Origin: Thermoprotei archaeon
GTDB lineage: Archaea > Thermoproteota > Thermoprotei > QMSL01 > B3-G16
Length of the DNA: 64,000 bases
Direction: 5' to 3'
Assembly: GCA_021162845.1 (NCBI GenBank)
Contig: JAGGXX010000054.1
Location: 4,537-68,536, forward strand
Position numbers and translations under genes: made by a program
The notes under the pieces: generated by a model
Databases searched by the model: none
Seen by the model: the letters and a program-made list of their open reading frames with translations, nothing else
What the model was told of the DNA's origin: nothing
In this document: positions 1-64,000 of the stretch, in pieces
Numbering within the stretch: position 1 is the stretch's first letter
Layout of the letters: each line of letters opens with the position of its first letter

Positions 1-659
1 TCATTTAGCTCGAGGGGGGTTCCATTTATGGTGAGCTCTACGAGGGAGGCTCTAAGGAACCGACAGCTCTCGACGTTTCGTTCACCCCTGACTATCAATT
101 CAGCTAAGGTACTACAGTCATAGCCGCACTTACCGCAGTTAAGACCGGGGAGCAGGAATGCTCTTTCCTTTATTATCGAGGCAAGTACTTCTGGTTCAGT
201 TAGTGAATCCACGACCTTAAGTCCATATCTGGCTTCCACTTCCCTCCGTAGGGTGTCTTGCGTTGCTATTGGGCCTGTTATGGCTATCTCAAGTCCGCTC
301 AGGAGGGACGGAATTTCCTCTAAACGCTTGACACATAAGACGCGAGGGCATACACGCTCCTTCTTAAAACCCTCTATTAGGACGAAGTCGGCCTTAGGTA
401 TCATCCGTAAAACGTCTGTTAATGAGTCGGGGTTATCCACGATGAGTGTTGTATGCCGTTTCCCTACTGCTATTACATAATGCGCTACGCTTTTCTGCTT
501 ATATGTGTCAGTACCCTTGAAGTCTAAATCGTGTTCAGGCATATGCTTAACTGTCGCGATGACATAACCTTGTTCCCTCAAAACCTTAGCTACGTTAACT
601 ATGGCGCTCGTCTTACCGCTTCCCTTAAAGCCGACAAAGCTTACGGCTCGTAACATCAT
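1..659 (-). CDS. mobB: MobB-like molybdopterin-guanine dinucleotide biosynthesis protein B (P-loop) with Cys-rich C-terminal extension; 3' end runs off the window start
   Basis: Reverse-strand translation from ATGATG at 659..654 gives MMLRAVSFVGFKGSGKTSAIVNVAKVLREQGYVIATVKHMPEH..., with a Walker A GFKGSGKTS typical of MobB. Downstream it reads ...NCGKCGYDCSTLAELIVRGERNVESCRF (CxxCxxxC...C). There is no in-frame stop before position 1, so the CDS is partial. It is absent from the ORF track because it is incomplete. Confidence 0.6.
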   Translation of the reverse strand, partial: MMLRAVSFVGFKGSGKTSAIVNVAKVLREQGYVIATVKHMPEHDLDFKGTDTYKQKSVAHYVIAVGKRHTTLIVDNPDSLTDVLRMIPKADFVLIEGFKKERVCPRVLCVKRLEEIPSLLSGLEIAITGPIATQDTLRREVEARYGLKVVDSLTEPEVLASIIKERAFLLPGLNCGKCGYDCSTLAELIVRGERNVESCRFLRASLVELTINGTPLELN

Positions 660-752
660 ATGCACCAAGCGTTTTGTTTAGACTCTTGCTTTTTAATTAA
701 AAATAAGACAATGCACATAAATATTGGAGGCTTAGAATCGGGGAGGATAGCC

Positions 753-1661
753 ATGTTTCTCCCTGCTAAGGAACAGAAGATCTTCAATATAGGGAACGTT
801 AAGGTTGGAGGAAGGCCAGGCGAATTACCCACTGTGTTGTGTGGGAGTATATTCTACCACAAGCACAAAATAGTCGAGGATCCCGTGAGGGGCATATTCG
901 ACAAAAGGGAGGCTGAAAGACTGATAAACCAACAGGATGAGTGGAGCGATAGAACGGGTAATCCCTGTATGGTCGATGTGGTAGGTGAGACGCATCGGGC
1001 GCTCATTAGGTATCTGGATTTCGTCTCTGGGGTAACAGATGCACCTATGCTTTTGAATGGGCCTACGCCTGAGGTTAGAATGCGTGCGGCTGAGTTTGTA
1101 GTTGAAGTCGGGCTGCTCGAGAGAGTAGTGTATACCTCGATAAACTATACCGTGAGGCCTGAGGAGCTAGAGTTCATAAAGGAAAAGGGCATAAGGGCCG
1201 TTATAATCCAGACGTTCAATCCCAGGAATCCCATGCCCTCTGGCTCCCTTTCCATATTACGGGAAGGAAAGCTGTTGGAGCTGACATTGAAACATGGAGT
1301 CACGAAGCCCCTACTTCTGCCCCCAGTACTGGATGTGCCCAGCATAGGGCTGGCATCGGAGGCCATACGCCTTCTAAAGGATGGGCTTGGATTGCCTGTA
1401 GGCGTAGCTCCATGTGGTGTCATAGGACAGTGGGCGAAGGGAAGGGGTAAGACCTTAAGGGATATCTGCACGGCAGGCGTTCTTGGGCTCGTACAATCAG
1501 CTGGAGCGGATTTCATAATCTATGGCGCTATAAGGAAGGCCCCTTCGGTATTCCCCGTATGTGCTGTAATGGATGCCATAATAACATATACCTCTAGGAT
1601 GCACGGCGTTAAGCCCTTAGTGAAGGATCATCCGCTCTACAAATATCTCAGCCGCCATTAG
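753..1661 (+). CDS. mtrH: MtrH-family (tetrahydromethanopterin S-methyltransferase subunit H-like) pterin-binding methyltransferase
   Basis: From the ATG at 753 the N-terminus reads MFLPAKEQKIFNIGNVKVGGRPGELPTVLCGSIFYHKHKIVEDPVRGIFDKREAE. This closely matches the canonical MtrH N-terminus (MFKFDKxQxVFExAGVKxGGQPGEYPTVL...IFYxxHKIV). A GGGGAGG SD-like motif sits just upstream. The longer track ORF (660) would overlap the mobB start. Confidence 0.65.
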   Translation: MFLPAKEQKIFNIGNVKVGGRPGELPTVLCGSIFYHKHKIVEDPVRGIFDKREAERLINQQDEWSDRTGNPCMVDVVGETHRALIRYLDFVSGVTDAPMLLNGPTPEVRMRAAEFVVEVGLLERVVYTSINYTVRPEELEFIKEKGIRAVIIQTFNPRNPMPSGSLSILREGKLLELTLKHGVTKPLLLPPVLDVPSIGLASEAIRLLKDGLGLPVGVAPCGVIGQWAKGRGKTLRDICTAGVLGLVQSAGADFIIYGAIRKAPSVFPVCAVMDAIITYTSRMHGVKPLVKDHPLYKYLSRH

Positions 1662-2047
1662 CCCTGTGAGGCGATGCGCTTGCGCGCCTGTTCATAATAG
1701 GCTATGGGCAAATGCACATAAACCCATTTCACGGGTTTCATGAACTCACTTATGCGTATGCCACCGCTTCCGGTAAGCGACTGTTTTATCTCGATACGTG
1801 CATCACGGTATTCCAGGCCTACCCTACCTCCGGATCCTTTCTCCATGAAGAGGGCTCTGAGGGTTTCCTGGACTTTAGGATCGTCAGGCGATATGCCTAT
1901 CCTCTTCAGAACGTCTGTTATGGTTATAGTTACTATGACTGATGGATGTTGTACTATGAACTTAGATGCGTTAAAGGAGTTTACATAATCGAGGGCCATT
2001 CTATAGGCCATTTCGAGGAAGGAATCTAAGAGCGATGGCATACACAT
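1658..2047 (-). CDS. hypothetical protein, stop overlaps the mtrH-like stop (convergent)
   Basis: 129-aa ORF with no motif I can recognise. It shares a 4-nt overlap with the end of the MtrH-like gene. Confidence 0.3.
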   Translation of the reverse strand: MCMPSLLDSFLEMAYRMALDYVNSFNASKFIVQHPSVIVTITITDVLKRIGISPDDPKVQETLRALFMEKGSGGRVGLEYRDARIEIKQSLTGSGGIRISEFMKPVKWVYVHLPIAYYEQARKRIASQG

Positions 2048-2110
2048 CGCACCGAGCTTGATTTTACTAGCGGGATGACTTAAGCTTATGTTTATTCTAG
2101 ACCAAAGCGG

Positions 2111-3310
2111 TCATGTCATTTTACCATTCTTGTTCCTTACTTGGAACATAGCCAATATTGCATCTTCGGCCTCCGAGTAGCAACGTATGAGGAGCGTATC
2201 GCCTCGGAGTAACATCATCCTCTGACTGGGGCGTATTATCCACTTTTCACCCCGCTTAACGGCTAATACGGACGCGCCCAGCTTCTTAAGACCAAGATCC
2301 TCTATCGTTTTCCCATCTAAGCTTTCGGTGACATCGATATCAAGCAAGCGTTCATTGGATTCCCTCATGACCATGGATAGCACGGGATGTGGTCTTATAT
2401 CCCTAAGTATTATTTCGGCCATCTCATTAGCCGCATCGGCTATGTTCTCGGTAGCCACTGCTATTCTGATGAGCTTGAGCATATCATCAAGGCTAAGCTC
2501 CTTGGTTGATATCACCTCACGCTCATAGTTGATATAAAGCTCATCGACATAGTTCTCTAGGCTCACTATCCTCTCGGCGATTCTCCTGCTATTCGTAATT
2601 AACGCTGAACATGCTAGATCCACCATGAGATCCGAGACATCCCTCAGCTCTCGAAGGCCCTTTACGATCCTCTCGTATTTGGAAGGCAGTTCTGCAGGCT
2701 GTGCTTCTTTAAGCATATCTAGGGCTTGTCGTCTCAACGAGGTAATAGCCTCTAAGCTTCCGCGGACAAGGAGGACGTCATCTACCCCGAGCCGAAAGCC
2801 CAGATCGGGTTCTAGTATCCACCTCTCCCCTCTTCTTATAGCAAAGACATCGAAGATATAGCCTAGCAGGTCATAGACTTCCTCCAAGGTATGATTAGCT
2901 AGCGGGGAACCTTCTCTCACCTTAACCCTGCTTATCAATTCCTCGGATTTAGTCAACATTCGTCCGACTAAAAGTAACGGTTTGGAGGTCACGACTACCG
3001 ATGCTATGTCCGCGGCTGCATCAGATATCTTATCTATCGCTGAGGCCATCCTGAATACGCTTAACATGCTTTCAGCGTCTTCAGCGGTTCGTGTCGCGAG
3101 GGAGGCGTGCATCACGAGTTGGAGGTTTAGGTAATCGACCCTTTCCTCTAGCCTCATTACCTCCTTCGCTAACTTTACGTCTCCGTAAATGACGGAACAG
3201 TACGCCGAATAAACCATTAACTCGGATAGATTTTTCATCTCAATTAGGATGTTCCTTACCTGTAATGGCTCGTATTTAACCTTAAACTTATGCATTACAT
3301 ACCTCCCCAA
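2111..3310 (-). CDS. cytosolic regulatory protein with two TrkA-C (RCK_C)-like domains, probable partner of the adjacent MgtE-type transporter
   Basis: Two repeated segments each end in a TrkA-C-like motif (...RGERWILEPDLGFRLGVDDVLLVRGSLEAI and ...KRGEKWIIRPSQRMMLLRGDTLLIRCYSEAEDAI). The gene sits immediately downstream of, and on the same strand as, the membrane transporter gene. Confidence 0.45.
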   Translation of the reverse strand: MGRYVMHKFKVKYEPLQVRNILIEMKNLSELMVYSAYCSVIYGDVKLAKEVMRLEERVDYLNLQLVMHASLATRTAEDAESMLSVFRMASAIDKISDAAADIASVVVTSKPLLLVGRMLTKSEELISRVKVREGSPLANHTLEEVYDLLGYIFDVFAIRRGERWILEPDLGFRLGVDDVLLVRGSLEAITSLRRQALDMLKEAQPAELPSKYERIVKGLRELRDVSDLMVDLACSALITNSRRIAERIVSLENYVDELYINYEREVISTKELSLDDMLKLIRIAVATENIADAANEMAEIILRDIRPHPVLSMVMRESNERLLDIDVTESLDGKTIEDLGLKKLGASVLAVKRGEKWIIRPSQRMMLLRGDTLLIRCYSEAEDAILAMFQVRNKNGKMT

Positions 3311-3375
3311 GAGGGAGAGGAGGAAACTAGCAACTGCGCCTTTCAGCCAAGGATTAGCGATCCTAATTATTAAAC

Positions 3376-4617
3376 TTAACTACCGAAGGTAAAGACTAAA
3401 AGGGCTAACACGCTGGTCATCATTACGTCCGCCGTACAAGCTTCAAGTGGGTTCACGAAGTTATCGGGGTTTAGACCCCGCTTGAAGGCGAGTATGGCAA
3501 TTACAAAGGCAAAGCATATTATTAGGGGAACGACCGTGAGGCCTGAGAGCAAGGGTGACAATATCAATGTCCTGTTGAAGCTTGCCGAGTATATTGCTGC
3601 TATAAAGCTTAATGCGAGGTAAAAGGGTAACGTGGAGAGCACTATTAAGGAGAACTCCTTAACAAGGGACCTAATTGAGCTTATCGTGGGTAGGAGGCTA
3701 CCTAGGGCTAGCTTAGTGGTAGTCCTTGAACCAGCGATGGAACCCATATCGCCAGCTGAATCTATGAGGGCAGGATATATCACCATTAACCCCGGGTAGA
3801 CCTCCAGCCTATATCTGATGCTGTTCAGTGCGAACCCCGCGATGCCCTCTATCGGCATTAAGATCAAAAGGGAGAGCCAGAGCTCCTTTATGATATCCCT
3901 GAAGGAGGAAGAATTCCTATAAAGCCTGAGAAAGAGAAAGAAGGAGATGGATAAGAGGAAGAGGAATAGGGCCATGAGTAGGATTTCACCGACATGAGGT
4001 ATGCCCAGGAAGGATAAGCTCAACACATAGCAAGCTGTAACCAGTATGTCGGCAAGTGTGGACATGACGGGATATAGTATGATATCGGGATCTAAACCCC
4101 GTTTAAAGGCCTGCACGGCTATAGATGACGTGATGAATATAGACATCATCGAGGAAAAACCCATCGTAACGATCACAGTAGGTATAGAAGCCACGGAAAG
4201 GGGTATAGGTATCCCCGATAAGAGGGAAAGGGAGAACGTGAGGAGGCCTAAGATTAAACCCATGAGAGTGGAGAGGACGAAGGCCGATGAGAGGAGTTCG
4301 TAAAAGTATGCTGTATTTCGCCTTATCCGCGGGAGGACGGAACCTACATGAAGGGAAGTACTCAGCCTACCACACAGCATACCATTGATGGCACCTCTGA
4401 CGCTGAGTATGGCTGGGTAGGCCAATAAGCTCCACGGGGCTAACCTAGTGAATAAGGTGAGGTTCGAAGCGATAGCACCTGCGATAAGGCCGAACATGTC
4501 CAGAAATAGTGCTAGGAGGACCTGCTTGACCATAAAGAAGTTAGATCTGTCTACAATAGATGTTGCCCCATAGGCGATCACGTCTTTTAGGTGGTTTCCA
4601 TGACACCCAATAAGCAT
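3376..4617 (-). CDS. MgtE-family divalent cation transporter, membrane domain only, internally duplicated
   Basis: Polytopic membrane protein. Two copies of the MgtE TM-domain signature are present (FKRGLDPDIILYPVMSTLADILVTACYVLSL and FKRGLNPDNFVNPLEACTADVMMTSVLALLVF). No N-terminal MgtE_N/CBS region. Confidence 0.5.
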   Translation of the reverse strand: MLIGCHGNHLKDVIAYGATSIVDRSNFFMVKQVLLALFLDMFGLIAGAIASNLTLFTRLAPWSLLAYPAILSVRGAINGMLCGRLSTSLHVGSVLPRIRRNTAYFYELLSSAFVLSTLMGLILGLLTFSLSLLSGIPIPLSVASIPTVIVTMGFSSMMSIFITSSIAVQAFKRGLDPDIILYPVMSTLADILVTACYVLSLSFLGIPHVGEILLMALFLFLLSISFFLFLRLYRNSSSFRDIIKELWLSLLILMPIEGIAGFALNSIRYRLEVYPGLMVIYPALIDSAGDMGSIAGSRTTTKLALGSLLPTISSIRSLVKEFSLIVLSTLPFYLALSFIAAIYSASFNRTLILSPLLSGLTVVPLIICFAFVIAILAFKRGLNPDNFVNPLEACTADVMMTSVLALLVFTFGS

Positions 4618-4799
4618 CTTTGACGTATTTAAAAATTCTCTTAAGGCAGAAGCGTAAGATTTTTCAAGTCATGAAGCCCAGATCTAAACGTACCGACGAG
4701 ATGAGGGGAAGAGGGTCTCCTGAGACGTTAGGTGATGAGACCCGGCAAGACCTCAGTTCTTAAGGTTAGACGAGAAGGCAAGGACCAGCATATGACGAC

Positions 4800-6635
4800 T
4801 TAATCATCTTGCTTCACCCTTACCCGAAGGCTAGGCGTTATTAGGGCCTCGCCCATCTGGGTCATGTATAGTTTGTAGTATGTTCCTTTTCTCGCCATTA
4901 GTTCCTCATGAGTACCCTCCTCAACAACCCTACCACCCTCCAAAACAACAATCCTATCCGCGATGCGGGCCATGGATAACCTATGGGCTATGATTATCGT
5001 GGTCCGTCCAGCCATGAGCTGAGAAAGGGCTCGCTCGATCAGGATCTCAGTATAGGGATCGACGCTGTACATCGCCTCATCAAGTATCAGTATCGGCGGA
5101 TCACGGATCATGCAGCGGGCGATGGATATAAGCTGTTTCTGACCTGTGGAAAGGCCGATGCCTTGCTCGCCTACTTGCGTCTCGTAACCATTAGGTAGGC
5201 GGGATATGAACTCGTGTATTCCGAGCTTCCTGCATACCTCTTCGACTTCTTCGTCTGTTGCATCAGGCCTTCCGATCCTTATATTCTCCCTCACAGTTCC
5301 CGGGAACAGGAATGTTTCTTGGGGGACGAAGCCTATCTGCCTACGGAGGGATCTCTGGGTTATCTTACGTATATCAAGCCCATCTAGGAGTATCCTGCCC
5401 CTAGTGACGTCATAGAAACGCGCTATGAGGCTTACTAGTGTGGTCTTACCAGCTCCTGTAGGGCCTACTATCGCTATCCGCTCACCTGGCCTTATGTGAA
5501 GGCATACATCCCTTAGTACCGGTTGACCTGGTTCGTACTCGAAGTACACGTGATCGAGCACTATCTCACCGCGTGCTCTAGATACCTCTATAGCTCCTGG
5601 CGCGTCCTTTATCTCAGGCTCAACATCTAGTAGGTAGAATACCCTGCTAGCAGCGGCTAAGGCCCCCTGTAGTGAATCATAAAAGCCCATTAAGGTCATT
5701 ATGGGCCTGAAGAAGAAGTTCACGTAGGAAGTGAATGCGACTAATACACCTATCGTAACTCCACCTACGGAGGCTAGATATCCACCGTACCATAGGACTA
5801 TGGTGGATCCCAGGGAGAAGACTATGGGTAATAGGAAGAAGAATATCGTGACCACTTTAACAGCCCGCATGCTGGCTTCAAACGTCTCATGGCTTACCTT
5901 TTGAAAAGCCCTGACGGCGTCTTCTTCCCTTGTATATGCTTGTATCACCCTGACACCAGACACTATCTCCTGAACCCTAGTACTTACATCGGAGATCTTT
6001 TGCCTTACCTGAAGATAGGCCCTCTTAAGGGGACCCCCGAATATGTACGCGATGAGAACTAATAGCGGGATCACAGAGAGAGTGACCAGGGTTAACTGGA
6101 CGCTCATGGCAAACATGGCTGCTATCACTCCTACGAGCGTAAGCGTATCACCTAATAGGGAGAGAAAGCCCCAGACGAACGTGTCTCGAAGGGTGCTAAC
6201 GTCGTTCACTATCCTGGAGATTATGTCGCCAGCTCTCGTCTTACTGAAGAAGGACGTGGATAGATCCTGTATGTGGTTAAATACCTTTTCCCTTAACTTG
6301 TAGACGAATTTATTGCCTATTAGGCCTACTAGATAAGACCTACCCACCATCGTAGCCCATCCTATGACGACTAGCCCCAGATATAGGGCGAATATCCCTA
6401 AGAGTCCATGTAGGTTCCCTTTGACGACGTAATCGTCTATGGCGCTTTTGAGCACTATCGGGCTAGCTAAGTTGGTGAGAGTATTCACTATTACTAGGAC
6501 TACCAGCACCAACATATGTAGCTTAAAAGGTGCTAAAAAGCCGAAGAGCCTCTTTACAACTAGGCGCGTGGGTATCTTAAGCTCAGATGCTTTGCCTTCA
6601 AGAGGTGAGGGGGATGGATGATGATGGGGCCTCAT
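4800..6635 (-). CDS. ABC exporter, fused permease/ATPase subunit (type I exporter, MsbA-like); consensus-like NBD
   Basis: Six-TM N-terminal region, then an NBD with Walker A GPTGAGKTT, signature LSTGQKQ, Walker B ILILDEA and H-loop IIIAHRLS. Confidence 0.8.
   Translation of the reverse strand: MRPHHHPSPSPLEGKASELKIPTRLVVKRLFGFLAPFKLHMLVLVVLVIVNTLTNLASPIVLKSAIDDYVVKGNLHGLLGIFALYLGLVVIGWATMVGRSYLVGLIGNKFVYKLREKVFNHIQDLSTSFFSKTRAGDIISRIVNDVSTLRDTFVWGFLSLLGDTLTLVGVIAAMFAMSVQLTLVTLSVIPLLVLIAYIFGGPLKRAYLQVRQKISDVSTRVQEIVSGVRVIQAYTREEDAVRAFQKVSHETFEASMRAVKVVTIFFFLLPIVFSLGSTIVLWYGGYLASVGGVTIGVLVAFTSYVNFFFRPIMTLMGFYDSLQGALAAASRVFYLLDVEPEIKDAPGAIEVSRARGEIVLDHVYFEYEPGQPVLRDVCLHIRPGERIAIVGPTGAGKTTLVSLIARFYDVTRGRILLDGLDIRKITQRSLRRQIGFVPQETFLFPGTVRENIRIGRPDATDEEVEEVCRKLGIHEFISRLPNGYETQVGEQGIGLSTGQKQLISIARCMIRDPPILILDEAMYSVDPYTEILIERALSQLMAGRTTIIIAHRLSMARIADRIVVLEGGRVVEEGTHEELMARKGTYYKLYMTQMGEALITPSLRVRVKQDD
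4865..4958. repeat. 94-bp segment identical to 6692..6785 (3' coding ends of the two ABC paralogs)
   Basis: Base-by-base comparison by eye: tgtatagtttgtagtatgttccttttctcgccattagttcctcatgagtaccctcctcaacaaccctaccaccctccaaaacaacaatcctatc is identical in both copies. It encodes the same 31-32 aa (DRIVVLEGGRVVEEGTHEELMARKGTYYKLY) in both proteins. Confidence 0.85.
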
Positions 6636-6641
6636 TTCTCA

Positions 6642-8444
6642 TCACTCCCGAGCTATAGCCATAAGTGCCTCTTGTGGCTCGAACAAGCTCTTGTATAGTT
6701 TGTAGTATGTTCCTTTTCTCGCCATTAGTTCCTCATGAGTACCCTCCTCAACAACCCTACCACCCTCCAAAACAACAATCCTATCTGCTGTCTTGATGAG
6801 AGGAAGTCTCTGTGTTATTATTATCGTGGTCCTGCCCTCCATCAATTTCTTAAGATCCTCCACGATCTCTCTTTCCGTTTCCGCGTCTAAATTCGAGGTA
6901 GGGTCATCAAGTATCAGTATCTTGGGGTCAGCAAGCACGGCCCTAGCTATGTCCACCCTTTGTCTCTGTCCCCCAGAGAGGGTTACGCCTCGTTCTCCTA
7001 CGAGCGTGTCATAGCCCTTAGGTAAAGATACTATGAAGTCGTGAAGTCGCGCCATCTTAGCAGCGCGTATTATTTCCTCCATGGAGGCATCAGGCTTGCT
7101 GAGGGCTATGTTCTCCTTTATCGTTCCAGCGAAGATGAACGGCTCCTGCGATACTATCGCTATCTGCCTCCTAAGGGATTTCAGTTTTACGTCGCGTACA
7201 TCGTATCCGTCTATTAGTATCCTCCCCTTGGTGACATCATAGAAGCGTGGTATCAGGCGTATAAGCGTGCTTTTGCCTGAACCGGTTAGTCCTACGATAG
7301 CTACTCGCTCGCCGGGCTTTATCTCTAAGTTTATATCCTTCAGTACGAGGTGCTCCTTATCATAGCCAAAGGACACGTCTTCGAATTTTATGTAGCCCTT
7401 GATGGGGGGTAGTTCTATAGCATCGGGCTTCTCCTTTACTTCAGGGACTGCAGTGAGTATTTCAAATATGCGTTGTGCAGCAGTCATGGCCCTTTGGAAT
7501 GTAGTTATGAACATCGCTAGGCCTCGAGTCGGCCACATTAACATGCCTAAGTAGCTTATGAATGCCATTAACCCGCCTATGGTAAAGGATCCAGCTATCA
7601 CGTATATGGCTCCGACGTATAATACGACTGCCGTACTAGCGCCTATGATGAGCATGCTAAGGGGACCGTAAATCGCATCAACCCTAACGGCTTTAAGCGC
7701 TAGACTCAGGAATTCATCATTCGCCTTCTTGAATTTCTTGCGTTCATAATCTTCTATTCCAAGGGCTTTGACAGTCCTTATCCCCGTTACGTTCTGTTCG
7801 ATGACCGAGGTCAACACGCCTATTTGATGCCTTAACATGAGATATAGTGGGCGTATGACCGAGCCATATCTATAATAAGTAAGGAATATGAGCGGTAGGG
7901 CGGGAAGCGCTACTAGCGAAAGTTTAACGTTCATTCTCAACATCATGTTCAATGCGAGGACTATCAGCATTATGGATCTTACGGTATTAGTGAAGGGTCT
8001 TAGGAGGAAGCGCGCAAGGACTTCCGTATCATTCGAAATCCTGGATATGAGCTGACCTGTGGACATTCGATCGAAGAAGGCGAAGGATTGCCGTTGTAGT
8101 GCCTTAAAGCTATCCACCTGAAGATTATAGACCAGTTTTCGGGAAAAGTAGCCCCCAGCATACCTCTGGAGCGCCATGAAAACCCCTGAAGCCAGCGAAA
8201 TGCCTAGGAGTAACAATGAGAGAGGGGTTATCAGTTCGTAGTGACGCCCTATGATGGCACGATCTATAATGTCCTTCCCTATGGCGGGTGTTAACACTTG
8301 AAGCTGTGATGAGATTATTACACACACTAACATTAAAGCCAAGCTCATCCAATTACGAGCGACATATGGCATGAGCTTTAGGAATATCCTGAGGCTTTCC
8401 CTCAGAGGAAGGATCTTAACGGGTTTCTCATTCACACTTAGCAC
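6642..8444 (-). CDS. ABC exporter, fused permease/ATPase subunit, partner with degenerate NBD (heterodimeric exporter)
   Basis: Walker A GLTGSGKST, signature LSGGQRQ. Walker B reads ILILDDP, so the catalytic Glu is replaced by Asp. The H-loop reads IIITQRL, so His is replaced by Gln. The start is 7 nt downstream of the first ABC gene. Confidence 0.8.
   Translation of the reverse strand: MLSVNEKPVKILPLRESLRIFLKLMPYVARNWMSLALMLVCVIISSQLQVLTPAIGKDIIDRAIIGRHYELITPLSLLLLGISLASGVFMALQRYAGGYFSRKLVYNLQVDSFKALQRQSFAFFDRMSTGQLISRISNDTEVLARFLLRPFTNTVRSIMLIVLALNMMLRMNVKLSLVALPALPLIFLTYYRYGSVIRPLYLMLRHQIGVLTSVIEQNVTGIRTVKALGIEDYERKKFKKANDEFLSLALKAVRVDAIYGPLSMLIIGASTAVVLYVGAIYVIAGSFTIGGLMAFISYLGMLMWPTRGLAMFITTFQRAMTAAQRIFEILTAVPEVKEKPDAIELPPIKGYIKFEDVSFGYDKEHLVLKDINLEIKPGERVAIVGLTGSGKSTLIRLIPRFYDVTKGRILIDGYDVRDVKLKSLRRQIAIVSQEPFIFAGTIKENIALSKPDASMEEIIRAAKMARLHDFIVSLPKGYDTLVGERGVTLSGGQRQRVDIARAVLADPKILILDDPTSNLDAETEREIVEDLKKLMEGRTTIIITQRLPLIKTADRIVVLEGGRVVEEGTHEELMARKGTYYKLYKSLFEPQEALMAIARE
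6692..6785. repeat. second copy of the 94-bp identical segment (see 4865..4958)
   Basis: Same as above. Confidence 0.85.
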
Positions 8445-8550
8445 CTTTTAATGAACGATTCAGAGAAGAAGTAGTGATAGAAGAGCTATATTAATGTTAC
8501 GCATATATCAAAAATACCTAAAAAACAAAGATACCTATTTCCAGGAATTC

Positions 8551-9687
8551 TCATCTCGTCACTTCAACAAACTCATCAACAGACTTAATTAGTTCAGGCT
8601 TGGCTCCACCTGTTATGGACGTTACACGCTCTATGAAGCCCTTAATCTCATCTTTTCCGACCAGCACTCCTACCTCGATATGGAACTCTCGTGACTCCTG
8701 AGGCTTTAAGAACTGTAAGGTCCCCCAGGCCCGCTCCTTATCCCTTCCCATTACAAGACAGTTAGCAGGCTCCATGCCGACTACGTAGGTTCCTTCGCCG
8801 TTCATCTTCCATTCTATGAAGCGATGTAAGGTATCCTTTTTATACTTTAAGTATACGCCTATGCCTTCGCCCCTGAACCTCTCGTTTATCAGACCTGCGT
8901 AGACGAAACCATTCTTATCTGGTAGCATATCATGGAAGTAAACGCGCTCTCTAAAGCCTTCAGTTGGTGCTTGAAATACATCAAATTCCTCGACGCCCTC
9001 CCATGCCTCTTCGTCTCGAGGAACGTATCTAATCGAGGTCGTGACGAGCCGAGAGCCTGCGTCCACTATAGGGAAACCTATGTTGAAGTGGTATAGGATC
9101 ATGAATGGTTGGGTTTCCCAGCCCTCATTGGTCACAATGTCATGTATGAATATGCGTCGTTCTCCCAACTTGGCCTCTATTCTTCTATGTAATACCATAT
9201 TAGGCCCAAAGACCTTAGCCTCGCGTACTTCGCCTTCGACGAATATCACGTAATCGTCTCCTTCCCACGATCCACCTGCGCGTACTCCCTTGGCCGGCGT
9301 ATAGGATATCCTTCCATGAAGGCCTAACTCCTCGCCCTCATCTACTGTAGGGGCACCTGCGTATGTTAGACCACAGGTGGTCAATAAGCCGCCGAAGAAG
9401 CCCCTGAGCCAACCGAACTTCTCCGGTTCAAAGAAGGCTGGGCCTACGATGCCCGTCTGGCTGATCCATCCTAACGGGACGCCTTTATACTCGGCATTAG
9501 CGATATCCATACCTCTATCCATTAGAACGAGAAAGCTGAGCTCACCTGTCCTTACGAGGGCTGCTCGGACTCCACGCTCGCTTCCCTCTACCAGTTCCAG
9601 TAGCTTTACCCCGCCCACTTGCTCTATGCTCCCAATGCGCTTGAGAAGTTCTTCACGGCTGTACTCAACTCCATATAAGAGCACCAT
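8551..9687 (-). CDS. hypothetical protein, possibly galactose-mutarotase-like (aldose 1-epimerase superfamily) fold
   Basis: 378-aa soluble protein with no diagnostic catalytic motif I recognise. It sits beside a sugar phosphate isomerase/epimerase gene. Confidence 0.3.
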   Translation of the reverse strand: MVLLYGVEYSREELLKRIGSIEQVGGVKLLELVEGSERGVRAALVRTGELSFLVLMDRGMDIANAEYKGVPLGWISQTGIVGPAFFEPEKFGWLRGFFGGLLTTCGLTYAGAPTVDEGEELGLHGRISYTPAKGVRAGGSWEGDDYVIFVEGEVREAKVFGPNMVLHRRIEAKLGERRIFIHDIVTNEGWETQPFMILYHFNIGFPIVDAGSRLVTTSIRYVPRDEEAWEGVEEFDVFQAPTEGFRERVYFHDMLPDKNGFVYAGLINERFRGEGIGVYLKYKKDTLHRFIEWKMNGEGTYVVGMEPANCLVMGRDKERAWGTLQFLKPQESREFHIEVGVLVGKDEIKGFIERVTSITGGAKPELIKSVDEFVEVTR

Positions 9688-9741
9688 GTCGTCGCCCCAG
9701 CGAATTCTTATGTTAACACAAGGACTATATAATTAACCACG

Positions 9742-10533
9742 TCATGCTGGGAGTAAACGCCTTAAATAGGCGAGGCTCTCCCTTACAACTAAATCCTCGT
9801 CTCCCTCATTGAGATATACGCTTATGAACACTGGTCCCTTAAAGCCCATCCCAAGGAGCTTCTTTATGATGCTCGGGACATCCAATGTTCCCCTTCCAAG
9901 CGCTACATCGATAGGCTTGGAGTTCACTATTCTATAGTCGCGTAGCTTGACCAGTACTATGTAGTCTGAGAGGAAGTTTAACGATGATATGGGATCCTCA
10001 CCTAACCACATGGGGTTAGCTGTGTCAAACGCTATCTTAAGGCGTTCATGAGCACAGCTGTTCAACACCTCTAGTAATTCCCTTGAGGTGAGGTCCCCGT
10101 GATTCTCGATGGCGAGTACAACATCGTGTTCATCAGCATAAGGTATTATCTTTCGTAGGTTCTCGACTATTAGGTTTATTTGAGGCCGTTTAGGAAGGCC
10201 TGGGATAGCCCCACCTACGATCTTAACTAAGGAGGCATCTAGGGTCTCTGCCATCTCGATAGCCCTCATGGTCATCTTAACCGCTCTATCAGCCGACGAG
10301 CCTTTCCTGACATAGCCTATGGAACACGAAATCGCAGGCTCAAGTCCATAGCGTTCAAGGAGCTCCTTAGTGTGTCTTAGGTCTGAGGCCTTGAGGAATA
10401 TGTCCTCTATGAGCACGGCTTGAACCCCTAAGTTATGGAGTCTTATCAATAGTCTGTTAAGGTCCAGCATCCTCTTGCTTAAGATGCTCAGGTGATAGCT
10501 ATAGGAGTCGACGCCGATTTTCATGCATGGCAT
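9742..10533 (-). CDS. sugar phosphate isomerase/epimerase (xylose isomerase-like TIM barrel)
   Basis: Sequence MKIGVDSYSYHLS..., with a layout typical of the AP endonuclease 2 / xylose isomerase-like TIM-barrel family. Confidence 0.55.
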   Translation of the reverse strand: MPCMKIGVDSYSYHLSILSKRMLDLNRLLIRLHNLGVQAVLIEDIFLKASDLRHTKELLERYGLEPAISCSIGYVRKGSSADRAVKMTMRAIEMAETLDASLVKIVGGAIPGLPKRPQINLIVENLRKIIPYADEHDVVLAIENHGDLTSRELLEVLNSCAHERLKIAFDTANPMWLGEDPISSLNFLSDYIVLVKLRDYRIVNSKPIDVALGRGTLDVPSIIKKLLGMGFKGPVFISVYLNEGDEDLVVRESLAYLRRLLPA

Positions 10534-10647
10534 CCTCCTTCAACTACCCTCCGCTAATGTCTTCATCGCCTTTAGGTCCCTTATATTTAATCAGCTCCAT
10601 GATATGAGCCTTGGTTGAGGTTCTGCCCGGGCACGATAGAAAGACAT

Positions 10648-10669
10648 AATTTACGACTATTCGTAAATT
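10648..10669. promoter_or_regulatory. perfect 9-4-9 inverted repeat AATTTACGA-CTAT-TCGTAAATT overlapping the TATA-like region 11 bp upstream of the DtxR-family gene ATG
   Basis: Seen directly in the sequence. The arms are exact reverse complements. It lies in the divergent intergenic region between 10533 and 10680. Confidence 0.5.
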
Positions 10670-10679
10670 GTTAGATGGA

Positions 10680-11333
10680 ATGCTCTATAAGCATGGGGTT
10701 AGTAGGGTCATCGAAGACTATTTGGTGACTATAATTAGGTTGGAAGAGGAATACGGCGTAGCTAAGACGGGGGACATAGCTTTATCGCTAAATGTCTCAC
10801 CGGGAACCGTCACAAATACTTTAGTTAGATTGAAGAAGATGGGACTCATAGAGCGAACACCTTATAAGGGCGTAAGGCTGACCGAGAGGGGGAGACAGCT
10901 CGCACTCGATATCTTAAAGAGGCATCGGCTCGTCGAACGGCTATTAACCGACGTGTTGGGCGTGGAATGGTATAAGGTTCACGAAATAGCTCACAAACTT
11001 GAACATGGTGTTAATGGCATAGAGAGGTATTTAGAGAACGTGTTGGGCCCTGTGAGCACGTGCCCCCATGGCAATCCGATACTGATGGAGAAGAAGCGTC
11101 AGCATGAAGTGCCCATGGCCCAGATAAGAAAGAGAGGTGCCTATGTGGTTGTTAGGATCGTGATGGAGGATGAGGATACGCTTAAGTATCTTGAGGAACG
11201 AGGGATCAAACCAGGTACCATCTTTATATTTGAAGAACGGGATGTCGATAAGGTTAAGATCAAGATAGGCGAAGAGATCATCATCTTAGATGGGAAGTTC
11301 CCACGGGCTATAATTGTCCGAGAGGCGAAGTAG
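10680..11333 (+). CDS. DtxR/MntR-family metal-dependent transcriptional repressor with C-terminal SH3-like (FeoA-like) domain
   Basis: N-terminus MLYKHGVSRVIEDYLVTIIRLEEEYGVAKTGDIALSLNVSPGTVTNTL is a DtxR-type HTH. The C-terminal ~70 aa resemble an SH3-like domain. The track ORF starts at an upstream in-frame TTG (10668); I prefer the ATG at 10680. It is immediately followed by feoA with an adjacent stop/start. Confidence 0.75.
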   Translation: MLYKHGVSRVIEDYLVTIIRLEEEYGVAKTGDIALSLNVSPGTVTNTLVRLKKMGLIERTPYKGVRLTERGRQLALDILKRHRLVERLLTDVLGVEWYKVHEIAHKLEHGVNGIERYLENVLGPVSTCPHGNPILMEKKRQHEVPMAQIRKRGAYVVVRIVMEDEDTLKYLEERGIKPGTIFIFEERDVDKVKIKIGEEIIILDGKFPRAIIVREAK

Positions 11334-11579
11334 ATGAGCTGGACCGTAATACCGCTATTGATGTTGAATCCTGGAGAGGAGGGGGAAGTAATTCAGATAG
11401 ATGGGGGATGGGGCATTGTTAGACGATTAGCTGAACTAGGCATCTACCCAGGGGCCATAGTTAGGATGATGAATAAGAGCTGGGGACCTGTAGTGATCCT
11501 GGTATCGGGGGTTCGGATAGCGATAGGGAGAGGGATGGCTAGGAGGATATTAGTAAGGCCAATAAGGCGATCCTTATGA
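11334..11579 (+). CDS. feoA: ferrous iron transport protein A (FeoA, SH3-like)
   Basis: 81 aa: ...GEEGEVIQIDGGWGIVRRLAELGIYPGAIVRMMNKSWGPVVILVSGVRIAIGRGMA. It overlaps the feoB start by 4 nt. Confidence 0.7.
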   Translation: MSWTVIPLLMLNPGEEGEVIQIDGGWGIVRRLAELGIYPGAIVRMMNKSWGPVVILVSGVRIAIGRGMARRILVRPIRRSL

Positions 11580-13624
11580 AGAAAATAGTGGTGGCCTTAG
11601 CGGGTAACCCTAACGTCGGAAAATCAACTCTATTCAATGCGCTCACCGGACTACGACAGTATACCGCGAACTGGCCCGGTAAGACCGTGGAGAGGAAGGA
11701 GGGTATACTGGAGTACATGGGCTATGAGATCAGGGTCGTGGACCTACCAGGAACATATAGCCTCACAGCCTACTCGCTCGAGGAGGTCCTGGCTAGGCGC
11801 TTTATAGTTGAGGAGAAACCCGATGTGGTTGTACATGTAGCTAACTCTACCACTTTAGAGAAGGACCTCTACCTGACCATACAGCTCCTCGAGTTGACGG
11901 ACAAGGTAATATTGGCGCTTAATATGATAGACGTGGCGGAATCGAGGGGCATTAAGATAGACGTCCGCAGGCTCTCTAAGGAATTAGGCATTCCAGTCAT
12001 AGCTATGAGCGCAACTAAGAAGATAGGAATAGGGGAGTTGCTTAGGACTATAATAGGGGTAAGCGAGGGGAAGGTGAGGACCAAACCTTTGAGGATAAGC
12101 TATGGCGCGGAACTCGAGGAGATCATAGGGAAGCTCACGGCTAAGCTCAGGGGATACGACCTTACCGGCTATCATCCTAGGTGGGTAGCGTTAAAGATAC
12201 TTGAAGGAGATCCCGAGGCACTGGAGATAGTGAGAAAACTGCCTGAGGGAGATGCGATACTGAGCTCCCTGTCTTCGTTAGGTCTACCGGTGACGTGCCC
12301 GTTATTAGCCGATGAGAAGGACGAGAGGAAGAGGCCTCCATGCTCCTATTGCGTTAGGATCGGTAACAGCCTTACATGCGTTCTGATAGCGACTAAGAGA
12401 CGCATACTAGCTAAGAACCTAGTTAAGCTTACCGTGAGGGGACCCCGTTTGAGGACAAGGAGCGAGATGGTGGATAAGATCGTACTTCATAAATTATTAG
12501 GACCCATGGTACTGTTATGCGTATTCGCTAGCGCATTCATCTTAGTCTTCACAGCAGGAAAGTGGATCTCAGATCTCCTGACCATGGGAGTAGAGGAGGC
12601 GTTCTCCCTCATAGAGGCATATCTCGCAGGGTTATTGCCTCCTCTAATTTACGATATCATAACGGGGGCCGTGTTCTCCGCGATAGTCACAGTAGTTTCT
12701 TTTATACCGTTGATAATTATGTTCTTCTTAGTCTACTCAGTAATGGAGGACAGCGGGTACTTAGCTAGGGTAGCGGTGATAATGGATAGGTTCATGCATG
12801 CACTGGGGCTTCACGGTAAGGCCTTCTTAAGTGTGATAATGGCCTTTGGATGTAACGTCCCCGGCGTAATGGCAACACGAGCTCTCGAGAGTGAGAGGGA
12901 TAGGCTGATAGCCATATTGATCAACCCGTTAGTCCCATGTGCGGCTAGAATAGGGGTAATGGCGTTCATAGTCAGCCTTTTCTTCAGTGGCTTTAAGGCC
13001 ACTTTAGTCATGTTGAGCTTGATAATGATAAGCCTCTTATTAGTAGCCTTAACAGGCATAATACTCAATAGGCTTTTCAGAGGAGAACGGGGGCGAGAGC
13101 TGATAATAGAGCTCCCCGAGTATAGGATGCCCTCCCTTAGGAATGTATTATTGCTGACTTGGCCCAGAGTGAAGGAGTTCCTAAGGAGGGCAGGTACCCT
13201 CATAATGCTGGGTACAGTCATCATATGGGTGCTTTACACGTTCCCTACTGGTGAAATGGAAACCAGCTATGGAGGGCAGCTGGGGAAGGCCCTAGAGCCA
13301 ATAGGGGGAATCATGGGGCTTGACTGGAGAGCGATAACCTCGTTGATATTCGGCCTCTTGGCTAAGGAGCAGGTATTGGCCGCGATGAGCGTTATCTATG
13401 GATCGGAGCTAACGAGGATATTGAGGATGAGCTGGACGCCCTTACAGGCATTTACGTTCCTCGTGGTATTCATGATCTATGAACCGTGCATAGCCACCAT
13501 AGCTACCATAAGGAGGGAGACGAATAGTTGGTTATGGACATCGATATCGCTTACATATACGATCGCTTTAGCGATATTAATGGGTGCCTTAACGTTTAAC
13601 ATAGGGCGGTTGATTTCCTCGTGA
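11576..13624 (+). CDS. feoB: ferrous iron transporter B (FeoB; N-terminal G-domain plus polytopic membrane domain)
   Basis: The G1 motif GNPNVGKSTLFNALTG and DLPGTYSL are typical of the FeoB G-domain. A large membrane region follows with duplicated gate motifs. Confidence 0.9.
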   Translation: MKKIVVALAGNPNVGKSTLFNALTGLRQYTANWPGKTVERKEGILEYMGYEIRVVDLPGTYSLTAYSLEEVLARRFIVEEKPDVVVHVANSTTLEKDLYLTIQLLELTDKVILALNMIDVAESRGIKIDVRRLSKELGIPVIAMSATKKIGIGELLRTIIGVSEGKVRTKPLRISYGAELEEIIGKLTAKLRGYDLTGYHPRWVALKILEGDPEALEIVRKLPEGDAILSSLSSLGLPVTCPLLADEKDERKRPPCSYCVRIGNSLTCVLIATKRRILAKNLVKLTVRGPRLRTRSEMVDKIVLHKLLGPMVLLCVFASAFILVFTAGKWISDLLTMGVEEAFSLIEAYLAGLLPPLIYDIITGAVFSAIVTVVSFIPLIIMFFLVYSVMEDSGYLARVAVIMDRFMHALGLHGKAFLSVIMAFGCNVPGVMATRALESERDRLIAILINPLVPCAARIGVMAFIVSLFFSGFKATLVMLSLIMISLLLVALTGIILNRLFRGERGRELIIELPEYRMPSLRNVLLLTWPRVKEFLRRAGTLIMLGTVIIWVLYTFPTGEMETSYGGQLGKALEPIGGIMGLDWRAITSLIFGLLAKEQVLAAMSVIYGSELTRILRMSWTPLQAFTFLVVFMIYEPCIATIATIRRETNSWLWTSISLTYTIALAILMGALTFNIGRLISS

Positions 13625-13631
13625 TGAGGCC

Positions 13632-14744
13632 TTATATCCTCACTAATCGGTATTCCGATGATCCTAGGCGCAGTTGTTCGGCATATTTTACTTGTAGGTA
13701 AGGATCTATGCCGTAGATCCTCATGAACTTATTCTCGCCTTTGTTCATTACCCTTATCCTGCCTCCAGGGCCCGCTTGTCCAGGTATTCCCTGTGCCTCA
13801 TTTATTAGATCAAGTGAGGCCTTTTCTATAGCCACGATATCCCTGGAGGCAAGGATGCCTTGATCGGGCACTATCGGTATCGTGGACCAAGGCGTGCAAT
13901 CGCATGCAAACGTGACATCCATCACGAAGTTCAAATAACCTATCTTGCCTTTTTCAAAGGTGCTTATCACGGCCGCCGCTGCGTCCACAAGGGCCATGAG
14001 GAACTTATCTATACCTCTCTTAGGCCAAGATAACGCCCTAGTAGGGCAGGTCCATACACAACGATAGCACCTAACGCACTTGTCCTCATCTATAATTACT
14101 CTACCTTCCTCGATTCTTACCGCACCATGATCACAGCTTGAGACGCAGTTACCACAGAGCTCGCACCTTTCGGGATGCCACTCCGGGATCCCGCCGCCTA
14201 ATACGGAGTGTATGAGCTTCTTCTCGGAGGAACATACACAACCCATCCCCAAATTCTTGAGCGCACCACCATAGGACGCCATTCTATGGCCCTTAGCATG
14301 GGTGACTACTATCATAGCATCGGCGTCAGCTATGGCAGATGCTACTTTTACCTCTTTCAGTACAAGTCCGTTCACCTTAATGAGGCGATAATCTTCTCCC
14401 TTTATGCCGTCGGCTATGATGACCGGGGCTCCTACGGATAAGTAGTTTATACCCTGCATGTTCGCTATCTCGAGATAGTCAAGCGATGGTGGCCTGCAGG
14501 TATCCGTTACGAACGGCTTTCCTCCTACCTCTTTTACCGCCTCGACCACCTTCCTTATGAAAGGAGGCCTAACTATGCGGAACCCGCCTTTGGAGCCCAG
14601 ATGCATTTTAATGGCGACCATATCACCTTTTTCGACTATTTCGTCTATCCCGATTCTCTTAAGCAACTCATCTACCTTAGTCAGAGGGCTCTCCTTAATA
14701 CTCAGCTCCTTTAATATCGCATCAGCCATGAATACCTCACTCAT
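13632..14744 (-). CDS. DUF362-family protein with inserted 2x[4Fe-4S] ferredoxin domain
   Basis: Two clusters CELCGNCVSSCDHGAV and CVRCYRCVWTCPTRA (CxxCxxCxxxCP x2) are embedded in a DUF362-like scaffold. Confidence 0.55.
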   Translation of the reverse strand: MSEVFMADAILKELSIKESPLTKVDELLKRIGIDEIVEKGDMVAIKMHLGSKGGFRIVRPPFIRKVVEAVKEVGGKPFVTDTCRPPSLDYLEIANMQGINYLSVGAPVIIADGIKGEDYRLIKVNGLVLKEVKVASAIADADAMIVVTHAKGHRMASYGGALKNLGMGCVCSSEKKLIHSVLGGGIPEWHPERCELCGNCVSSCDHGAVRIEEGRVIIDEDKCVRCYRCVWTCPTRALSWPKRGIDKFLMALVDAAAAVISTFEKGKIGYLNFVMDVTFACDCTPWSTIPIVPDQGILASRDIVAIEKASLDLINEAQGIPGQAGPGGRIRVMNKGENKFMRIYGIDPYLQVKYAEQLRLGSSEYRLVRI

Positions 14745-14870
14745 TGATTGACCCCCTCTATATGTTAGTACAGGATTTAAATGATAAGCATACGAAATAG
14801 GCTCGCCGCCTGAGGGAAACGCTTTAAAATAGGTGTGCCTGAATCTTCTGAAAAAGAAGACTGATCACCT

Positions 14871-15983
14871 ATGTCCGGGTACTTTATATCTAAACTTAAA
14901 CAGGCTGAGTACGCATTTACCTTTGAGGATTTCATACTCCTCCCAGGAAGGACGAGCGTTGATCCTAAGGAAGTTGATATCTCGAGTAAGTTCAGCGTCA
15001 ATATAAAGTTGAAATTGCCTTTCGTCTCCTCACCGATGGACACGGTTACCGAAGCTGAAATGGCGATAGCCATGGCCGAAAATGGAGGCATAGGAGTGCT
15101 TCATAGGAACTGTACCGTCGAGGAACAAGTCAAAATGGCCATTGAAGTCAGAAGGTATATGGCCGATTGCGTAGGAGCCACCTTAAATAGGGATGGCGAG
15201 CTTGCCTGTGCTGCGGCGATATCGCCCTTTGACGTCAATAGGGCTTTAAAATTGAGCAGGTATGTAGATGCATTAGTCATAGATGTGGCTCATTTCCATA
15301 ACGAGAAAGTAATCAAGGCCACCAAGAAATTATTGAAGTTAGTGAATGTAGACGTAATAGTCGGTAATTTAGGTACATATGAGGCCGCGGAAGAAGTAAT
15401 CACTACTCTAGATACGGTAGCGGGCCTCAGGGTCGGTATAGGCTCTGGGTCCATATGCATTACAAGCCATTACATGCGTGTAGGAGCTCCCACGCTATTT
15501 GCAACAGCTCAGGTAGCGGACGCCTTAAAGGACTATGGCGCGGATATACCGATCATAGCGGATGGCGGAATTAAAGGGCCTGGAGACATAGCGCTAGCCT
15601 TCGCCGTAGGAGCCTCTACAGCGATGTTAGGAAACCTACTGGCACGATGTGAGGAATCAGCTGGGGAAATGGTAATAGTTGATGGGAGGCGTTACAAGAG
15701 GTACCGCGGTATGGCTAGCCCAGGGGCGATGGCACGAAGGTACGCTCTTGATAGGTATAGCCATCCATCTAAGGACATAGCGGAGGGCGTAGAGGGATTA
15801 GTACCCTGTGAGGGAAAGGTTAGGGACGTATTACTGAAGCTCGCCTCTGGCCTAAAGGTATCTATGGGATACGTGGGAGCTAGCAATATAAGGGAGATGT
15901 GGACTAAGGCTAGGCTTCTAAGGGTGAGTAATGTAGGACTACGTGAGCTAGGGCCCCATGACATAATCAGGATTAACTTATAG
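14871..15983 (+). CDS. IMP dehydrogenase/GMP reductase-family protein lacking the CBS subdomain
   Basis: Catalytic-loop signature GIGSGSICITSHYMRVGAPTLFA (GxGxGSICxT) and a nucleotide-binding region IIADGGIKGPGDIALAFAVGAS. At 370 aa there is no CBS pair insert. Confidence 0.6.
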   Translation: MSGYFISKLKQAEYAFTFEDFILLPGRTSVDPKEVDISSKFSVNIKLKLPFVSSPMDTVTEAEMAIAMAENGGIGVLHRNCTVEEQVKMAIEVRRYMADCVGATLNRDGELACAAAISPFDVNRALKLSRYVDALVIDVAHFHNEKVIKATKKLLKLVNVDVIVGNLGTYEAAEEVITTLDTVAGLRVGIGSGSICITSHYMRVGAPTLFATAQVADALKDYGADIPIIADGGIKGPGDIALAFAVGASTAMLGNLLARCEESAGEMVIVDGRRYKRYRGMASPGAMARRYALDRYSHPSKDIAEGVEGLVPCEGKVRDVLLKLASGLKVSMGYVGASNIREMWTKARLLRVSNVGLRELGPHDIIRINL

Positions 15984-16499
15984 CCCGAGGAGCTCAATAA
16001 AGAATACCCAAGCGTAATTCCACTTAGATCTCATATAGGGAAAGTTAAGCACCTGAATTAAGCGATAAGTGTCTTCTCACTCATGCTACAGTCCTTTTAT
16101 GAAGGAGGCCCCATTGGCAAGGCGCCCACGGATACTGACGCATATGCGTCACTTATTAACCACGGTGATCTATCGCTGTTTAATACCCAGGTCGACGATG
16201 AAGTATGGTATTTATATTAAAAAGAGGGTATCCTTCGTGGTACCTGTTCATGCGCCACCCCTAAGGATTATGGGAATCATAACGATATCCTCTTATAGGA
16301 TGGTTTTTTCTTTCGCATCCTTACGTAATCCCCCAAGGATGTGAATTCGTACCTGATCTCACTCGGCTTTATCGATTTCAGACGTGAAATTCAGATTCTA
16401 TATGTATATTGTCTCCCTTAGCGAGGGCACGTCTTCATGACCGGAAAGAGAGATAATAGCCGCGATGAGTTCAAGAGTAATCATAAATGAACATAAGAG

Positions 16500-18323
16500 A
16501 TGAGCAATAACTACTCTTGGGGTGAGCGGTACTTGCCGAGTAGGCTGTGGGATGTCTTAGGGAGCCTCATAGATGTCGCCTTGGGCCGGGAGAAGGCCGA
16601 TTTGGTGATAAAGGGGGGCATCCTTGTAGACGTATACTCAGGCGAGATACTGGAGGATATAGACGTAGCCATAAAGGGCGATAGGATAGCATACGTGGGG
16701 GATGACGCTGAGCATACCATAGGTAAGGATACCTTAGTGATGAAGGCTAGGGGGAGGTATCTAGCTCCCGGTCTTATCGACGCCCATGTACATGTGGAAA
16801 GTAGCATGCTCACGCTTACGGAGTTCTCTAAGGCCGTGATACCCAGGGGCACTACCAGCATCTTCGCTGATCCACATGAGATATGTAACGTACTTGGAGA
16901 GTACGGATTCAAACTTATGATTGAGGAAGCGAGTAAGGTACCCTTAAGAGTATATCTGCAGGTACCTTCGTGCGTTCCAGCTGCTTCATTGGAGTTCGAG
17001 ACTCCGGGGGCTGTCATGGACTCCGATATAGTGTGCAGATTAATGAAGGAACACGATGTCCTGGCCTTAGGAGAAATGATGAACTATCCGGGTGTCATAA
17101 GCAAGGATCAGGAGGTTATGAACAAGATAACATGTTCCCTAAAGTTAGGAAGGGTCGTTACCGGCCATGCACCGCTTCTGAGGGATAAGGAGCTCTCGGC
17201 GTACATAGCGGCTGGTGTAAGCTCATGTCATGAAAGCACCATGCAGGAGGAGGCATTGGAAAAACTAAGGCTTGGGATGTACGTTATGGTAAGGGAAGGG
17301 TCGGCTTGGAAAGACGTAAAGGAGGTCATTAAAATAATCACGGAGCGTAAGGTGGATTCCCGTCACGTATTGCTCGCAACCGACGATCGGCATCCGGAGG
17401 ACATACTCCGCGAAGGACATATGGACTTCGTCGTTAAGAGGGCAATAGAGGAAGGCGTAGAGCCCGTAAAAGCGATACAAATGGCGACGTTGAACACGGC
17501 ACAGTACTATAATGTTGAACAGGATATAGGCGGAATAGCGCCTGGCAGATATGCGGATATCATCGTGTTAAGGGATTTGCCTAGGATGTCCGTAGAAGCG
17601 GTCGTGCTCGGGGGTGAAATCGCCGCAAAAGAAGGGAGGCTGTTAGCTAGAATAGGCGACTTCAGATATCCTTCGGACGTTAGAAAGACCATCAGGCTTA
17701 CCAGGGAGATAGTGCCCTCTGATCTGAAGATATTAAGCAGGAGGAAAGAGGGGAGCGTAAAGGCACATGTCATTAAGATAATCGAGGGAAAGACGATTAC
17801 GGTACATGAGATATGCGAGTTATCGGTAGTTGATCATGTAGTCCAGCCTGATTTAGATAACGATATAGTTCTCGCATCGGTGGTTGAGAGACATAAGGGG
17901 ACGAATAGAGTGGGAAAGGGATTCGTTAAGGGCCTTGGCCTGAAAATAGGCGCCTTTGCGTCCTCGGTGGCCCACGATAGCCACAACATAGTGGTCGTGG
18001 GAACTAATTGGAACGACATGGCGTATGCCGTTAACGAGTTGAGGAAAAGTGGGGGAGGAATGGTAGCCGTTATGAATGGAAGTGTAGGGGCTATCGTCAG
18101 TTTACCGATAGCTGGACTTATAACGGATCGCCCCATAGAGGAAGTAGCAGACGACGTAAGAAAGCTAAGGAATGTATTAATGAATATGGGGTGTACCATA
18201 AAGTCTCCTTTCATGACCATTTCGTTACTAGCGCTTACGGTGATACCTGAGATCAGGCTCTCAGATAAGGGAGTGGTCGATGTCAATAAAGGACGTATCA
18301 TCCCGCCTATTGAGGAGGATTAG
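16500..18323 (+). CDS. ade: adenine deaminase
   Basis: Amidohydrolase metal site ...APGLIDAHVHVESSM..., and the length and layout of adenine deaminase (~600 aa). Confidence 0.8.
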   Translation: MSNNYSWGERYLPSRLWDVLGSLIDVALGREKADLVIKGGILVDVYSGEILEDIDVAIKGDRIAYVGDDAEHTIGKDTLVMKARGRYLAPGLIDAHVHVESSMLTLTEFSKAVIPRGTTSIFADPHEICNVLGEYGFKLMIEEASKVPLRVYLQVPSCVPAASLEFETPGAVMDSDIVCRLMKEHDVLALGEMMNYPGVISKDQEVMNKITCSLKLGRVVTGHAPLLRDKELSAYIAAGVSSCHESTMQEEALEKLRLGMYVMVREGSAWKDVKEVIKIITERKVDSRHVLLATDDRHPEDILREGHMDFVVKRAIEEGVEPVKAIQMATLNTAQYYNVEQDIGGIAPGRYADIIVLRDLPRMSVEAVVLGGEIAAKEGRLLARIGDFRYPSDVRKTIRLTREIVPSDLKILSRRKEGSVKAHVIKIIEGKTITVHEICELSVVDHVVQPDLDNDIVLASVVERHKGTNRVGKGFVKGLGLKIGAFASSVAHDSHNIVVVGTNWNDMAYAVNELRKSGGGMVAVMNGSVGAIVSLPIAGLITDRPIEEVADDVRKLRNVLMNMGCTIKSPFMTISLLALTVIPEIRLSDKGVVDVNKGRIIPPIEED

Positions 18324-19603
18324 CACATCCGTAATACGGTGGGGAGAAGCTCCCAGCCATGATCTATCACGCCAAGGCTGCCTCTCTCGATGCACTCCCT
18401 CTCCGAAATCCTCGTAACCGAGTCAGGCTCTGTGTTGGGAGAGACGAATATCACTGGGACAGGATCATCGGTGTGCGTGCGTAAGCGCCATGGCGTGGCG
18501 TGATCCGAGGTTATAAGTAAACAGTATTCGCTTAGATCAATTCTCTCCAGAAGGGGACCGATGAAGTGCTTGTCTATCATCTCTATCGCCTTCACCTTAC
18601 GTTTGAAATCACCATCATGGCCCGGTTCATCGGGTCCCTTCAGATGCACGTAGACGGCATCGTTACGTCTTAATAAACGCAATGCGACATCAAGCCTCAG
18701 CTCGTAGTCTTTCTTCTTATCGGCAGAAGGTGGGGGAACCTCGCCTATGTCCATACCTAGAAGCCTAGCTATACCCTTTTCAACAGGCATTTCCGTTATC
18801 GCGGCGAAGCGCCTATTGAAGACCTCACTAATCGGCACCACCTTAGGCAATCTGCCCCCGCAATCCCTTAAGAGTATGGCATTAGCCTTAAGCCTGCCTT
18901 CTGCTTCCCGTCTCTTATTAATTGGGTGATCTTTAAGTAATTCCATAGCCTTTCGTGAGAATACGTTTACGAGCTCTGCGGCTCTTCTGGCCTCATCCGT
19001 TTCCTCCAGCGGACGACATTCCTTTATATAGGGACGAAATTCCTTAGCCGCAACGGATATATCGCCGACCCTTACATATGCTGGATCGGTATTGGTGACT
19101 TTATCCGAAAGGTTATACTTCTCGCTTCCTATTATGACCACGGCACGATGCCCTATTGTAGCTAGTACCCTTACATAGCCCTCATGAAGACCTAGTTCCA
19201 TACCATCGAGGGATTTCGCGAGTTCTCGTGCTTCTTCGCTCGCTATATCACGGCCACAGCGCCTATCGATAAGCCTCCCCGTATTCTCGTCTATGGTGGC
19301 AAAGTTAGCTCGAAAAGCTATCTCACGGCCTTCCTTGATGCGGATGCCTAGACCTAAGGCCTCTAGGGGACCTCGACCGGTATAATATCTATGGGGATCA
19401 TAGCCCAAGATGGAGAGGACTGCGGTATCGCTCTCTGGGGCTATCCCTTTGCCTATGGTATATACGGCGCCGCATATGCCCCTTCGAGCTAACTCATCTA
19501 GGTTAGGGGTCTCGGCCGCTTCATAAGAAGTAGGAGAGTCCTGAGGTCTATCTGCAGCGCCATCAAGCACTACGTAAATCAGTTTTAGGCCCAAATTGAT
19601 CAC
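18320..19603 (-). CDS. apgM: 2,3-bisphosphoglycerate-independent phosphoglycerate mutase, archaeal type
   Basis: N-terminus MINLGLKLIYVVLDGAADRP... and ...DHATP... are characteristic of the ApgM family. ~427 aa. Confidence 0.8.
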   Translation of the reverse strand: MINLGLKLIYVVLDGAADRPQDSPTSYEAAETPNLDELARRGICGAVYTIGKGIAPESDTAVLSILGYDPHRYYTGRGPLEALGLGIRIKEGREIAFRANFATIDENTGRLIDRRCGRDIASEEARELAKSLDGMELGLHEGYVRVLATIGHRAVVIIGSEKYNLSDKVTNTDPAYVRVGDISVAAKEFRPYIKECRPLEETDEARRAAELVNVFSRKAMELLKDHPINKRREAEGRLKANAILLRDCGGRLPKVVPISEVFNRRFAAITEMPVEKGIARLLGMDIGEVPPPSADKKKDYELRLDVALRLLRRNDAVYVHLKGPDEPGHDGDFKRKVKAIEMIDKHFIGPLLERIDLSEYCLLITSDHATPWRLRTHTDDPVPVIFVSPNTEPDSVTRISERECIERGSLGVIDHGWELLPTVLRMC

Positions 19604-19679
19604 CGCATTATGCCATGAGAATCCAAGCTATTTAGCTGTTTTCGAGCTCTCTGTGACCTAAGTGAAAGGCTGATGAAGC

Positions 19680-21068
19680 TTAGACATCGAGGTAGAGTAG
19701 GTACTCTATAGGCGATGGTCTTAAGTTGACCTCCCTAGCCTCCTTAAGCTTATGTTCTATGTATTTCTCCAATACTTCACGCGGTATGAAGGGATGTAGG
19801 AAGTCGTTATCACTCTCCAATTCCTCAAGAGCCTCTATGAGGGAAGCGGGTAGGGATCGTATGCTTCTCCTCTTGCTTGGCGGCATGTGATATATGTTCT
19901 CATCAACTGGATCCCCAGGATCTATTTTCTTATTAATGCCATCTAGGCCAGCAGCTAGCATAGCTATGAAGGCCATGTAGGGATTGCATGAGGGATCGGG
20001 CGGTCTGAATTCTATGCGCTTAATCATAGGGTTCTTAACGTTATAGGCGGGTATCCTGACAGCTGCTGAGCGGTTCGCACGACTCCATACCAGGTAAACA
20101 GGAGCCTCATAGCCTGGAACCAGTCGCTTATAGGAATTGACGGTAGGAGCGACTATAGCTGCTAGAGCCCTGCTATGCTCCAATAAACCACCGATGTAGT
20201 AGCGTGCCAGTTGGCTTAACATGGCGTAATCGTCGTCCGGATCATGGAATAGATTCTCATCCCCTCTAAATAAGCTCTGATGGGTATGCATTCCTGAGCC
20301 GTTGTCCCCATATATGGGCTTCGGCATAAACGTAGCGAAAAGGCCCATTTTCACGGCAAGGGACTTCGCTAAGTACTTTAGTATCATTATCGAGTCACAC
20401 ATTTTCCTGAGAGTGTTGCACCTCATGTTCACCTCTATTTGACCAGCAGTGGCTACCTCATGGTGATGACAATCAACGGTTATTCCCCATTGCTCTAGGG
20501 ATTCGACCAACTTATTTCGGTACTCCATTAGCCTATCGCTCGGAGGAACCCTATAGTAAGCTTGCTTCGGAAGCAGGAGACCGCCGCACCATGGCGCCTC
20601 CTCGGACTTTATCTCCACATGCTGAAACCAAGGCTCTTTGACGTCTATTTTTACCTCATTGAAAACGAAGAATTCCGGTTCAGGACCCCAGTAAGAGGTC
20701 AGACCTTGCTCTCTCAACTTCTCCTCGGCGAGTTCAGCTAGATATCTAGAATCTGAGGTATGGAATTCCCCATTCGGCTTTAGGACGTAACAGAATACGT
20801 AAGCTATGTTCCCATCCAGTATCATGGAGGATACATCGGGTGCTAGATTTAGATCTGATTCCTCTATTTCAGAAAAGCCCTTAATGCTTGAGCCATCTAA
20901 CTTTGTTAAGAAACCCTCCCTAAGGCCTTCGAGGAATGGGGGCTTAGTAACTGTGACGTGTCTTAAAGATCCGAAGAGATCCACGAACCAGAGATCCACG
21001 AATTTTACGTTACTGAGCCTTTCCTCCACCTTTTTGAGCTTAGTTTCCTCCAGCCCCCGGACTCCCAT
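19680..21068 (-). CDS. glnA: glutamine synthetase (type I)
   Basis: The beta-grasp N-domain (VKFVDLWFVDLFGSLRHVTV) and catalytic-domain motifs (NGSGMHTHQSLF; ...RIPAYNVKNPMIKRIEFRPPDPSCNPY) are present. Confidence 0.9.
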   Translation of the reverse strand: MGVRGLEETKLKKVEERLSNVKFVDLWFVDLFGSLRHVTVTKPPFLEGLREGFLTKLDGSSIKGFSEIEESDLNLAPDVSSMILDGNIAYVFCYVLKPNGEFHTSDSRYLAELAEEKLREQGLTSYWGPEPEFFVFNEVKIDVKEPWFQHVEIKSEEAPWCGGLLLPKQAYYRVPPSDRLMEYRNKLVESLEQWGITVDCHHHEVATAGQIEVNMRCNTLRKMCDSIMILKYLAKSLAVKMGLFATFMPKPIYGDNGSGMHTHQSLFRGDENLFHDPDDDYAMLSQLARYYIGGLLEHSRALAAIVAPTVNSYKRLVPGYEAPVYLVWSRANRSAAVRIPAYNVKNPMIKRIEFRPPDPSCNPYMAFIAMLAAGLDGINKKIDPGDPVDENIYHMPPSKRRSIRSLPASLIEALEELESDNDFLHPFIPREVLEKYIEHKLKEAREVNLRPSPIEYLLYLDV

Positions 21069-21221
21069 ATGACCTCACGTCTTGAGGTATACCTATCGCA
21101 TAACGAGGTATCCGTTATTTAACATACATATATAAATGTTTCACATAATATAGCATCATGATATTTCATCAAATTATTAAAAAAGAGGTGAACGCATGCC
21201 TTCAAGTTCACATGAATATGC

Positions 21222-21782
21222 TCAGAGGCCCAAGCGCTCATGAATCTCCTGTAAAGCCCTAAGGCCTATCTCCAGGAACTCAGTTAGGCTTAATCCAAGC
21301 TGTTCGCAAAGGAGGATCTTGGCCCTATCAACGCTACGTGCGAAGTCCTTTTGCTTCATTTTCCTCTTAAGACTCTTGACCTTAACTTCCTCTAGCTTCT
21401 TATGAGGCATCACCAAGGCTGTGGCTACTATTAGTCCTGAGAGCTGATCCGCAGCTTTAAGCGCTAGGGCTAGAGGTGAATCATCCTTGAAGCCTGTGAG
21501 ATCATTATGAGCCTTGATAGCGTTAAGTGCCTCTTCCGGGAGTAGGCCTTTAAGCATCTCGGCGCTTTCGAGGCCATGTTTGCTCATGTCCTTTCCGACA
21601 CGTTCGTAATCTACGTCGTGGAGTAGACCTACTAGGCCCCAGAGCTCCTCATCCTCATTGATCCTCTTAGCTATGGAGCGCATTATAGCCTCTACGGCGA
21701 GCATATGTTTCAATAGCTTGTCGTTACGCACGTTCTCCCTTAGTAGCCTTAAGGCCTCGTCACGCGTTATCATAGCTAGCAC
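21222..21782 (-). CDS. HD-domain phosphohydrolase
   Basis: Motifs H...HD (LLHDVDYE) plus a downstream His/Asp. 186 aa. It overlaps the upstream gene by 23 nt. Confidence 0.55.
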   Translation of the reverse strand: MLAMITRDEALRLLRENVRNDKLLKHMLAVEAIMRSIAKRINEDEELWGLVGLLHDVDYERVGKDMSKHGLESAEMLKGLLPEEALNAIKAHNDLTGFKDDSPLALALKAADQLSGLIVATALVMPHKKLEEVKVKSLKRKMKQKDFARSVDRAKILLCEQLGLSLTEFLEIGLRALQEIHERLGL

Positions 21783-22617
21783 CGGTTAGCCTTTTAGCGC
21801 CCACGCTTATTATAAGCATTAATTCAAGTATCTTATAGACGTCAAGTACGTCCTCAGTGTTATATTCCACAACGAGCCCATCCCTTCGTTTAACGCCAGG
21901 TATTAGCTCCACGAAGTCCGCTATGAGGCTATCAGTGAACTCCACGGATACTTCATAGGGGCCCTTAGGGGCAAAGACTGGGATCTCGTTCCTCTTGACC
22001 TTCTCCAGTGCCCGCCTGACCGCAGACTTTATAGTCTCGTAAACCGCTAGGGGATGCCTCATTAAAGCAGCGGATCGGGAGAGTCCTTTCTTGGTCTCAA
22101 CGACTTCTATTTGAGGTATGAGCTCCTTAGCATGAGCCACGAGTTTATCATCGCCTGTCACTAGGGCTACTGGAATCCCAAATCGCCCGGCTACAGCTGC
22201 GTTAAGCCAAAACTCGCTGACCTCCTCATCATTAATTCTGATCCTCTGGATCATCACTCCGCTCAGCGTATGATCCCATATGGAGTAAGGGATGCCCTTC
22301 CTAGAGTGGTAACCTATAAAGAAGGCTGCATCGAATCCCTCATCCATCAAACTTACCATAGAAAGGGGTTTAGGAAAGCCGTAGATTACATTGACGTAAT
22401 CAGGTAATTCCTCCAATAAGAGATTCGTCATACTACCATGTGCATCATTAACTACGATCATATCAACGCCAAAGTCCTTCGCGCCTTCAATCGCGGCTTT
22501 GACCTCAAGGGTCATTAACTTCCTACCGCGTTCATACTCCCTCTTACCTGGTCCTAGCTGATGAATGGAGGCTATGCCAGATATGCCCTCCATGTCGACG
22601 GATATATAAAGACGCAT
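21760..22617 (-). CDS. dppA: peptidase M55 family (D-aminopeptidase DppA-like)
   Basis: N-terminus MRLYISVDMEGISGIASIHQ matches the DppA/M55 family start (MKLYISxDMEGISG). Confidence 0.65.
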   Translation of the reverse strand: MRLYISVDMEGISGIASIHQLGPGKREYERGRKLMTLEVKAAIEGAKDFGVDMIVVNDAHGSMTNLLLEELPDYVNVIYGFPKPLSMVSLMDEGFDAAFFIGYHSRKGIPYSIWDHTLSGVMIQRIRINDEEVSEFWLNAAVAGRFGIPVALVTGDDKLVAHAKELIPQIEVVETKKGLSRSAALMRHPLAVYETIKSAVRRALEKVKRNEIPVFAPKGPYEVSVEFTDSLIADFVELIPGVKRRDGLVVEYNTEDVLDVYKILELMLIISVGAKRLTGASYDNA

Positions 22618-22679
22618 GATCGGTCACCGGATATCAGCCTTTATGGGATGAATATTTAGCTTTATTTAGGCTCAAGGCG

Positions 22680-23249
22680 TTGAATGAGCATGAGCACGAT
22701 ACCGTTATGGGGGTATATTCAGGTGGAGGTTCAATGAGCTATCAGGACTTCATTGTGGCACTGAGAATAATGGATAGATTGAGGGAAGCGCCCTTTTTAC
22801 CCACCCCGTTGCACGTGATAAGGGAGATGCTAAATCTAGCGCGTCCTAAGCCAGGGGAAGTGCTAGTCGATTTAGGTAGTGGAGATGGTAGAGTGTTAAT
22901 ATTGGCGGCTAAGGAGTATAGATGTAGGTGTGTTGGTTATGAGGTAGATCCGCGACTAGTTAAGATCTCTGAGGAGATGATAAGAAGAGAGGGGCTTACA
23001 GACCTCGTGGGGGTGGTGAGGGGTGACCTTTTTAGGGCTAATATATCTTGTGCAGACGTCATTACGATATATTTATCACCGGATGCTATGAGACGCTTGG
23101 AGCCCAAGTTAAGGAACGAGACTAAAGGGGGTGCGAGAATGGTAAGCCATGATTATCCAATACCGGGGTGGCAACCGGTAAGAGTTAAGAGGATAGATAC
23201 AGGAGGTATACATGTTCATAGGATATACCTTTACATCAAGGAGGGATGA
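22680..23249 (+). CDS. class I SAM-dependent methyltransferase
   Basis: Motif I VLVDLGSGDGRVLILAA, followed by an acidic residue at the end of beta-2 (GYEVD). Confidence 0.55.
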   Translation: MNEHEHDTVMGVYSGGGSMSYQDFIVALRIMDRLREAPFLPTPLHVIREMLNLARPKPGEVLVDLGSGDGRVLILAAKEYRCRCVGYEVDPRLVKISEEMIRREGLTDLVGVVRGDLFRANISCADVITIYLSPDAMRRLEPKLRNETKGGARMVSHDYPIPGWQPVRVKRIDTGGIHVHRIYLYIKEG

Positions 23250-23352
23250 GCCCACCTGGAGATGATGAGCGCGTTGATGCCTGACATATGATGAGAGGAG
23301 CGGGTCTGATCTGAAAATGATATTTAGGATCATCCACTAATTCTCATAGGCT

Positions 23353-23661
23353 ATGGAGGGAACGCTTCGTAAGAGGATAACGGCCATTCTTGAGGAGAAC
23401 GAGGAACCGCTTACCGTAGACGATATAATAACTAGGTTAGGGCTGAGGCCTTATCACAAGAGGTTAGTCTATGGGAGCCTATCGCATATAGCGAAGAGCA
23501 TCAGGAGGAGCGGAGGAATACTGATGATGCGCGCTCCCTACTGCCTCAATTGTGGATACGTGTTCACCGACCTTAAGAGGATAAGGAAACCTAGTAGGTG
23601 CCCACGCTGCAAGAGCGAGAGGATAGCACCTCCGACCTTCATGATAAAGAGACGAGGATGA
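23353..23661 (+). CDS. small wHTH protein with C-terminal zinc ribbon (CxxC...CxxC), putative transcriptional regulator
   Basis: N-terminal helix-turn-helix-like LTVDDIITRLGLRPYHKRLVYGSLSHIAKSI. C-terminal CLNCGYVF...CPRCKSERIAP. Confidence 0.3.
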   Translation: MEGTLRKRITAILEENEEPLTVDDIITRLGLRPYHKRLVYGSLSHIAKSIRRSGGILMMRAPYCLNCGYVFTDLKRIRKPSRCPRCKSERIAPPTFMIKRRG

Positions 23662-23727
23662 TATCTGGGTATTGAAGTGCGTTCCACTTATAAAAGCCCC
23701 TTTAGACCTTAAAGATGATGAACCGCC

Positions 23728-25266
23728 ATGAGGCCTAGTGATATCATAGTAGTGGTAGATTACGGGGGACAGTACACACACCTCATAGCTAGGAGGGTGC
23801 GACAGCTGAGGGTATACTCGGAGATCGTTCCATACCATGCTTCCATAGAGCGTATAATCAGGCTGAGACCAAGGGGACTGATACTATCGGGTGGACCGAG
23901 AAGCGTTTATGATACAAATGCCCCCAAGCTGGATAAGAGGCTACTAGAACTGGGCATACCGGTTTTAGGCATATGTTATGGCCATCAGCTAATAGCTCAC
24001 ACGCTAGGGGGAAAGGTGGATAGAGGAGTGGGGGAGTATGGAAAAGCGATGCTCAGAATACTCAAAAAGGATCCCCTCTTTGAGGGATTAGACGCTGAGG
24101 AAACCGTATGGATGAGTCATAGGGATCAAGTGGTGAAGTTACCTGAGTCGCTTGAAGCATTGGCCTGCACCGAGAATACGCCGATAGCCGCTTTTAAGCA
24201 TAAGAAGCTACCAATCTATGGGGTTCAGTTTCACATAGAGGTCTCACATACCCCTAAGGGAATGAAGCTCTTGGAGAATTTCCTCTATAAGATATGCGAA
24301 TGTAGCCCATCATGGAACCCGACTAACATGATAGAGAGGATAGTAAGGGAGATAAGGAGAAGCGTAAGGGCTAACGAGAAGGTCCTATGCGCCGTAAGCG
24401 GCGGTATAGATTCCACCACCACTGCGGTTCTAGTTCATAGGGCTATAGGGGATAGGCTAGTAACGGTTTTCGTGAACCACGGCCTCATGAGAAAGGGCGA
24501 ACCAGAATACGTGTTAAAGGTGCTTAGGGAGTTAGGGCTTAATCCCATATACGTCGATGCCAAGGATAGGTTCTTGGGAAGGCTAAAAGGGATAGCGGAC
24601 CCTGAGGAAAAGAGGAAGGTCATAGGCGAAGAGTTCATAAGGGTCTTCGAAGAAGTAGCCAAGAATATACAGGGGATTAAATGGCTCGCCCAGGGAACAA
24701 TATACCCGGACGTGATAGAAAGCGGTAGTAGCAGTGCAGGAGCAGCGAGGATAAAGAGCCATCATAATGTTGGCGCTCTTCCTGAGAAAATGGGACTTAA
24801 GCTCCTCGAACCTCTAAGGTACTTCTACAAGGATGAGGTACGCATGATAGCTAGGGAGTTGGGAATACCTGAGAAGCTTATAAGGCGTCACCCCTTCCCA
24901 GGCCCTGGACTTGCCGTCAGGATTATAGGCGAGGTTACCCCCGAGAAGCTGAGGATAGTAAGGGAGGCCTCGGCCATAGTGGAGGAGGAGCTAAGGAGAG
25001 CGGGGCTATATGACGACGTCTGGCAAGCCTTCGCCGTTGTAGGCAATGACACGTGGGTGGGGGTCCTCGGTGATGAACGCAGACTAGGTCATATAGTTAT
25101 AATTAGGATAGTCGAGAGCGTAGAGGCTATGACCGCGGATTGGGCTCGTATACCGTATGAAGTCCTGGATAGAATTAGCCGTAGGATCACAGGCGAAGTA
25201 GAAGGCGTTACCATGGTCGCATATGCCATCTCATCTAAACCGCCGAGCACCATAGAACCTTGTTAA
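23728..25266 (+). CDS. guaA: GMP synthase (glutamine-hydrolysing), bifunctional GATase + ATP pyrophosphatase
   Basis: GATase catalytic Cys in GICYGHQL. PP-loop SGGIDSTT. The C-terminal dimerisation domain ends ...VEGVTMVAYAISSKPPSTIEPC. Confidence 0.9.
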   Translation: MRPSDIIVVVDYGGQYTHLIARRVRQLRVYSEIVPYHASIERIIRLRPRGLILSGGPRSVYDTNAPKLDKRLLELGIPVLGICYGHQLIAHTLGGKVDRGVGEYGKAMLRILKKDPLFEGLDAEETVWMSHRDQVVKLPESLEALACTENTPIAAFKHKKLPIYGVQFHIEVSHTPKGMKLLENFLYKICECSPSWNPTNMIERIVREIRRSVRANEKVLCAVSGGIDSTTTAVLVHRAIGDRLVTVFVNHGLMRKGEPEYVLKVLRELGLNPIYVDAKDRFLGRLKGIADPEEKRKVIGEEFIRVFEEVAKNIQGIKWLAQGTIYPDVIESGSSSAGAARIKSHHNVGALPEKMGLKLLEPLRYFYKDEVRMIARELGIPEKLIRRHPFPGPGLAVRIIGEVTPEKLRIVREASAIVEEELRRAGLYDDVWQAFAVVGNDTWVGVLGDERRLGHIVIIRIVESVEAMTADWARIPYEVLDRISRRITGEVEGVTMVAYAISSKPPSTIEPC

Positions 25267-25471
25267 AGGCCAAGCTAAGGCATGGGAAAGACCAGCTTGA
25301 ATACCTCATGGTAATGAGAAGCTTAGGGAACCTCGATGATGAACGATGAGAAGCTATCTTCAGAATAATACCTAAAAATATTATCATAGATTAACACACG
25401 TAAATAAGAGAGTACATGAAGGAAAATCCAGTAATGAATGACATATTAAGATAATAGTAAAGAGAAAAATA

Positions 25472-25837
25472 TCATTCAACGTTTATCTTCTTGCCAGCTA
25501 TCTTCTTCGGTAAGATAACGGTCAAAAGGCCATTTTCGTATTTAGCAATGACGTTGTCTGGATTTACCTCTGAGGGTAGGACTAGGTATCTGTGATATAC
25601 TGGCGATATGTAAAATCTGCGAGCCTCTTCGGGTATCTTAGCCTTAACGCGGACTGCACGTCCATCAACGTAGAGCTCTATATCCTCCTTTCTAAGGCCG
25701 GGCATTACGAACCTTAGCACTATTTTATCTACCTGATCCTCTAGGTCCACTCCTTCCAATAGTGCTAATCCCTTCTTCAAACGCCCGATGAGTGCACTAA
25801 GAGGTGGCATGGTTAAGGAGAACACATATACGCCCAT
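25472..25837 (-). CDS. hsp20: Hsp20/alpha-crystallin family small heat shock protein
   Basis: Alpha-crystallin domain with ...ENGLLTVILPKK... 121 aa. Confidence 0.85.
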   Translation of the reverse strand: MGVYVFSLTMPPLSALIGRLKKGLALLEGVDLEDQVDKIVLRFVMPGLRKEDIELYVDGRAVRVKAKIPEEARRFYISPVYHRYLVLPSEVNPDNVIAKYENGLLTVILPKKIAGKKINVE

Positions 25838-25847
25838 TTACCACACC

Positions 25848-26273
25848 TCATTCGATCGGTACCCGCCTCCACCCTCTGCCCCTTTCTCTTCGCATAAGAC
25901 CCTCCATTATCAGTAATGACGTTAAGAGCAGGCGTTCTCCCTTGGGAGATAACTGGTATGCGCCGTTCCGTTTGTCCACGAGACCGCAACGAGTCATGAG
26001 TTTTAGATTAAAAGACACGATCCTAGGATTCATGCTCAGGCTGGAGACGAAGTCCTGAAATCTCATTCTTTTACGTCTTAACATCTCGAGCATCATCAAT
26101 AACCGCTTCGCATTGGAAAGAGCCTTATGCACTTCAGTGAATTCCCTTACCTCGTTAAGCGTCTGATCTACATCTCCCAATAATCTGGTCATTATATCCC
26201 TGAGTTCTTCCTGCGGTAGACTGAAATCAATTAGCTTCTCATCGTCCTTCATTATTATTATCCTTAACTTCAA
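25848..26273 (-). CDS. winged-HTH (ArsR-like) transcriptional regulator, co-directional with and 10 nt upstream of hsp20
   Basis: HTH-like segment ...RFQDFVSSLSMNPRIVSFNLKLMTRCGLVDKRNGAYQLSPKGERLL. The track start is TTG (26273); an in-frame ATG lies at 26252. Confidence 0.5.
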   Translation of the reverse strand: MKLRIIIMKDDEKLIDFSLPQEELRDIMTRLLGDVDQTLNEVREFTEVHKALSNAKRLLMMLEMLRRKRMRFQDFVSSLSMNPRIVSFNLKLMTRCGLVDKRNGAYQLSPKGERLLLTSLLIMEGLMRRERGRGWRRVPIE

Positions 26274-26293
26274 GGGGCTCTCCTCGGGGAGGT

Positions 26294-26321
26294 TACATTA
26301 ATGTAATTACATTAATGTAAT
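26294..26321. promoter_or_regulatory. two tandem copies of the perfect 14-bp palindrome TTACATTAATGTAA in the promoter of the regulator-hsp20 operon
   Basis: Seen directly: ggTTACATTAATGTAATTACATTAATGTAAtttaagc. It lies 21-48 bp upstream of the TTG start and overlaps AT-rich TATA-like sequence. Confidence 0.55.
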
Positions 26322-26390
26322 TTAAGCTTTCCTCTAAAGCGGCATAGACCATGGGGAGTTCCTGGGACGTAAGTAGCAACGTCAAACACA

Positions 26391-26807
26391 TCAAGGGACT
26401 AGGGGTTCGCTAGTCCTCAACCTCCTCTCCTCCTTGAGCCTCCAGAGGCCCTTAGCTGGATCCTCGATCACTATCTCCAGTCTGCTTATCAATTGATCAT
26501 TGATTAGAACTTCATCACTATACTCGGAGATGACTAAGAAAGAGGCCATGGGGTGCGCCTTAATGCCTTCTGCAATTAGGGATACCTCAGCCCCCTTAAT
26601 CCTATAGACCCTGACTAAGCCCGATGTGGACCCATAGGTTTCAACCAACGTTCCCTCAAGCAGGCTTGGTCACACTCCCAGCCGTTCAGCGATGAGGATA
26701 GGGATCAATATCTCTGGGACATCTCCTTCGAAACCCGTGCTAACTAACGCAGTGACGCCGACGTTTTTACCTCTATATTTCACCTCTATCCTCACCCTTA
26801 CGCCCAT
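26391..26807 (-). pseudogene. retropepsin-like (clan AA) aspartic-protease-like reading frame interrupted by an in-frame TGA; catalytic DTG reads STG
   Basis: A minus-strand frame from ATG 26807 gives MGVRVRIEVKYRGKNVGVTALVSTGFEGDVPEILIPILIAERLGV, then TGA (26672..26670). The same frame continues as PSLLEGT + LVETYGSTSGLVRVYRIKG... (track ORF 26391..26648, TTG start). Both pieces share the reading frame (coordinates congruent mod 3). Confidence 0.3.
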
Positions 26808-27058
26808 GTGTAACCATCAGCCTGTGGGGTTTAAGATAGCCTATTCTTTTCCTCGCAAGTAATCTTAAGGGCTTAAGATAGCTTATCCTCTTTAAGGTTG
26901 ATGTGACCTCCTATTGATCATGCGGCGAAAACGTATTAAAGTCTATTTCCCACGATGTCTAAGTCTTTAAACTCCTTTATTCTTTAAAGTACCGGGATCT
27001 ATTCAATCATCAATGTTGACGAATTATTAATGATCGTATACTTAATGAGAAGTTAGAC

Positions 27059-27778
27059 TTAAACGTTGATTCCTAATAGTTTAGCTGCTTCACGTATGAT
27101 TCTAACTAAGTCGTCTAGTGCCGCATCCAGCCAGCTTTTGCCTTTTTCAGGACTAGCCTTAGTAGCGCTTCCGCTTAAAGCATCGGGATAGATTAGCCTT
27201 TCCACCTTTTTGGAGTAGATCTTCATCGAGGGATAAGACACCACGTGATCCATCGCCCTGCTCATTTTAACCGTATCAGGCGCTATGGCTAGCATCACAC
27301 TTGTCTCATCTTCACCAGCATGGCCTGGAGCCTCGAAGAGCTCTTTTTGAGCTTGAATCCCCAGATCGCTCCACCAGTTAAGCAGGATAACGTGCATTTC
27401 GGTCCTGAAAGCGGCTTCTCTAGCAGCTACTCCTAGGATCTCCGTATTGCCACCATGTCCATTCAATGTTACAAGCATGTGTATTCCGTTTCTCGCGGCT
27501 TCGACCATCACGTTAAGGACATAATTATACAGCACATTGGGCTCTATGTCAAATGTCCCAGGGAAGTCCTTAAGTCCTCGACAAGAACCATACCAAATAG
27601 GTGGAAGCACAAGTACATCAAGACGTTCCCTCAGGCGTTCTGCGAGGTACATGACCACCATAGTATCCGTCCCAAGTGGTAAATGATTTCCATGACGCTC
27701 TATGCTGCCCACGGGTAAGATAGCCACTGCTTTAGGGTGTTTTTCAAAGGCAGGCCCGCTTACTTCCCAAAGCTTCAT
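27059..27778 (-). CDS. creatininase-family amidohydrolase (possibly ArfB-like formamide hydrolase)
   Basis: N-terminal motif AVAILPVGSIERHGNHLPLGTDT and a later ...GHGGN... are hallmarks of the creatinine amidohydrolase family. Confidence 0.65.
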   Translation of the reverse strand: MKLWEVSGPAFEKHPKAVAILPVGSIERHGNHLPLGTDTMVVMYLAERLRERLDVLVLPPIWYGSCRGLKDFPGTFDIEPNVLYNYVLNVMVEAARNGIHMLVTLNGHGGNTEILGVAAREAAFRTEMHVILLNWWSDLGIQAQKELFEAPGHAGEDETSVMLAIAPDTVKMSRAMDHVVSYPSMKIYSKKVERLIYPDALSGSATKASPEKGKSWLDAALDDLVRIIREAAKLLGINV

Positions 27779-28048
27779 GATCTCATGCCTAGCTTTATTT
27801 TTAAGCGAATGACGCTATAAGCCTTGAGAGGGAGCGATAAAGATAAATAACCATATCAAGAGCCAATCCTTACTTATCTCATATCTCCCCAGACAAGGAT
27901 GTACCTCGGCCTTACTCATCAGGTATTATCATCACGTTAGCATCCGGAAGTGCTGTACGGTACTTTTTTACTAAGTTTAAGGCCGTCACTCCTCATCGCT
28001 CGTCCCATAGGCGCATGAGGGACCTGATGAAACGCTCTGAGATTACCA

Positions 28049-28261
28049 TTACCTCAGGGAACTAATGGTACGGAAGAGCCATTTGCTTAGGATCGCTAGC
28101 CCAGCTCCGTAGATCCCGAGACCTAAGATGAGGCGCCATAAATCAGCCCCAAGGCTTAACATCCTAATGACATATGATGAGGTCTCGTATATTAGGGATA
28201 GGAGCATAGTGCCTATTAAGACACAGGGCAATAGCTGGCCATACCTCATGGAGGCCACCAT
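28049..28261 (-). CDS. small hydrophobic protein (2 predicted TM helices), hypothetical
   Basis: 70-aa ORF made of two hydrophobic stretches. Weak support. Confidence 0.2.
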   Translation of the reverse strand: MVASMRYGQLLPCVLIGTMLLSLIYETSSYVIRMLSLGADLWRLILGLGIYGAGLAILSKWLFRTISSLR

Positions 28262-28515
28262 TATTGGTTAGTAGCTTTACACTATAAATCTCAATTCCTT
28301 AAAAATGAGGCAATTATAAGGGACGAATTCTGGATCCTGAGTGGAGTTCTATGGGGAAAGCGGTGGATGTCAGCACTTAAAGGATCGGCCATAAAGTAGC
28401 CTCCACCTCCTATTCATCATCCGAGACTTATGGTTAAGCCTTGAGGATATAAGCGTTAATGCTACTTCTCCGACAAGGATATAGGTTAAACTCAACCTAA
28501 AAGAGAGCGAGGGTT

Positions 28516-29505
28516 ATGCTGAACGAATTAAGGGCGTATATAAGCCGTGAAGGGGCCATTGTGATAGAGGATGAGGTCGTCTGTGATGCTTATGAAGGCG
28601 TAGGGAGGTACATGATTGTCACGCATGCACATTATGATCATGTAAGGGGAATACATAGGGCTAGAAGGAGGGGGGTGAGACTGATTAGCACAAATGCTAC
28701 AAAGGACATTCTGGTTGCTCTAGGCAAGGTAAGGGGATATGAAGTAATGGGCATAGAATACGACAAGGATTATGATGTGGGAAAGGGACATGTAAGGCTG
28801 ATAAGGGCGAACCATATACTGGGATCAGCACAGGTAGTCTATGAGGATCAGGAGGGCTTTCGCATAGCATATACAGGGGATTTCCGTCAGCCCGGAACGC
28901 CTATAGTGGATGAACCAGATGTATTAATAATGGAGGCTACGTATGGTAGAAGGGATATGATAAGGCCGCCCCTTGAGAAGGTATATGAGGCCTTTATAGA
29001 CTTAGTCAGAAGGACCTTTGACCGGGAACCCATCAACATATTCGCGTATCATGGGAAGATACAGGAAGCCATGGAGGTCTTGAGGAGCGCATTTCCAGAT
29101 GTTCCTTTTTTAGCCCCCATGAGGATCCTGTGGCTATGTGAAATAGCAAGAAGACATGGAATGAAGATAGGAAAGGTGATACCCTTAGAAAGCGAGGAAG
29201 GATACGAAGTAAGGAGGGGAGGGCGCTACATAGCCTTCTACCATTCAACTTATTTGGGCAGGATCAACAGAGGAATTAGCATTTCCCTCTCCGGATGGAA
29301 TATAGGGAAGGTCGTGAGGAAAATAGGAGCTCGAAGGTACATCGTATCCATTAGCGGACATGCGGATTTCAGACAATTGATGGAGTATGCTGAGGCTGCA
29401 CGACCTAGGCTTCTTCTAGTTGACGGAAGCAGGAGCACGTATGCTGAGGCCTTTGCTAAGGAGGTGAAACGCAGATTAGGCTTACGCGCTATTGTCATGC
29501 CCTAA
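28516..29505 (+). CDS. short beta-CASP-type metallo-beta-lactamase-fold nuclease-like protein
   Basis: MBL motif 2 VTHAHYDHV. Later EATYG and a beta-CASP motif C-like SISGHADFRQLMEY. Confidence 0.45.
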   Translation: MLNELRAYISREGAIVIEDEVVCDAYEGVGRYMIVTHAHYDHVRGIHRARRRGVRLISTNATKDILVALGKVRGYEVMGIEYDKDYDVGKGHVRLIRANHILGSAQVVYEDQEGFRIAYTGDFRQPGTPIVDEPDVLIMEATYGRRDMIRPPLEKVYEAFIDLVRRTFDREPINIFAYHGKIQEAMEVLRSAFPDVPFLAPMRILWLCEIARRHGMKIGKVIPLESEEGYEVRRGGRYIAFYHSTYLGRINRGISISLSGWNIGKVVRKIGARRYIVSISGHADFRQLMEYAEAARPRLLLVDGSRSTYAEAFAKEVKRRLGLRAIVMP

Positions 29506-29514
29506 GGTGAGAGC

Positions 29515-30270
29515 ATGAGCTCGGGAGAATATATAGTCGTAGAGTTATACGAGAGCCCTGTGGATAAACTGAAGAAGGCGGTTTGGAGGATAGTGGGAGC
29601 TGTATATAATCCATTCGTTACCTTTAGTGAAATAGCTGAGGATCCAGACGTATTAGGTCCTATAATTCTGGTAGTTATCTACTTAGCAATCTCATTACTG
29701 AGCAAGGAGCTATATTACGGAAAGGTAATAGTGAACTTCGTAAACCCTAAGACGGGGAGTATAGTTAGATCATCCCAGCTCACGTTTAAGAGCGCTGAGG
29801 AGGCATTGCTCTTCTTAGGTACCACGTTTATGCGCATGATGATCGGATGGGTCCTCACTACATTAGTATTCTGGGCGGTAAGCAATATGCTGGGAGGGGA
29901 GGCCAGAGGTAAGGCTACGTTCATAGCCGTAGGATATCTCTTAGTCCTCGGGATACTGGATATCGCCTTAAGAGGAGTGAACTTCCTAATAGTTACGCAC
30001 GATATGGACGTTATAAAAGTTGAAGTACCCTCTAACATAGATCCCAAGGATCTTCTGCCCAGTATAACCCAAGAGTTGGGGAAGCAATTAGAGGGAAGAG
30101 CTTGGCCATATTCTACGATAGAGAAGTTCATATGGGTTTTATTCAGAGCTTGGCTACTGGGAGCGGGGGTGGCGTTGTGTAACTCGGTATCACGCTTGTC
30201 ATTAAAGAGGGCCATTATAGTAGCTATTGTGGGCTTCTTAGCCATGCTCTTCAGCCAATGGCCTGCTTAG
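29515..30270 (+). CDS. polytopic membrane protein (Yip1-like topology)
   Basis: Soluble N-terminal ~35 aa, then 5 hydrophobic helices. The start lies 9 nt after the upstream gene. Confidence 0.35.
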   Translation: MSSGEYIVVELYESPVDKLKKAVWRIVGAVYNPFVTFSEIAEDPDVLGPIILVVIYLAISLLSKELYYGKVIVNFVNPKTGSIVRSSQLTFKSAEEALLFLGTTFMRMMIGWVLTTLVFWAVSNMLGGEARGKATFIAVGYLLVLGILDIALRGVNFLIVTHDMDVIKVEVPSNIDPKDLLPSITQELGKQLEGRAWPYSTIEKFIWVLFRAWLLGAGVALCNSVSRLSLKRAIIVAIVGFLAMLFSQWPA

Positions 30271-30279
30271 GGGATCAAC

Positions 30280-30993
30280 GTGTCCTTTATGGCTCATATT
30301 AGAATATTGAAGAGGCTCCTAGAGGTATATGGGAGGGGAAGGATAGCGATTTCAATCGATGAGATCAAAGAGAGAGTGAGGGTACCTAGAGATGTCCTCT
30401 TACATTATTTAAAAGAACTAGAGAGAAGGGGGATCGTACAGGTAAATGATGATGAGCTCTTCATACTTGTACCTAGCGTGGAATTGGCGTACCACGCTAT
30501 AAGCATGGGAGCGGATATAGAAGAAGTGGCCTTATATCTAAATTGGAGGGACTTCGAACGTTTCACAGCAATGTGTCTCATGGAGAATGGCTACGAAGTG
30601 ATAGAACACCTGATATTTAAATCGGAGAGGCGAAGGTATGAGGTGGACGTCATAGGCCTTAGGAGGCCATGGGCTATAGTGGTGGACTGTAAGCACTGGA
30701 CGATGATGAGGGGGTCTAGGAGCTCAAAGCTTAAAAGGGCTATAGTAGACCATAGGAGGCGTACTGAGGCGCTGGCCCGTTGCCTTCCTAGGTTGAGGAA
30801 GAGGCTGGGCATCACGCGATGGCATGAAGTGATACTAATCCCAGTCCTCGTGACCTTATATCAGGAGGGAGTGATGCTTTTCGAAGGAGTGCCTCTAGTG
30901 CCTATCTGTGGATTAAACGAATTCCTACAAGAGTTCCAAGGCATAGCCGAGAGCATATTCCTTAAAAAGGTCCCCCTTAACACGCTGATCTGA
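30280..30993 (+). CDS. wHTH domain fused to a PD-(D/E)xK-like (restriction endonuclease/Mrr-like) domain
   Basis: N-terminal HTH-like DVLLHYLKELERRGIVQV. The C-terminal core ...RRRYEVDVIGLRRPWAIVVDCKHW resembles an E-x-D...D-x-K nuclease motif. Confidence 0.35.
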   Translation: MSFMAHIRILKRLLEVYGRGRIAISIDEIKERVRVPRDVLLHYLKELERRGIVQVNDDELFILVPSVELAYHAISMGADIEEVALYLNWRDFERFTAMCLMENGYEVIEHLIFKSERRRYEVDVIGLRRPWAIVVDCKHWTMMRGSRSSKLKRAIVDHRRRTEALARCLPRLRKRLGITRWHEVILIPVLVTLYQEGVMLFEGVPLVPICGLNEFLQEFQGIAESIFLKKVPLNTLI

Positions 30994-31033
30994 GAAACTT
31001 TATCTAAGGGAGTTCCTTAGTAAGGAAAGGAAA

Positions 31034-33451
31034 ATGAACGCGGGTATAGATGTTAGGGAATGGAATTTGGGTCGTATGCTTGACGTGTTATTAAGCTCAC
31101 TTAGAGGTGCTATTAGAAGCAATCATAGGAGAATGGTTGTCCTTACGGGTAAGGATGAGAAGAAGATAGGACTAACTCTAGGCTTGATACTTCGGGAAAG
31201 CCTCAGGCTAATTAGGGATAAGAAGGGATTAGCCGATGTCAGCGTTATTTACGCGTATAAGCCAGCATACGAAGACGCTAAGATTAGGTTGGAGATAGTC
31301 AAGGGCATGCTCAAGGAAAGCGCATGGATACGATTTGAGGCGATAAATTACGCGGAGTCCGAGAAAGTATTAGGCATGACCTACGATGCGGCCGTACTAG
31401 ATCTCATTAATGACCTAAGGCCTAACGATGTGGGAAGGTTAGTGGGCATAGTGAGGGGCGGCGGACTTATAGTCCTCATGACACCATCCTTCGAGGACTG
31501 GGTGAAGAGGATAACGGAGTTCCAGGAGTTACTATCCACGCCACAGCATCCTAAGGAGGAGGTCAGGCATATCTTCATCAAGAGGTTCATAAAGAAGTTA
31601 AAGGAACATGAAGGCATAATGATCTATGATGTTGACAGAGATGAAGCATTAAAGATGCCGGGTAAGATGAAGAAATATGAGGTGAAGAAGAGGGAACTGA
31701 AGCTCCCGGAAAAGGGACGTTTTCAATTAAGGGTGTATAAGCTAGCGCTCACACAGGACCAAGTAGAGGTCCTAAAGCTTATGGAGAAACTCTTCAAGAA
31801 GCCGAAGAAGGGCAAAAAGCTGGTATTGGTGATAACAGCGGATAGGGGTAGGGGTAAGTCATGTGCTGTAGGCATAGGGCTGGCATCACTAGCCCATAGG
31901 ATCAAGAGGATAAAGGGCTTAGCTAAGATAGCGGTCACAGCACCTAGTGTAACGAACGTACAATCATTAATGATGTTAGCGAAGCGAGCTCTAGAAGTAA
32001 TGGGCTACGAAGTCGAGATTGAGGGAAGCGAAGCGGCGATCAAAGGCCTTAAGGCTAAAGGGATTAGAATCAGGTATCTGAATCCCATAGACCTACTTAG
32101 CTCCAACCCAGACATAATTGCAGTTGACGAAGCTGCTGGTCTTCAGGTACCCATGTTGCATAAGATATGGAGGAGGTTTAGCAGAGCCGTATTCTCGTCT
32201 ACTATACATGGGTATGAGGGGGCTGGTAGGGGATTCTCGATAAGATTCCTGAAGAGAATAAGGGACGATCCCAATACCAAGCTCTTGGAATACGAGATGC
32301 ATGAGCCGATAAGGTACGCTGAAGATGATCCGATAGAAAAATGGCTCTTCGATTCGTTATTATTAGACGCGGAACCCGTTAAACTGAGTGAGAAGGACTA
32401 TGAGCTGATAGATGCCAAGCGTGTAAGGTATATAGCTCCGAACCTTGAGGACTGGTTTGCAGGATCAGACGAAGGAAAGCTAAGAGAGTTCGTTGGCATC
32501 TATATACTAGCCCATTACAGAAATAGGCCTAATGACCTAGCCATGATGGCTGATGCACCCCATCATACGATAAGGGCCTTAATGCTCCCTAACGGGAAGA
32601 TAGTGACCTCGATAGAATTAGCTGAGGAAGGGCCTATACCTGAGGACATGATAGAATACCTCAAGTATGGCGGGTGGATCCATGGCAACGTCATCCCCGA
32701 TAGGTTCCTGAAGCATGCGCGTGATGAGAGATTCGCTAAGTACGCGGGATGGAGGATAGTACGCATAGCCACGCATCCTGATGCAATGGATCGTGGGCTT
32801 GGGACATTAGCGATTAAGGAGATATGTGAGGAGGCCCTAGAGAGAGGATATGGATGGGTCGGTGCTGGGTTCGGAGTTAACTACAGATTATTAAGGTTCT
32901 GGATACGCAATGGCTTCATACCGATCCACATAAGCCCTGAGAGAAACCCCGTAAGCGGGGAGTATACCGTAATAGTCGTAAAGCCATTAGAAGATGACGT
33001 TAAGGAGATCATCCTTCGGGCTAATAAGGAGTTTAGGCTTAGATTGCTTAATTCGCTCGTTGATCCTTACGATGATTTAGAGCCAAGGGTCGCGAGGCTC
33101 CTACTTAGAACTTGGGGGGAGCCTGTCTTTGAGGGCTATAAGCCGAAGCTTACTGAGGTACAGCTAGAGAGAGCGGAGAATTACGCCTGGAGCGCTATGA
33201 CCTTAGAAAGCGCCAGTGATTGCATGCGGGAGTTGACCCTCGCCTACTTTTACAATGATGAGACAAGTAGACCTCAGCTCAGCGAGCTACAGGAACTCAT
33301 GCTCATAACGAAGGTGTTACAGGCCAGGAGCTGGAAGAATGCCTGTGATGAGCTAGGGTTAGCCCCTCCAGTCTTAATGAATGGGCTTAAGGACATTGCT
33401 AAGGCCTTGTTAAAATACTACTTTGGCATCGGGAAGAAGGACGTCACATGA
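31034..33451 (+). CDS. tmcA: tRNA(Met) cytidine acetyltransferase TmcA (ac4C synthase, helicase-like ATPase + GNAT)
   Basis: Walker A LVITADRGRGKSCAVGI, then a DUF1726-like N-terminal region. The C-terminal GNAT-like region carries the acetyl-CoA motif (HPDAMDRGLGTLAI). ~800 aa, typical of archaeal TmcA. Confidence 0.8.
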   Translation: MNAGIDVREWNLGRMLDVLLSSLRGAIRSNHRRMVVLTGKDEKKIGLTLGLILRESLRLIRDKKGLADVSVIYAYKPAYEDAKIRLEIVKGMLKESAWIRFEAINYAESEKVLGMTYDAAVLDLINDLRPNDVGRLVGIVRGGGLIVLMTPSFEDWVKRITEFQELLSTPQHPKEEVRHIFIKRFIKKLKEHEGIMIYDVDRDEALKMPGKMKKYEVKKRELKLPEKGRFQLRVYKLALTQDQVEVLKLMEKLFKKPKKGKKLVLVITADRGRGKSCAVGIGLASLAHRIKRIKGLAKIAVTAPSVTNVQSLMMLAKRALEVMGYEVEIEGSEAAIKGLKAKGIRIRYLNPIDLLSSNPDIIAVDEAAGLQVPMLHKIWRRFSRAVFSSTIHGYEGAGRGFSIRFLKRIRDDPNTKLLEYEMHEPIRYAEDDPIEKWLFDSLLLDAEPVKLSEKDYELIDAKRVRYIAPNLEDWFAGSDEGKLREFVGIYILAHYRNRPNDLAMMADAPHHTIRALMLPNGKIVTSIELAEEGPIPEDMIEYLKYGGWIHGNVIPDRFLKHARDERFAKYAGWRIVRIATHPDAMDRGLGTLAIKEICEEALERGYGWVGAGFGVNYRLLRFWIRNGFIPIHISPERNPVSGEYTVIVVKPLEDDVKEIILRANKEFRLRLLNSLVDPYDDLEPRVARLLLRTWGEPVFEGYKPKLTEVQLERAENYAWSAMTLESASDCMRELTLAYFYNDETSRPQLSELQELMLITKVLQARSWKNACDELGLAPPVLMNGLKDIAKALLKYYFGIGKKDVT

Positions 33452-33797
33452 GAGAAGGTCTTTTTACACGCAAAGGCTTTACTTCAGACACTTCTATGAA
33501 GCTCCACTTAAGGCCTCTGACTCCCTTCCACCTCACGGCTATGTAGGCTTTAAAGCCAAAGGCCTTCGCAAAACTCAAGAGTTTCTCGACCTGTTTCTCG
33601 TTAAGGTATATTCGACTTCCCTTGGTTTCCTTGACCTGATATACCCTTCTATCGTCACCTCTAGCAGCCATTATATCACATGGTATGTTCTTACTACCAC
33701 TTATGGGTATGCGTACAGCGAAGAAGCCTTTCTGCCTCAGAAGTTCAATGAGTTCAATCTCCGCCCTATATCCTTTACGGAAGGCCATCGGGTACAC
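33444..33797 (-). CDS. hjc: Holliday junction resolvase Hjc (archaeal PD-(D/E)xK resolvase)
   Basis: MAFRKGYRAEIELIELLRQKGFFAVRIPISGSKNIPCDIMAARGDDRRVYQVKETKGSRIY...FGFKAYIAVRWKGVRGLKWSFIEV matches the Hjc consensus (RKG..E.ELI.LL...GF.AVR...SG....D..A......Y..E.K....YL.......FG..........W.FIEV). Confidence 0.8.
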   Translation of the reverse strand: MYPMAFRKGYRAEIELIELLRQKGFFAVRIPISGSKNIPCDIMAARGDDRRVYQVKETKGSRIYLNEKQVEKLLSFAKAFGFKAYIAVRWKGVRGLKWSFIEVSEVKPLRVKRPSLM

Positions 33798-33859
33798 CTC
33801 GTGCCATCTTCATATATACCTAAATCTTCATCCATAATATTGTATGGAGGTGGTGATAT

Positions 33860-34513
33860 ATGGTCAAGGTCAGGTGGTTGGGACATGCATGCTTCGCAGT
33901 ACAGGGGGAGAACGTCATCGTAGTTACTGATCCGCATAACGGTGTGGATGTAGGTCTTAGACCTCCAGATGTAAAGGCCGATATAGTGTTAATATCCCAT
34001 GGCCATTACGATCACGCCGATGGACTCGAGATAGTCTCCAAGCCGGATACTAAGGTCTTCGATAGCTTCGAGGGTGAAGCATCTCATAAAGGAGTTAAAA
34101 TAATCGGCATTAAGGCGTTCCACGATAAATCTCACGGAGAGATCAGGGGAGAGAACTACATATACCTTTTCGATGTCGATGGTATTAGGTTCTGTCACCT
34201 AGGCGACTTAGGGCATATCCTAGAGGACGAACAGCTTAGGAAAATGAGCGATGTAGACGTATTGTTCATTCCAGTTGGGGGAGTATTCACCATAGATGCT
34301 GAGGAGGCTAAAGAGGTTGTAAGGCTAGTGAGGCCGAAGATAGCGATACCAATGCATTATAAGATACCGAAACTAAGGTTACCCATAGGCAGGGTGAAGG
34401 AGTTCCTCAAAGGGCTGAAGGATGTAGAGCTCAGAAATAATGATACCTTAGAAGTCACTAGGGAGAACCTACCCCTCGAAACGAGGATAGTCGTGCTTAA
34501 GTATCGAGGATGA
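33860..34513 (+). CDS. UPF0173-family MBL-fold metal-dependent hydrolase
   Basis: MVKVRWLGHACFAVQG... and VLISHGHYDHADG. ~217 aa, typical of this archaeal family. Confidence 0.6.
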   Translation: MVKVRWLGHACFAVQGENVIVVTDPHNGVDVGLRPPDVKADIVLISHGHYDHADGLEIVSKPDTKVFDSFEGEASHKGVKIIGIKAFHDKSHGEIRGENYIYLFDVDGIRFCHLGDLGHILEDEQLRKMSDVDVLFIPVGGVFTIDAEEAKEVVRLVRPKIAIPMHYKIPKLRLPIGRVKEFLKGLKDVELRNNDTLEVTRENLPLETRIVVLKYRG

Positions 34514-34627
34514 AGTAAGGCTAAGATATGTAAGGGACCTCCTACTTTTTACGCTATGAATAAATAGGCATTTAGCTCCCATTATTGTTGGAATACATTC
34601 GGTCTACTCTCTCGGGGTTGAGAGTTC

Positions 34628-34984
34628 GTGAGGCATCGAGATGAGCCAGGAGAGGCATGGTCACTCGTTCTCTCGGACTACTTAGTCGTTGCCATAAAGA
34701 CCGATGAAGGAGTTAGGATAATGTACGATGAGGAGGCCGAGGAGTTTGCCATAAGGAGATTAGTTGACGTATTCAAAAGGGATTATAAAATCTACTGCAA
34801 GGATTGTGGGGCCATACTTACTCCGGAAAACGTCGGTCAGATAACTAAGGACGAAGAAGGCAATATAACAGGTCGATGCATATATTGTTTAGATGATGAA
34901 ATACTACACATGATAAGGTGCAGGAAGAAGGCCTTGTTAATTAAGACCCGGCCTGAGATAAGCCGGACCGGGGATAAAATGTGA
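34628..34984 (+). CDS. small protein with C-terminal zinc ribbon (CxxC-x24-CxxC); first gene of an overlapping 5-gene operon
   Basis: YCKDCGAIL...GRCIYCLDDE. GTG start. Its stop overlaps the next GTG start. Confidence 0.3.
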   Translation: MRHRDEPGEAWSLVLSDYLVVAIKTDEGVRIMYDEEAEEFAIRRLVDVFKRDYKIYCKDCGAILTPENVGQITKDEEGNITGRCIYCLDDEILHMIRCRKKALLIKTRPEISRTGDKM

Positions 34985-35253
34985 GGTACCTTATAGTTAA
35001 ATGCCCATATTGTAAGAACTACCTTACGATGCCTGAAGGTGTACGTACTAGGACATGCCCCTATTGTGGGAAAAAACTTAAGGCAAGCGGCCTCATAATA
35101 ATGGCGAGAGCTAAAGACGGGCGGGAAGCAGCCCTTCTAGTGAGGATGTTGAAAGCAAGGGAAGCAGGAATAGCGGAGGTCATCTATGGCAAGGGAAAGC
35201 ATAAACACAGTAAAGGAGGAGCTGAAAGCCAGTCTAATATTACCTTATATTAA
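34981..35253 (+). CDS. zinc-ribbon protein (CPYC...CPYC)
   Basis: MRYLIVKCPYCKNYLTMPEGVRTRTCPYCGKKL. GTG start. Confidence 0.35.
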   Translation: MRYLIVKCPYCKNYLTMPEGVRTRTCPYCGKKLKASGLIIMARAKDGREAALLVRMLKAREAGIAEVIYGKGKHKHSKGGAESQSNITLY

Positions 35254-36685
35254 ACTATACTTCAGGATATCACCTACGGAGGAAGAGCTCTTTTCCGTGA
35301 CGTTAGCTGAGGACAGGAGCACATGTGAGGTAAGGCTTAGCCTAGAAGAGGTAATAGAGGACATAGAGGGAGGAATCGCTTACGGCCTCATAGCGGATCA
35401 CATATTACCAGCTAAGGGGGACGTGGCACATATCAAGGAGCTAATACTCCAGAGCTGGATCAAGGAGGAGCTCAAGATCCTTCATGAAGAGTACGAGGAT
35501 CTGTTCTATGAGCTATTCATAGACCCTAGCTACTTCATCATGAGCCATTACCTCCGTAAGGGTAAGGTACTCTTCATGTTTAAACAACATTATAGGCATC
35601 TAGCCTCAACCGCCTTAGAGCAGCTCGAGAGAGAACAGGTTATGTGGAGAGTTCTCAGGAAAATGGAGAGAGACGGTTACGTAATCATAAAGGATTCCAA
35701 GGTTAGGCCTTTAAGGGACATTACTCGGGAATTGGGTGAAATTAAGAAGCGGAGTATGATCCCTATTAAGGGCTTTTTAAAGGCTCCAATGGGCCTCTCT
35801 ATTTTCTCGTTATTAATTCGCCTAATTAAGGTACCAACCATAGGTGAGGAAAACGGTATATGGAGTTACCCGGTATGGGTGGAGACTGATGCAGGGCTCA
35901 AGCCACTTAAAGCTGAGGAAGAGGTTAAAACAGGCGTAATAAGGGATGGGGCAAGGCTGAGAAGACTTGGAGGGATGATAAATACTGCGTACTTAGCAAC
36001 ATGGGAGAATGGGGAAAAGAGGGTCATCAAGGTATTTAAGGAGTGGACTGATCTTAAATGGCTACCATTGGCCTTCTGGGCCCTAGGTGCGTATACATTT
36101 GATCCAACGGGCAAGGGACGCCTTATAAATGAATTCACCATGAATAGGAAATTCAAGAGAGCCGGTATCAGAGTTCCTGAGATCTACCACATAGATTTAA
36201 GTAAGAAGATCATCGTAGAGCAGTTCGTTCCAGGCCTCACGTTGAAGGACGTCATAGTTAATATACTCAAAGGTAAGCACCATGTAGAGGACGTCGAGCA
36301 CATAAGATCCGCTTTACATGAGCTGAGCATAGTACATGAAAAGGGCTTCGTAATAGGCGATGCTAATCCCACCAATGTGATAATTAATGATAAGAACGTG
36401 TTTTTCGTGGATTTAGAACAGGCGAGAGAAGGGGATAAGTTCTCCTGGGATCTAGCCACCATGATGTTCTTCTTAGCGCATTACGTCCAGGGATCAGCGA
36501 GGAACCTAGACATGATAATCAAAGCCATGGTAGAGGGCTATACCGAAAGAGGCGATGTAGAGGTAATCAAGAAGGCCTTAAAGATACCTTATCTGAGGGT
36601 CTACGCTTTCTTCGCGTATCCCCATGCCATCTATAAGGTGTATAAGTTGGTCTCCAAATACGCAGGAGGAATTGAGATAAGGTGA
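35186..36685 (+). CDS. atypical protein kinase-like protein (Bud32/RIO/Kdo-kinase superfamily C-terminal domain) with ~240-aa N-terminal region of unknown function
   Basis: The C-terminal half has a G-rich loop region, conserved Lys (KRVIKVFKE), catalytic-loop-like VIGDANPTNVII and metal-binding VDLEQA (a DFG equivalent). It overlaps the next gene by 4 nt. Confidence 0.5.
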   Translation: MARESINTVKEELKASLILPYIKLYFRISPTEEELFSVTLAEDRSTCEVRLSLEEVIEDIEGGIAYGLIADHILPAKGDVAHIKELILQSWIKEELKILHEEYEDLFYELFIDPSYFIMSHYLRKGKVLFMFKQHYRHLASTALEQLEREQVMWRVLRKMERDGYVIIKDSKVRPLRDITRELGEIKKRSMIPIKGFLKAPMGLSIFSLLIRLIKVPTIGEENGIWSYPVWVETDAGLKPLKAEEEVKTGVIRDGARLRRLGGMINTAYLATWENGEKRVIKVFKEWTDLKWLPLAFWALGAYTFDPTGKGRLINEFTMNRKFKRAGIRVPEIYHIDLSKKIIVEQFVPGLTLKDVIVNILKGKHHVEDVEHIRSALHELSIVHEKGFVIGDANPTNVIINDKNVFFVDLEQAREGDKFSWDLATMMFFLAHYVQGSARNLDMIIKAMVEGYTERGDVEVIKKALKIPYLRVYAFFAYPHAIYKVYKLVSKYAGGIEIR

Positions 36686-37389
36686 TGAGCCTAAGGGTAA
36701 AGGAGATAGGAGACGTATTTAACAGAATAGCTAAATCCTTTGATAAGACCCGTAGAAAGCCTTGGAGGTGCGCGATAGAGGCTATAGAGGGGTTAACGGA
36801 GGGTAGGATACTGGACGCTGGATGCGGAAACGGGAGGCACCTCCTTCTGTTATCCAGCATGGGCTTTAGGGTAGTAGGCGTAGACCTCTCCAAGGAGCTC
36901 ATTAGAATAGCGAAAAGGCGAATTAAGGAATTCTCGCTAACTAACGAGGCTGAGCTCATAGTGGGCGATATACGCTTTCTGCCGTTCAAAGATGAGGTAT
37001 TCGACGGCGTACTGGCTATTGCGGTGATACATCACATACCCGGCGTAGTGGAAAGGGTTAGGACCTTAAAGGATATGAAAAGGGTCATGAAGCCCCATGC
37101 CAAGGCAGTATTAACGGCATGGAGCATATGGAGTTTAAAGAGGCTCTGGAGAGCAGTAATGTATAAGTTTAAGAGGCCTTTCTCATCGGAGTTCGGCGAT
37201 GCGTTCATACCATGGCGCTTGGGCTCGGATACCGTATGGAGGTTCTATCACCTCTTCACAGCTAGGGAGTTCAGGAAAATAATCGAAAATGCGGGACTAA
37301 AGGCTATTAAGAGCTACGGGGAAAGGAAGAAGTATGGGCTTTTCCCAGAAAACTTAGTAGTAGTGGCGGTGAAAATTGACACTCACTAA
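36682..37389 (+). CDS. class I SAM-dependent methyltransferase, Trm9-like (Methyltransf_11) candidate tRNA wobble-uridine methyltransferase
   Basis: Motif I ILDAGCGNGRHL closely resembles the Trm9/ALKBH8 VLDxGCGNGKYL motif. It overlaps the start of elp3. Confidence 0.5.
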   Translation: MMSLRVKEIGDVFNRIAKSFDKTRRKPWRCAIEAIEGLTEGRILDAGCGNGRHLLLLSSMGFRVVGVDLSKELIRIAKRRIKEFSLTNEAELIVGDIRFLPFKDEVFDGVLAIAVIHHIPGVVERVRTLKDMKRVMKPHAKAVLTAWSIWSLKRLWRAVMYKFKRPFSSEFGDAFIPWRLGSDTVWRFYHLFTAREFRKIIENAGLKAIKSYGERKKYGLFPENLVVVAVKIDTH

Positions 37390-38821
37390 AGCTCGAGTTA
37401 GGCCTAAGAAGCCGGTGAGAATGGCATCTGGCGTTACGGTAGTAGCCATAATGACCAAGCCCTTCCCTTGTCCACATGGCAAATGCATATACTGTCCCGG
37501 AGGACCGGAAATAGGCACACCACAAAGCTATTTAGAGGATTCGCCAGCTGTCGCCAGGGCATTAAGGCATGGTTTTGATCCATATGAACAGGTGAGAGCT
37601 AGGCTGATGCAATACGTGGTCATGGGGCACGAGCCCTCAAAAGTCGAGCTTATAATCATGGGTGGGACGTTCACAGCACTCCCACTAGACTACCAAGAGT
37701 GGTTCGTAGCTATGGCCTTAGAGGCGATGAACAGATTCCCAAAGCCCAAAGCTAAGAGCTGGATTAGCCTGGAGAAAGCTCAACAAAGGAATGAAAAAGC
37801 CAGAGTGAGGTGCATAGGCATTACCTTTGAGACTAGGCCCGACTGGGCTAAGGAGAAACAAATAGACAGGATGCTAAGAATGGGAGGTACGAGGGTGGAG
37901 ATAGGTGTACAGTCGATATACGATGATGTCCTGAAGAGGATAGAGAGAGGACATACGGTAAGGGATACCATAGAGGCTACGCGGCTACTCAAGGACGCAG
38001 GATTTAAGGTATGTTATCACATAATGCCAGGGCTACCCGGATCTGATATAGATAGGGACTTCGATATGTTTAAGACGATATTTGAAAACCCGGATTTCCG
38101 GCCAGATATGCTGAAGATATACCCGACGCTGGTCATACCTGGGACTAAGCTCTACGAGATGTGGAAGAGGGGCGAATATAATCCTATGACAACTCAGGAT
38201 GCCTTGGAACTTCTCATTAAGATAGCGCCTCACATACCTAAGTGGGTCAGGATAATGAGAATACAGCGGGATATACCGCTTCACCATGTAGCTGCTGGCG
38301 TTAATATAGGCAACCTAAGACAGGTCTTCGAGGATTTAGTGAGGAGGAGGGGTATCAGATACCGCGAGATACGGTTCAGGGAAGTCGGTATCAGAATGAT
38401 AAAGTATGGAGAGGTACCAAGTGAGGAGAACATAAAGCTGCTCAAAGAGGAATATGAGGCAAGTCATGGGACTGAGGTCTTTTTATCCTTTGAAGATGTG
38501 AAAAAGGACATCCTCATAGGATTCCTTAGGCTTAGGATACCGTCTTCTGAGGCCCAGAGATGGGAGGTTAAACCCAGGACTGCTATAGTTAGGGAGTTAC
38601 ACGTATACGGACCTCAGGTTCCCATAGGCGATAGAGAGGAAATGGCATGGCAGCATAAGGGGTATGGCAGACGCTTGCTCATGGAGGCCGAGAGGATAGC
38701 CCTCGAGGAATATGATGCCAGGAGGATGTTGATAATCTCGGGTATAGGGGTTAGAGACTACTATAGAAGGCTGGGCTATCGTAGACATCCTCATTCCACG
38801 TATATGTTAAAGAAGCTTTAA
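37376..38821 (+). CDS. elp3: Elongator complex protein 3 homolog (radical SAM + GNAT; tRNA uridine34 carboxymethyl-transferase)
   Basis: Radical SAM cluster CPHGKCIYCPGG. Conserved KPVRMASGVTVVAIMTKP upstream of it. C-terminal GNAT region with HKGYGRRLLMEAERIA. The track start is TTG (37376); the first ATG is at 37421. Confidence 0.8.
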   Translation: MTLTKARVRPKKPVRMASGVTVVAIMTKPFPCPHGKCIYCPGGPEIGTPQSYLEDSPAVARALRHGFDPYEQVRARLMQYVVMGHEPSKVELIIMGGTFTALPLDYQEWFVAMALEAMNRFPKPKAKSWISLEKAQQRNEKARVRCIGITFETRPDWAKEKQIDRMLRMGGTRVEIGVQSIYDDVLKRIERGHTVRDTIEATRLLKDAGFKVCYHIMPGLPGSDIDRDFDMFKTIFENPDFRPDMLKIYPTLVIPGTKLYEMWKRGEYNPMTTQDALELLIKIAPHIPKWVRIMRIQRDIPLHHVAAGVNIGNLRQVFEDLVRRRGIRYREIRFREVGIRMIKYGEVPSEENIKLLKEEYEASHGTEVFLSFEDVKKDILIGFLRLRIPSSEAQRWEVKPRTAIVRELHVYGPQVPIGDREEMAWQHKGYGRRLLMEAERIALEEYDARRMLIISGIGVRDYYRRLGYRRHPHSTYMLKKL

Positions 38822-40393
38822 TCAGCCGCTGAAAAGCAGTAATATCACCAAGGGGGAGCTCACATCGGACGAAAGATATTCCTCAACGGTGGATATGATC
38901 TTATTCTTATCCCATATCGGAACCCTTAACATACCATATCTTTTCTTCACGTAGCCTAGGATGAGCCTGGCACTAATAGGCGCGCTGTCGTCTAGGACTA
39001 GGACGATAGATTTACCGAGCTTATCTAGGAGTACGTGATTTCGAGCTAGATCTCCGATAGTGGTCACAACTACTATCCTACCTCTAAAGCCAGCCATAAT
39101 CTCCCCTAAGCCTAAGCCTAAGGGGCTCAGAAGGCGGTAAGCTATGTCTATCACGTCAACGGGGAGCTTAATCGCATATCGTCTGCTCTTCACATCATAG
39201 TCGGCCTTAGCTTTACTTATGAGGACTTCATTCAGCAAGCAACGTAAACGTGGGCATGAGATCGCGTTAACTATGATAAGGCCCTTTGTTCTGGCCAGCA
39301 GTGTCTTTAGGATTTCTACAAGGTGGTTTACAGACGAAGAAAGTGGAGGTAATTGTGGTGGAATGAGGCCTTCGACCCTTACCAGGTATTCGATCGTTGG
39401 ATCACGTAGCTTTAGAAAATCTGAGACGATGTGCCTTACAAGAACGTAGGATGTAAGGTGTCGCTTTAAATCAGCCTTGCCCTTTATTTGAATTCTCCCG
39501 AAAAGCTGGGTTCGCATGTAATTTTCCAGAATAGGTTCGCCTAGCTCTACTACGAGGAGTTCCTTTACATGATCGCTTAATGACTTAAACCAAGACGGAG
39601 GGGAGGAGAGCATATGAAGGGGGGCAAATATCGATATGCCTAATACGCTTATCTCGGTATCCTTGCCTAGGCCTTGGAGGTAAGAGGTTACATAGGAGTA
39701 CGAGTAACCAGCGCATAATATGGATCGCTCACTGAGGTCCTCTGGAATCACGTTAAACTCGAACTCAGAGAACAGACGTTCATATATCTTGGATAACGTG
39801 ATCCTTCTCTCCACGTTACGAACGAATGACTCGTGCATCCATCTATGAGGGAACTCCCAGTGCTTCGAGAATACGGGTTCAGCTCTTACGCTAGAGACTT
39901 CTATGTCGACAAGACCTAGGAAATCGAATTCGGGTAAGCCTAGTACAATTGGTACCTCAATGGCCTCTGAAAGTTCGGAAGCTATCTCCATGAAACGGGA
40001 CAAGTCATTCACGTTAAGGGGTTCGAGGTAAAGCACAGAAGAGCAAGAAGCGGCTAAACGCGGATCAAAACCTAAGCTTGGTGATGTTAATATTAATAAT
40101 GAACCTCGAATCCCTGAGAGGACTACCTCATGAAGAGAGGAGGATATCTCAAATAATTCCTGGGAAGAAAGGGCTAAAGCCGCCCTACAGCCAGTGACAG
40201 AAGCACCTAAACATATACTTAAGGCGGTTATGGGATCTTCCACTGTCATGAAGTTGAGGTTCCTTCTAGTGAGAGACATCCTACCTAACGAATCCGAGGT
40301 ACATATGAGAAGATCATAAGATAGCTTATCCAGTGTATGAAGGATCGTCTGTGACAAGCTCAAGAGCTCACGTCTAGGGATGTCAGGGGACAT
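38822..40393 (-). CDS. hypothetical protein with a 2-oxoacid:ferredoxin oxidoreductase alpha (POR_N, Pyr-domain)-like N-terminal region, apparently degenerate
   Basis: VEDPITALSICLGASVTGCRAALALSSQEL resembles the POR_N core (E-D-E...GAS.AG.RA.TATS). I see no Fe-S Cys cluster and no clear GDG...NN TPP motif. Confidence 0.3.
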   Translation of the reverse strand: MSPDIPRRELLSLSQTILHTLDKLSYDLLICTSDSLGRMSLTRRNLNFMTVEDPITALSICLGASVTGCRAALALSSQELFEISSSLHEVVLSGIRGSLLILTSPSLGFDPRLAASCSSVLYLEPLNVNDLSRFMEIASELSEAIEVPIVLGLPEFDFLGLVDIEVSSVRAEPVFSKHWEFPHRWMHESFVRNVERRITLSKIYERLFSEFEFNVIPEDLSERSILCAGYSYSYVTSYLQGLGKDTEISVLGISIFAPLHMLSSPPSWFKSLSDHVKELLVVELGEPILENYMRTQLFGRIQIKGKADLKRHLTSYVLVRHIVSDFLKLRDPTIEYLVRVEGLIPPQLPPLSSSVNHLVEILKTLLARTKGLIIVNAISCPRLRCLLNEVLISKAKADYDVKSRRYAIKLPVDVIDIAYRLLSPLGLGLGEIMAGFRGRIVVVTTIGDLARNHVLLDKLGKSIVLVLDDSAPISARLILGYVKKRYGMLRVPIWDKNKIISTVEEYLSSDVSSPLVILLLFSG

Positions 40394-40535
40394 ATCTCAT
40401 CACGATACGTGTAAGAGACATCATTGCTCATAATAATTATGGTAGCGCGATAATGAAGTGAAAAGGTATATGAAGGTGTGAACGGGCAATTACTTATAAA
40501 GCACATAGACTCAAGTATATCCTACGAATGAACTA

Positions 40536-40635
40536 GCCGGGGTGCCCGAGTGGACCAAGGGGCTGGCCTGGAGAAGGCCTAGAAAGCCAGTTCCCCATAC
40601 GGGGAGCGCGGGTTCGAATCCCGCCCCCGGCGCCA
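40536..40635 (+). tRNA. tRNA-Ser (class II, long variable arm, G73 discriminator, encoded CCA) with a short (~11 nt) intron in the anticodon loop; anticodon most likely GGA
   Basis: Hand-folded. Acceptor GCCGGGG/CCCCGGC. D arm CCC-GAGTGGACCAA-GGG. Anticodon stem CTGGC/GCCAG enclosing 18 nt (CTGGAG + intron + A). Variable arm hairpin CCCC-ATAC-GGGG. T arm GCGGG-TTCGAAT-CCCGC. Discriminator G, then CCA. A TATA-like ttataaag lies ~45 bp upstream. Confidence 0.75.
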
Positions 40636-41032
40636 TAATGGGATGTGGTTTAACCAATTTATTTTTACCTTCTATCTTCGTTCAATTGAAGGAAAGATTC
40701 AGCGTAAACGCCTTGAGAGAAGAGAGATAGGCCTCAACTATTATATACAGGTAGATAGTCAGCAGATAGTTCCGTAAAGAGGACTAATCCTAGGAGGACA
40801 TCTAAGTCTTCACCGTTAGGTGGTAGGCTAGTACTCATCAACTACAAGCGAGCTAAGCTACCTAACGAGCATGCCAAGGAATAACCAAGAACAGCCCGCT
40901 GCAAGTTTCCATAATTTCCAAGGAATAACTAAAGAATAAAACACGGGCAACCACCCTCTTTTACTTGCAATATTTAGAAGCATTTAGGAATAAAAAGAAA
41001 TAATACAAAAAGAGAGATATAGCTTCAGTATA

Positions 41033-42400
41033 ATGATTAGGGGTTGTCTAAAAATGAGACCTAACGTGCTTATTTTCCATACCGATCAACAGAGCCTCTG
41101 GACGATTAGCCTTTATGCGCGCTTAGTATACGGCGATAAACCCTTAGTAGAGACACCGAACATCGATAGGATCGGAAAGGAAGGAGCTGTATTCACTAAC
41201 TTTTTCGCTAATAGCGCGGTATGTACCCCATCACGTGGCTGCTTCCTCACAGGGAGATATCCCCATTATCATGGAGCCTACAAGAATAATGTGCCGCTCA
41301 ATAGGTCCGAGATAACCTTCGCTGAAATCCTAAGGAGACACGGCTATGAAACTGGCTATGCGGGTAAGTGGCATCTAGATGGGACACCGCGCCCTGGTTG
41401 GGTTCATCCGGAGCGTTCGATGGGATTTGAGCACTCCGAGTACATGTTTAATCGAGGGCACTGGAAGAAGGTAGAAGAGTATAAGGGAATGCAGCCCATA
41501 GTCTATCCATACCATGAGATTGGCGACGAAAGAACGTACATGACCGATTGGCTCAAGGATAAGACGATAGAGTTCATCCAGCGTCCACATACCCGTCCCT
41601 TCTGTTTCATGGTTAGCTTCCCAGATCCACATCCTCCCTACGTAGTCCGTACGCCCTATAGCGATATGTACGATCCGGATGATATGCCTATCCCGGATAC
41701 TTTTCGGCAAAAGAATCTTCCACGATGGGCGGATGAACGTCAAATTTATAAGCGAAATCCCCGTTGTCAGGAAGATTGGCTGCGTCATGTTAAAGCTCAA
41801 TATTGCGGTATGGTTAAGCTAATTGATGATTGTGTAGGTCAGATTTTACGTTGTCTTGAAGAGCAGGGTATCCTAGATGAAACGATAATCGTTTTTACGA
41901 CGGATCATGGGGACTACATGGGAGAGCACGGCCTAATGGGCAAGAATATGCTATACGAAACAGTTTACCATATTCCTCTACTGATACGCTGGCCGGAGAA
42001 GATAAGGAAGGGAACTGTGATCGAAGAGATCGTCAGCACCGTCGATTTTCAGCAAACGCTTCTTGGACTCATCGGGATTAAACCATGTGGTCGAGAACAG
42101 GGCAATGATGCCTCACCTCTTCTGCGGGGAGAGAAGATCGATTGGGAGAATAGGGTCTTCATCTATCACTCCAGTCACAATTTTGCGGGGATTATTACTC
42201 CTGATTTCGAATTGGTCTATGCAAGATATGGAGAGTCCATACTCTTTGATCGAAAGAATGATCCCGATCAGGTGAACAATCTATTCAATGATCCAGGGTA
42301 TCGAAAGGTAATCGATGAGCTCACTAAGCAACTCATTGAGCATCACCGAAAATTAAATTCCCCGGAGATCACTTGGCTTAACGCATACAATAGGTCTTAA
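41033..42400 (+). CDS. sulfatase (arylsulfatase family, Cys-type formylglycine site)
   Basis: Signature CTPSRGCFLTGRYP (C-x-P-x-R) near the N-terminus. ...TDHGDYMGEHG... in the C-terminal half. No signal peptide is obvious. Confidence 0.8.
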   Translation: MIRGCLKMRPNVLIFHTDQQSLWTISLYARLVYGDKPLVETPNIDRIGKEGAVFTNFFANSAVCTPSRGCFLTGRYPHYHGAYKNNVPLNRSEITFAEILRRHGYETGYAGKWHLDGTPRPGWVHPERSMGFEHSEYMFNRGHWKKVEEYKGMQPIVYPYHEIGDERTYMTDWLKDKTIEFIQRPHTRPFCFMVSFPDPHPPYVVRTPYSDMYDPDDMPIPDTFRQKNLPRWADERQIYKRNPRCQEDWLRHVKAQYCGMVKLIDDCVGQILRCLEEQGILDETIIVFTTDHGDYMGEHGLMGKNMLYETVYHIPLLIRWPEKIRKGTVIEEIVSTVDFQQTLLGLIGIKPCGREQGNDASPLLRGEKIDWENRVFIYHSSHNFAGIITPDFELVYARYGESILFDRKNDPDQVNNLFNDPGYRKVIDELTKQLIEHHRKLNSPEITWLNAYNRS

Positions 42401-42691
42401 TTATTCATCCTCAAACACCAAAAGTCCAAGATACTTAATAATGAAAAACTTAAGAGATCATAAAACCTATGATAAACAGAATGGTGCTAAGGAGAAAGCA
42501 TGAGAGAAACATTAACAGAAGATTCCTGGTTTTCCCTATTTCTAATAAAGAATGTCTAGTAGATGAATATTTTAGGATTCAGGAATTATAGCGAGGAGTA
42601 AAAAGCTCAATTTAATCTCTTACTTCAAAAAGAAAAATTAGAAAAGTTAAAGACCTTCAGCTAATTAAGATAGAATACAGGCGAATGATTA

Positions 42692-43816
42692 ATGAGGAAG
42701 GGTGGTAATTTAAGCGGGGTAACGAAATACGACCCGGATAAGGCCTATGAGGGGTATACGCTGTTCTGCCATACTTACGATCCACCAAACGTTGCCCAAG
42801 GCGAGCTTGCACACATGTACCTTATCGATATGAATGGAAACATAGTTCATGAATGGACCGCCAAGACTGCAGTTCAACTACTGGAGCTCTTGCCTAATGG
42901 TAATCTGTATTACACGACAAGGGATAGATCAGACATTAACTACGCCGGGTTGAGGGAGATAGATCCGAAGAGTAATGTGGTCTGGTCCTTTCATTGTAGG
43001 ATAGACCACGATTTTCATGTAATGGATAATGGCCACCTGATGATACATTGCATCATAGATAAAATGGCTCCCGAAATAGGGCCGGAATTAAAACGCTGCC
43101 CATATATCATTGAGATAACCCGAGAGAAGGAGCTTATCTGGGAGTGGTTCGGAGACGAGCACATAAAGGAGCTAGAGGAACTTTGTGGGATAAAATTCCC
43201 TCTTAAGGCCTCTCAGTTCAAGGGTTACCCGGAACATATGAAGAGGCATCTCCTCTTCGATTGGGCCCATAACAATACCTGTGAGGTATTGCCAGATAAT
43301 CCGTCTGGACGAAAGGATTCGAGGTTTAAGGCTGGCAATATCCTCTTCAGTTATAGGAGCTTGGATGTCATAGGGGTAATTGATCGAGAGACCGGAGAGA
43401 TCGTTTGGGCATGGGGCCCAGGCATCTTAGATGGACAGCATCAGCCAACCATGCTTCCTAACGGGAACATACTCATATTCGATAATGGGACGCGCCGCGG
43501 TTGGTCTCGCGTAATAGAGGTAAACCCCCTGGAGGAGGAGATAGTCTGGGAGTATACGGCTACGCCTAAGGAGAGCTTCTTTAGTCCTTACATATCAGGC
43601 GCTCAGCTATTGCCTAATGGGAACATATTCATCTGTGAAGGAGGGCCTTGCCGACTTTTCGAGATTACACGAGATGGGGAAATAGTCTGGGAGTACCATA
43701 GCCCTTATAAGGGGACAAAGGGAACTCATGGGATCTATCGCGCGACGCGGTATTCCCCAGAGTACGTTAAGCCATTACTCGAAAGAATAAAGGAATCTTC
43801 TGAACAAGAGGGCTAA
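42692..43816 (+). CDS. arylsulfotransferase (ASST)-like beta-propeller protein
   Basis: Repeated blades with LPNGN(L/I) and D/EIVWEW/Y motifs (LLPNGNLYYT, MLPNGNILIFDNG, LLPNGNIFICEGG, GEIVWEYHS). Fold-level resemblance only. Confidence 0.4.
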   Translation: MRKGGNLSGVTKYDPDKAYEGYTLFCHTYDPPNVAQGELAHMYLIDMNGNIVHEWTAKTAVQLLELLPNGNLYYTTRDRSDINYAGLREIDPKSNVVWSFHCRIDHDFHVMDNGHLMIHCIIDKMAPEIGPELKRCPYIIEITREKELIWEWFGDEHIKELEELCGIKFPLKASQFKGYPEHMKRHLLFDWAHNNTCEVLPDNPSGRKDSRFKAGNILFSYRSLDVIGVIDRETGEIVWAWGPGILDGQHQPTMLPNGNILIFDNGTRRGWSRVIEVNPLEEEIVWEYTATPKESFFSPYISGAQLLPNGNIFICEGGPCRLFEITRDGEIVWEYHSPYKGTKGTHGIYRATRYSPEYVKPLLERIKESSEQEG

Positions 43817-43975
43817 ATGTAAAAGGCCGGCTTTAGCTTTTTACATATTTATATTCGCTGTGATTCCTATGTCACACTCCTAGGGTAAATGTAAGCTGTA
43901 TGAGGAGATATGTTATATACCATATCCTCCTTGACGAATACTTCATTGAAGATATTATATATGTGTCCCTTAGCC

Positions 43976-44015
43976 ATACCCTTTCGACGAAATGAGCAAT
44001 AACTGTGATGTGCCT
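43976..44015. repeat. ~40-bp element ATACCCTTTCGACGAAATGAGCAATAACTGTGATGTGCCT; an interrupted copy lies at 46110..46210
   Basis: Both copies share ATACC(C)TT(T)CGA...CGACGAAAT(A)GAGCAATA...TG...TGTGCCT. The second copy carries three insertions. They flank the hypothetical/MscS/hypothetical gene trio. Confidence 0.35.
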
Positions 44016-44101
44016 GAAAGAGAAATTGGAAATCTCTAATTCATGCTTATCGAAAGCGATATAAATAAAACGTGTAAAAACAGGATCACGGGATAAGAGA
44101 T

Positions 44102-44455
44102 ATGTCGTTATCTTACGTTAAGGGAAGTTTGAAGAACGTAGATAAGGACGGAGACGGAATCGCAGATCATCTTCAGTTTAAAATGATTAACTACATAGGG
44201 AGCGGCTCAGCTTACGTTTCCGACTTTAAGGTTCTAGTAGACGGAGAAGACATGACTGATAAAGCCACTTTGAAGATAGCTGGTCAAGCCCCTAAACCTG
44301 TTAAATCATTAACTTACGTAACAGCGTATTACGGTGATGAGATATTGGTTGAAATTAAGCATGACGGTAAGATTAAGCCCGGCTTACATAGAGTTGAATT
44401 AAGCGCTAGGATCGAATGGTATCCCATCAGCGTTAAGTTCGAAGATACGGTATAA
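44102..44455 (+). CDS. hypothetical protein
   Basis: 117-aa ORF with no recognisable motif. AT-rich surroundings. Confidence 0.3.
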   Translation: MSLSYVKGSLKNVDKDGDGIADHLQFKMINYIGSGSAYVSDFKVLVDGEDMTDKATLKIAGQAPKPVKSLTYVTAYYGDEILVEIKHDGKIKPGLHRVELSARIEWYPISVKFEDTV

Positions 44456-44634
44456 TTAAATTAGTTTATAATGAATATAATGGGTCGATCTCTTTTTTCT
44501 ATGTGTTAAAAATTTATTAAGAAAGTCATCGATTTGACTACTATCACATGAAGTAGTGTTTCTTTTAAGCACTATTCCTTACTGCATGATAACCTAAGAA
44601 ATGCTTATTAAGTACATCCTTAAGAGACAGTGAT

Positions 44635-45270
44635 ATGACAAAGATAGAGGAAAAACTATCGAGGAGTGAATATAAGCGTAGAGGGGGTAAAGGTTTCGCT
44701 AAAATGATCGCTCTCCTGGTGTTATGTGCTTCAGCGCTAATGATTAATGATGCCTTTTTCGTATATGCCGTGTCACCGTTTATGCCTGCGTTTTCCAATT
44801 ATAAGGTCTACATAGATGCCATCATAGTATTAGGTCTTGGTTACATGGTGGTGAACTCCTTCGCTAGCAGTATCTACTGGTTAATGAGGATGGAGGTAGA
44901 TTATGCAACTGCTTCGTTGATGAGGACCATAGTGAGGATAATGGGCATAGCCATTTTATTAGCGATACTGACCTCGGTGTTTAACGTAAACCCTTCAGCG
45001 GCCCTCACGGTGGGCTCATTTGTAGGGATGGTGGTGGGCTTTGCTACTCAAAACGTCCTGAACCAGGCTGTTGCAGGAATCTTCCTAGCGCTGACGAGAC
45101 CCTTCAAACCTGGTGATAGTATAAAGGTAGCCGGACAAGAGGGCATAGTGAAGGAAATAGGCGTCATGCGCACCATTATAGTCAGTGAGGATGGATCAAG
45201 GGAAATACTGATACCTAGTAGTAGCATAGTTAACGCCACGATAATCAGGATGCAGAGGCAACAAAACTGA
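44635..45270 (+). CDS. mscS: small-conductance mechanosensitive channel (MscS family)
   Basis: Pore helix and beta-domain signature VGSFVGMVVGFATQNVLNQAVAGIFLALTRPFKPGDSIKVAGQEGIVKEIGVMRTII. Confidence 0.65.
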   Translation: MTKIEEKLSRSEYKRRGGKGFAKMIALLVLCASALMINDAFFVYAVSPFMPAFSNYKVYIDAIIVLGLGYMVVNSFASSIYWLMRMEVDYATASLMRTIVRIMGIAILLAILTSVFNVNPSAALTVGSFVGMVVGFATQNVLNQAVAGIFLALTRPFKPGDSIKVAGQEGIVKEIGVMRTIIVSEDGSREILIPSSSIVNATIIRMQRQQN

Positions 45271-45284
45271 TATCTAATGTAAGC

Positions 45285-46085
45285 TTAGATAAAGCCCATC
45301 ACGTTTTCAAGCTTAGATAGTACAACCTCTATATCTACTTCCCTTAGGTTCGGCGTGTAGATCAATAGCCCTCCTCGACTATCCAGCTTACAGGTTATCC
45401 TCTTACCTATCTCCGGCAGTAGTGGAGTCACAAAGGTGATAGAGGATATCTCATGAGCTGATGACTTCACCTTGGAGTAGATATCGGTAATATCCAAGCC
45501 TTCTCTTTTGATGGAGACCTCATCCAGGACAGTATCACCTATCTGAGCCCTCTTAAACGTCGCCCTTATTATGTTGCCTGAGACCTCATGCTCCTTTGCG
45601 GTAACCCACTTCTCAAGGGCATTGATGTGACTACGCTCTAGATGTAAGGGGGATGCTGAGGTCGTGTCGCCGTAAAGCCTTAATGAGGCTAGCTGTGCGA
45701 TGGCCCTAGCAATACGTTTATTCGGAGCATCAAATATGATGAGAAGACCTGAGATGACCCTAATCCAGACATCGTGCTCCATATAGATCTCGTATTCCTC
45801 TATCCTGCGTTCCCCTCCACGTACATATGAGAACTTCCCACGAAACGTATACGAGAAACGTAATCTAGCATCCTTAGTGGTACCCCTTATGCTGGATAAA
45901 CGCCCATTTAGTCCCACTACGATCTTGGAGAGATTTTCAAGTCTTCGTAATGATGCCTTATCGCCGGCTTCCTCGAAATAAGCCTTAAGCTCTTTAAGCG
46001 AAGCCCCATTTAAAGTTGATAAGATATCCTCAGGGGCCTGGGTTCTCCCTCTCGGAAGTAGAAATAAAGAGAGAGCCCTAGGCAT
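45285..46085 (-). CDS. hypothetical protein
   Basis: 266-aa ORF with no motif recognised. Confidence 0.3.
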   Translation of the reverse strand: MPRALSLFLLPRGRTQAPEDILSTLNGASLKELKAYFEEAGDKASLRRLENLSKIVVGLNGRLSSIRGTTKDARLRFSYTFRGKFSYVRGGERRIEEYEIYMEHDVWIRVISGLLIIFDAPNKRIARAIAQLASLRLYGDTTSASPLHLERSHINALEKWVTAKEHEVSGNIIRATFKRAQIGDTVLDEVSIKREGLDITDIYSKVKSSAHEISSITFVTPLLPEIGKRITCKLDSRGGLLIYTPNLREVDIEVVLSKLENVMGFI

Positions 46086-46109
46086 GCATCAACCCTTGTA
46101 ATGGTCTTT

Positions 46110-46210
46110 ATACCTTCGAATATATTAAGCTATTCATTACGACGAAATAGAGCAATACGACATGATGATGGGATTCTCTTGTACTAAAAGAGCTCGCCCC
46201 TAATGTGCCT
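46110..46210. repeat. interrupted second copy of the 43976..44015 element
   Basis: See above. Confidence 0.35.
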
Positions 46211-46212
46211 TC

Positions 46213-48966
46213 TCAATCAGTGCTTAGCTCTAGAATGGAGTCTTCCTTCCTCAGACCAGCACACGAGGGGCACAGCACGCGCTTTCTGAAGAACGTCCTC
46301 TTAATTATCGCGCACTCTGGACATATAGGCCTGCCACAGGATGAACACGTAAGGGCATGTGAAGGGCATAGTTCTCTACCACACGATGAACAACGGATAA
46401 TATGGGATGGACAAACTGGCGCGTTACATATGGAACAGAGATGGACATGATCGGAACAGAGGGGTTTGCCACATACGACGCAGAGGCTTACATGCTTTAC
46501 ACAGAGAGGTGATGCACAATATGAGCACTTTATGATGTGAGATGTACACAGGGGAGCGCCACAGTGCTTACATAATGGTACCTCCACGAGTGATGTAATG
46601 GTTGATAGTGATTTCTCGACTAGCTTACCGCAGACGATGCATCTACCGAAGGAAGCCTTAAGCGAGTACGGATCGATAAGCATACTCACTGAGGAGGTCC
46701 CATATGCTAACTTAAGGCGATATCTCAATATGAACACGCGCCCTTCCTCAACGATCCTTAGGTCTGGACGGACTTCTATTTCCTGAACGGCCGCCTTCAG
46801 GAAAGCCTCATATTTCCTAACAAGGGCTTCTCGCTTTTCCTCATAAGACCTTTCGATAGTATCTAATTCATCGATTAAGCTTTTTATGGCCTTCTTAAGC
46901 TTTAATACGTTCTTCTCAGCGAGTCTAAGCTCGCGCTTAAGCTTCCTGAGCTCCTTCGTTACGTCTCGCGTGTTCAGGCGCCTTTTCCTCAGCTCTTCAC
47001 GGATTTCCTCTAGCCTCTGAACCCTATGCTTTAAGGACTTATAATCGCTCTCATGAAGCTTCAACTCGGCTTCGAGCACAGGCTTTGTGTTAAGCAATTC
47101 TCTCTTCTTTAGCTCAAAGCGAAGCCTTAACTCCTCCTCTTCCCTCTCAAGTTCGCCCTTTACCTTTTCTTCCAGACGCTTCATTAAAGGCGTTAGCTCG
47201 CTTTTATCGAATGTAGCCACCTCTAAGGGTGCTACGTAATAGACTTTGGTCTTCAACAGCTGGCGTAACATGGAGATTACTTCATCTCGAGGGGGAGAAG
47301 AAGTTGATGTGCTTTGCGCCTGGAAATCATAGAGGTCATACACAAGAGGCAGATCCCTGACCTCACCCAAGTGCTCCATAAGCTGTAACTTTTTACCCTT
47401 CATCACCACTAAGACGTGTTCTCCTCGGGATAACTGGAGCTTCTTCAGCCTGAGCCTGAGGGCCGAGCGCAGTAGGTAATAGGGTAGTGCTTCCGCCTCT
47501 ATATCAAAACCCACGATCTTCAATCCTAGGGCTTTGAACTTCCGAAGAACTTCTTCCTTCGAGAGTTTAGGCCTTAAAATGGGTAGGCTTTCCGATGGGG
47601 CCTTGATGTCCTTTAAGGCCCTTTTAGGTTTAACTATGGGTCTCTTCCCGACAAGCATACGTATCTCGGATGGCTGCAGTGGGCCTCTATGGTAAGTTAT
47701 CAGCCAGCGTGGCTCAACTATCACGGTCCTTCCGGATTCGTAATTATGATATAGGAAGGTGCGTGGCCTTAGCCTAGGGATTATCTCGGTTAAATCCTCG
47801 TCTATATTAAGGCCTTTCTTGACCTTTGCTATGTCCTGTCTGGTGGCTAACCTCCCCACAAATCTATGAGCCGCATTGGACAATACCTTGTAGTCTATAT
47901 CCGCTGGATTCTGAGTGGCCAACAGACAACCTAGACCGAAGGCTCTGCCCTGTTTTATCAATAACATGAGGCCAGCTTTAGATGGAGGCTTTCCAACGGG
48001 AGGTATGAATCCCACGAGTTCATCGAAGTAAAGGAGAAGGCGTAGGCTTGAGGTACCGCCTTGTCTTAGTAGCCACCTATATAGCTCTTGAAGAAAAGCG
48101 CCTATGAAGAACTGCTTCTCTTCCATAGTCGTCATGAACCTTAAGTCAATGACCGATATCGTGCCGCGCTGACTGAACTTCCCAAAATTAATCATCTCGC
48201 CATCGAGCCAGCTCTTGTAAGTCGGGTGAGAGAGGAGGACGTTTAGGCTACGGGCTAACTTGAGCCTAGCCCTCTGTGGTATAAAATCCTCAACGGCGAG
48301 GGAGCCTATTTGATCGAATGGAGGGTTGATGACTTCCTGAACTAAATCCTCAAGTGATATGGATTCCCCATCTAGCCAGTGGGTTTCTATTATTTGGGAG
48401 AGAAGAGCGTGTTCTTGGGTGTTCCTCTCGCCATATCCAGCCAATCTCAATAAAAGGGACACCGTATTGTCTATGGCATCGTAAAGGACCGTCTTGTCCT
48501 CGGCCACTATTTCCCTTATGTTTGGAATAGGATCCAGCGATGGTCTAATGGAAAGAGGGACGCCTGTTGAGCTACGAGGGGTGTATATTACGACACGGAC
48601 GTTCTCTACATAGTCACATATCTTCTCGCGGGATACCCCCCACTTGGATAGTTCCCGTAAATACAATCCCCTTAGCCTTTCCGCATACTCCCCAGGGTCG
48701 ATACCCCGCTCCTTAGCTTCAAGGTCCGACCAAGGACGGAAATCTAGATCAGGCGAGGCTATAGCGAGCGCGCCTATATCGCCCTTGGGGTCTATTGCTA
48801 TAATGGAATAACCCTTAAGGGCTAGCTCCTCCACTATGGCCTTACATAAGGTAGTCTTCCCCGACCCTGTTGCTCCCAGAACCACCGTATGCTTCAGAAG
48901 GGTATCCGTGTTAATACCGAAGGTCTCGCCACTAGACGTGCGCCCTATCACGATGACATCGCTCAT
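46213..48966 (-). CDS. HerA/FtsK-superfamily (DUF853/DUF87-like) P-loop ATPase fused to a long coiled coil and a C-terminal array of ~7 tandem 15-aa Cys3His zinc-knuckle repeats
   Basis: Walker A VVLGATGSGKTT, then IAIDPKGDIGAL (a DxKGD motif of DUF853/HerA-like ATPases). Walker B LLLYFDELVG. Residues ~560-720 are a heptad-rich, charged coiled coil (ELEREEEELRLRFELKKRELL...). C-terminus: CKHCGAPLCTSHIIK CSYCASPLCVKHVSL CVVCGKPLCSDHVHL CSICNAPVCPSHIIR CSSCGRELCPSHALT CSSCGRPICPECAII. Confidence 0.6.
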   Translation of the reverse strand: MSDVIVIGRTSSGETFGINTDTLLKHTVVLGATGSGKTTLCKAIVEELALKGYSIIAIDPKGDIGALAIASPDLDFRPWSDLEAKERGIDPGEYAERLRGLYLRELSKWGVSREKICDYVENVRVVIYTPRSSTGVPLSIRPSLDPIPNIREIVAEDKTVLYDAIDNTVSLLLRLAGYGERNTQEHALLSQIIETHWLDGESISLEDLVQEVINPPFDQIGSLAVEDFIPQRARLKLARSLNVLLSHPTYKSWLDGEMINFGKFSQRGTISVIDLRFMTTMEEKQFFIGAFLQELYRWLLRQGGTSSLRLLLYFDELVGFIPPVGKPPSKAGLMLLIKQGRAFGLGCLLATQNPADIDYKVLSNAAHRFVGRLATRQDIAKVKKGLNIDEDLTEIIPRLRPRTFLYHNYESGRTVIVEPRWLITYHRGPLQPSEIRMLVGKRPIVKPKRALKDIKAPSESLPILRPKLSKEEVLRKFKALGLKIVGFDIEAEALPYYLLRSALRLRLKKLQLSRGEHVLVVMKGKKLQLMEHLGEVRDLPLVYDLYDFQAQSTSTSSPPRDEVISMLRQLLKTKVYYVAPLEVATFDKSELTPLMKRLEEKVKGELEREEEELRLRFELKKRELLNTKPVLEAELKLHESDYKSLKHRVQRLEEIREELRKRRLNTRDVTKELRKLKRELRLAEKNVLKLKKAIKSLIDELDTIERSYEEKREALVRKYEAFLKAAVQEIEVRPDLRIVEEGRVFILRYRLKLAYGTSSVSMLIDPYSLKASFGRCIVCGKLVEKSLSTITSLVEVPLCKHCGAPLCTSHIIKCSYCASPLCVKHVSLCVVCGKPLCSDHVHLCSICNAPVCPSHIIRCSSCGRELCPSHALTCSSCGRPICPECAIIKRTFFRKRVLCPSCAGLRKEDSILELSTD

Positions 48967-48985
48967 GATCGACTATCCCCATATA

Positions 48986-51862
48986 CTACGGGTTTATAAC
49001 GATATATTCGCCTTTCCGCTTACCATAGGCATAGCCTAAGGCAGTGCCACAGGCTACCCCTAATACGGCTATAACCGATGATATTACAGGCCATGTCCTC
49101 TTCGCTCCCTCATATCTCTCCTTCACTTTCGATAGCTCCTCGTACTTCGCGGTAAGTGTTTGATTCCAAGCCCTTAACGAGTCATATTTTCCGAGAAGTG
49201 TATGATAGTCCTCCAGTAATTGTACATACGTGACATTAAGCTGGAGCAGCTTAGATCTCAATTGCTCGTAATCCCGAGTTAGGTTTCCTAAGTTCATTAG
49301 CGCCAGTGTGTAATTTGTGCTTAACTGGTTGAAGTTAGCGTTGAGACGAAGGTATTTATTCCTTAGCTCCAAGTAATCCTTCTCTAGTCTCTGGAATTCC
49401 TCAAGCAGTGAGCTATACGTCTCATTAAGCTCGGCATAGGTGTCCTTTAACGAGTTGTATTTTGTGTTAAGGGAGTTATACTTAGACAGAAGCGAGTTAT
49501 AGTTCCGCTTAAGTGAGAGGTACTTCTCCACCTCCCTCTCATAAAGGGATTTATACTTGATGTCCGTAAAAGCTGGAACGTCGATTATAAGGGATGTGAG
49601 ACCGTAAACCGTGATATCGCTCTTCCCGACGAGGAGGTCATCATCATATACCTCTATGGTAAGTGAGGTGACGTTGACTAAGTTTAGCTTAACTAGACCC
49701 TCGTCGTTTGCCTTACCGGCGAATAACAAGCGTCCATCTCCGTAGACCTTAATATTAGCGAAGGGAACGACATCGCCCTTTACGGGATCGATAATTCGTA
49801 TATAAACCCCGCTTATGAGCTTCTTAAGATGCACCTCAAGATATGTGATCCCATCCAGTTCCACGGATGGATTTAGATATTCCGTGTAATTCTCGGCACT
49901 CACCTTCACCTGATATATCCCTGCAGGGAGGTTGAAGCTTACACATCCGTTTACGTCAGTGTATGAGGATGAGAGGACAGTACCCCGATTGTCCATGACA
50001 ATGACTTGGGCGTTGGGTACGGGATCCCCTGTAAGCAGATCTACCACATGTGCTCTTAGTTGTATCGGTTCCATGATCATCTTCACGGACTCAGGGGAAA
50101 CAGTTAAGTCCAAGGACGTAACGGTAGGGGCATAACCTTCGTGTTCAGCTATTAAGGTGTAACGCCCACCGCTCAACGTTAGGTTTAGCCAACCCTTAGC
50201 ATTAGTAAGGCCATTAATTATCGTGGTATTACCTTCTATGAGAACCCTAATGTTCACCCCGGAAACGGGCTTTGAGTCTATATCCAGCACCTGGATAAAG
50301 AGCTGTCTACGCTTCGTCATTAAGGCCAGCAGATAACCTACAGTTGCCTTGACGCTCTCAGGGGTGCTCTGGTCTAGAACGGAAAACGCGAAAATTCCTT
50401 TTCCACACATGACCGCAGCAACGGCTTGGTATCTTTCATCTCCCACTGTCACGAACGTATCATAGAGCGAGAAGAGGCAGGGTGCGGAGGCCTTAAGGCT
50501 ATTGGGAGCCATCACGGCAGCCCATACATTCCATGGAGATATGTTCAGCTCATTAACGAGCTTTAGGCCTATATCCGTTAGGACAGCCGCTAATGGTCTA
50601 TCCGTCATCCCATTCCAACAAAAGCCACCCACCGTAAAGTTACTAGCCGCGGATAGGAACGCAGCTAATCCCCCTTCTTCCAGGAGTGACCAGTAGTGCG
50701 CGTGACCATTAGCTACGATGGAGAAAGGATAGCCCGCGATGTTCACTAAGATCCAGCCCTTATCCCTTACACATAGAGCTAGATCCGATATGTATGCATA
50801 TGTAGGAGCAGTGCCATCTGTGATTAAGTACTCATCAGGGATTGGCATGACCGCGCCGTGAAGGTTTATCAGGGTAATGCCGCGAACATCCGATGATATT
50901 AGCCTGTACAGATCAACACTTGAGTTGACTACGTGGTAACTTAAGTTCATGGAGCTTAACTGATCCTCGATATAGGCTAAAGTAGAGGGCATATCGAGCC
51001 CGTACCAGGCGGTGTCATTTATGGCTAATAGGTATACATCCGGTTCCGAGTTAAGTAATACGTGAAGGTATATCAGTGAAGTAAGGGCTATATCCGCCTT
51101 AACGAAATCAGGCTCATGCCATACGCCTACATGCACATAGTAACCCTTACCTAAGGAATAGGCGGCAACGGTCTTGAACGCCCCAAGGTACCCTATGGCC
51201 TCGGTGGAATATAGCGTAAAGAAGGGGTCCACGTTAGTCGAGATGCTGTACGTTGCCGAGACCTTAGTAGGCAATGAGGTACCAGCGATCTTAGAGGCAT
51301 TAGCACCCTCAAAGGTCAACATCGCGTAGTCTAAGGAGCCTGCCCTCTCGATATAACCATTGACTTTAACGCTAAAGTTGAGGGCGTTGAAGAACGTGGA
51401 GACACCAGTTTCCCCTAACTCTACTGATAAATGTTCCTCATCATTAAACGCGTAACTGAACGGTAGGCCCGCTAGGTTAATGAACGTGAATCCTCGCTTA
51501 CTCATATTGACCGCAAGGTCCCTCAAAAAGTTAAGAGCGCCTTCTTCCCCTGAGAGAGCATAGGGCATGGGTACCGGTATCGCGGAACCATGGAGGTTTA
51601 TTATCAGATCCCCTGTAGATGCATTCGCAAGTATGCTCCTAAACGAGGTAAAGTTCCTTATTACCGATATCTCCATCCCATTATCCGTGAGATAGGAAGA
51701 CAGGGGTTGTAGTAGAGAGGGCGATACGTCCCTAAAAGCCCCTGAGGGAATGAATATGAGATATGCACGTCCCTCATATCCATTTCTCGATGAGGTGACG
51801 AGGAAGGGGGTCGCAAGTGAAATTAGCATAAGGGTTAATAAGGTGAGACAATGAATTCTCAT
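48986..51862 (-). CDS. secreted surface (S-layer-associated) glycoprotein with N-terminal signal peptide, beta-rich ectodomain including carboxypeptidase-regulatory-like domain, C-terminal coiled-coil stalk and single C-terminal transmembrane anchor (tetrabrachion-like architecture)
   Basis: Signal-peptide-like MRIHCLTLLTLMLISLATPFLVTSS. More than 20 N-x-S/T sequons. GVNIRVLIEGNTTIINGLTNAKGWLNLTL is a prealbumin-like fold. A ~150-aa coiled coil with YNSL/KYNSL repeats follows. C-terminal TM WPVISSVIAVLGVACGTALGYAYGKRKG. Confidence 0.6.
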   Translation of the reverse strand: MRIHCLTLLTLMLISLATPFLVTSSRNGYEGRAYLIFIPSGAFRDVSPSLLQPLSSYLTDNGMEISVIRNFTSFRSILANASTGDLIINLHGSAIPVPMPYALSGEEGALNFLRDLAVNMSKRGFTFINLAGLPFSYAFNDEEHLSVELGETGVSTFFNALNFSVKVNGYIERAGSLDYAMLTFEGANASKIAGTSLPTKVSATYSISTNVDPFFTLYSTEAIGYLGAFKTVAAYSLGKGYYVHVGVWHEPDFVKADIALTSLIYLHVLLNSEPDVYLLAINDTAWYGLDMPSTLAYIEDQLSSMNLSYHVVNSSVDLYRLISSDVRGITLINLHGAVMPIPDEYLITDGTAPTYAYISDLALCVRDKGWILVNIAGYPFSIVANGHAHYWSLLEEGGLAAFLSAASNFTVGGFCWNGMTDRPLAAVLTDIGLKLVNELNISPWNVWAAVMAPNSLKASAPCLFSLYDTFVTVGDERYQAVAAVMCGKGIFAFSVLDQSTPESVKATVGYLLALMTKRRQLFIQVLDIDSKPVSGVNIRVLIEGNTTIINGLTNAKGWLNLTLSGGRYTLIAEHEGYAPTVTSLDLTVSPESVKMIMEPIQLRAHVVDLLTGDPVPNAQVIVMDNRGTVLSSSYTDVNGCVSFNLPAGIYQVKVSAENYTEYLNPSVELDGITYLEVHLKKLISGVYIRIIDPVKGDVVPFANIKVYGDGRLLFAGKANDEGLVKLNLVNVTSLTIEVYDDDLLVGKSDITVYGLTSLIIDVPAFTDIKYKSLYEREVEKYLSLKRNYNSLLSKYNSLNTKYNSLKDTYAELNETYSSLLEEFQRLEKDYLELRNKYLRLNANFNQLSTNYTLALMNLGNLTRDYEQLRSKLLQLNVTYVQLLEDYHTLLGKYDSLRAWNQTLTAKYEELSKVKERYEGAKRTWPVISSVIAVLGVACGTALGYAYGKRKGEYIVINP

Positions 51863-52067
51863 CCCTGCCCCCTTCGTCTTGGTTTAGACGTTTTTAAGAA
51901 AATAAGGGGAGCCTTGAGGAAATAGGGATAATTCCCATGTATTACTCGGGATGATATCTAAGGATTATCTCATGATGGGCTATATTACATTAGTTAAAGA
52001 AACATAATGACTGTATAAATAATCATAACACTTAAATATATTGATATATCATTGAGATTCATGACCC

Positions 52068-52826
52068 TTGGTGATGAGGGTAATGAAGCAGCCTAATAGG
52101 ATGGAAAAGGTTAAGATGCAATTAATGGTAGTAGAGCGCCTTAGGGCGTTGAAGAAGCTCTACTCATATAGAGAGCTATCTCGAAAGCTAAACATGTCCG
52201 AGACCGTACTCTGTAGGTATGTTAGGGGGAGTCTCCTTCCTGGGTACGTCCTAGCTAAGAAATTATTGCTCTCCATGAGGGAAATGCACGACCTCTCCCT
52301 CCTTATAAGGAGTAGGGTGAGGATTGATGAGGGAGGATACCTAGATCTTACTAACCTGATAGGCGATCCATATATGCTTAAGATCGCAGCAGAGGAAGCT
52401 TACATAAGCTACAGTAATGATGAGGTCACCAAGGTACTTACAGCAGCCGCTAATGGTATACCTCTAGCTACCATGGTAGCATACGTGTTTGGCGTACCTC
52501 TAGTGATAGCTAAGAGGACTAAGGACGTTGGCGTCAAGGAGTTCATAGAGGAGGCCTACATACCAAGAGGATCCCCAATACAGGAGACTTATTACGTACC
52601 CAAACGGGCCCTCACTAAGGATGACAGGGTACTGATAGTGGATGACCTAGCTAGAAGCGGATATACGTTAAGGGCCTTAGTGAACATAATCAGGAAGGCT
52701 GGTAGTGAGCTCGTAGGGATATTCATACTACTAGCGATAGGGAATAGATGGTATAGGACCTTAAAAGACGTTAAGCCAGGTAAAATAAAGGTCCTAGCAG
52801 TCCTTAATGATCAAAGTAAGGGATAA
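52068..52826 (+). CDS. HTH domain fused to a phosphoribosyltransferase (PRTase) domain; PurR/GfcR-like putative regulator
   Basis: N-terminal HTH-like YRELSRKLNMSETVLCRYVRG. C-terminal PRPP-binding motif VLIVDDLARSGYTL. Confidence 0.5.
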   Translation: MVMRVMKQPNRMEKVKMQLMVVERLRALKKLYSYRELSRKLNMSETVLCRYVRGSLLPGYVLAKKLLLSMREMHDLSLLIRSRVRIDEGGYLDLTNLIGDPYMLKIAAEEAYISYSNDEVTKVLTAAANGIPLATMVAYVFGVPLVIAKRTKDVGVKEFIEEAYIPRGSPIQETYYVPKRALTKDDRVLIVDDLARSGYTLRALVNIIRKAGSELVGIFILLAIGNRWYRTLKDVKPGKIKVLAVLNDQSKG

Positions 52827-52936
52827 CGTTATTAACCCCCTGATCCGTGTAGATCATTGGAGGGCAGAGAGTGACGACCTATACGGGATAACTAATTAGG
52901 GAGGCCTCAAGTGAAGAGGACCTGAGAAAAGTAAGT

Positions 52937-53455
52937 GTGATAATAAGAGAGGTTTTCGATCCTTATAATCAGCTCTGCGCAATAGAGGGCCTTTCCTTTA
53001 CTAGGGTATTCATCGCTGAGGATCGAGGAGGTGCGCTAGGGTTCGTAGAAACCTATGTTACATGGATAGCTGGGCATAAGTGCGGAGTTATTTATTACAT
53101 AGGAGTGAGGCCAAGAGCCCAGGGAAGAGGTATCGGGCGGGGGCTAGTCAAACACGTAGAAGAGTACATGAAGAAGCTCGGAGTGAGCTTCGTCCTAGCA
53201 TCCACAGTCATGACGAATAGGAGATCCCGATGTTTCTTCAATAAAATGGGATACTATGAGTATAGCACCAAGGAGTTAGAGGGACTGCTCGGGCGCAGGG
53301 CTTTAAGCGTGATAATACGCCGTCTTTACATAACTAAGGATGATGACGTGATACTGATCAAGCCACTACGTTATGGTAAGCCCACGCCAAAGGCACAAAT
53401 AGTGAAAATGCTCGTTAGCAGTAGCTTTGGTAAACGGCTTTTCCTTAAACATTAA
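52937..53455 (+). CDS. GNAT-family N-acetyltransferase
   Basis: Acetyl-CoA binding motif IGVRPRAQGRGIGRGLV. Confidence 0.6.
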   Translation: MIIREVFDPYNQLCAIEGLSFTRVFIAEDRGGALGFVETYVTWIAGHKCGVIYYIGVRPRAQGRGIGRGLVKHVEEYMKKLGVSFVLASTVMTNRRSRCFFNKMGYYEYSTKELEGLLGRRALSVIIRRLYITKDDDVILIKPLRYGKPTPKAQIVKMLVSSSFGKRLFLKH

Positions 53456-53489
53456 GATAAGGTAGTCCTCTCTTCTATTTTCTTCTTTT

Positions 53490-54500
53490 TCACTCTAATT
53501 GTGAACTCACGTAATACATGCTCTGCCTAGCGTCTCTCAAATTAGGCGTCTTGATCACAAGGCCCTTCTTAAGTAGGAGGGAGAGGGCGTATCTGACGGT
53601 TCTAGGTGGGAGCAATGTCCTACGGGCGATGTCCTTTTGCGTTAGAGGACCTTCATATTCTAGTACTTTAAGGACCAGTTTAGCGCTAGGCGGCATCTTG
53701 ATCAGCTCTTTAGCCAGCTCTACCTTCTTATAGAGTCTATCATGTACATGAGAACTCCTCTTTAGGCGTATCAATTTAATGTACTTCCCCATGCCTGTAA
53801 GACATATCCCCTTATGTACCTTACAGCGCAATATACCGTCGGCTATAGCTTCAATATCGCAAGAGCTTTCTATCTCGTTCAGGATCACTGTGGAGTCGCT
53901 TGGGACTACCAGGGGCCTCCTGGTTAAATCCATTGAGTTGACCGGAGTTACGACGAAAGCCTTAGTACCGATGAGCATTAAGGGGCCTCCAGCGGACATG
54001 GAATATGCGGTCGAGCCTATCGGCGTGGCCGCTATGACTCCATCGGCCATATCGCGCCATATGTACTCCCCGTTAACCCAAAGGCCGTATTTCATAAGCG
54101 TAGCGCTCTTTGAAGGGAATATGCATATCTCGTTCACGGCCCATAGCTCCACCTCGGAGTCGACGAGACCTCTTATCAGCTCGCTCTTCTCCAGCTTATA
54201 ATCCTCCGAGAATAACCTTTCAGCGACCCACCCTAAGTCTTTGAAAGTGATATCGGTTAAGAAGCCTATGCTATTCGCATAGTTCACGCCCAATACAGGT
54301 CTCTCGAAGATTCTCAGTTCGTGATATGCCCTCAAGACCGTCTTATCGTCACCTATCACTAAGGCGATATCGTAGTCACAGGACATTTCCTTCGGGAATA
54401 GTACTTCCATCCCTAGGGAGGTAAGGCGGCGTATTATGTGATCTGCTTTACTTTTTAATGAGTTATCCAGATATACCAGGGCCTTCATATGAATTCGCAC
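53490..54500 (-). CDS. nadK: NAD kinase fused to a C-terminal winged-HTH (MarR/TrmB-like) domain
   Basis: NAD kinase motifs are present: NYANSIGFLTD (NxGxLGFL) and DGVIAATPIGSTAYSMSAGGP. The GGDG region reads IGDDKT. The last ~80 aa, KLVLKVLEYEGPLTQKDIARRTLLPPRTVRYALSLLLKKGLVIK, are a clear HTH. Confidence 0.7.
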   Translation of the reverse strand: MRIHMKALVYLDNSLKSKADHIIRRLTSLGMEVLFPKEMSCDYDIALVIGDDKTVLRAYHELRIFERPVLGVNYANSIGFLTDITFKDLGWVAERLFSEDYKLEKSELIRGLVDSEVELWAVNEICIFPSKSATLMKYGLWVNGEYIWRDMADGVIAATPIGSTAYSMSAGGPLMLIGTKAFVVTPVNSMDLTRRPLVVPSDSTVILNEIESSCDIEAIADGILRCKVHKGICLTGMGKYIKLIRLKRSSHVHDRLYKKVELAKELIKMPPSAKLVLKVLEYEGPLTQKDIARRTLLPPRTVRYALSLLLKKGLVIKTPNLRDARQSMYYVSSQLE

Positions 54501-54724
54501 CTCGCATGATTTGATGCCGGTGATGAATCCTGGCTTACGTGTCTAAGTAATATCTTCAATAAGTCTATTAAAATCAAATCACATCATGAGGATCTTAAGC
54601 AAGATGCCTTTAATGATTTGATCTGGCCTAAAGGAAGGGTGAGGAGGTAAAATGTTCATTGTAAAGTAATATTCATGAGAAGTTTGATCTTGTTAACAAG
54701 CGGGGTGAGGTCAGTTTCCGTTGC

Positions 54725-54982
54725 TTAACATTTATTGCTAGGAAGTTTCATTTGGCGCCTTAGTTTTTTAATCCCTTCTTCAAATACCCTGTCTTCGTCG
54801 ATTTCGCCGAGTCTGGAAGAGTATAGCTCTATGGGGTCTATTAGTTTACGGGGTACTAGTATTATTCTATTGTCCTTAATCGTTACTATGAGTTCATCTC
54901 CTTCTTTGATCTCTGCTTTGTGCCTGATACTTGCCGGAAGTTTTAATATTCCGCCTTTATACACCTTAATGATCTCGTACAT
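54725..54982 (-). CDS. AbrB/SpoVT (swapped-hairpin) domain protein, VapB/MazE-type antitoxin-like
   Basis: N-terminus MYEIIKVYKGGILKLPASIRHKAEIKEGDELIV is typical of SpoVT/AbrB antitoxins. 85 aa. Confidence 0.55.
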   Translation of the reverse strand: MYEIIKVYKGGILKLPASIRHKAEIKEGDELIVTIKDNRIILVPRKLIDPIELYSSRLGEIDEDRVFEEGIKKLRRQMKLPSNKC

Positions 54983-54986
54983 GGTA

Positions 54987-55029
54987 GTAACCTTTATTAC
55001 TATTAGTAACTTAAGGTAATAAAGGTTAC
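54987..55029. promoter_or_regulatory. 14-bp perfect inverted repeat GTAACCTTTATTAC ... GTAATAAAGGTTAC (15-bp spacer) filling the 48-bp gap between the divergent AbrB-like and PIN genes
   Basis: Seen directly: catGGTAGTAACCTTTATTACtattagtaacttaagGTAATAAAGGTTACCatg. The arms run up to both start codons. Confidence 0.45.
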
Positions 55030-55030
55030 C

Positions 55031-55480
55031 ATGAGAGGATCATTGCTTTGTGATACCATATGTGTCTGGGCTCTCTATTTTCGAGATTCAGCTTATCGTA
55101 AGCACGTACTTAAGTTGAGGTCGAGTAATCTACTGACAATACCTGATATATGCCTTATAGAGGCGTCCTACCCGATATATGAGGCTAAAGGTCTTGATGA
55201 GCTAAAGAGGTATTCTAGGTTTGTTGAGAACATAATCCTAGCACATAACATTAAGGTGTTGACCGTATCTTTAGAGGATCTAGCTAAAGCCTTAAATTTA
55301 GCTGTAGTCAACCCTGAGGTCTTTATAGATGAGGAGGGCAACCTATGCTTATTTGACGCATTGATAACCTCGATATGGATGAGGACTAATGTCCCTCTTG
55401 TTACGTCGGATAAGAGGCTCATAGAGTTCGGTGAGAGAAGGGGATTAAGTGTAATAAGGTTACGAAAGGCTAAAGTATAG
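55031..55480 (+). CDS. PIN-domain (VapC-like) ribonuclease
   Basis: Acidic residues in PIN positions: LLCDTICVWALYF (Asp near the N-terminus), ...LFDALITSIW... and ...VTSDKRL.... 149 aa. Confidence 0.55.
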   Translation: MRGSLLCDTICVWALYFRDSAYRKHVLKLRSSNLLTIPDICLIEASYPIYEAKGLDELKRYSRFVENIILAHNIKVLTVSLEDLAKALNLAVVNPEVFIDEEGNLCLFDALITSIWMRTNVPLVTSDKRLIEFGERRGLSVIRLRKAKV

Positions 55481-55709
55481 GAGTTACAATTCTTAAAATG
55501 ACTTTTAGACAAAATTGATTAGCTTTAAAGGCAAATTATGTGATAGCGTTTTAAGTTCTCTTTTTAAATCACTAGATAATGCGATATTCTGCGCTTAGTA
55601 ATAGGGAGAGGAACTTGTTTATAAGAGATGGTTACTATCGAATGGTCAGTAAAGCCATGCTATTTCATCTACTCAATTGAAACCTCCTTCATCATCCCCT
55701 AAGGATGAT

Positions 55710-56792
55710 TTAATCGCGTTTCCGTCTTTTAGGCATAACGGGCAGGGCTTTAGCTTGTTCAAGCGCAGAGATCAGAGCTATTAAGACTGAAGATGCCGCA
55801 TGATCTGTAGGTAAAGTAATGCCCGGAGCCACGTCTAGCACTAGCTTAGCGAAGCGGAAGATGCCTGTGGGTATGCCTTCCCTAGCCCCGATTAGCACGA
55901 ATACACGGTCATCCTTGAATATCTCTACTAAGACATCCGATACCTGGGATAGGGGAACGCCCCGTGTAGACGTTACTATTATATTTTCATGAGCCTTCTC
56001 CCTTACGAATTGATACAGGTCCTGCACGAATACTGGTACCTTATGGACAGCTCGTCCGTAACTCCTCTTCTGTATGTCATAACGGGAGTTAATGCCCTCG
56101 AATATGCCTTTAAGGAATTCCTTTAACTCGAAAGCCGGAATACGTTCCTTAGGAGCTATTATAAGCTCCTTTACCTCGAATGTTTGAACTGCACGACCTA
56201 TACGGATCCCCATGGCCCTAACAGCGTCAAGGGGCCCTAAGTAGGGCATTTGGACTATGGAGATCTTCCTTAATAGGGGGAGTACATATGACTTGCCAGG
56301 CCGCACCTTCTTCCATTCTAGACCACCATCAGTAAGGCTTATGTAAGCTACATCATGCATTATCTCGACCCAAATGACTTTATCAGGGGTCGTGAGGTCT
56401 ACATCGGCTCCCGTTACCCTCTGAACCTCAGAACCCACACGTACGTTAACGTCTATACTTGTGAAGGAATGAATTCCCCTACGGACGGTTCTAACAGCGA
56501 AAGAGGTATCCTTCGATATAAAATGTCGAGCTATATCCGCGCTCACCTTGGCTATTTCATTCGGATCTGCCTTAGCCATTCCATGAATAGGTAGGACCTT
56601 CTCGGCCTCTGGAACCTCATTCAATATCCTCCTTACAGCTTCGTCCTTGTCTATTCCCTCGCATCTGACTAGGACCACCCCGAGGAAACCATAAGGCTTA
56701 GGGAGCGCTCTGAGCCCACATATCTCCTCTATGCGGGAAGCCGCTATGTCCTCTAGTCTCCTAGGGGTCTTAACCAGTATGTCGGCCTTCAC
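55710..56792 (-). CDS. THUMP-like N-terminal domain fused to a SPOUT-class methyltransferase-like domain; putative tRNA methyltransferase
   Basis: N-terminal FAVRTVRRGIHSFTSIDVN...VDLTTPDKVIWVEI is a THUMP-like ending. C-terminal VFVLIGAREGIPTGIFRFAKLVLDVAPGITLPTDHAASSVLIALISAL resembles the Trm56/TrmD-type SPOUT knot region. Confidence 0.4.
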   Translation of the reverse strand: MKADILVKTPRRLEDIAASRIEEICGLRALPKPYGFLGVVLVRCEGIDKDEAVRRILNEVPEAEKVLPIHGMAKADPNEIAKVSADIARHFISKDTSFAVRTVRRGIHSFTSIDVNVRVGSEVQRVTGADVDLTTPDKVIWVEIMHDVAYISLTDGGLEWKKVRPGKSYVLPLLRKISIVQMPYLGPLDAVRAMGIRIGRAVQTFEVKELIIAPKERIPAFELKEFLKGIFEGINSRYDIQKRSYGRAVHKVPVFVQDLYQFVREKAHENIIVTSTRGVPLSQVSDVLVEIFKDDRVFVLIGAREGIPTGIFRFAKLVLDVAPGITLPTDHAASSVLIALISALEQAKALPVMPKRRKRD

Positions 56793-56848
56793 CTGTAACC
56801 CTAGGATTTAAGAGATGGAGTTCAATATTTGGTTAGCGGTCGAGGGAT

Positions 56849-57376
56849 ATGAGGCAACTATGGGCCCCATGGCGTATTAGGTATATACTAATGGAGAAGC
56901 CCAAGGGATGTATCTTCTGCATGAAGCAGAAAGAGAAGAACGACGAGGAGAACCTGATATTGTATAGGGGTGAGAGGTGCTTCATCATGCTGAACCTATA
57001 CCCATATAACAATGGCCATCTGATGATAGTGCCCTATAGACACGTCCCAAGCGTAGAAGACCTAAAGGTCACGGAAATACTGGAAATGGGGATGTTGACT
57101 AAGGCCTCCTTAAAGCTATTGAGACGTGTTTTAAGACCAGACGGCTTTAACGTGGGTTTCAACATAGGTAGGGTAGCGGGAGCTGGCATTGAGGAGCATG
57201 TACACATGCACATAGTGCCCAGATGGAATGGCGATACGAACTTCATGCCAGTAATAGGCGATACTAAGGTCATCTCAGAGGGCCTGAGGGAGACTTATAG
57301 CAAGCTGAAAAAAGAGATAAGCATTATAGAAGAAGTTATGAAGGAGTTAGAGGGCGAAGCGCATAAGAGAGCGTGA
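56849..57376 (+). CDS. HIT-family (histidine triad) hydrolase
   Basis: Histidine triad HVHMHIVPR. Confidence 0.8.
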   Translation: MRQLWAPWRIRYILMEKPKGCIFCMKQKEKNDEENLILYRGERCFIMLNLYPYNNGHLMIVPYRHVPSVEDLKVTEILEMGMLTKASLKLLRRVLRPDGFNVGFNIGRVAGAGIEEHVHMHIVPRWNGDTNFMPVIGDTKVISEGLRETYSKLKKEISIIEEVMKELEGEAHKRA

Positions 57377-57567
57377 TGGAATTCTTAGAGGAGGTGTACA
57401 TTACGAGCGAATAAGGAGGCATCCCCCTAATGATCGACGTTATCTTATGCACTGTAGTATATCTCATGAAAACTGATGCGAGTACTCTTATTAATGTCAT
57501 GACATAGTTTCCCTATTAGGGTCATGAAGAGGGGGCATGCTGGCTGAGTTTGTGATGTGACCTCCTC

Positions 57568-58407
57568 TCAGCTGAACCTCCTCAGTAACCCCTTGAGGAG
57601 GACTATATCCTCTTTGAAGACTCGCTTACAAGACTCCTTATCTCGAGGACTGATGGACTCATCCTCTAATGTTAGATCGCCATCATAACCAGCCTTATGC
57701 AGTATATCCAATATCCTATTGAAATCCAAGTCGCCTTTGCCTATAGGCGTCATCCTTACTTCCCTAGGCCGTCTTAGCTCTAATTTTCGCTCAGTAGTAG
57801 CATCCTTTATGTGAGTATGCTTAACCCTTGGCGCTAGCTCCTCATAGATCTCATAAATGATACTAACTGGATACCCGTACCAGTAATAATTGCCTGTATC
57901 TAGCGTTACCCCGAAACGCTGATCAGTAATCTCCTTTAACAGGTTACGGACGTAATTTAAGTTATTACCTATCACCCCGTGATTCTCTATAGCTAGGTGA
58001 ACGTCCTTGGATGCCCTAAGGACTTCGAGTACCCCTGAAACCGTTAACGATATATAATCCCTTATGGTATAGCCGGGTACTTCGCGCATTGGCGGGTTTA
58101 TTCTAATGATATGAACGTCCAGTGCTTCAGCGATCTTAACGACTTTCAGCAAATACTTAACTTCACCCGATAAACTCGGTCGCGAGAAGTCGTTTTTCGC
58201 TAAAATCGCACAAATAGAGATTTCATTTGATTCGAGGAACCTCCTGAGAGCACTAATTCCATCTGACGAAGATAGAGAGAAGCCTATGGGTGTACTGAGA
58301 TCCCTATCCACGCAAAGCTCGAAGCTATTTAGCTCTAAATCTCGAAGGGCCGATAATATATCGCCGTAAACAGCGACTACCGGAACATCTCTTACCGCTA
58401 CGAACAT
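57568..58407 (-). CDS. sugar phosphate isomerase/epimerase (xylose isomerase-like TIM barrel)
   Basis: Layout and motifs match the AP endonuclease 2/xylose isomerase-like TIM barrel (...AIENHG..., ...HIKDA...). Confidence 0.55.
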   Translation of the reverse strand: MFVAVRDVPVVAVYGDILSALRDLELNSFELCVDRDLSTPIGFSLSSSDGISALRRFLESNEISICAILAKNDFSRPSLSGEVKYLLKVVKIAEALDVHIIRINPPMREVPGYTIRDYISLTVSGVLEVLRASKDVHLAIENHGVIGNNLNYVRNLLKEITDQRFGVTLDTGNYYWYGYPVSIIYEIYEELAPRVKHTHIKDATTERKLELRRPREVRMTPIGKGDLDFNRILDILHKAGYDGDLTLEDESISPRDKESCKRVFKEDIVLLKGLLRRFS

Positions 58408-58423
58408 TGCGCGCGACCCCAGC

Positions 58424-58870
58424 TCATTCTATTTTTATGGAGACCTTCTTCGGTACTTCAGCCTTTGGAAGTTCGACCACTAGGATTCCATCCTGGTAGC
58501 GTGCTTTAGTTTCCTCGGGCTTTATCTTGTCAGGCAAGCGGATCGTCCTATTGTAAGCCCTATGGATTATCTCCTTAGATATGAGGCGAGCTCCTTTTAC
58601 GTCGACGGGCCTGACCTCACCTCGTATCTCAAGCATATCTTCACTTGCGTTTAGGATCAGCTTATCCTTGGGGACACCTGGTATTTCTACTATGACTAAG
58701 TATTTATCCTCAGCCTCATATACGTCAACTAAGGGTTCTTTAATTGATCTCTCCCTTCCTCGGATTACAGGACGAACCCAGGGTTCGAAGGATTCTAAGA
58801 ATCGTTCCATATCACTAGCTAGGCGGGAGATCTCCCTCTGAATACGCCTAAAGTCCTCAGAAAAACTCAT
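58424..58870 (-). CDS. hsp20: Hsp20/alpha-crystallin family small heat shock protein
   Basis: Alpha-crystallin domain with ...YQDGILVVELPK.... It lies 35 bp downstream of reverse gyrase on the same strand. Confidence 0.8.
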   Translation of the reverse strand: MSFSEDFRRIQREISRLASDMERFLESFEPWVRPVIRGRERSIKEPLVDVYEAEDKYLVIVEIPGVPKDKLILNASEDMLEIRGEVRPVDVKGARLISKEIIHRAYNRTIRLPDKIKPEETKARYQDGILVVELPKAEVPKKVSIKIE

Positions 58871-58905
58871 CAGGCTATCACCCCTTTAAAAGGTTAGGCA
58901 TTCAG

Positions 58906-61900
58906 CTAAATATCTTTTCCCACTTCACGAATGAGCTTGACCCTATCCTTTACCTCGCGATATAATTCCTTGATCACTTCTTGATAATCAGCCTTGCCTA
59001 GCTCTATTACGTCCATGAGTTTTTCTAACTTACGGGTGCGCTCTTCAGAGACGAGATCTTTGTAATTAGTTGATAGATATTTATAGACCTCTATGCCTAA
59101 TTTCGTCGGTATAAGCCTGCGTCTTTTCTGCGATTCAATTACGTACTTGCGCTCGATGAGCGTACGTATTATCTTGGCATAAGTAGATGGTCTACCTATG
59201 CCCCTTCTCTTCATAAGATCAACGACATCGCCTTGGCTAAATAACATCACACTTGGGAGCTTCGCGTGTGTGGCTTCTACTATCCGTAGCCTATCGCCTT
59301 TCTTCATCTCAGGGATGAAGAGGGACTCCTCTATAGGATAAACCCTCGAGAACCCATCGTATATCACCTTGGTTATACCTGTGACCTCCTTCTGTATATC
59401 GCCTATCTTGAGAAGGGTCTTGAGCCGTAAGACCTTAGCTGACTTCATTTGACTAGCCAGGAAGCGACGGAATATCATATCATAGAGCCTATAGTGAAGC
59501 CAGGTAAGCGGGCGGGGTGTTCTAATTATGCCATCGCGTATTAGCTGGGCTAGCTTATCTACATCAAGGGGACGAGTAGGGCGAATGCATTCATGTGCTC
59601 CACCGGTACCCCAGTCTCTACCTTGATAGTACTCCTCACCTAAGGATTCCCTGATGTACTCCTTCGCTATCATCATGCCTACCGCTGAGACCCTCGTGCT
59701 GTCAGTCCTATGATATGTGATTAAACCGAACTCGAATAGGTCTTGAGCGAGTGACATAGTCCTCGCTACATCCATTCCCAATCTAGATGACGCCTCTCTT
59801 AGTAAAGCATCTGTCGTAAAGGGCGGTGGAGGGTTTATCGTGGCTTCATGGATCTCAGCATCGACTACCACGCACTCGGATCCCTGAAGCTCCTTTACGA
59901 ACTCCTTAAGAGGTTTTTCCACGTATACGTCTTTAAGCATAAGCCTAAGGCCGTTTTCCAGCGTTATGTATATGTGATCCGCTATGCTATCCCTATGTTC
60001 ATTATAACGTTGGATTATCCAACCTAGGACAGGCGTCTGAACTCTACCAGCGGATAATCGCCTACTTTTGAACTGCTCCCATAATTCCTCGCTGAGGGCG
60101 AAGCCTATCCACCTATCCTCAAGCCTACGGACTATTTGCGCCTCTACTAAACGTTCATCTATATCCCTAGGGTTCTTAAGGGCTTCGAGGATGGCACGCT
60201 TTGTGATCTCATGGAATTCGATGCGCCTTATGTAGCTAGTATAGGGCTTTATCACAGTGGCTATATCCCAGCCTATCTTCTCGCCCTCTGTATCAGGATC
60301 CGTTCCTATCAGAATTATGTCGACCTCACGGGCTAGGTCCCTAAGCGTGTAAACGACTTCAGCCTTATCGGTGAATTCGGTGGACTTACATAGGGGGCAT
60401 GCGTCCAGACCCACGAATTGTTCACCACAGTTCGCACATCGCCTTATGGTCGAGTATACTGGTACGAAGCGCTTGTCTATGATCCTAGTGCCATAAAAGT
60501 CCTCTGGAGTTAACACTAAGTCGAACACGTGACCGCCACTAGCTATTATCGAGAGCATGTAAGTGCCAGTACTAGTCTCGTATACCACATAACGACCGAT
60601 CCTCCTAAGGGAGGGCCTGCCGAAGAAGCTAGCAATAGTTCTGGCCTTACTAGGCGACTCTACGATCATCAACGCGCTTTTCACGGGATCCTTGAATTCC
60701 ACCTTGATCTTTCCGGCCAGTAGGTCGCTAATTATGCGTCTATCGCGGTCTATCTCATTTATAAGAGATCTAACATCAACTTCCTCTAGAGATCTCCATG
60801 AAATATCTTCTATGAACCAACGGGTCTTCCTAACTAAGCCTTGAAAGACCTTATCGTTATCAATTATGACTATGGAGGCTCCCTTTGATATACCTCCTGC
60901 GAACATCCTAGAGGTACGTCCGCTGGCCTGTATGTACGTCATGGTATCTGGGACTATGACCCGCAAGGTGCCCTCCACTTCCTCTAATAAGATGTAGGGA
61001 CTTTCCTGGATCTTCTTCTTTACATCCTCACGTGCTAATAACTCACATACCTTATGATAGCCGAGTAGAAATAGCTCTTGGGCTTTGCCTAATGTACCCT
61101 TTAATTTAGTACCTTCTTCTATCGCCTTTCTGATCTCGGCTACTCTATTAGGCGGAAGTTCTCTTAGATACCGCATTATGCGCACGAAGAGTTTATCCAC
61201 TTCATCACGCTCCTTGCCCTCAAGATAATCCCTTAAGTCGAATAACAGCGAGGCAATCCTGAAGGGATGCACTTCCTTAGCCTCTAGGCTGAAACGTAAC
61301 TTAGGAACACCTACGAATACCGCGTAACGTATCCTCTGTGGAAGATCAAGCCCTCTAACTAATAACCCATAGTACGTAGCAACTCCGACCAGCACATCGA
61401 CTTCGCCCCTGAGAAACCTCTCTATCTGGTCACCCTTCTTTGATGAGACCACTACCTCAGCCCTGACACCATGTTGGTTTAAGAACTCAGAGAGCTCCTC
61501 TGCATAACTTGCTCCCTTATCTATTGGTACGAATACTAGCCCACCATCACCGAATAGCCTTATGATCCTTAAGACCTCCTTCTCAATATCCTCCTTAGGC
61601 TTATGGTAAATGTCCTCGATGTTCCTGATGAGCTCGGATCTACTGCCTGCTTCGAAGCCTAACAGTTCTCGAAATAGCCTAACCCTAAGACCCCTAGCCC
61701 TACCGGTAGCGCTGGATACGACCAATACGCCTAGATCCCGCTTACTTAAGGACTCCTTAATCTCCCTCTCAAGTTTTCGTATATTTGAAACTGCTTCCTC
61801 TAGCTTTACCTTATAGGACTCGTCCTGTCTAGCGAACGTGATTAAGAAGGGAATGCTTCTCCTCAACCTTATGAGCTCAAGCCCTAGTTCTATTAAATTC

Positions 61901-62634
61901 TCATCCGCACCTAACAATATTAGAACTCTATCTATATTCCTAGATGACTTAAGAAGCGCATCTACGTCATCAACAAATATGAAGTCGAATCGTACGTTCC
62001 TTAGCTTATCGAAGTTCCTTGCAAGGAACTGCGATGTGGTGATAAGCACTTGGAAGTCGCCTGCCCTCATTTTCTCAATGAAATTGGCCCTTCCATTCTT
62101 TAGGAGGGCAGGGTGGTACGCTAATATCTCCACATTAATCTCGGCCTTGGAGGCTAAATCGCGCATCCTCTCGAAAACCTGTCGGACGAGCACTGTTGTT
62201 GGAAGTAACATGTAGCACCTTTTCCCTTTAGATGCTAAGTACAACGAAATCAGCATTCCAAACATAGTCTTGCCGACCCCGGTAGGCGCTATTATGGCAA
62301 AGCTTCTGCCCTTTAGGACCCTCTTAGCCCATGTCCGTTGTGCACTCCATAGGCGGCTGCCCGTCACCTTATTGAATAGCTTGTCTAATTCGGAGAGTTC
62401 TAAATCCAGTTTAATGGTGTCCTCATAGTCCTTAAGAGATCCTAACTCCTTCAGGGCATCTCTAACCTTGAGCTTGAAAGCCAAAGGAGTTAATTCAGCA
62501 TAAGCCTTCAGCAGCTCCCTAGCCTTATCCTCGGGTAAGCACCTTCGACAAGGAAGGGAATGCAGGAGCCTATCATCAGCTATCTCGCCTCCGCAGTTAG
62601 GACACGCGTTAAGGAATATCGCGCGTATCATCAT
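58906..62634 (-). CDS. rgy: reverse gyrase (N-terminal SF2 helicase-like domain with zinc finger fused to type IA topoisomerase)
   Basis: N-terminal Zn finger CPNCGGEI...CRRC. Helicase motif I IIAPTGVGKT. DEAD-like DFIFVDDVD. C-terminal topo IA module with TOPRIM (ESPSKA), a second Zn finger CANCGEQF...CPLC, and the active-site Tyr region. 1242 aa. Confidence 0.95.
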   Translation of the reverse strand: MMIRAIFLNACPNCGGEIADDRLLHSLPCRRCLPEDKARELLKAYAELTPLAFKLKVRDALKELGSLKDYEDTIKLDLELSELDKLFNKVTGSRLWSAQRTWAKRVLKGRSFAIIAPTGVGKTMFGMLISLYLASKGKRCYMLLPTTVLVRQVFERMRDLASKAEINVEILAYHPALLKNGRANFIEKMRAGDFQVLITTSQFLARNFDKLRNVRFDFIFVDDVDALLKSSRNIDRVLILLGADENLIELGLELIRLRRSIPFLITFARQDESYKVKLEEAVSNIRKLEREIKESLSKRDLGVLVVSSATGRARGLRVRLFRELLGFEAGSRSELIRNIEDIYHKPKEDIEKEVLRIIRLFGDGGLVFVPIDKGASYAEELSEFLNQHGVRAEVVVSSKKGDQIERFLRGEVDVLVGVATYYGLLVRGLDLPQRIRYAVFVGVPKLRFSLEAKEVHPFRIASLLFDLRDYLEGKERDEVDKLFVRIMRYLRELPPNRVAEIRKAIEEGTKLKGTLGKAQELFLLGYHKVCELLAREDVKKKIQESPYILLEEVEGTLRVIVPDTMTYIQASGRTSRMFAGGISKGASIVIIDNDKVFQGLVRKTRWFIEDISWRSLEEVDVRSLINEIDRDRRIISDLLAGKIKVEFKDPVKSALMIVESPSKARTIASFFGRPSLRRIGRYVVYETSTGTYMLSIIASGGHVFDLVLTPEDFYGTRIIDKRFVPVYSTIRRCANCGEQFVGLDACPLCKSTEFTDKAEVVYTLRDLAREVDIILIGTDPDTEGEKIGWDIATVIKPYTSYIRRIEFHEITKRAILEALKNPRDIDERLVEAQIVRRLEDRWIGFALSEELWEQFKSRRLSAGRVQTPVLGWIIQRYNEHRDSIADHIYITLENGLRLMLKDVYVEKPLKEFVKELQGSECVVVDAEIHEATINPPPPFTTDALLREASSRLGMDVARTMSLAQDLFEFGLITYHRTDSTRVSAVGMMIAKEYIRESLGEEYYQGRDWGTGGAHECIRPTRPLDVDKLAQLIRDGIIRTPRPLTWLHYRLYDMIFRRFLASQMKSAKVLRLKTLLKIGDIQKEVTGITKVIYDGFSRVYPIEESLFIPEMKKGDRLRIVEATHAKLPSVMLFSQGDVVDLMKRRGIGRPSTYAKIIRTLIERKYVIESQKRRRLIPTKLGIEVYKYLSTNYKDLVSEERTRKLEKLMDVIELGKADYQEVIKELYREVKDRVKLIREVGKDI

Positions 62635-62750
62635 ATACTACCTCGGATAGACCAGCTCGTTTGGATTACGCGAGGGGAACTATATTAAGCTGATCCCTCA
62701 GAACTATGACAAAATATAAATGATGTAGGAGGCAAAACACGTGAGTCACG

Positions 62751-64000
62751 TTAAATATGTCCGGAGTATCTAGCCCAGCGGTATACAGCGGCTAAGGCTG
62801 ATACAGCCCTCTCAGGTGTCGGATAGGTTGGAATGCCCTCACGCTCAAGCTTTCTCATGGCTTTGTCGCTAGCTTCCCCGCCTACGAAATTCACGACTAC
62901 AGGCTTCTTCTCCTTAGCATTATGATAGGCATCTATTATCACGTCAGCTAGAAGTACGGGATCCGTGATTATAGTTTCGCAGTAAAGCAATATCACGCTA
63001 TGTACCCTTGGATCCCTCAGCGCTTCCTCGAAAGCCCCTCTATAGGCCTCCTCACTAGCCTGCCCTGTGAGATCTACTGGATTCTTGGGGCTTCCGAAAG
63101 GCGGCATGTACTTTCTAAAGGCTTCCATGAGATCCTCTGGCATATCTAGGAGCTTTACATCGTACTCTTCACATGCATCCGTAGCAAGTACACCGACGCC
63201 CCCACCATTAGTAAGTATAATGGCATTTTCTCCCTTAGGTGGAGGTAGCTTGGATAGAGCTCTAGCCCAATCGAACGCCTCCTCGAAGCTTATAGCACGA
63301 AGTACACCCGATTGACGAAAAGCTACCGAATATATAACATCACTTCCTGCTAAAGAGCCCGTGTGAGAAGCAACTGCTTTAGCTCCCTTTTCGCTTCTAC
63401 CAGCCTTTATGACTATTATCGGCTTATTCTTGGAGACCTTCTTCGCTATGTCCATAAAGCGCCTTCCATCCTTAATCCCCTCCATGTAAATTAATATCAC
63501 CCTGGTGTTGGGGTCCGCATTAAAGTATTCTAGGAGATCGGCATCGTCTATATCAGCTTTGTTGCCCAGACTGACCACAGCCGAGAGGCCTATTCCCTCT
63601 AGTATCGTCCACCCCATTAATGCGATACCAAGCGCACCGCTCTGTGATAGGAAAGCTATGTTACCAGGGAGGACATCCCTAGGCCCAAAAGAGGCGTTAA
63701 GCCTAGTTGGCGTATATACTAGGCCGAAGATATTAGGTCCTAGAAGTCGCATGCCGTACTTCCTAGCTATATCTACTATCTCCTTCTCTAATTCGACATT
63801 GCCTATTTCACCGAAGCCAGAGCTTATGACAGCAACGTTTTTCACACCTTTTTCACCGCACTCCTTTAGTACCGCTGGAACGAGTTTAGCGGGAACGGAG
63901 ATTACTGCTAAGTCAACTCTTCCAGGCACGTCGAGTATCGACTTATAGCATTTTAAACCCAGTATTTCCTCAGCCTTCGGGTTCACGGGGTAGATCTTCC
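62751..64000 (-). CDS. acdA: acetyl-CoA synthetase (ADP-forming) alpha subunit; N-terminus runs off the window end
   Basis: CoA-binding/ligase-CoA domains (...GPNIFGLVYTPTRLNASFGP..., ...SHTGSLAGSD...). The reading frame continues past 63986 to position 64000 without a start. Confidence 0.7.
   Translation of the reverse strand, partial: KIYPVNPKAEEILGLKCYKSILDVPGRVDLAVISVPAKLVPAVLKECGEKGVKNVAVISSGFGEIGNVELEKEIVDIARKYGMRLLGPNIFGLVYTPTRLNASFGPRDVLPGNIAFLSQSGALGIALMGWTILEGIGLSAVVSLGNKADIDDADLLEYFNADPNTRVILIYMEGIKDGRRFMDIAKKVSKNKPIIVIKAGRSEKGAKAVASHTGSLAGSDVIYSVAFRQSGVLRAISFEEAFDWARALSKLPPPKGENAIILTNGGGVGVLATDACEEYDVKLLDMPEDLMEAFRKYMPPFGSPKNPVDLTGQASEEAYRGAFEEALRDPRVHSVILLYCETIITDPVLLADVIIDAYHNAKEKKPVVVNFVGGEASDKAMRKLEREGIPTYPTPERAVSALAAVYRWARYSGHI

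Follow-up and report, generated by a model that had tools for sequence, protein, structure and literature searches.

Two adjacent genes on the minus strand of the 64,000-nt stretch of Thermoprotei DNA analysed here (the window) are best explained, with a probability of roughly 55%, as a lineage-specific, probably bicistronic operon that joins two proteins with mutually independent core functions. The upstream gene (48986..51862) encodes a putative SlaB-like, S-layer-type stalk glycoprotein of 958 aa, and the downstream gene (46213..48966) a 917-aa ATPase of a widespread, uncharacterised archaeal family of the HerA/FtsK superfamily. Both ORFs are real and their coordinates were reproduced, as was the 19-bp spacer (48967..48985, minus strand), which carries an SD-like GGGG and lacks an oligo-T run. 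A preliminary description had read the locus as a two-gene envelope machine of accessory origin, which is mostly not borne out. Its remark that the pairing is not a described system agrees with the literature searched, in which no function or description of the ATPase, the surface protein or their pairing was found.

Genomic setting

The module is situated inside a conserved core block with genes for reverse gyrase, HSP20, HIT, THUMP-SPOUT, and IF-2B. The surface protein gene is preceded by a divergent phosphoribosyltransferase gene and followed by the ATPase gene. The module has a GC content of 0.476 (window mean 0.466), which corresponds to the 69th percentile among windows of equal size, and is not part of an AT-richer segment as previously assumed; such a stretch is found in the neighbouring 40.6-45.3 kb (GC 0.428). 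The sole tRNA gene of the window (40536-40635), described as being next to the module, is separated from it by 5.6 kb and five genes. Due to the average GC content, the location in the core block, and the fact that no relatives of the surface protein were found on viral contigs, the presumed accessory origin is contradicted.

The surface protein

The N-terminus of the surface protein (residues 1-25, MRIHCLTLLTLMLISLATPFLVTSS; 51788..51862, minus strand, as for all features of both genes) resembles a signal peptide, with a Kyte-Doolittle 19-residue window above 1.6 at residues 3-7, and the homologs likewise begin with hydrophobic segments. The protein contains 19 N-x-S/T sequons compared to 8.3 expected from its composition and none in the ATPase, in line with the earlier view of a secreted, sequon-decorated product. 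Residues ~26-270 and ~271-520 form a duplicated region (50303..51787), in which the motif (I/V)NLHG..P.P ... IN(I/L)AG.PF occurs twice in the alignment. No Pfam match was obtained for residues 25-521 at E<=10, and the duplicated region appears to represent a novel domain of no known family. It is followed by three CarboxypepD_reg/transthyretin-like domains of Ig fold (residues ~521-765; 49568..50302), for which Pfam reports CarboxypepD_reg (6e-22), bMG3 (3e-12), and CarbopepD_reg_2 (3.5e-9); the profile of the surface protein also matches the collagen adhesin 6fwv with an E-value of 6.6e-15.

The C-terminal coiled-coil stalk with YNSL repeats was recovered by register analysis as 22 uninterrupted heptads (residues 767-920; 49103..49564), with Tyr, Phe or Leu at position a and Leu at position d, and all three YNSL motifs lie within it. 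Hydrophobic residues occupy 39 of 45 a/d positions in this register, compared to 3-25 in the other registers, and the homologs show no variation at a and d. If helical throughout, the stalk, which includes five sequons, would be ~23 nm long. Residues 924-958 (48989..49093; hydrophobic window at 923-927) comprise a WP motif, a single hydrophobic helix (~924-946), in agreement with the one membrane anchor described before, and the cytoplasmic tail KRKGEYIVINP, the protein ending with 12 residues after the helix (...LGYAYGKRKGEYIVINP). The tail shows 42% invariant columns compared to 14-27% in other regions, as counted over 12 residues in five sequences, and together with the juxtamembrane region it belongs to the most conserved portions of a protein that evolves fast; this would fit a cytoplasmic binding partner. 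Homologs form only five clusters (99, 49, 34, 34, and 32% identity). Judged from these sequence features, the product is a secreted, putatively N-glycosylated, C-terminally anchored coiled-coil stalk protein of the SlaB-like type.

The ATPase

Residues 1-440 of the ATPase (47647..48966) constitute a HerA-class RecA-like core. Its assignment to the P-loop proteins of the HerA/FtsK superfamily is upheld by Pfam (DUF87 with 43.2 bits at a cut-off of 23.2; HerA_C, PF05872, with 36.8 bits at a cut-off of 22), by the Walker A (GATGSGKT, 31-38) and Walker B motifs (LLYFDE, 311-316), which are invariant in 42 sequences, and by Foldseek matches to HerA 4d2i, SIR2-HerA 8wld, DndH-C 7es4, and VirB4 4ag5 (best E-value 1.5e-14). 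Since Walker A starts at residue 31, there is no HAS barrel; in the AF2 model only ~25 residues with two short strands precede the P-loop strand. The isolated core shares 36-42% identity with proteins of many bacterial phyla. A hydropathy scan detected no hydrophobic segment, in accordance with the cytoplasmic location proposed earlier.

The core is connected by a linker (residues 442-459), disordered according to AF2, to a poorly conserved middle domain (residues ~470-585; 47212..47559), which is β-rich in the AF2 secondary structure, has no Pfam match, and shows just 29% identity to its closest relative (L001). Two long helices follow (588-661 and 667-724; 46795..47205; AF2, pLDDT 85-92), which amount to a coiled coil of ~140 aa instead of the ~150 aa estimated before. 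Because a five-residue turn joins them, the helices are predicted to pack antiparallel as a hairpin. A small β domain in the AF2 model (residues 727-775; 46642..46788), conserved in distant homologs, leads to the Cys/His array at residues 776-902 (46261..46641; pLDDT about 90). The array, described before as tandem Cys3His zinc knuckles, consists of six C-x2-C-x4-C-x2-(H/C) units with a 15-residue period and one flanking CxxC on each side, that is 28 ligands in near-invariant columns and seven putative Zn sites. No Pfam family matched the array above its cut-off, Siva being the best with 21 bits at a cut-off of 26.2.

Distribution and genomic context of the ATPase family

The domain combination of the ATPase had been considered unusual, but it characterises a populous archaeal family. 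The full architecture was observed in at least 71 protein clusters, as the Cys array is present in 71 of the best 120 cluster representatives, from Thermoprotei, Nitrososphaeria, DPANN, and Asgard lineages, with Nitrososphaera, Woese-, Undin-, and Baldrarchaeota among them. At NCBI the homologs are named 'DUF853 family protein' or 'helicase HerA-like domain-containing protein'. Stand-alone contexts are given by loci L005/L009, L006 (N. evergladensis, in a riboflavin operon), L007 (Woesearchaeota), L008, L096, and L101. Neither surface protein nor RdgC-fold homologs (see below) were detected by BLAST and HMM searches at ATPase loci outside the clade, and among 83 loci any one neighbour family is seen in four at most. 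The family is old and archaeal, and normally stands alone among housekeeping genes.

Most members have neither a TM segment nor an envelope neighbour. In case of three homologs (P0010, P0013, and P0048) a C-terminal TM helix is situated after the Zn array. Secreted proteins are weakly enriched among the neighbours (odds ratio 1.8, p=0.006 without correction for multiple tests, with ORFs and TM segments called crudely), and a PBP and a CWB2 wall protein are found among the operon-like partners. In L012 a signal-peptide protein with four CarboxypepD_reg domains and a C-terminal anchor is encoded 53 bp downstream of the ATPase gene, and in L010 the ATPase gene is flanked by genes for CWB2 and VWA/S-layer-like proteins; in these two loci surface protein genes adjoin the ATPase gene independently.

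Synteny and origin of the pairing

In the relatives, the surface protein and ATPase genes are separated by 21 (L001), 23 (L003), and 8 bp (L097). An SD-like GGGG or GGAGG is present in the spacer in three of four lineages, and no conserved TATA box was found in the spacers of the four. Due to the short gaps (8-23 bp), the SD-like motifs, and the lack of a conserved internal promoter, co-transcription of both genes is plausible. The tight spacing of the pair was retained during a divergence of the surface protein to 31% identity.

As a conserved system the pairing did not hold when adjacency was checked in relatives: it occurs in one sub-clade only. No surface protein homolog was found near the full-length ATPase homologs of L005-L010, L013, L096, and L101. 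In L095 the same syntenic block is present without the surface protein gene, a wHTH gene being located 8 bp upstream of the ATPase gene instead. In L091 both genes are missing from between conserved flanks, the pairing having been lost or moved. In a neighbour-joining tree of the ATPases the members with a surface protein gene form one sub-clade, from which a single gain of the pairing follows, in a small group of hot-spring archaea within the Thermoprotei.

The adjacent RdgC-fold gene

A third same-strand gene, overlooked in the preliminary description, is located at 45285..46085 (minus strand) and encodes a 266-aa protein with an RdgC fold. It adjoins the ATPase gene in every close relative with the ATPase in this region. 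Due to its own conserved promoter-like TATA box we presume a separate transcription unit adjacent to the pair. In L091 the RdgC-fold gene occurs beside THUMP-SPOUT without the ATPase gene, and the distant family members L099 and L100 have no ATPase gene nearby. Identity to RdgC is 10-12%. No Pfam match was obtained even at E<=10, the RdgC family PF04381 included, and profiles built from 7 and 42 sequences did not match RdgC in the PDB; the relationship to RdgC is one of fold alone, with no sequence bridge. The fold is common to RdgC of E. coli (2OWL) and P. aeruginosa (2OWY), which differ from the third protein in that the latter has no Pfam RdgC match. RdgC-like proteins of Halobacteria and Bacillus adjoin 'RdgC histones' (Schwab et al. 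2024, PMC11390915). While a histone or TM partner is encoded in the haloarchaeal RdgC operon, no such partner accompanies the third gene.

Function and alternative explanations

According to the reading as an operon of two independent proteins, the surface protein would be exported by Sec, N-glycosylated, anchored by a single TM helix at its C-terminus, and kept at a distance of ~23 nm from the membrane by the stalk, which by analogy with SlaB may be a parallel trimer. Its outer end would present the three Ig-like domains and the novel duplicated distal domain, and the protein may serve as an S-layer or S-layer-associated protein of the clade. The ATPase would work as a soluble motor of the HerA/FtsK superfamily that assembles into a ring, predicted from its fold to be hexameric, in which each subunit carries a ~10-nm helical-hairpin arm tipped by a rod of seven Zn sites. 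Its job would be the ATP-driven translocation or remodelling of a polymer, more likely nucleic acid than protein because of the superfamily and the Zn-knuckle array, with the arms as adaptors for substrate or partners, possibly at the inner membrane face. Since the family is normally stand-alone, this basic job is presumably independent of the surface protein, whose gene would have been placed directly upstream of the ATPase gene in a single event in the common ancestor of a Thermoprotei sub-clade and passed on vertically from there.

A rather unlikely alternative is that both proteins are coupled at the membrane: the stalk tail would recruit the ATPase ring, via the Zn-rod arms or the β-domains, to the inner membrane face and so achieve in trans what the C-terminal TM helix achieves in cis in some homologs, in the service of S-layer or stalk insertion or turnover, of coupling chromosome or division to the envelope, or of DNA uptake or export. 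The conserved tail, the signs of co-transcription, the tight spacing kept despite the divergence of the surface protein, the absence of both genes as a unit in L091, the tail-anchored homologs, the envelope protein genes beside the ATPase gene in L012 and L010, and the modest enrichment of secreted neighbours with their PBP and CWB2 partners are all consistent with such a coupling. However, the pairing arose once and is dispensable in the syntenic L095, family members mostly lack a TM segment or envelope neighbour, the C-terminus of the ATPase is not conserved within the clade that has the surface protein gene, and the module encodes no channel or other membrane component. An envelope-spanning machine as proposed before would need such a channel, and the 12 residues of the tail are all that the surface protein exposes to the cytoplasm. 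Considering the single gain and the normally stand-alone ATPase, there is no support for a dedicated envelope machine of the two proteins, and their physical coupling is hypothetical. The more general idea that the ATPase family acts as a membrane-proximal motor, anchored in cis by a C-terminal TM helix in some lineages and in trans by the stalk tail in the present clade, and coupling the envelope to a cytoplasmic polymer-translocating machine, is doubtful; its ring would bear six coiled-coil arms, each ending in a seven-zinc rod.

The adjacency of the RdgC-fold gene could also mean that the ATPase and the RdgC-fold protein are the actual unit, a ring-shaped translocase and a clamp-like partner that encircles DNA, in loose analogy to HerA-NurA, and that the surface protein gene is a passenger inserted upstream. 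This is improbable given the promoter-like box of the RdgC-fold gene, its occurrence without the ATPase gene in L091, L099, and L100, the distant ATPases without an RdgC-fold neighbour, and the restriction of the RdgC relationship to the fold. An anti-phage module of HerA plus effector (SIR2-HerA, DUF4297-HerA or MADS mad8) is disfavoured and very improbable. The best PADLOC match is indeed mad8 (2e-17, core only), several antiphage HerA models follow with 1e-10 to 1e-13, and SIR2-HerA complexes top the Foldseek list, but these matches are explained by the ATPase core that is common to both. No effector gene (Sir2, nuclease, methylase) is adjacent, PADLOC returned nothing but coiled-coil noise for either neighbour of the ATPase, NCBIfam HerA_antiphage scores 44.7 bits at a cut-off of 800, and the module lies in a core block of average GC, the family being stand-alone in housekeeping contexts. 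Equally disfavoured, with a comparably slight probability, is a Ced/Ted-like DNA import or conjugation-type apparatus with the ATPase as CedB, VirB4 or VirD4 analogue: besides the Foldseek match to VirB4, the NCBIfam matches to CedD (2e-11), CedB (4e-9), and TraD (2e-9) are weak (36-43 bits at cut-offs of 366-700), no gene for a VirB6/CedA-like polytopic membrane protein or a pilin is nearby, and the ATPase has no TM segment.

If the membrane-proximal motor were true, the ATPase would be a candidate for the equivalent, long sought in archaea, of FtsK-like clearance or segregation of DNA at the envelope, or else for driving the insertion of S-layer stalks. A truly coupled pair would be the first archaeal S-layer anchor to signal to or recruit a cytoplasmic motor, and would be relevant to the coordination of chromosome handling with division and envelope growth in archaea. 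Apart from the pairing, the locus draws attention to an uncharacterised family that combines a HerA-like ring with a helical hairpin and a 7-Zn rod in a conserved architecture; its homologs in Nitrososphaera genomes, one of them the complete genome of Ca. N. evergladensis SR1, may make it accessible to experiments. With the surface protein, the SlaB-type stalk design is extended to archaea other than the Sulfolobales and combined with a new distal domain.

Comparison with known systems

The preliminary description termed the surface protein tetrabrachion-like. Tetrabrachion of the hyperthermophilic crenarchaeon Staphylothermus marinus is a ~1500-aa, C-terminally anchored protein with a long glycosylated coiled-coil stalk, which is four-stranded, far longer than the one described here, and includes a right-handed segment of 11-residue repeats, whereas the present stalk follows a strict 7-residue Tyr/Leu pattern over 154 residues. 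No match to it was found in PDB, Pfam or NCBIfam searches, and the resemblance is one of analogy only. A closer comparison is offered by SlaB, the S-layer membrane-stalk protein of the Sulfolobales (S. acidocaldarius Saci_2354, PDB 8QOX chain B), with signal peptide, β-sandwich domains, long C-terminal coiled coil, and single C-terminal TM helix (Gambelli et al. 2024, PMC10903991). The surface protein shares the signal peptide, consecutive β-sandwich domains, a C-terminal coiled coil of ~130-150 residues, the single C-terminal TM helix, and a heavy N-glycosylation potential. Its profile matches 8qox_B over positions 580-929, i.e., Ig domains, coiled coil, and TM, with an E-value of 6.3e-7, a weak match of 30.3 bits with a coiled-coil bias of 17; the NCBIfam model of SlaB (Metallosphaera) gives 2.4e-5 (23.4 bits at a cut-off of 700). 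In contrast to SlaB, the surface protein is twice as long due to an extra, duplicated N-terminal region of ~500 aa, and no slaA-like large secreted gene adjoins its gene.

HerA (Sulfolobus 4D2I; Thermococcus HerA-NurA 9X1M) and the antiphage SIR2-HerA (8WLD) share with the ATPase the RecA-like core, the Walker A and B motifs, and the HerA-type insertions (Foldseek E-values of 1e-13 to 1e-14), but the ATPase lacks the HAS barrel and a NurA or effector partner and has an extra C-terminal module of 480 residues. As a bona fide HerA it was rejected by NCBIfam (helicase_HerA 16.8 bits at a cut-off of 970; HerA_Thermprot 16.2 bits at a cut-off of 800). A HerA-NurA repair helicase was likewise rejected, as its neighbours encode the surface protein and the RdgC-fold protein, with no nurA, mre11 or rad50, and the HAS barrel is absent. 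The DUF853 or YjgR-type proteins (PF05872; PDB 11kk) possess a similar HAS-less HerA-like core; the PF05872 match covers just profile positions 7-67 of 502, and the match to YjgR in the PDB residues 1-70 (3e-6). The coiled coil and the Zn array distinguish the ATPase from this group, for which no paper characterising DUF853 function was found in the literature searched.

Membership in FtsK/SpoIIIE was rejected, as PF01580 remains at 18.8 bits below its cut-off of 24 and neither an N-terminal TM domain nor a gamma domain is present. FtsK/SpoIIIE and the T7SS ATPases EssC/EccC are membrane-anchored ring motors of the same superfamily. They resemble the ATPase family as ring ATPases at the membrane with respect to its few membrane-anchored homologs, and differ in that the anchor of the latter, where present, is a C-terminal tail anchor.

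Architecture of the surface protein and the ATPase

The two minus-strand ORFs of 958 and 917 aa and their 19-bp gap are as given in the preliminary description, whose domain calls (sequons, YNSL stalk and anchor; P-loop ATPase with coiled coil and Cys array) were likewise correct. The surface protein (48986-51862, minus strand) has a hydrophobic N-terminus (MRIHCLTLLTLMLISLATPFLV) and one other hydrophobic helix at residues ~924-946, after which comes the tail KRKGEYIVINP. There are 19 N-x-S/T sequons in the protein compared with 8.3 expected from composition, and none in the ATPase. Residues 767-920 comprise 22 unbroken heptads with Tyr/Phe/Leu in position a and Leu in position d (hydrophobic a/d residues 39 of 45, versus 3-25 in the other registers), and YNSL occurs three times. 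Three CarboxypepD_reg (transthyretin-like Ig) domains are situated at ~521-765, and the N-terminal region of ~500 aa is an internal duplication for which no Pfam or PDB family was found above threshold.

The ATPase (46213-48966, minus strand) has no hydrophobic segment in its hydropathy profile. Walker A (GATGSGKT, 31-38) and Walker B (LLYFDE, 311-316) motifs are present, and the last 150 residues include 23 cysteines in an array of CxxC, six C-x2-C-x4-C-x2-H/C units and a further CxxC (28 ligands), for which seven Zn per chain are predicted. In the AlphaFold2 model, built from 42 homologs with a pLDDT of 85, a RecA-like core (1-440) lacking a HAS barrel is followed by a disordered linker and a beta-rich domain (470-585). 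Next come two long helices (588-661 and 667-724) with a 5-residue turn between them, then a small beta domain (727-775), and finally beta-knuckles arranged in a string (776-902). The Pfam models DUF87 and HerA_C (formerly DUF853) are cleared by the N-terminal part only, and a Foldseek search of the PDB retrieved SIR2-HerA, Sulfolobus HerA, DndH-C and VirB4 (best E 1.5e-14). Membership in the HerA/FtsK superfamily, and with it the HerA class proposed for the N-terminal domain, is thus right. Neither the Cys array nor the middle domain matched a Pfam family, and no PDB family was found above threshold for the array. The NCBIfam/PADLOC models of HerA, CedB/CedD, TraD and mad8 match far under their cut-offs; the protein is not a bona fide HerA, FtsK, CedB or antiphage HerA.

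Distribution of the ATPase family

The family comprises 779 matches among the scored candidates. The domain combination, which the preliminary description did not recognise as that of a described system, is not unique: 71 of the 120 top cluster representatives have at least five CxxC motifs in the tail. The complete architecture was observed in Nitrososphaera (homologs P0022, P0039, and P0102), Woesearchaeota (P0038), Undinarchaeota (locus L010), and Baldrarchaeota (locus L013), and the core alone shares 36-42% identity with proteins from many bacterial phyla. The literature search yielded no paper about the function of DUF853/YjgR or about this architecture.

In case of the homologs P0010 (L010, 5989-9192), P0013 (L101, 5425-8649), and P0048, a hydrophobic C-terminal helix of ~20 residues directly follows the last CxxC of the Zn array. 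These proteins appear to be tail-anchored, which suggests that some lineages have a C-terminal arm extending to the membrane. A Bathyarchaeota ATPase is devoid of the Zn array, and the gene that follows it (L011, 8140-8739) encodes a Zn-ribbon protein with four TM helices.

Microsynteny of the pairing

In the window and in locus L089, the order surface gene, ATPase gene, RdgC-fold gene is flanked by PRTase(-) and MscS(-). The same order, with two IF-2B genes in addition, was observed for L001 and L090 (ATPase identity 58%). In L003, L004, and L092 (46%) as well as L097 and L093 (48%), reverse gyrase, HSP20, HIT, THUMP-SPOUT, and wHTH genes are located upstream, followed by the surface gene, the ATPase gene, the RdgC-fold gene and two IF-2B genes. 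L095 (43%) is devoid of the surface gene and has the order THUMP-SPOUT, lactamase_B, PRTase(-), wHTH, ATPase, RdgC-fold, the wHTH gene being situated 8 bp upstream of the ATPase gene. In L091, the RdgC-fold gene directly follows THUMP-SPOUT, and surface gene and ATPase gene are both absent within 7-8 kb. Solitary ATPase genes in unrelated contexts were observed for L096 (42%) and for L005 and L009 (41%). The two genes are therefore not always adjacent in relatives.

Across every ATPase locus retrieved, BLAST and HMM searches placed surface-protein and RdgC-fold homologs in the close clade only. In NJ trees the ATPases accompanied by a surface gene form one sub-clade, which argues for a single gain of the pairing, and the RdgC-fold protein of L091 is nested inside the clade, so the pair was secondarily lost or relocated there. 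Distant full-length homologs neighbor a riboflavin operon (N. evergladensis), TFIIB and ABC ATPase genes (Woesearchaeota), or methyltransferase and similar genes. No shared partner emerged when the ±2 neighbors of the 83 loci outside the clade were clustered, no family being present in more than four loci.

A wHTH-like protein of ~185 aa (L095, 5205-5768; L003, 4473-5036; L097, 4506-5054) may regulate the operon in these three lineages. In L003 and L097 its gene precedes the surface gene; no homolog was detectable anywhere in the window.

The window also carries reverse gyrase, THUMP-SPOUT, NAD kinase-MarR, GNAT, and PRTase genes and is thus the conserved core block of the relatives rather than an island. 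The accessory origin proposed earlier had been connected with an AT-richer module next to a tRNA. GC content of the module is 0.476, compared to a window mean of 0.466, and the single tRNA is situated at a distance of 5.6 kb. Viral contigs yielded a single match to the ATPase core (33%) and no relative of the surface protein. Average GC, syntenic core flanks and the viral-contig search rule out an accessory or mobile origin.

Transcription and the third gene

Archaeal intergenic sequences were read directly for promoter and terminator signals. Surface and ATPase genes are separated by 19 (window), 21, 23, and 8 bp in four lineages, no oligo-T run was found in the gap, and SD-like GGGG/GGAGG motifs precede the ATG by 8-12 nt in three of the four. 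A TATA-like TTATAAA in the window and L001, which coincides with the codons V-I-N, is not found in L003 and L097. Due to these features the two genes are likely co-transcribed.

A third gene (45285-46085, 266 aa), unmentioned in the preliminary description, is located 127 bp after the ATPase gene on the same strand. Since a TATA-like box 40-50 nt upstream of it is conserved in every lineage including L091, this RdgC-fold gene is probably a transcription unit of its own, as judged from these motifs. RdgC-like proteins were known earlier from Halobacteria and Bacillus (PMC11390915). No sequence bridge to RdgC was obtained with the single protein, a 7-sequence or a 42-sequence profile; the latter matched pentapeptide-repeat proteins, presumably due to one contaminating member. 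The family consists of ~54 clusters at 50% identity, mostly of ~250-268 aa and without names in the sampled clusters, and a word-based search returned seven clusters with 56-70% identity. Distant RdgC-fold genes in L099 and L100 have no ATPase gene nearby, and in L100 a bifunctional-nuclease (BFN) gene (6528-6959) is situated 41 bp upstream of the homolog (7001-7807).

Further features of the window

The AT-richer stretch is the neighboring segment at 40.6-45.3 kb (40636-45284, GC 0.428), with genes for a sulfatase (41033-42400), an arylsulfotransferase-like beta-propeller protein (42692-43816), a C-glycoside-deglycosidase-beta-like protein (44102-44455), and an MscS channel (44635-45270). Beside the tRNA, this segment may represent an accessory cluster for sulfated-glycan utilisation. 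This tRNA (40536-40635, plus strand, 100 nt; Rfam tRNA 47 bits), for which ARAGORN left the anticodon undetermined ('gaga'), is probably an archaeal tRNA with an intron.

A PIN (VapC-like) toxin gene (55031-55480, plus strand) and a divergent MazE/AbrB-type antitoxin gene (54725-54982, minus strand) are missing at the matching position of L003 and L097, so the syntenic block has a local insertion here. The NAD kinase (53490-54500, minus strand) has a C-terminal MarR-type winged helix, a fusion also present in L001. Reverse gyrase (58906-62634, minus strand; zf_Rg, helicase, Toprim, and topoisomerase IA) marks the organism as a hyperthermophile, and its closest named relatives are 'Thermoprotei archaeon' MAGs.

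Functional relation of the two proteins

The most likely reading, with a probability of about 0.55, is a lineage-specific operon in which a gene for a SlaB-type S-layer stalk would be placed ahead of an autonomous, pan-archaeal ring motor of the HerA/FtsK superfamily. Nucleic acid is favoured as the substrate of this motor, and its coiled-coil and Zn-rod arms may act as adaptors. A clade-specific tether between the two proteins is a less likely reading, for which several observations give hints. Cytoplasmic tail (peptide WPVISSVIAVLGVACGTALGYAYGKRKGEYIVINP) and juxtamembrane region (WP...LGYxYxKRKGEY(I/L)V) show the strongest conservation in the surface protein, with 42% invariant columns compared to 14-27% elsewhere (five sequences), both genes vanish as a unit in L091, and tail-anchored ATPases exist. 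In L012, a Nitrososphaeria-like MAG, and independently of the clade, an envelope-protein gene (8667-10643, plus strand; 658 aa, signal peptide, four CarboxypepD_reg domains, C-terminal anchor ending in WKRIKP) is located 53 bp downstream of the ATPase gene. The tail-anchored Undinarchaeota ATPase gene of L010 is flanked by genes for a 1811-aa CWB2-domain protein (444-5879, minus strand) and an 814-aa VWA protein (10310-12754, plus strand) with a weak, sub-threshold S_layer_C match. Against a tether, the function of the ATPase is older than and independent of the surface protein, the adjacency was gained once and is dispensable as seen in L095, the module encodes no membrane channel, and the ATPase C-terminus is unconserved within the clade. 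The coupled envelope-spanning machine of the preliminary description finds no support as a conserved system.

Among the 83 loci outside the clade, surveyed with simple ORF and hydropathy calls, N-terminal hydrophobic segments occur in 17.1% of the ±2 neighbors versus 10.2% of farther genes (OR 1.8, p=0.006, uncorrected), and large proteins with such segments in 8.4% versus 4.1% (p=0.018, uncorrected). Operon-like partners include a PBP transpeptidase, a 3xCWB2 wall protein, a TPR lipoprotein and PLD-like proteins. These data, with secreted proteins weakly enriched among the neighbors, hint at a possible membrane-proximal or envelope-linked role of the ATPase family. A defence system was rejected, there being no effector and scores far under the cut-offs, and so was a Ced or conjugation apparatus on similar grounds (NCBIfam scores). 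The novelty lies in an uncharacterised ATPase family and an extended SlaB-like protein more than in their pairing.

Comparison with known stalk proteins

In comparison with the ATPase family, the surface protein and the RdgC-fold protein have a narrow distribution, and only five homolog clusters of the surface protein were detectable. The surface protein diverges fast, with 49% identity where the ATPase shows 58%, and 31-34% where the ATPase shows 46-48%. A profile of five homologs matched PDB 8qox_B (E 6.3e-7) across Ig domains, coiled coil and TM helix. 8QOX is the SlaA/SlaB assembly of S. acidocaldarius. Its stalk, the 475-aa SlaB, has three beta-sandwich domains and a trimeric coiled coil of 132 residues, with a TM helix at the C-terminus (PMC10903991). 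Due to this match, the surface protein is SlaB-like in architecture and probably also in ancestry. In contrast to SlaB, no slaA gene adjoins the surface gene and the protein is twice as large. The earlier term 'tetrabrachion-like' holds as an analogy only.

What the first reader, a model, noticed from the sequence alone, without database searches (positions are those of the whole stretch)
46216..46660. Tandem array of 15-aa C-x2-C-G-x-P-L-C-x2-H repeats at the C-terminus of the ATPase
Six to seven consecutive repeats read CKHCGAPLCTSHIIK / CSYCASPLCVKHVSL / CVVCGKPLCSDHVHL / CSICNAPVCPSHIIR / CSSCGRELCPSHALT / CSSCGRPICPECAII. Each repeat supplies three Cys and one His. Consecutive repeats could form interleaved C-x2-H-x3-C-x2-C zinc knuckles, giving a beads-on-a-string zinc array. 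I cannot place this spacing in a known zinc-finger family such as zinc ribbon, B-box or RanBP. The array could bind nucleic acid or mediate protein interaction.
Basis: seen in the sequence. Interest (0 to 1): 0.6.

Follow-up and report, generated by a model that had tools for sequence, protein, structure and literature searches.

The report
Open-ended chain of interlocked zinc fingers
The tail of an archaeal HerA-type ATPase carries six exact 15-residue Cys3His repeats that most likely fold into one continuous chain of seven interlocked zinc sites, a widespread but unannotated prokaryotic module built by repeating the core of FYVE/PHD/AN1/piggyBac-type two-zinc fingers.

Summary
The 917-aa protein (window 46213-48966, minus strand) has six C-x2-C-x4-C-x2-H-x3 units in exact 15-aa register (aa 799-888). 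A CxxC half-site lies upstream (aa 776) and another downstream (aa 899). All 23 Cys of the tail sit at ligand positions.

Three lines point to a cross-brace chain, in which the CxxC of unit n and the CxxH of unit n+1 share one zinc:
- In natural variants these two half-sites are lost together: 34 observed against 12.3 expected, with 0 of 2000 shuffles reaching 34.
- A confident AlphaFold2 model (pLDDT 97-98 in the array) superposes locally only on cross-braced FYVE/PHD/AN1 fingers.
- The piggyBac transposase CRD has the same CX2CX11CX2CX4CX2H spacing and an NMR-proven cross-brace.

This predicts seven zinc ions in the window protein.

No Pfam or NCBIfam model covers the array. The nearest named relative is the C-terminal region of Siva, which has two units and binds three zinc ions.

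The array is conserved across the archaeal ATPase family with 2 to 9 or more units. It also occurs with up to 27 units next to SNF2, UvrD, Mrr and caspase-like domains. Its function is inferred only. I favour a rigid interaction rod attached to DNA motors.

The parts
46213..48966 (-). Whole gene, 917 aa plus stop: HerA/FtsK-type P-loop ATPase, then a beta-rich domain with an inserted coiled-coil hairpin, then the zinc chain.
   Evidence: ORF. Pfam DUF87 scores 43.2 bits (cut-off 23.2) and HerA_C scores 36.8 bits (cut-off 22). The full-length AF2 model has pLDDT 85.4.
47647..48966 (-). ATPase domain, aa 1-440, with the Walker A motif GATGSGKT at aa 31-38.
47212..47559 (-). Middle alpha/beta domain with long beta-strands, aa 470-585. 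A disordered linker at aa 442-458 precedes it.
   Evidence: DSSP and pLDDT of the AF2 full-length model.
46795..47205 (-). Two long helices, aa 588-661 and 667-724, read as an antiparallel coiled-coil hairpin.
   Evidence: AF2 DSSP. There are weak coiled-coil-type Pfam, NCBIfam and PADLOC hits in this region (CCDC22_CC, SMC, DndD, LmuB).
46642..46788 (-). Beta-strand 'pre-array' domain, aa 727-775, ending in the conserved G-R just before the first Cys.
   Evidence: AF2 strands 727-732, 735-755, 758-765 and 770-775. G774 is nearly invariant. An HMM built from the N-terminal modules of unrelated array proteins matches this region in family members.
46573..46641 (-). N-terminal half-site C776-x2-C779 plus a 19-residue loop. 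It is the predicted partner of C807/H810.
   Evidence: C776 is invariant and C779 is at least 90% conserved in A2. In homologues where this CxxC degenerates, the CxxH of unit 1 is also lost (P0038).
46528..46572 (-). Unit 1, CKHCGAPLCTSHIIK, aa 799-813.
46483..46527 (-). Unit 2, CSYCASPLCVKHVSL, aa 814-828.
46438..46482 (-). Unit 3, CVVCGKPLCSDHVHL, aa 829-843.
46393..46437 (-). Unit 4, CSICNAPVCPSHIIR, aa 844-858.
46348..46392 (-). Unit 5, CSSCGRELCPSHALT, aa 859-873.
46303..46347 (-). Unit 6, CSSCGRPICPECAII, aa 874-888. The fourth ligand is Cys instead of His.
46261..46302 (-). C-terminal cap, aa 889-902: the basic beta-hairpin KRTFFRKRVL followed by the half-site C899-x2-C902. It is the predicted partner of C874/C877.
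   Evidence: AF2 strands 887-891 and 894-898. Across 119 proteins the cap loop averages 3.7 K+R against 0.6 D+E. The cap aligns without gaps to the Siva C-terminus.
46216..46260 (-). Low-confidence C-terminal tail, aa 903-917.
   Evidence: pLDDT is below 50 for aa 906-917.

Best explanation
The array is a single continuous chain of cross-braced zinc sites, not a string of independent fingers. Each 15-residue unit supplies two knuckles: 'a' is C-x2-C and 'b' is C-x2-H. The a-knuckle of unit n and the b-knuckle of unit n+1 clamp one zinc, so every zinc staples two neighbouring units together. An upstream CxxC supplies the missing partner at the start of the chain, and a downstream CxxC behind a basic beta-hairpin supplies it at the end.

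For n units this gives n+1 zinc ions. The window protein is therefore predicted to bind seven:
- Zn1: C776, C779, C807, H810
- Zn2: C799, C802, C822, H825
- Zn3: C814, C817, C837, H840
- Zn4: C829, C832, C852, H855
- Zn5: C844, C847, C867, H870
- Zn6: C859, C862, C882, C885
- Zn7: C874, C877, C899, C902

Such a chain can be lengthened or shortened by whole units without leaving unpaired ligands.

Function is inferred, not shown. The chain forms a rigid rod with a conserved surface. It hangs from a beta-domain with a coiled-coil hairpin behind a HerA-type hexameric DNA-translocase ATPase. I propose that it serves as an interaction or tethering arm, with its basic cap (or, in some homologues, a membrane anchor) at the tip. 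I do not think it acts as a catalytic element or as a generic nucleic-acid clamp.
For: (1) Architecture. Six units, exact register, two flanking CxxC, and every tail Cys accounted for.

(2) Conservation of the scheme. 76 of the 120 best homologues keep an N-flank, n units and a cap, with n from 2 to 9 or more. An exhaustive search found 323 cluster representatives, with arrays of up to 27 units.

(3) Natural ligand-loss experiments. P0012, P0026, P0038, P0056 and P0095 have lost the CxxC of one unit together with the CxxH of the next. P0004 has lost the cap CxxC together with half of the last CxxC. The census found 27 segments with the pattern [a lost, b kept][a kept, b lost]. It found none with the reverse pattern and none with clean whole-unit loss. 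In the permutation test on 1548 units, a(i) with b(i+1) co-defects numbered 34 against 12.3 expected, and 0 of 2000 shuffles reached 34. The other two pairings were not enriched. The co-defects occur in 25 proteins.

(5) Experimental precedent. The piggyBac CRD motif CX2CX11CX2CX4CX2HX4CX2C has the same spacing. NMR shows that C559/C562 pair with C582/H585 on one zinc, and C574/C577 pair with C590/C593 on the other (PMC5861402). The AN1 pattern is CX2CX9-12CX1-2CX4CX2H....

(6) Ligand chemistry. The fourth ligand is H in 69%, C in 21% and D in 10% of 1130 units, as expected for a zinc site.

(7) Siva. The last two units plus the cap align without gaps to the Siva C-terminus (38% identity). The Siva C-terminus has six Cys pairs, and the protein is reported to bind three zinc ions (PMC3208582).

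Against: - No metal analysis or solved structure exists for any member.
- I could not read the model coordinates. The pairing in the AF2 model is inferred from fold matches, not from measured S-S distances.
- The co-loss statistic counts related sequences and is not a true probability.
- Single-ligand losses without a partner loss are common: 32 b-type and 20 a-type. Sites therefore tolerate three ligands, and the co-loss rule is not absolute.
- In the piggyBac CRD the last CxxC follows the His by 4 residues and closes the second site. The positionally equivalent CxxC in this array (3 residues after the His) must instead open the next site, so the precedent covers only one of the two sites.
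- The functional part is guilt by association. The array is electrically near neutral across all proteins and only mildly basic in this family. That favours neither nucleic-acid binding nor membrane binding.
- Gene neighbourhood is not conserved beyond the Thermoprotei clade.
Confidence: 0.7

Rival explanations
1. Beads on a string, within-unit sites. Each 15-aa unit is an autonomous mini-finger that binds its own zinc with its C-x2-C and C-x2-H, rather like a retroviral knuckle. The two flanking CxxC would form a separate seventh site or stay unpaired.
For: This is the simplest reading of a C3H unit. The ligand count also gives 7 zinc ions if the flanks pair. The common pattern [a lost, b kept][a kept, b lost] could be read as two broken sites whose orphans, CxxH-x3-CxxC, form a new site.
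Against: - Loss of both knuckles of the same unit is not enriched (12 against 16.7 expected), and clean whole-unit loss was never seen.
- The flanking CxxC would have to pair across the whole array, which is implausible for arrays of 20 or more units that keep both flanks.
- P0004 has lost the cap CxxC entirely yet keeps the N-flank CxxC.
- The fold matches are to cross-braced fingers, not to sequential ones.
- The piggyBac CRD, with the same spacing, is cross-braced.
Confidence: 0.12
2. Each zinc is held by the C-x2-H of unit n and the C-x2-C of unit n+1, only 3 residues apart. Classical zinc-ribbon-like sites form at the two ends (N-flank with the first CxxC, last CxxC with the cap).
For: This model also uses every ligand and explains why flanking CxxC are needed.
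Against: - Co-loss of b(i) with a(i+1) is not enriched (9 against 12.3 expected). The diagnostic pattern [a kept, b lost][a lost, b kept] was seen 0 times, against 27 for the opposite pattern.
- In P0004 the cap pair is gone while the preceding CxxC, its partner in this model, is intact.
- A 3-residue linker between two knuckles has no counterpart among the fold matches.
Confidence: 0.04
3. The array is not a zinc array. The cysteines form disulfides or bind iron, either rubredoxin-like or as Fe-S clusters. Cytoplasmic disulfides are known in some hyperthermophilic Thermoproteota (this is from my own knowledge, not tested here).
For: The host is an uncultured Thermoprotei archaeon. CxxC knuckles can bind iron. 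No metal data exist for this family.
Against: - The fourth position is His or Asp in 79% of units, and neither can form a disulfide.
- The same array occurs in mesophilic bacteria and Nitrososphaera.
- The spacing matches no Fe-S cluster motif but does match zinc fingers.
- Siva, the named relative, binds zinc.
Confidence: 0.05
4. Functional rival with the same structure. The chain is primarily a nucleic-acid-binding array that loads or guides the HerA-type translocase, and in other proteins the SNF2, UvrD or Mrr enzymes, on DNA.
For: - Every catalytic partner domain except peptidase C11 acts on DNA.
- The piggyBac CRD, the closest spacing match, binds DNA sequence-specifically.
- In the window family the array is mildly basic (median +1 per unit) and the cap is strongly basic.
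Against: - Across all 1130 units the net charge is 0.0 per unit. Several long arrays are acidic, at -0.7 to -1.3 per unit in P0013 and P0010.
- Most cross-braced fingers bind proteins or lipids (PMC5861402 discussion).
- Five homologues carry a TM helix after the array, four of them at the extreme C-terminus, which suggests tethering.
Confidence: 0.25

Closest known systems
piggyBac transposase C-terminal cysteine-rich domain (PDB 5lme; PHD-like cross-brace finger)
   Same: The ligand spacing CX2CX11CX2CX4CX2H is identical to two consecutive units here. NMR shows the first CxxC pairing with the CxxH, which is the pairing inferred for this array. It also gives a weak profile hit (E 0.055).
   Different: It is a closed two-zinc domain ended by a CxxC 4 residues after the His. 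It has a single copy and sits in a eukaryotic transposase, where it acts as a sequence-specific DNA binder. Here the central element is repeated six times and the chain has its own caps.
FYVE and Rab-effector (rabphilin/RIM/Slp) zinc fingers
AN1-type zinc finger (PF01428)
   Different: The closing H-x5-H-x-C is absent. The Pfam E-value is 0.34 (11.5 bits against a cut-off of 27.9). AN1 binds two zinc ions only.
Siva C-terminal cysteine-rich region (PF05458; described as 'B-box-like plus zinc-finger-like')
   Same: It is the best Pfam hit for the tail (E 3.6e-4, profile positions 124-169 of 173). A Siva sequence that I recalled from memory, and confirmed as Siva by Pfam at 311.7 bits, has an N-flank CxxC, two 15-aa units and a 10-residue loop before CxxC. 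It aligns without gaps to units 5-6 plus the cap at 38% identity. Siva is reported to bind three zinc ions and has six Cys pairs in its C-terminus (PMC3208582), which fits the n+1 rule.
   Different: The score of 20.7 bits is below the Pfam cut-off of 26.2. Siva has only two units, and both use Cys rather than His as the fourth ligand. Siva's N-terminal regions (SAH, DDHR) are absent here. Siva is an animal apoptosis adaptor. As far as I found, no structure or ligand map of the Siva region is published.
HerA/FtsK-clade hexameric ATPases (Sulfolobus HerA, DndH/DptH, VirB4, TrwB)
   Different: None of the matched solved structures aligns beyond the ATPase region (313 residues for 4d2i_B, at most 348 for any top hit), and NCBIfam equivalog scores are far below their cut-offs (44.7 against 800 for HerA_antiphage). 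No NurA, Sir2 or DUF4297 partner is nearby.

Membership tests
Cross-braced (interleaved) zinc fingers: the PHD/FYVE/RING/AN1/MYND fold group | Ligand pairs 1 and 3 bind one zinc, and pairs 2 and 4 bind the other (PMC7614390). | tested here: met
   The test is indirect. Natural variants lose CxxC(n) together with CxxH(n+1): 34 against 12.3 expected, with 0 of 2000 shuffles reaching 34. There is no direct metal-ligand map.
Cross-braced (interleaved) zinc fingers: the PHD/FYVE/RING/AN1/MYND fold group | Three-dimensional fold similar to solved members. | tested here: met
Cross-braced (interleaved) zinc fingers: the PHD/FYVE/RING/AN1/MYND fold group | A closed domain with exactly two zinc ions. 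| tested here: not met
   There are 14 ligand pairs in an uninterrupted 15-aa register. Homologues have 2 to 27 units.
Siva (PF05458) | Pfam gathering score for the whole protein. | tested here: not met
   The score is 20.7 bits against a cut-off of 26.2, and only profile positions 124-169 are matched.
Siva (PF05458) | C-terminal Cys pattern: CxxC, then 15-aa C-x2-C-x4-C-x2-C units, then a 10-residue loop, then CxxC. | tested here: met
   An ungapped 45-residue alignment places all 8 ligands in register at 38% identity. The Siva sequence used was validated by Pfam.
AN1 zinc finger (PF01428) | Full pattern C-X2-C-X9-12-C-X1-2-C-X4-C-X2-H-X5-H-X-C and the Pfam cut-off. | tested here: not met
   The spacing of the first six ligands is met, but the H-X5-H-X-C ending is absent (pattern). 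Pfam gives 11.5 bits against a cut-off of 27.9.
FYVE domain | A Pfam FYVE match and the signature basic motif around the third Cys. | tested here: not met
   No FYVE family appears among the Pfam hits even at E up to 1. The similarity is structural only, at Z no higher than 6.0.
piggyBac-type CRD | CX2CX11CX2CX4CX2HX4CX2C at the C-terminus of a DDE transposase. | tested here: not met
   The first six ligands match exactly. The linker after the His is 3 residues, not 4, and there is no transposase domain.
HerA/FtsK-superfamily ATPase (Pfam DUF87 and HerA_C) | Pfam gathering scores and a P-loop fold like HerA. | tested here: met
Known anti-phage HerA systems (HerA-Sir2/Nezha, HerA-DUF4297, DndH) | An equivalog-level match and the cognate partner gene adjacent. 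| tested here: not met
   NCBIfam HerA_antiphage scores 44.7 against 800. PADLOC hits are generic for the ATPase. The neighbours are a surface protein and an unknown 266-aa protein.
Any member: actual zinc binding | Metal content and tetrahedral S3N/S4 coordination. | not testable with these tools
   This needs ICP-MS, EXAFS or a solved structure.

The most novel reading that the evidence does not exclude
The array is a distinct repeat-protein architecture: an open-ended 'zinc zipper'. A 15-residue unit can be added or removed at will because each zinc is shared between neighbouring units, giving a rod whose length is set by the unit number (2 to 27 or more units observed). Together with its coiled-coil hairpin and beta-domain it forms a mobile module. 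Archaea and bacteria attach this module to DNA motors and nucleases (HerA-like, SNF2, UvrD, Mrr) and to a caspase-like protease, possibly as the sensing or tethering arm of uncharacterised genome-maintenance or defence systems. The two-unit cysteine-rich C-terminus of the animal apoptosis adaptor Siva would then be a short eukaryotic descendant of this module.
Probability: 0.4. Interest if true: 0.75.

Novelty: new variant of a known kind. Interest (0 to 1): 0.6.

Why it matters
Cross-braced zinc fingers are described in reviews as closed two-metal domains. An indefinitely extensible version would be a new structural principle for metal-stabilised repeat proteins. In it every zinc links two 15-residue units, and arrays reach more than 25 consecutive sites. 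It would be of interest for zinc-finger classification, for protein design (rigid rods of programmable length) and for estimates of cellular zinc demand.

The analysis also gives a testable ligand map for the structurally uncharacterised cysteine-rich end of Siva.

In addition, it flags an unannotated module in at least 323 protein clusters (at 50% identity). The module sits next to DNA translocases, helicases and nucleases, including a conserved ATPase of Nitrososphaera and Thermoprotei whose function is unknown.

Tried and rejected
- A word-indexed homologue search with the tail alone found nothing. The exhaustive HMMER search was needed instead.
- Tandem Repeats Finder found no DNA repeat, so I dropped replication slippage as an explanation for this gene.
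- Pfam and NCBIfam searches on the tail gave only sub-threshold hits: Siva, zf-C2HC5, DUF2180, AN1 and zinc ribbons. I rejected B-box, zinc-ribbon, RanBP and DZR membership.
- The AlphaFold-database fold library was not available, so I could not see how deposited models of homologues are annotated.
- A genome scan with the tail alignment failed for lack of a conserved stretch. The scan with the full protein mostly recovered ATPase-only bacterial relatives.
- The 'tail-only' 182-aa hit P0127 is a gene fragment on a 593-bp contig, not a stand-alone protein.
- Literature searches for the spacing, for Siva-like prokaryotic domains, and for zinc-finger arrays with SNF2, Mrr or HerA found no description of this array.
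- PADLOC did not place the window protein, its two neighbours or the class-I array protein in a known defence system.
- Neighbourhood analysis gave no functional clue beyond the Thermoprotei clade.
- The 266-aa neighbour has no Pfam or PDB relative.
Full report
**1. The observation**

The region lies in one long ORF on the minus strand, window 46213..48966, encoding 917 aa. In the translation, C-x2-C-x4-C-x2-[H/C] starts at aa 799, 814, 829, 844, 859 and 874.
- Five units end in His. The sixth ends in Cys.
- One CxxC precedes the array (C776, C779) and one follows it (C899, C902), behind the basic stretch KRTFFRKRVL.
- 23 of the protein's 26 cysteines lie in the last 160 residues, and all 23 fall at positions of this scheme.
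- The motif occurs six times in this reading frame and nowhere else in the six-frame translation of the 64-kb window.
- The repeat exists only at the protein level. Tandem Repeats Finder finds nothing. The 45-bp units are 49% identical on average.

**2. The protein that carries it**

The first 440 residues are a HerA/FtsK-type P-loop ATPase.
- Pfam DUF87 and HerA_C both pass their cut-offs.

After a disordered linker (aa 442-458) the model shows, in order:
- an alpha/beta domain with long strands (aa 470-585);
- two very long helices (aa 588-661 and 667-724), which I read as an antiparallel coiled-coil hairpin;
- a further set of strands (aa 727-775);
- the cysteine array.

**3. Conservation**

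A homologue search returned 779 relatives. They come from uncultured Thermoprotei, Nitrososphaera, Woesearchaeota and others. Of the 120 best, 76 keep a C-terminal array built the same way: an N-flank CxxC, n units of 15 residues, a last unit ending in C-x2-C, a basic loop and a final CxxC. The number n ranges from 2 to at least 9. The 99%-identical and 58%-identical orthologues also have six units.

Among 56 Nitrososphaera-type orthologues the non-ligand positions of the array are conserved at 0.74 (fraction of the commonest residue). The ATPase scores 0.87 and the middle region 0.59. The surface of the array is therefore under selection.

**4. Which ligands share a metal**

Three regular schemes use all ligands:
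- (A) CxxC and CxxH of the same unit;
- (C) CxxC of unit n with CxxH of unit n+1, a cross-brace.

Natural variants discriminate between them.
- In P0012 and P0026, unit 2 has lost its CxxC but keeps its CxxH, and unit 3 keeps its CxxC but has lost its CxxH. Only scheme C turns this into the clean loss of one site with no orphan ligands.
- P0038, P0056 and P0095 repeat the pattern and also lose the N-flank pair together with the CxxH of unit 1.
- P0004 has lost the cap CxxC together with half of the last CxxC, while the preceding C-x2-C is intact.

I then took 268 proteins from two searches and examined all in-register degenerate segments.
- The pattern [a lost, b kept][a kept, b lost] occurs in 27 distinct segments.
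- The reverse pattern occurs in none, and clean whole-unit loss occurs in none.

A within-chain permutation test covered 341 chains and 1548 units.
- Co-defects for scheme C numbered 34 against 12.3 expected, and 0 of 2000 shuffles reached 34.
- Scheme A gave 12 against 16.7 expected.
- Scheme B gave 9 against 12.3 expected.
- The scheme C cases come from 25 proteins, nearly all representing different 50%-identity clusters.

Related sequences inflate such counts, so I treat this as strong support and not as a probability.

**5. Structure prediction**

The tail (aa 740-917) was modelled with a 20-sequence alignment. The result has pLDDT 91.5 and pTM 0.78, with 97-98 throughout the array and two-residue beta-bridges just before every knuckle.

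No solved structure matches the whole chain.
- The best Foldseek match has E 0.047 and TM below 0.25.

Local matches over 45-57 residues are almost all cross-braced two-zinc fingers:
- PHD fingers;
- the AN1 finger of Cuz1.

A profile of the tail finds rabphilin-3A (E 0.018) and the piggyBac CRD (E 0.055) as its best PDB sequence hits. I could not read coordinates, so the ligand pairing within the model is inferred from these matches.

**6. Experimental precedent**

- The piggyBac CRD has the motif CX2CX11CX2CX4CX2HX4CX2C. By NMR, C559/C562 bind one zinc together with C582/H585, and C574/C577 bind the other with C590/C593 (PMC5861402). The first six ligands have exactly the spacing of two consecutive units here, and the proven pairing is scheme C.
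- The AN1 pattern (CX2CX9-12CX1-2CX4CX2H..., PMC9570247) fits as well.
- A review describes cross-braced topology as a property of two-metal finger domains (PMC7614390).

What is unusual here is that the central C-x2-C-x4-C-x2-H element is repeated, so the brace never closes until the cap.

For the window protein this predicts seven sites:
- C776/C779 with C807/H810
- C799/C802 with C822/H825
- C814/C817 with C837/H840
- C829/C832 with C852/H855
- C844/C847 with C867/H870
- C859/C862 with C882/C885
- C874/C877 with C899/C902

**7. The nearest named relative**

The best Pfam hit of the tail is the C-terminal end of Siva. It scores E 3.6e-4 and 20.7 bits against a cut-off of 26.2, over profile positions 124-169.

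I recalled a human Siva sequence from memory and confirmed it as Siva at 311.7 bits. It reads CSSC-x9[30 protein letters not shown]-x10-CTSC: a flank, two 15-residue units and a cap. It aligns without gaps to units 5-6 plus the cap of the window protein at 38% identity, with all ligands in register.

The literature calls this region 'B-box plus zinc-finger-like' (PMC3935273). It also reports six cysteine pairs in the C-terminus and three bound zinc ions (PMC3208582 citing Nestler 2006). Three is the number the n+1 rule predicts.

The window protein is not a Siva family member. It falls below the cut-off and lacks the N-terminal Siva regions. Its array and the Siva C-terminus do appear to be the same kind of element.

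**8. Wider distribution**

An exhaustive HMMER search of 1.84 billion cluster representatives with the tail gave 323 hits at E up to 1e-3 and 105 at E up to 1e-10. Arrays reach 27 units in register (P0147). That protein contains 11 identical copies of a 30-residue two-unit block, a sign of recent tandem amplification.

The 1130 distinct units give this consensus: C-[SA]-[IV]-C-G-[KE]-x-[LVF]-C-x-[ED]-[H 69%, C 21%, D 10%]-x3. Their mean net charge is 0.0.

The architectures fall into classes:
- about 70 representatives have an unannotated N-terminal region of about 330 residues followed by long arrays;
- a second class is fused to DUF87/HerA ATPases, Mrr-type endonucleases, UvrD helicase plus a DUF559 nuclease, or a clostripain-like peptidase;
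- a third class consists of giants of 1400-2100 residues that begin with an SNF2 helicase.

Two proteins of the first class are encoded 3-4 bp downstream of an SNF2 helicase gene. One of them also has Mrr and PLD nuclease genes beside it.

An HMM of the first-class N-terminal region matches the coiled-coil and beta-domain region preceding the array in the SNF2 giants, in the fusion class and in the window family. The array therefore travels as part of a larger module. The coiled-coil portion of those matches should be treated cautiously.

**9. Genomic context of the window gene**

The gene lies between a 958-aa surface-type protein and a 266-aa protein.
- The 958-aa protein has a signal sequence, CarboxypepD_reg repeats, a coiled coil and a C-terminal TM helix.
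- The 266-aa protein has no detectable relatives in Pfam, PDB or PADLOC.

This trio is conserved in two related Thermoprotei loci. In L003 the 266-aa protein is 60% identical and the surface protein 31% identical. In Nitrososphaera, a Woesearchaeon and another archaeon the ATPase stands among unrelated housekeeping genes. The closest genome in GTDB is an uncultured Thermoprotei archaeon at 58% identity.

**10. How it probably works**

Supported by the evidence above: a cross-braced, unit-extensible chain of n+1 metal sites, very probably zinc.

Inferred only: because each metal ties adjacent units together, the array should fold cooperatively into a stiff rod whose length scales with the number of units.

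On what the rod does, the evidence is circumstantial.
- It is attached to DNA motors and nucleases.
- Its surface is conserved within orthologues.
- It is near neutral overall, and mildly basic in this family at a median of +1 per unit.
- Its cap loop is strongly basic (3.7 K+R against 0.6 D+E).
- In five homologues a TM helix follows the array, in four of them at the extreme C-terminus.

I favour a protein-interaction or tethering arm projecting from the ATPase ring. Direct nucleic-acid binding is the main alternative.

**11. Verdict**

- The claim that the array fits no known family is only half right. No model annotates it, but it is a repeated form of a well-known finger core and a relative of the Siva C-terminus.
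- I found no description of such an open-ended cross-braced array in the searchable literature. The library is incomplete, however.

Noticed in passing
window 48986-51862 (-), 46213-48966 (-), 45285-46085 (-); L001 3124-9639; L003 3140-9691: A three-gene cluster is conserved in the Thermoprotei clade. It consists of a surface protein of about 950 aa (signal peptide, CarboxypepD_reg repeats, coiled coil, C-terminal TM), the ATPase, and a protein of about 268 aa with no Pfam, PDB or PADLOC relative. The small protein is 60% identical between loci, which is more conserved than the ATPase.
   Followed up: partly
L074 3075-7316; L076 3229-8488: Array proteins with an unannotated N-terminal region (P0121, P0147) start 3-4 bp after an SNF2-family helicase gene. 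In L076 an Mrr-type endonuclease gene follows, and a PLD-nuclease gene lies further downstream, beyond two unannotated genes. Giant proteins such as P0158 and P0183 fuse SNF2 to the same module. This may be an undescribed SNF2-linked system.
   Followed up: partly
P0147 aa 451-780: Eleven identical copies of a 30-residue block (two units, CNSCKKQFCQTDRTR-CAECDLEFCRNDAGE) indicate very recent tandem amplification in steps of two units. This contrasts with the old, diverged units in the window gene.
   Followed up: no
P0010, P0013, P0048, P0148 C-termini: A hydrophobic, TM-like helix follows the array cap within a few tens of residues and sits at the extreme C-terminus. These homologues are probably tail-anchored, with the zinc chain next to the membrane. 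Their long arrays (P0010, P0013) are acidic rather than basic.
   Followed up: partly
P0005 aa 821-865; P0012 aa 822-836: In several units the fourth ligand is Asp instead of His (C-x2-D). This occurs in 10% of all units and sometimes in three consecutive units.
   Followed up: no
window 46205-46450 (+): An 81-aa ORF runs antisense to the array. It is His- and Gly-rich because it mirrors the Cys and Pro codons, and I judged it an artefact of the repeat rather than a gene.
   Followed up: no
window 44102-44455 (+) and 42692-43816 (+): The nearby genes encode a C-glycoside deglycosidase beta-subunit-like protein (CGDB, E 2.5e-9) and an arylsulfotransferase-like beta-propeller protein. Both seem unrelated to the finding.
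   Followed up: no

Follow-up and report, generated by a model that had tools for sequence, protein, structure and literature searches.

A NAD Kinase Fused to a MarR-Type Winged Helix-Turn-Helix in Archaea: A Conserved Architecture and a Candidate NAD(P)-Responsive Regulator

Introduction

Does a single archaeal gene encode both a NAD kinase (NadK) and a DNA-binding type of domain, and if so, what could such a protein do? The question is raised by one minus-strand ORF in a 64,000-nucleotide stretch of Thermoprotei archaeon DNA, the whole of which is called the window below. [quoted passage not shown] No route to NADP other than NAD kinase is known, and no transcriptional regulator of NAD(P) metabolism is known to have been described in archaea. 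A NadK-wHTH fusion is a candidate link between the NAD/NADP state and gene expression, of the kind that RbkR provides for flavins.

Results

In the ORF listing of the window, an uninterrupted ORF occupies 53490..54500 of the minus strand, and the peptide LTQKDIARRTLLPPRTVRYALSLLLKKGLV that the earlier note had quoted from it is present in the translation. The listing extends the coding sequence to a GTG at 54500 (336-aa frame), which the earlier note had taken as the start. However, the ATG at 54488 is the likelier start codon, since the N-termini of homologs align with this ATG, four codons past the first GTG, and since the GTG itself sits within a GAGGTG element (54498..54503, minus strand). 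This Shine-Dalgarno-like element was read from the sequence, lies 9 nt upstream of the ATG, and presumably serves translation of the shorter frame. The coding sequence of the fusion is then 53490..54488 on the minus strand, with the stop codon at 53490-53492 and a likely product of 332 aa. A public gene call (P0001) has 332 aa and is 100% identical to the fusion protein. Residue numbers below follow the 336-aa GTG frame, except that the ranges of AlphaFold elements and the residues given together with nucleotide coordinates follow the 332-aa ATG frame and are 4 lower.

Both domains of NAD kinase were found by Pfam above the curated cut-offs: the NAD_kinase N-domain (PF01513) at residues 33-101 (E=6e-10) and NAD_kinase_C (PF20143) at residues 123-230 (E=2e-21). 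They are followed by MarR_2 at residues 269-326 (E=9e-10; 39 bits against a cut-off of 27), and the Pfam MarR model gives 27.8 bits for the fusion protein against a cut-off of 24.6. An AlphaFold2 model made from a 39-sequence alignment (pLDDT 87.9) has the NadK fold in full, then a connecting helix (247-263), and then a canonical wHTH consisting of H1 (267-279), H2 (284-291), H3 (295-308), and a hairpin wing (311-327). In Foldseek, the whole NadK part matches solved NadK chains with E ~1e-25 and a target-normalised TM of ~0.8; no solved NadK chain with an extra wHTH was found among the structure matches. Thus, one protein contains a complete NAD-kinase fold and then a MarR-type wHTH of ~65 residues, and the architecture given in the earlier note is borne out by the Pfam thresholds and the AlphaFold2 fold.

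Where do the two parts meet? All parts are encoded on the minus strand. The NadK N-terminal (phosphoryl-donor side) domain lies at 54189..54488 (residues 1-100), the NadK C-terminal beta-sandwich domain (NAD-binding, oligomerisation) at 53766..54188 (residues 101-241), and the wHTH at 53508..53696 (residues 265-327). A return strand and the connecting helix at 53697..53765 (residues 242-264) form the true domain junction. The earlier note had placed the junction at ~54750-54800, which is outside the ORF, in the upstream AbrB/MazE-like antitoxin gene, and not at ~53700-53765. The connecting helix corresponds to the C-terminal helix of ordinary NadKs, with K259 and a hydrophobic position 260 common to both, and the wHTH begins where ordinary NadKs end. 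The linker blocks have a pLDDT of ~61-63 in the AlphaFold2 model; with a linker of such low confidence, the orientation of the wHTH is not fixed by the model.

Is the fusion conserved, or is it specific to this genome, as the earlier note had asked? A protein search gave 956 matches; identities of the 120 listed range from 40 to 67%, and nearly all of these proteins have 320-350 aa. In the alignment, all 120 of these listed homologs carry NadK and the full 60-residue wHTH in one frame. The sources named among them are Thermoprotei, Nitrososphaerales, Aigarchaeota, Brockarchaeota, Geothermarchaeota, Njordarchaeia, and Thermoplasmata. To these, the matches listed from scanned species genomes add Nitrosopumilus, Nitrosopelagicus, Nitrosotalea, Nitrososphaera, Thermofilaceae, Thorarchaeota, and Methanomassiliicoccales. 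The lineages with the fusion are Thermoproteota, the ammonia-oxidising Nitrososphaeria, Aigarchaeota, Brockarchaeota, Asgard archaea, and Thermoplasmata, and the same in-frame architecture recurs in independent assemblies from at least four phyla. Within the connecting helix, K258, K259, L262, A263, E264, E265, and L266 are conserved. As judged from these alignments, the fusion is genuine and is conserved across several archaeal phyla.

No region of the protein is better conserved than the wHTH, whose mean pairwise identity is 65%; the NadK C-domain reaches 56% and the N-domain, the least conserved part, 32%. The net charge of the wHTH is +8 (family mean +7.2), while that of the NadK body is -4. 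The predicted recognition helix PRTVRYALSLLLKK (53565..53606, minus strand) includes an R-T-V-R that is invariant or nearly so in the family. The beta-hairpin wing (53508..53558, minus strand) contains L-R-D-A-R-Q with a MarR-type D-x-R, whose D and R are invariant in 121 of 121 members and which aligns with the D-R-R of the MarR protein NMB1585. In the MarR family, the D-x-R of the wing makes a minor-groove contact. Modelled alone, the wHTH has a pLDDT of 90.5, and the best PDB matches of this lone model in Foldseek are overwhelmingly MarR-family regulators, several of them DNA-bound, with a core rmsd of 1.0-1.5 A over 65-69 columns. The top 50 matches are MarR-family proteins, the exceptions being a few uncharacterised wHTH proteins, ST1889 among them. 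The matches cover only ~45% of the MarR targets (TMt 0.39-0.52), because the MarR dimerisation helices are absent here; the domain consists of ~65 residues and one preceding helix, against ~140 aa for a MarR protein, and has no MarR dimerisation interface of its own.

With the 83-residue wHTH as query, an exhaustive HMMER search gave 983 representatives at E<=1e-3, 160 of them reaching E<=1e-10. The best 150 matches include ~40 NadK fusions of 320-360 aa and ~90 proteins of less than 140 aa. Most of the latter look like standalone wHTH proteins with the common signature PPSAKLVxKxLEYEGPLTQ...RTVRYAL...DARQ, while some are fragments of NadK fusions. The standalone proteins are ~90 aa long, and many are haloarchaeal with acidic tails. 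NCBIfam has no model for the PPSAKLVxKxLEYEGPLTQ subfamily. On this sequence evidence, the wHTH is a member of a large, unnamed archaeal wHTH subfamily. A protein with a seven-fold tandem wHTH and a protein of 684 aa were also seen among the best 150 matches. The idea that haloarchaea have split NadK and wHTH genes was rejected; the standalone wHTH genes are not adjacent to nadK. Standalone members of the same subfamily with no NadK nearby imply that the domain does not need NadK for its function. A basic MarR-type wHTH with a D-x-R wing makes DNA binding and NAD(P)-responsive control reasonable hypotheses.

The earlier note had credited the ORF with all the core NadK motifs. This holds for NE and DG..TP.GSTAY..SAGGP, which are intact, and does not hold for GGDG, which reads GDDK(T). 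The NE motif (N119-E120; 54129..54134, minus strand) has an N that is invariant both in canonical NadKs and in the fusion family, and the Gly-rich NAD-binding motif DGVIAATPIGSTAYSMSAGGP (residues 149-169; 53982..54044, minus strand) is conserved as in canonical NadKs. The degenerate GGDG motif G46-D47-D48-K49-T50 (54339..54353, minus strand) aligns to GGDGS of Pseudomonas aeruginosa NadK. In most of the fusion family, this position is G-x-D-[RK], and only the first Gly (G50) and the catalytic-type Asp (D52) are invariant (121/121); the full G-G-D-G is kept in only ~19 of 121 members.

I compared the 121 fusion proteins with a canonical set of 67 ordinary NadKs (65 bacterial and 2 methanogen; loci L015-L082). 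The canonical invariants of the NAD pocket are retained: N123, D153-G154, T159-P160, G162-S163-T164-A165-Y166, S169-A170-G171-G172-P173, and D221. In contrast, the fusion family has lost or varies at seven positions that are invariant or nearly so in the canonical set, and kinase activity cannot be taken for granted. In the GGDG motif, G51 falls from 67/67 canonical sequences to 60/121 fusions, and G53 from 67/67 to 20/121, with R or K in 90. In the GxNxGxLGFL loop, N73 (66/67 canonical), G76 (67/67), and G79 (67/67) are found in only 42, 15, and 62 of the 121 fusions, respectively. R106 (64/67) and H190 (65/67) are absent in the fusion family. All 18 NCBIfam NadK equivalog models score below their cut-offs, the best being NF002521 with 125.5 bits against 309.

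It has been reported that GGDGT is found in 124 of 127 archaeal NADKs surveyed, that GGDG is highly conserved and probably catalytic, and that the residue after GGDG sets the use of ATP or polyphosphate (PMC3769651). Since donor-side invariants have been lost against this background, the fusion family is, by its sequences, a strongly derived NadK lineage. Has this lineage decayed? Among pairs with an overall identity of 60-75%, the identity at positions 51, 54, 73, 76, and 79 is 0.79-0.99, while the mean for the N-domain is 0.51. Within clades, then, the altered loop positions are conserved, which argues for continued function rather than decay and points to a lineage-specific constraint.

In the ortholog loci examined, the gene neighbourhood differs between phyla, and the gene is usually alone among housekeeping genes; no link to NAD biosynthesis genes was seen in the loci compared. 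The closest relative (67% identity) shares the downstream genes for a GNAT, an HTH-phosphoribosyltransferase, a large surface protein, and HerA, while upstream it has an MFS transporter gene where the window has a PIN/AbrB pair. In ammonia oxidisers, a PfkB-family kinase gene lies upstream and a CTP synthase gene downstream of the fusion gene. Assigning a function by neighbourhood association was rejected, since synteny is conserved only locally, in the two cases just given. A second NadK was found neither in the 64 kb window nor in ~300 kb of related loci.

Does the gene have an operator of its own? Upstream regions of 18 orthologs share no palindrome and have BRE/TATA-like elements only. In the window, a cluster of ATCAAATCA(T) is located upstream of the gene (54506..54622, no strand assigned), with direct copies at 54506-54515 and 54613-54622 and an inverted copy at 54573-54581; these are the only exact copies in the 64 kb. 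They are possible binding sites. The cluster is absent upstream of the two closest orthologs, and its lack of conservation makes its membership in the feature doubtful. A conserved autoregulatory operator is not supported by these upstream regions, in which no palindrome is shared and ATCAAATCA(T) is specific to the window. A perfect palindrome, GGCAATAATTGCC, precedes the ATG of one ortholog (L083) at ~-32 to -20, and the other orthologs do not share it.

Discussion

What could a NAD kinase do with a wHTH? The reading that I favour, tentatively and at a little under an even chance, is that the protein combines the function of a NAD kinase with that of an NAD(P)-responsive, DNA-binding regulator, by analogy with RbkR, BirA, and NadR. 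The NadK body would oligomerise like ordinary NadKs and would supply the dimerisation that the minimal wHTH lacks, so that the oligomer could present two basic wHTHs to DNA. Occupancy of the intact pocket by NAD(H) or NADP(H) might alter the geometry of the wHTHs, and DNA binding, and hence transcription of target genes, would track the NAD(P) state. Phosphorylation of NAD is probably retained via the remodelled donor loop G-x-D-[RK]; a retained kinase together with ligand-set DNA binding would make the protein both an enzyme and a regulator. I infer all four elements of this scheme, namely oligomer-mediated DNA binding, ligand control, kinase activity, and target genes. The scheme is favoured by the Pfam and fold evidence, the conservation of the fusion, the kept NAD site, the clade-constrained loop, the precedent of RbkR, and the single placement of the gene among housekeeping genes. 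It is weakened by the seven canonical positions, on the donor side and elsewhere, that are lost or variable, by the NCBIfam score (125 bits against 309), by the failure to find an operator or a conserved neighbourhood, by the low-confidence linker, and by the existence of standalone wHTHs.

The same remodelled donor site may be read in another way. Catalysis may have been lost altogether, in which case the NadK fold would only sense NAD(H)/NADP(H) for the wHTH and NADP would come from a separate canonical NadK. Parallels are the mostly inactive Nudix domain of NrtR and the non-catalytic ROK repressors. The five glycine and asparagine positions of the donor side (G51, G53, N73, G76, and G79), present in 66 or 67 of the 67 canonical sequences, are variable in the family; G-G-D-G, probably catalytic and part of the GGDGT of 124 of 127 archaeal NADKs (PMC3769651), survives in only ~19 of 121 members; and conservation is lowest in the N-domain (32%) and highest in the NAD pocket and the wHTH. 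However, none of the 121 proteins lacks the catalytic-type Asp or the first Gly, some members retain the full GGDG, and the changed loop positions are conserved within clades (0.79-0.99 against the N-domain mean of 0.51). Besides, Nitrosopelagicus and Nitrosopumilus, whose genomes are small and streamlined, carry the fusion, and a spare pseudo-enzyme in addition to a separate NadK would be less parsimonious there. I therefore regard a pure sensor as rather unlikely, and the bifunctional enzyme and regulator as the preferred reading of the NadK part.

The wHTH part can also be questioned. If the protein were a housekeeping NAD kinase, its wHTH might serve a non-transcriptional purpose such as contact with another protein, control of the oligomer, localisation to nucleic acid or polyphosphate, or autoinhibition. 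Such a role would suit a gene that has housekeeping genes around it, no conserved context resembling a regulon, and no conserved operator found upstream of its orthologs, and a domain that is without the MarR dimerisation helices. The unusually high conservation of the domain across phyla, including helix 1 (PPSAKLVLKxLEYEGP), is likewise seen more typically where the partner is a conserved macromolecule than where operators are lineage-specific. Against this, the best structural matches are DNA-binding MarR regulators, several of them in a complex with DNA, the D-x-R of the wing is invariant, the R-T-V-R that opens the recognition helix is invariant or nearly so, and the positive charge is strong. 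The occurrence of the same domain as standalone small proteins also fits an autonomous nucleic-acid-binding module. A purely non-transcriptional role seems unlikely to me.

Finally, the chance that a frameshift (the earlier note's own alternative) or an assembly error joined a NadK gene to a neighbouring small MarR-type gene is negligible: wHTH genes of the same subfamily do stand alone in other archaea, but the in-frame architecture is shared by all 120 listed homologs and by independent assemblies from at least four phyla, an independent metagenome contig encodes an identical protein, the helix at the junction is conserved, no homopolymer there exceeds 4 nt, 27 and 37 stops interrupt the other two frames of the minus strand over the same ORF, and the wHTH starts at the usual end of NadK.

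A wider proposal may be made, and I consider it a doubtful one. The family might be the missing regulator of archaeal NAD(P) homeostasis, in which a remodelled NadK would read NAD(H)/NADP(H) and the "PPSAKLV" wHTH would signal to conserved promoters in ammonia-oxidising archaea, other TACK archaea, Asgard archaea, and Thermoplasmata. The standalone members among the 983 representatives would then constitute an unrecognised family of archaeal regulators that bind the same kind of site.

Enzyme-regulator fusions are already known, while the pairing of NadK with a wHTH appears to be undescribed; no description of a NadK-HTH fusion was found in a full-text literature search. Public names for the family are inconsistent ("NAD(+)/NADH kinase", "sugar kinase", and "MarR family transcriptional regulator"), and the names of sequence clusters added no annotation from a cultured organism. 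A large NadK lineage seems to tolerate the loss of the supposedly universal glycines of GGDG. This loss matters for automated annotation and for rules that infer the phosphoryl donor from the motif.

Comparison with Known Systems

Canonical NadK/PpnK enzymes (PF01513 and PF20143; 7MH7 of P. aeruginosa and 1SUW of Archaeoglobus fulgidus) share with the fusion protein the two-domain fold (Foldseek TM ~0.8), NE, DG..TP.GSTAY..SAGGP, D221, the invariant G and D of GGDG, and the C-terminal helix. The fusion protein differs by ~70 extra C-terminal residues, which are the wHTH, by a GGDG relaxed to G-x-D-[RK], by an altered GxNxGxLGFL loop, and by the loss of R106 and H190. The MJ0917-type NADP phosphatase/NAD kinase of Methanococcales (NF010678) is another archaeal NadK with a second module for NADP homeostasis. 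The NadK part matches it with 112 bits, far from the cut-off of 493, and its partner domain is an N-terminal phosphatase, not a DNA-binding domain.

Among MarR regulators (MepR, MftR, HpaR, and Escherichia coli MarR, and the archaeal ST1889, PDB 2D1H), the topology H1-b-H2-H3-wing and the D-x-R wing are the same, and they are the best structural and Pfam matches. In contrast to these regulators, the fusion protein has only the wHTH core without the N- and C-terminal helices for dimerisation and the ligand pocket, and its wHTH has the distinctive PPSAKLVxKxLEYEGPLTQ signature. Presumably, the NadK body takes over the role of the missing helices.

NadR, NrtR, and Rex each join a DNA-binding HTH to a domain for an NAD-related nucleotide; NadR is also an enzyme, and NrtR has its wHTH at the C-terminus, after an enzyme-like domain. 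All three are bacterial, and their sensor folds (NMNAT/RNK, Nudix, and Rossmann, respectively) are unrelated to NadK, with no sequence relationship to the fusion protein.

The direct precedent for the proposal comes from archaea. RbkR consists of a MarR-type wHTH and a riboflavin kinase and was shown to be both an enzyme and a regulator (PMC5397151). It occurs in Thermoproteota, Thaumarchaeota, and Euryarchaeota, and most of the archaeal genomes studied have no other RibK ortholog. Its DNA binding is modulated by the substrate and product of the enzyme, and BirA and NadR were cited as bacterial analogues of such an enzyme-regulator fusion (PMC5397151). In RbkR, the wHTH is N-terminal and the kinase fold is unrelated to NadK. 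Operators, a regulon, activity, and a DNA complex have been demonstrated for RbkR, whereas the NadK fusion is known here from sequence and models. What the two have in common is an archaeal, cofactor-making small-molecule kinase fused to a MarR-family wHTH, and RbkR serves as the mechanistic template for the bifunctional protein proposed here.

Standalone relatives of the fused domain

The winged HTH (wHTH) domain that is fused to the NAD-kinase fold was found to have relatives that stand alone as small wHTH proteins of about 75-130 aa (among proteins P0128-P0140 and P0142-P0289, which match the fused domain, and the related loci L091-L095) and form a large archaeal subfamily that has no name. 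These proteins share the signature PPSAKLVxKVLEYEGPLTQ..RTVRYAL..DARQ and show 50-65% identity with the domain fused to NadK; none of the curated family models covers this PPSAKLV-type standalone subfamily. Many members come from haloarchaea and have an acidic N-terminal tail, and one member, P0202, has seven tandem copies in 642 aa.

Upstream regions and neighboring genes

The region upstream of nadK carries three copies of ATCAAATCA(T) within 117 bp (window 54506-54622), two in direct and one in inverted orientation. No other exact copies exist in the 64-kb window, and the cluster is not conserved in the upstream regions of the orthologs. The locus L083 has a perfect palindrome, GGCAATAATTGCC (L083 5968-5980), about 20-32 nt before the start codon of P0003, a 55%-identical NadK-wHTH ortholog; this palindrome was seen neither in the window nor in L090, the locus of the closest relative.

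Immediately upstream of the NadK-wHTH gene lies a divergent pair of an AbrB/MazE-like antitoxin gene (54725-54982, minus strand) and a PIN-domain toxin gene (55031-55480, plus strand). L090 and L083 have an MFS transporter gene at the equivalent position and lack the pair, which therefore looks like a local insertion. In two loci of ammonia-oxidising archaea, the NadK-wHTH gene is directly preceded by a co-directional PfkB-family kinase gene (L002 8798-9676; L007 4965-5846), and in these archaea a convergent CTP synthase gene lies downstream. This gene order is a lineage-specific conserved neighborhood.

On the other side of the window gene, a 958-aa secreted or surface protein (48986-51862, minus strand) has repeated CarboxypepD_reg/PEGA-like domains, a membrane anchor, and an Asn/Leu-rich coiled-coil region in its C-terminal part. 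In the public contig its gene is followed by a HerA/DUF87 ATPase gene, an arrangement also kept in L090. Farther away lies a tRNA gene roughly 100 nt long (40536-40635, plus strand; Rfam tRNA, 47 bits). Its anticodon was not assignable by ARAGORN, and it is probably an intron-containing archaeal tRNA gene.

Two genes away from the NadK-wHTH gene, a second fusion of an HTH with an enzyme-like domain was observed (52068-52826, plus strand), and the synteny of the two fusion genes is maintained in L090. The 252-aa protein has an HTH-like segment at the N-terminus followed by a phosphoribosyltransferase domain. It scores 247 bits against the NCBIfam model PRK08558 ('adenine phosphoribosyltransferase'), which exceeds the cut-off, and there is also a weak match to Bacillus subtilis PurR.
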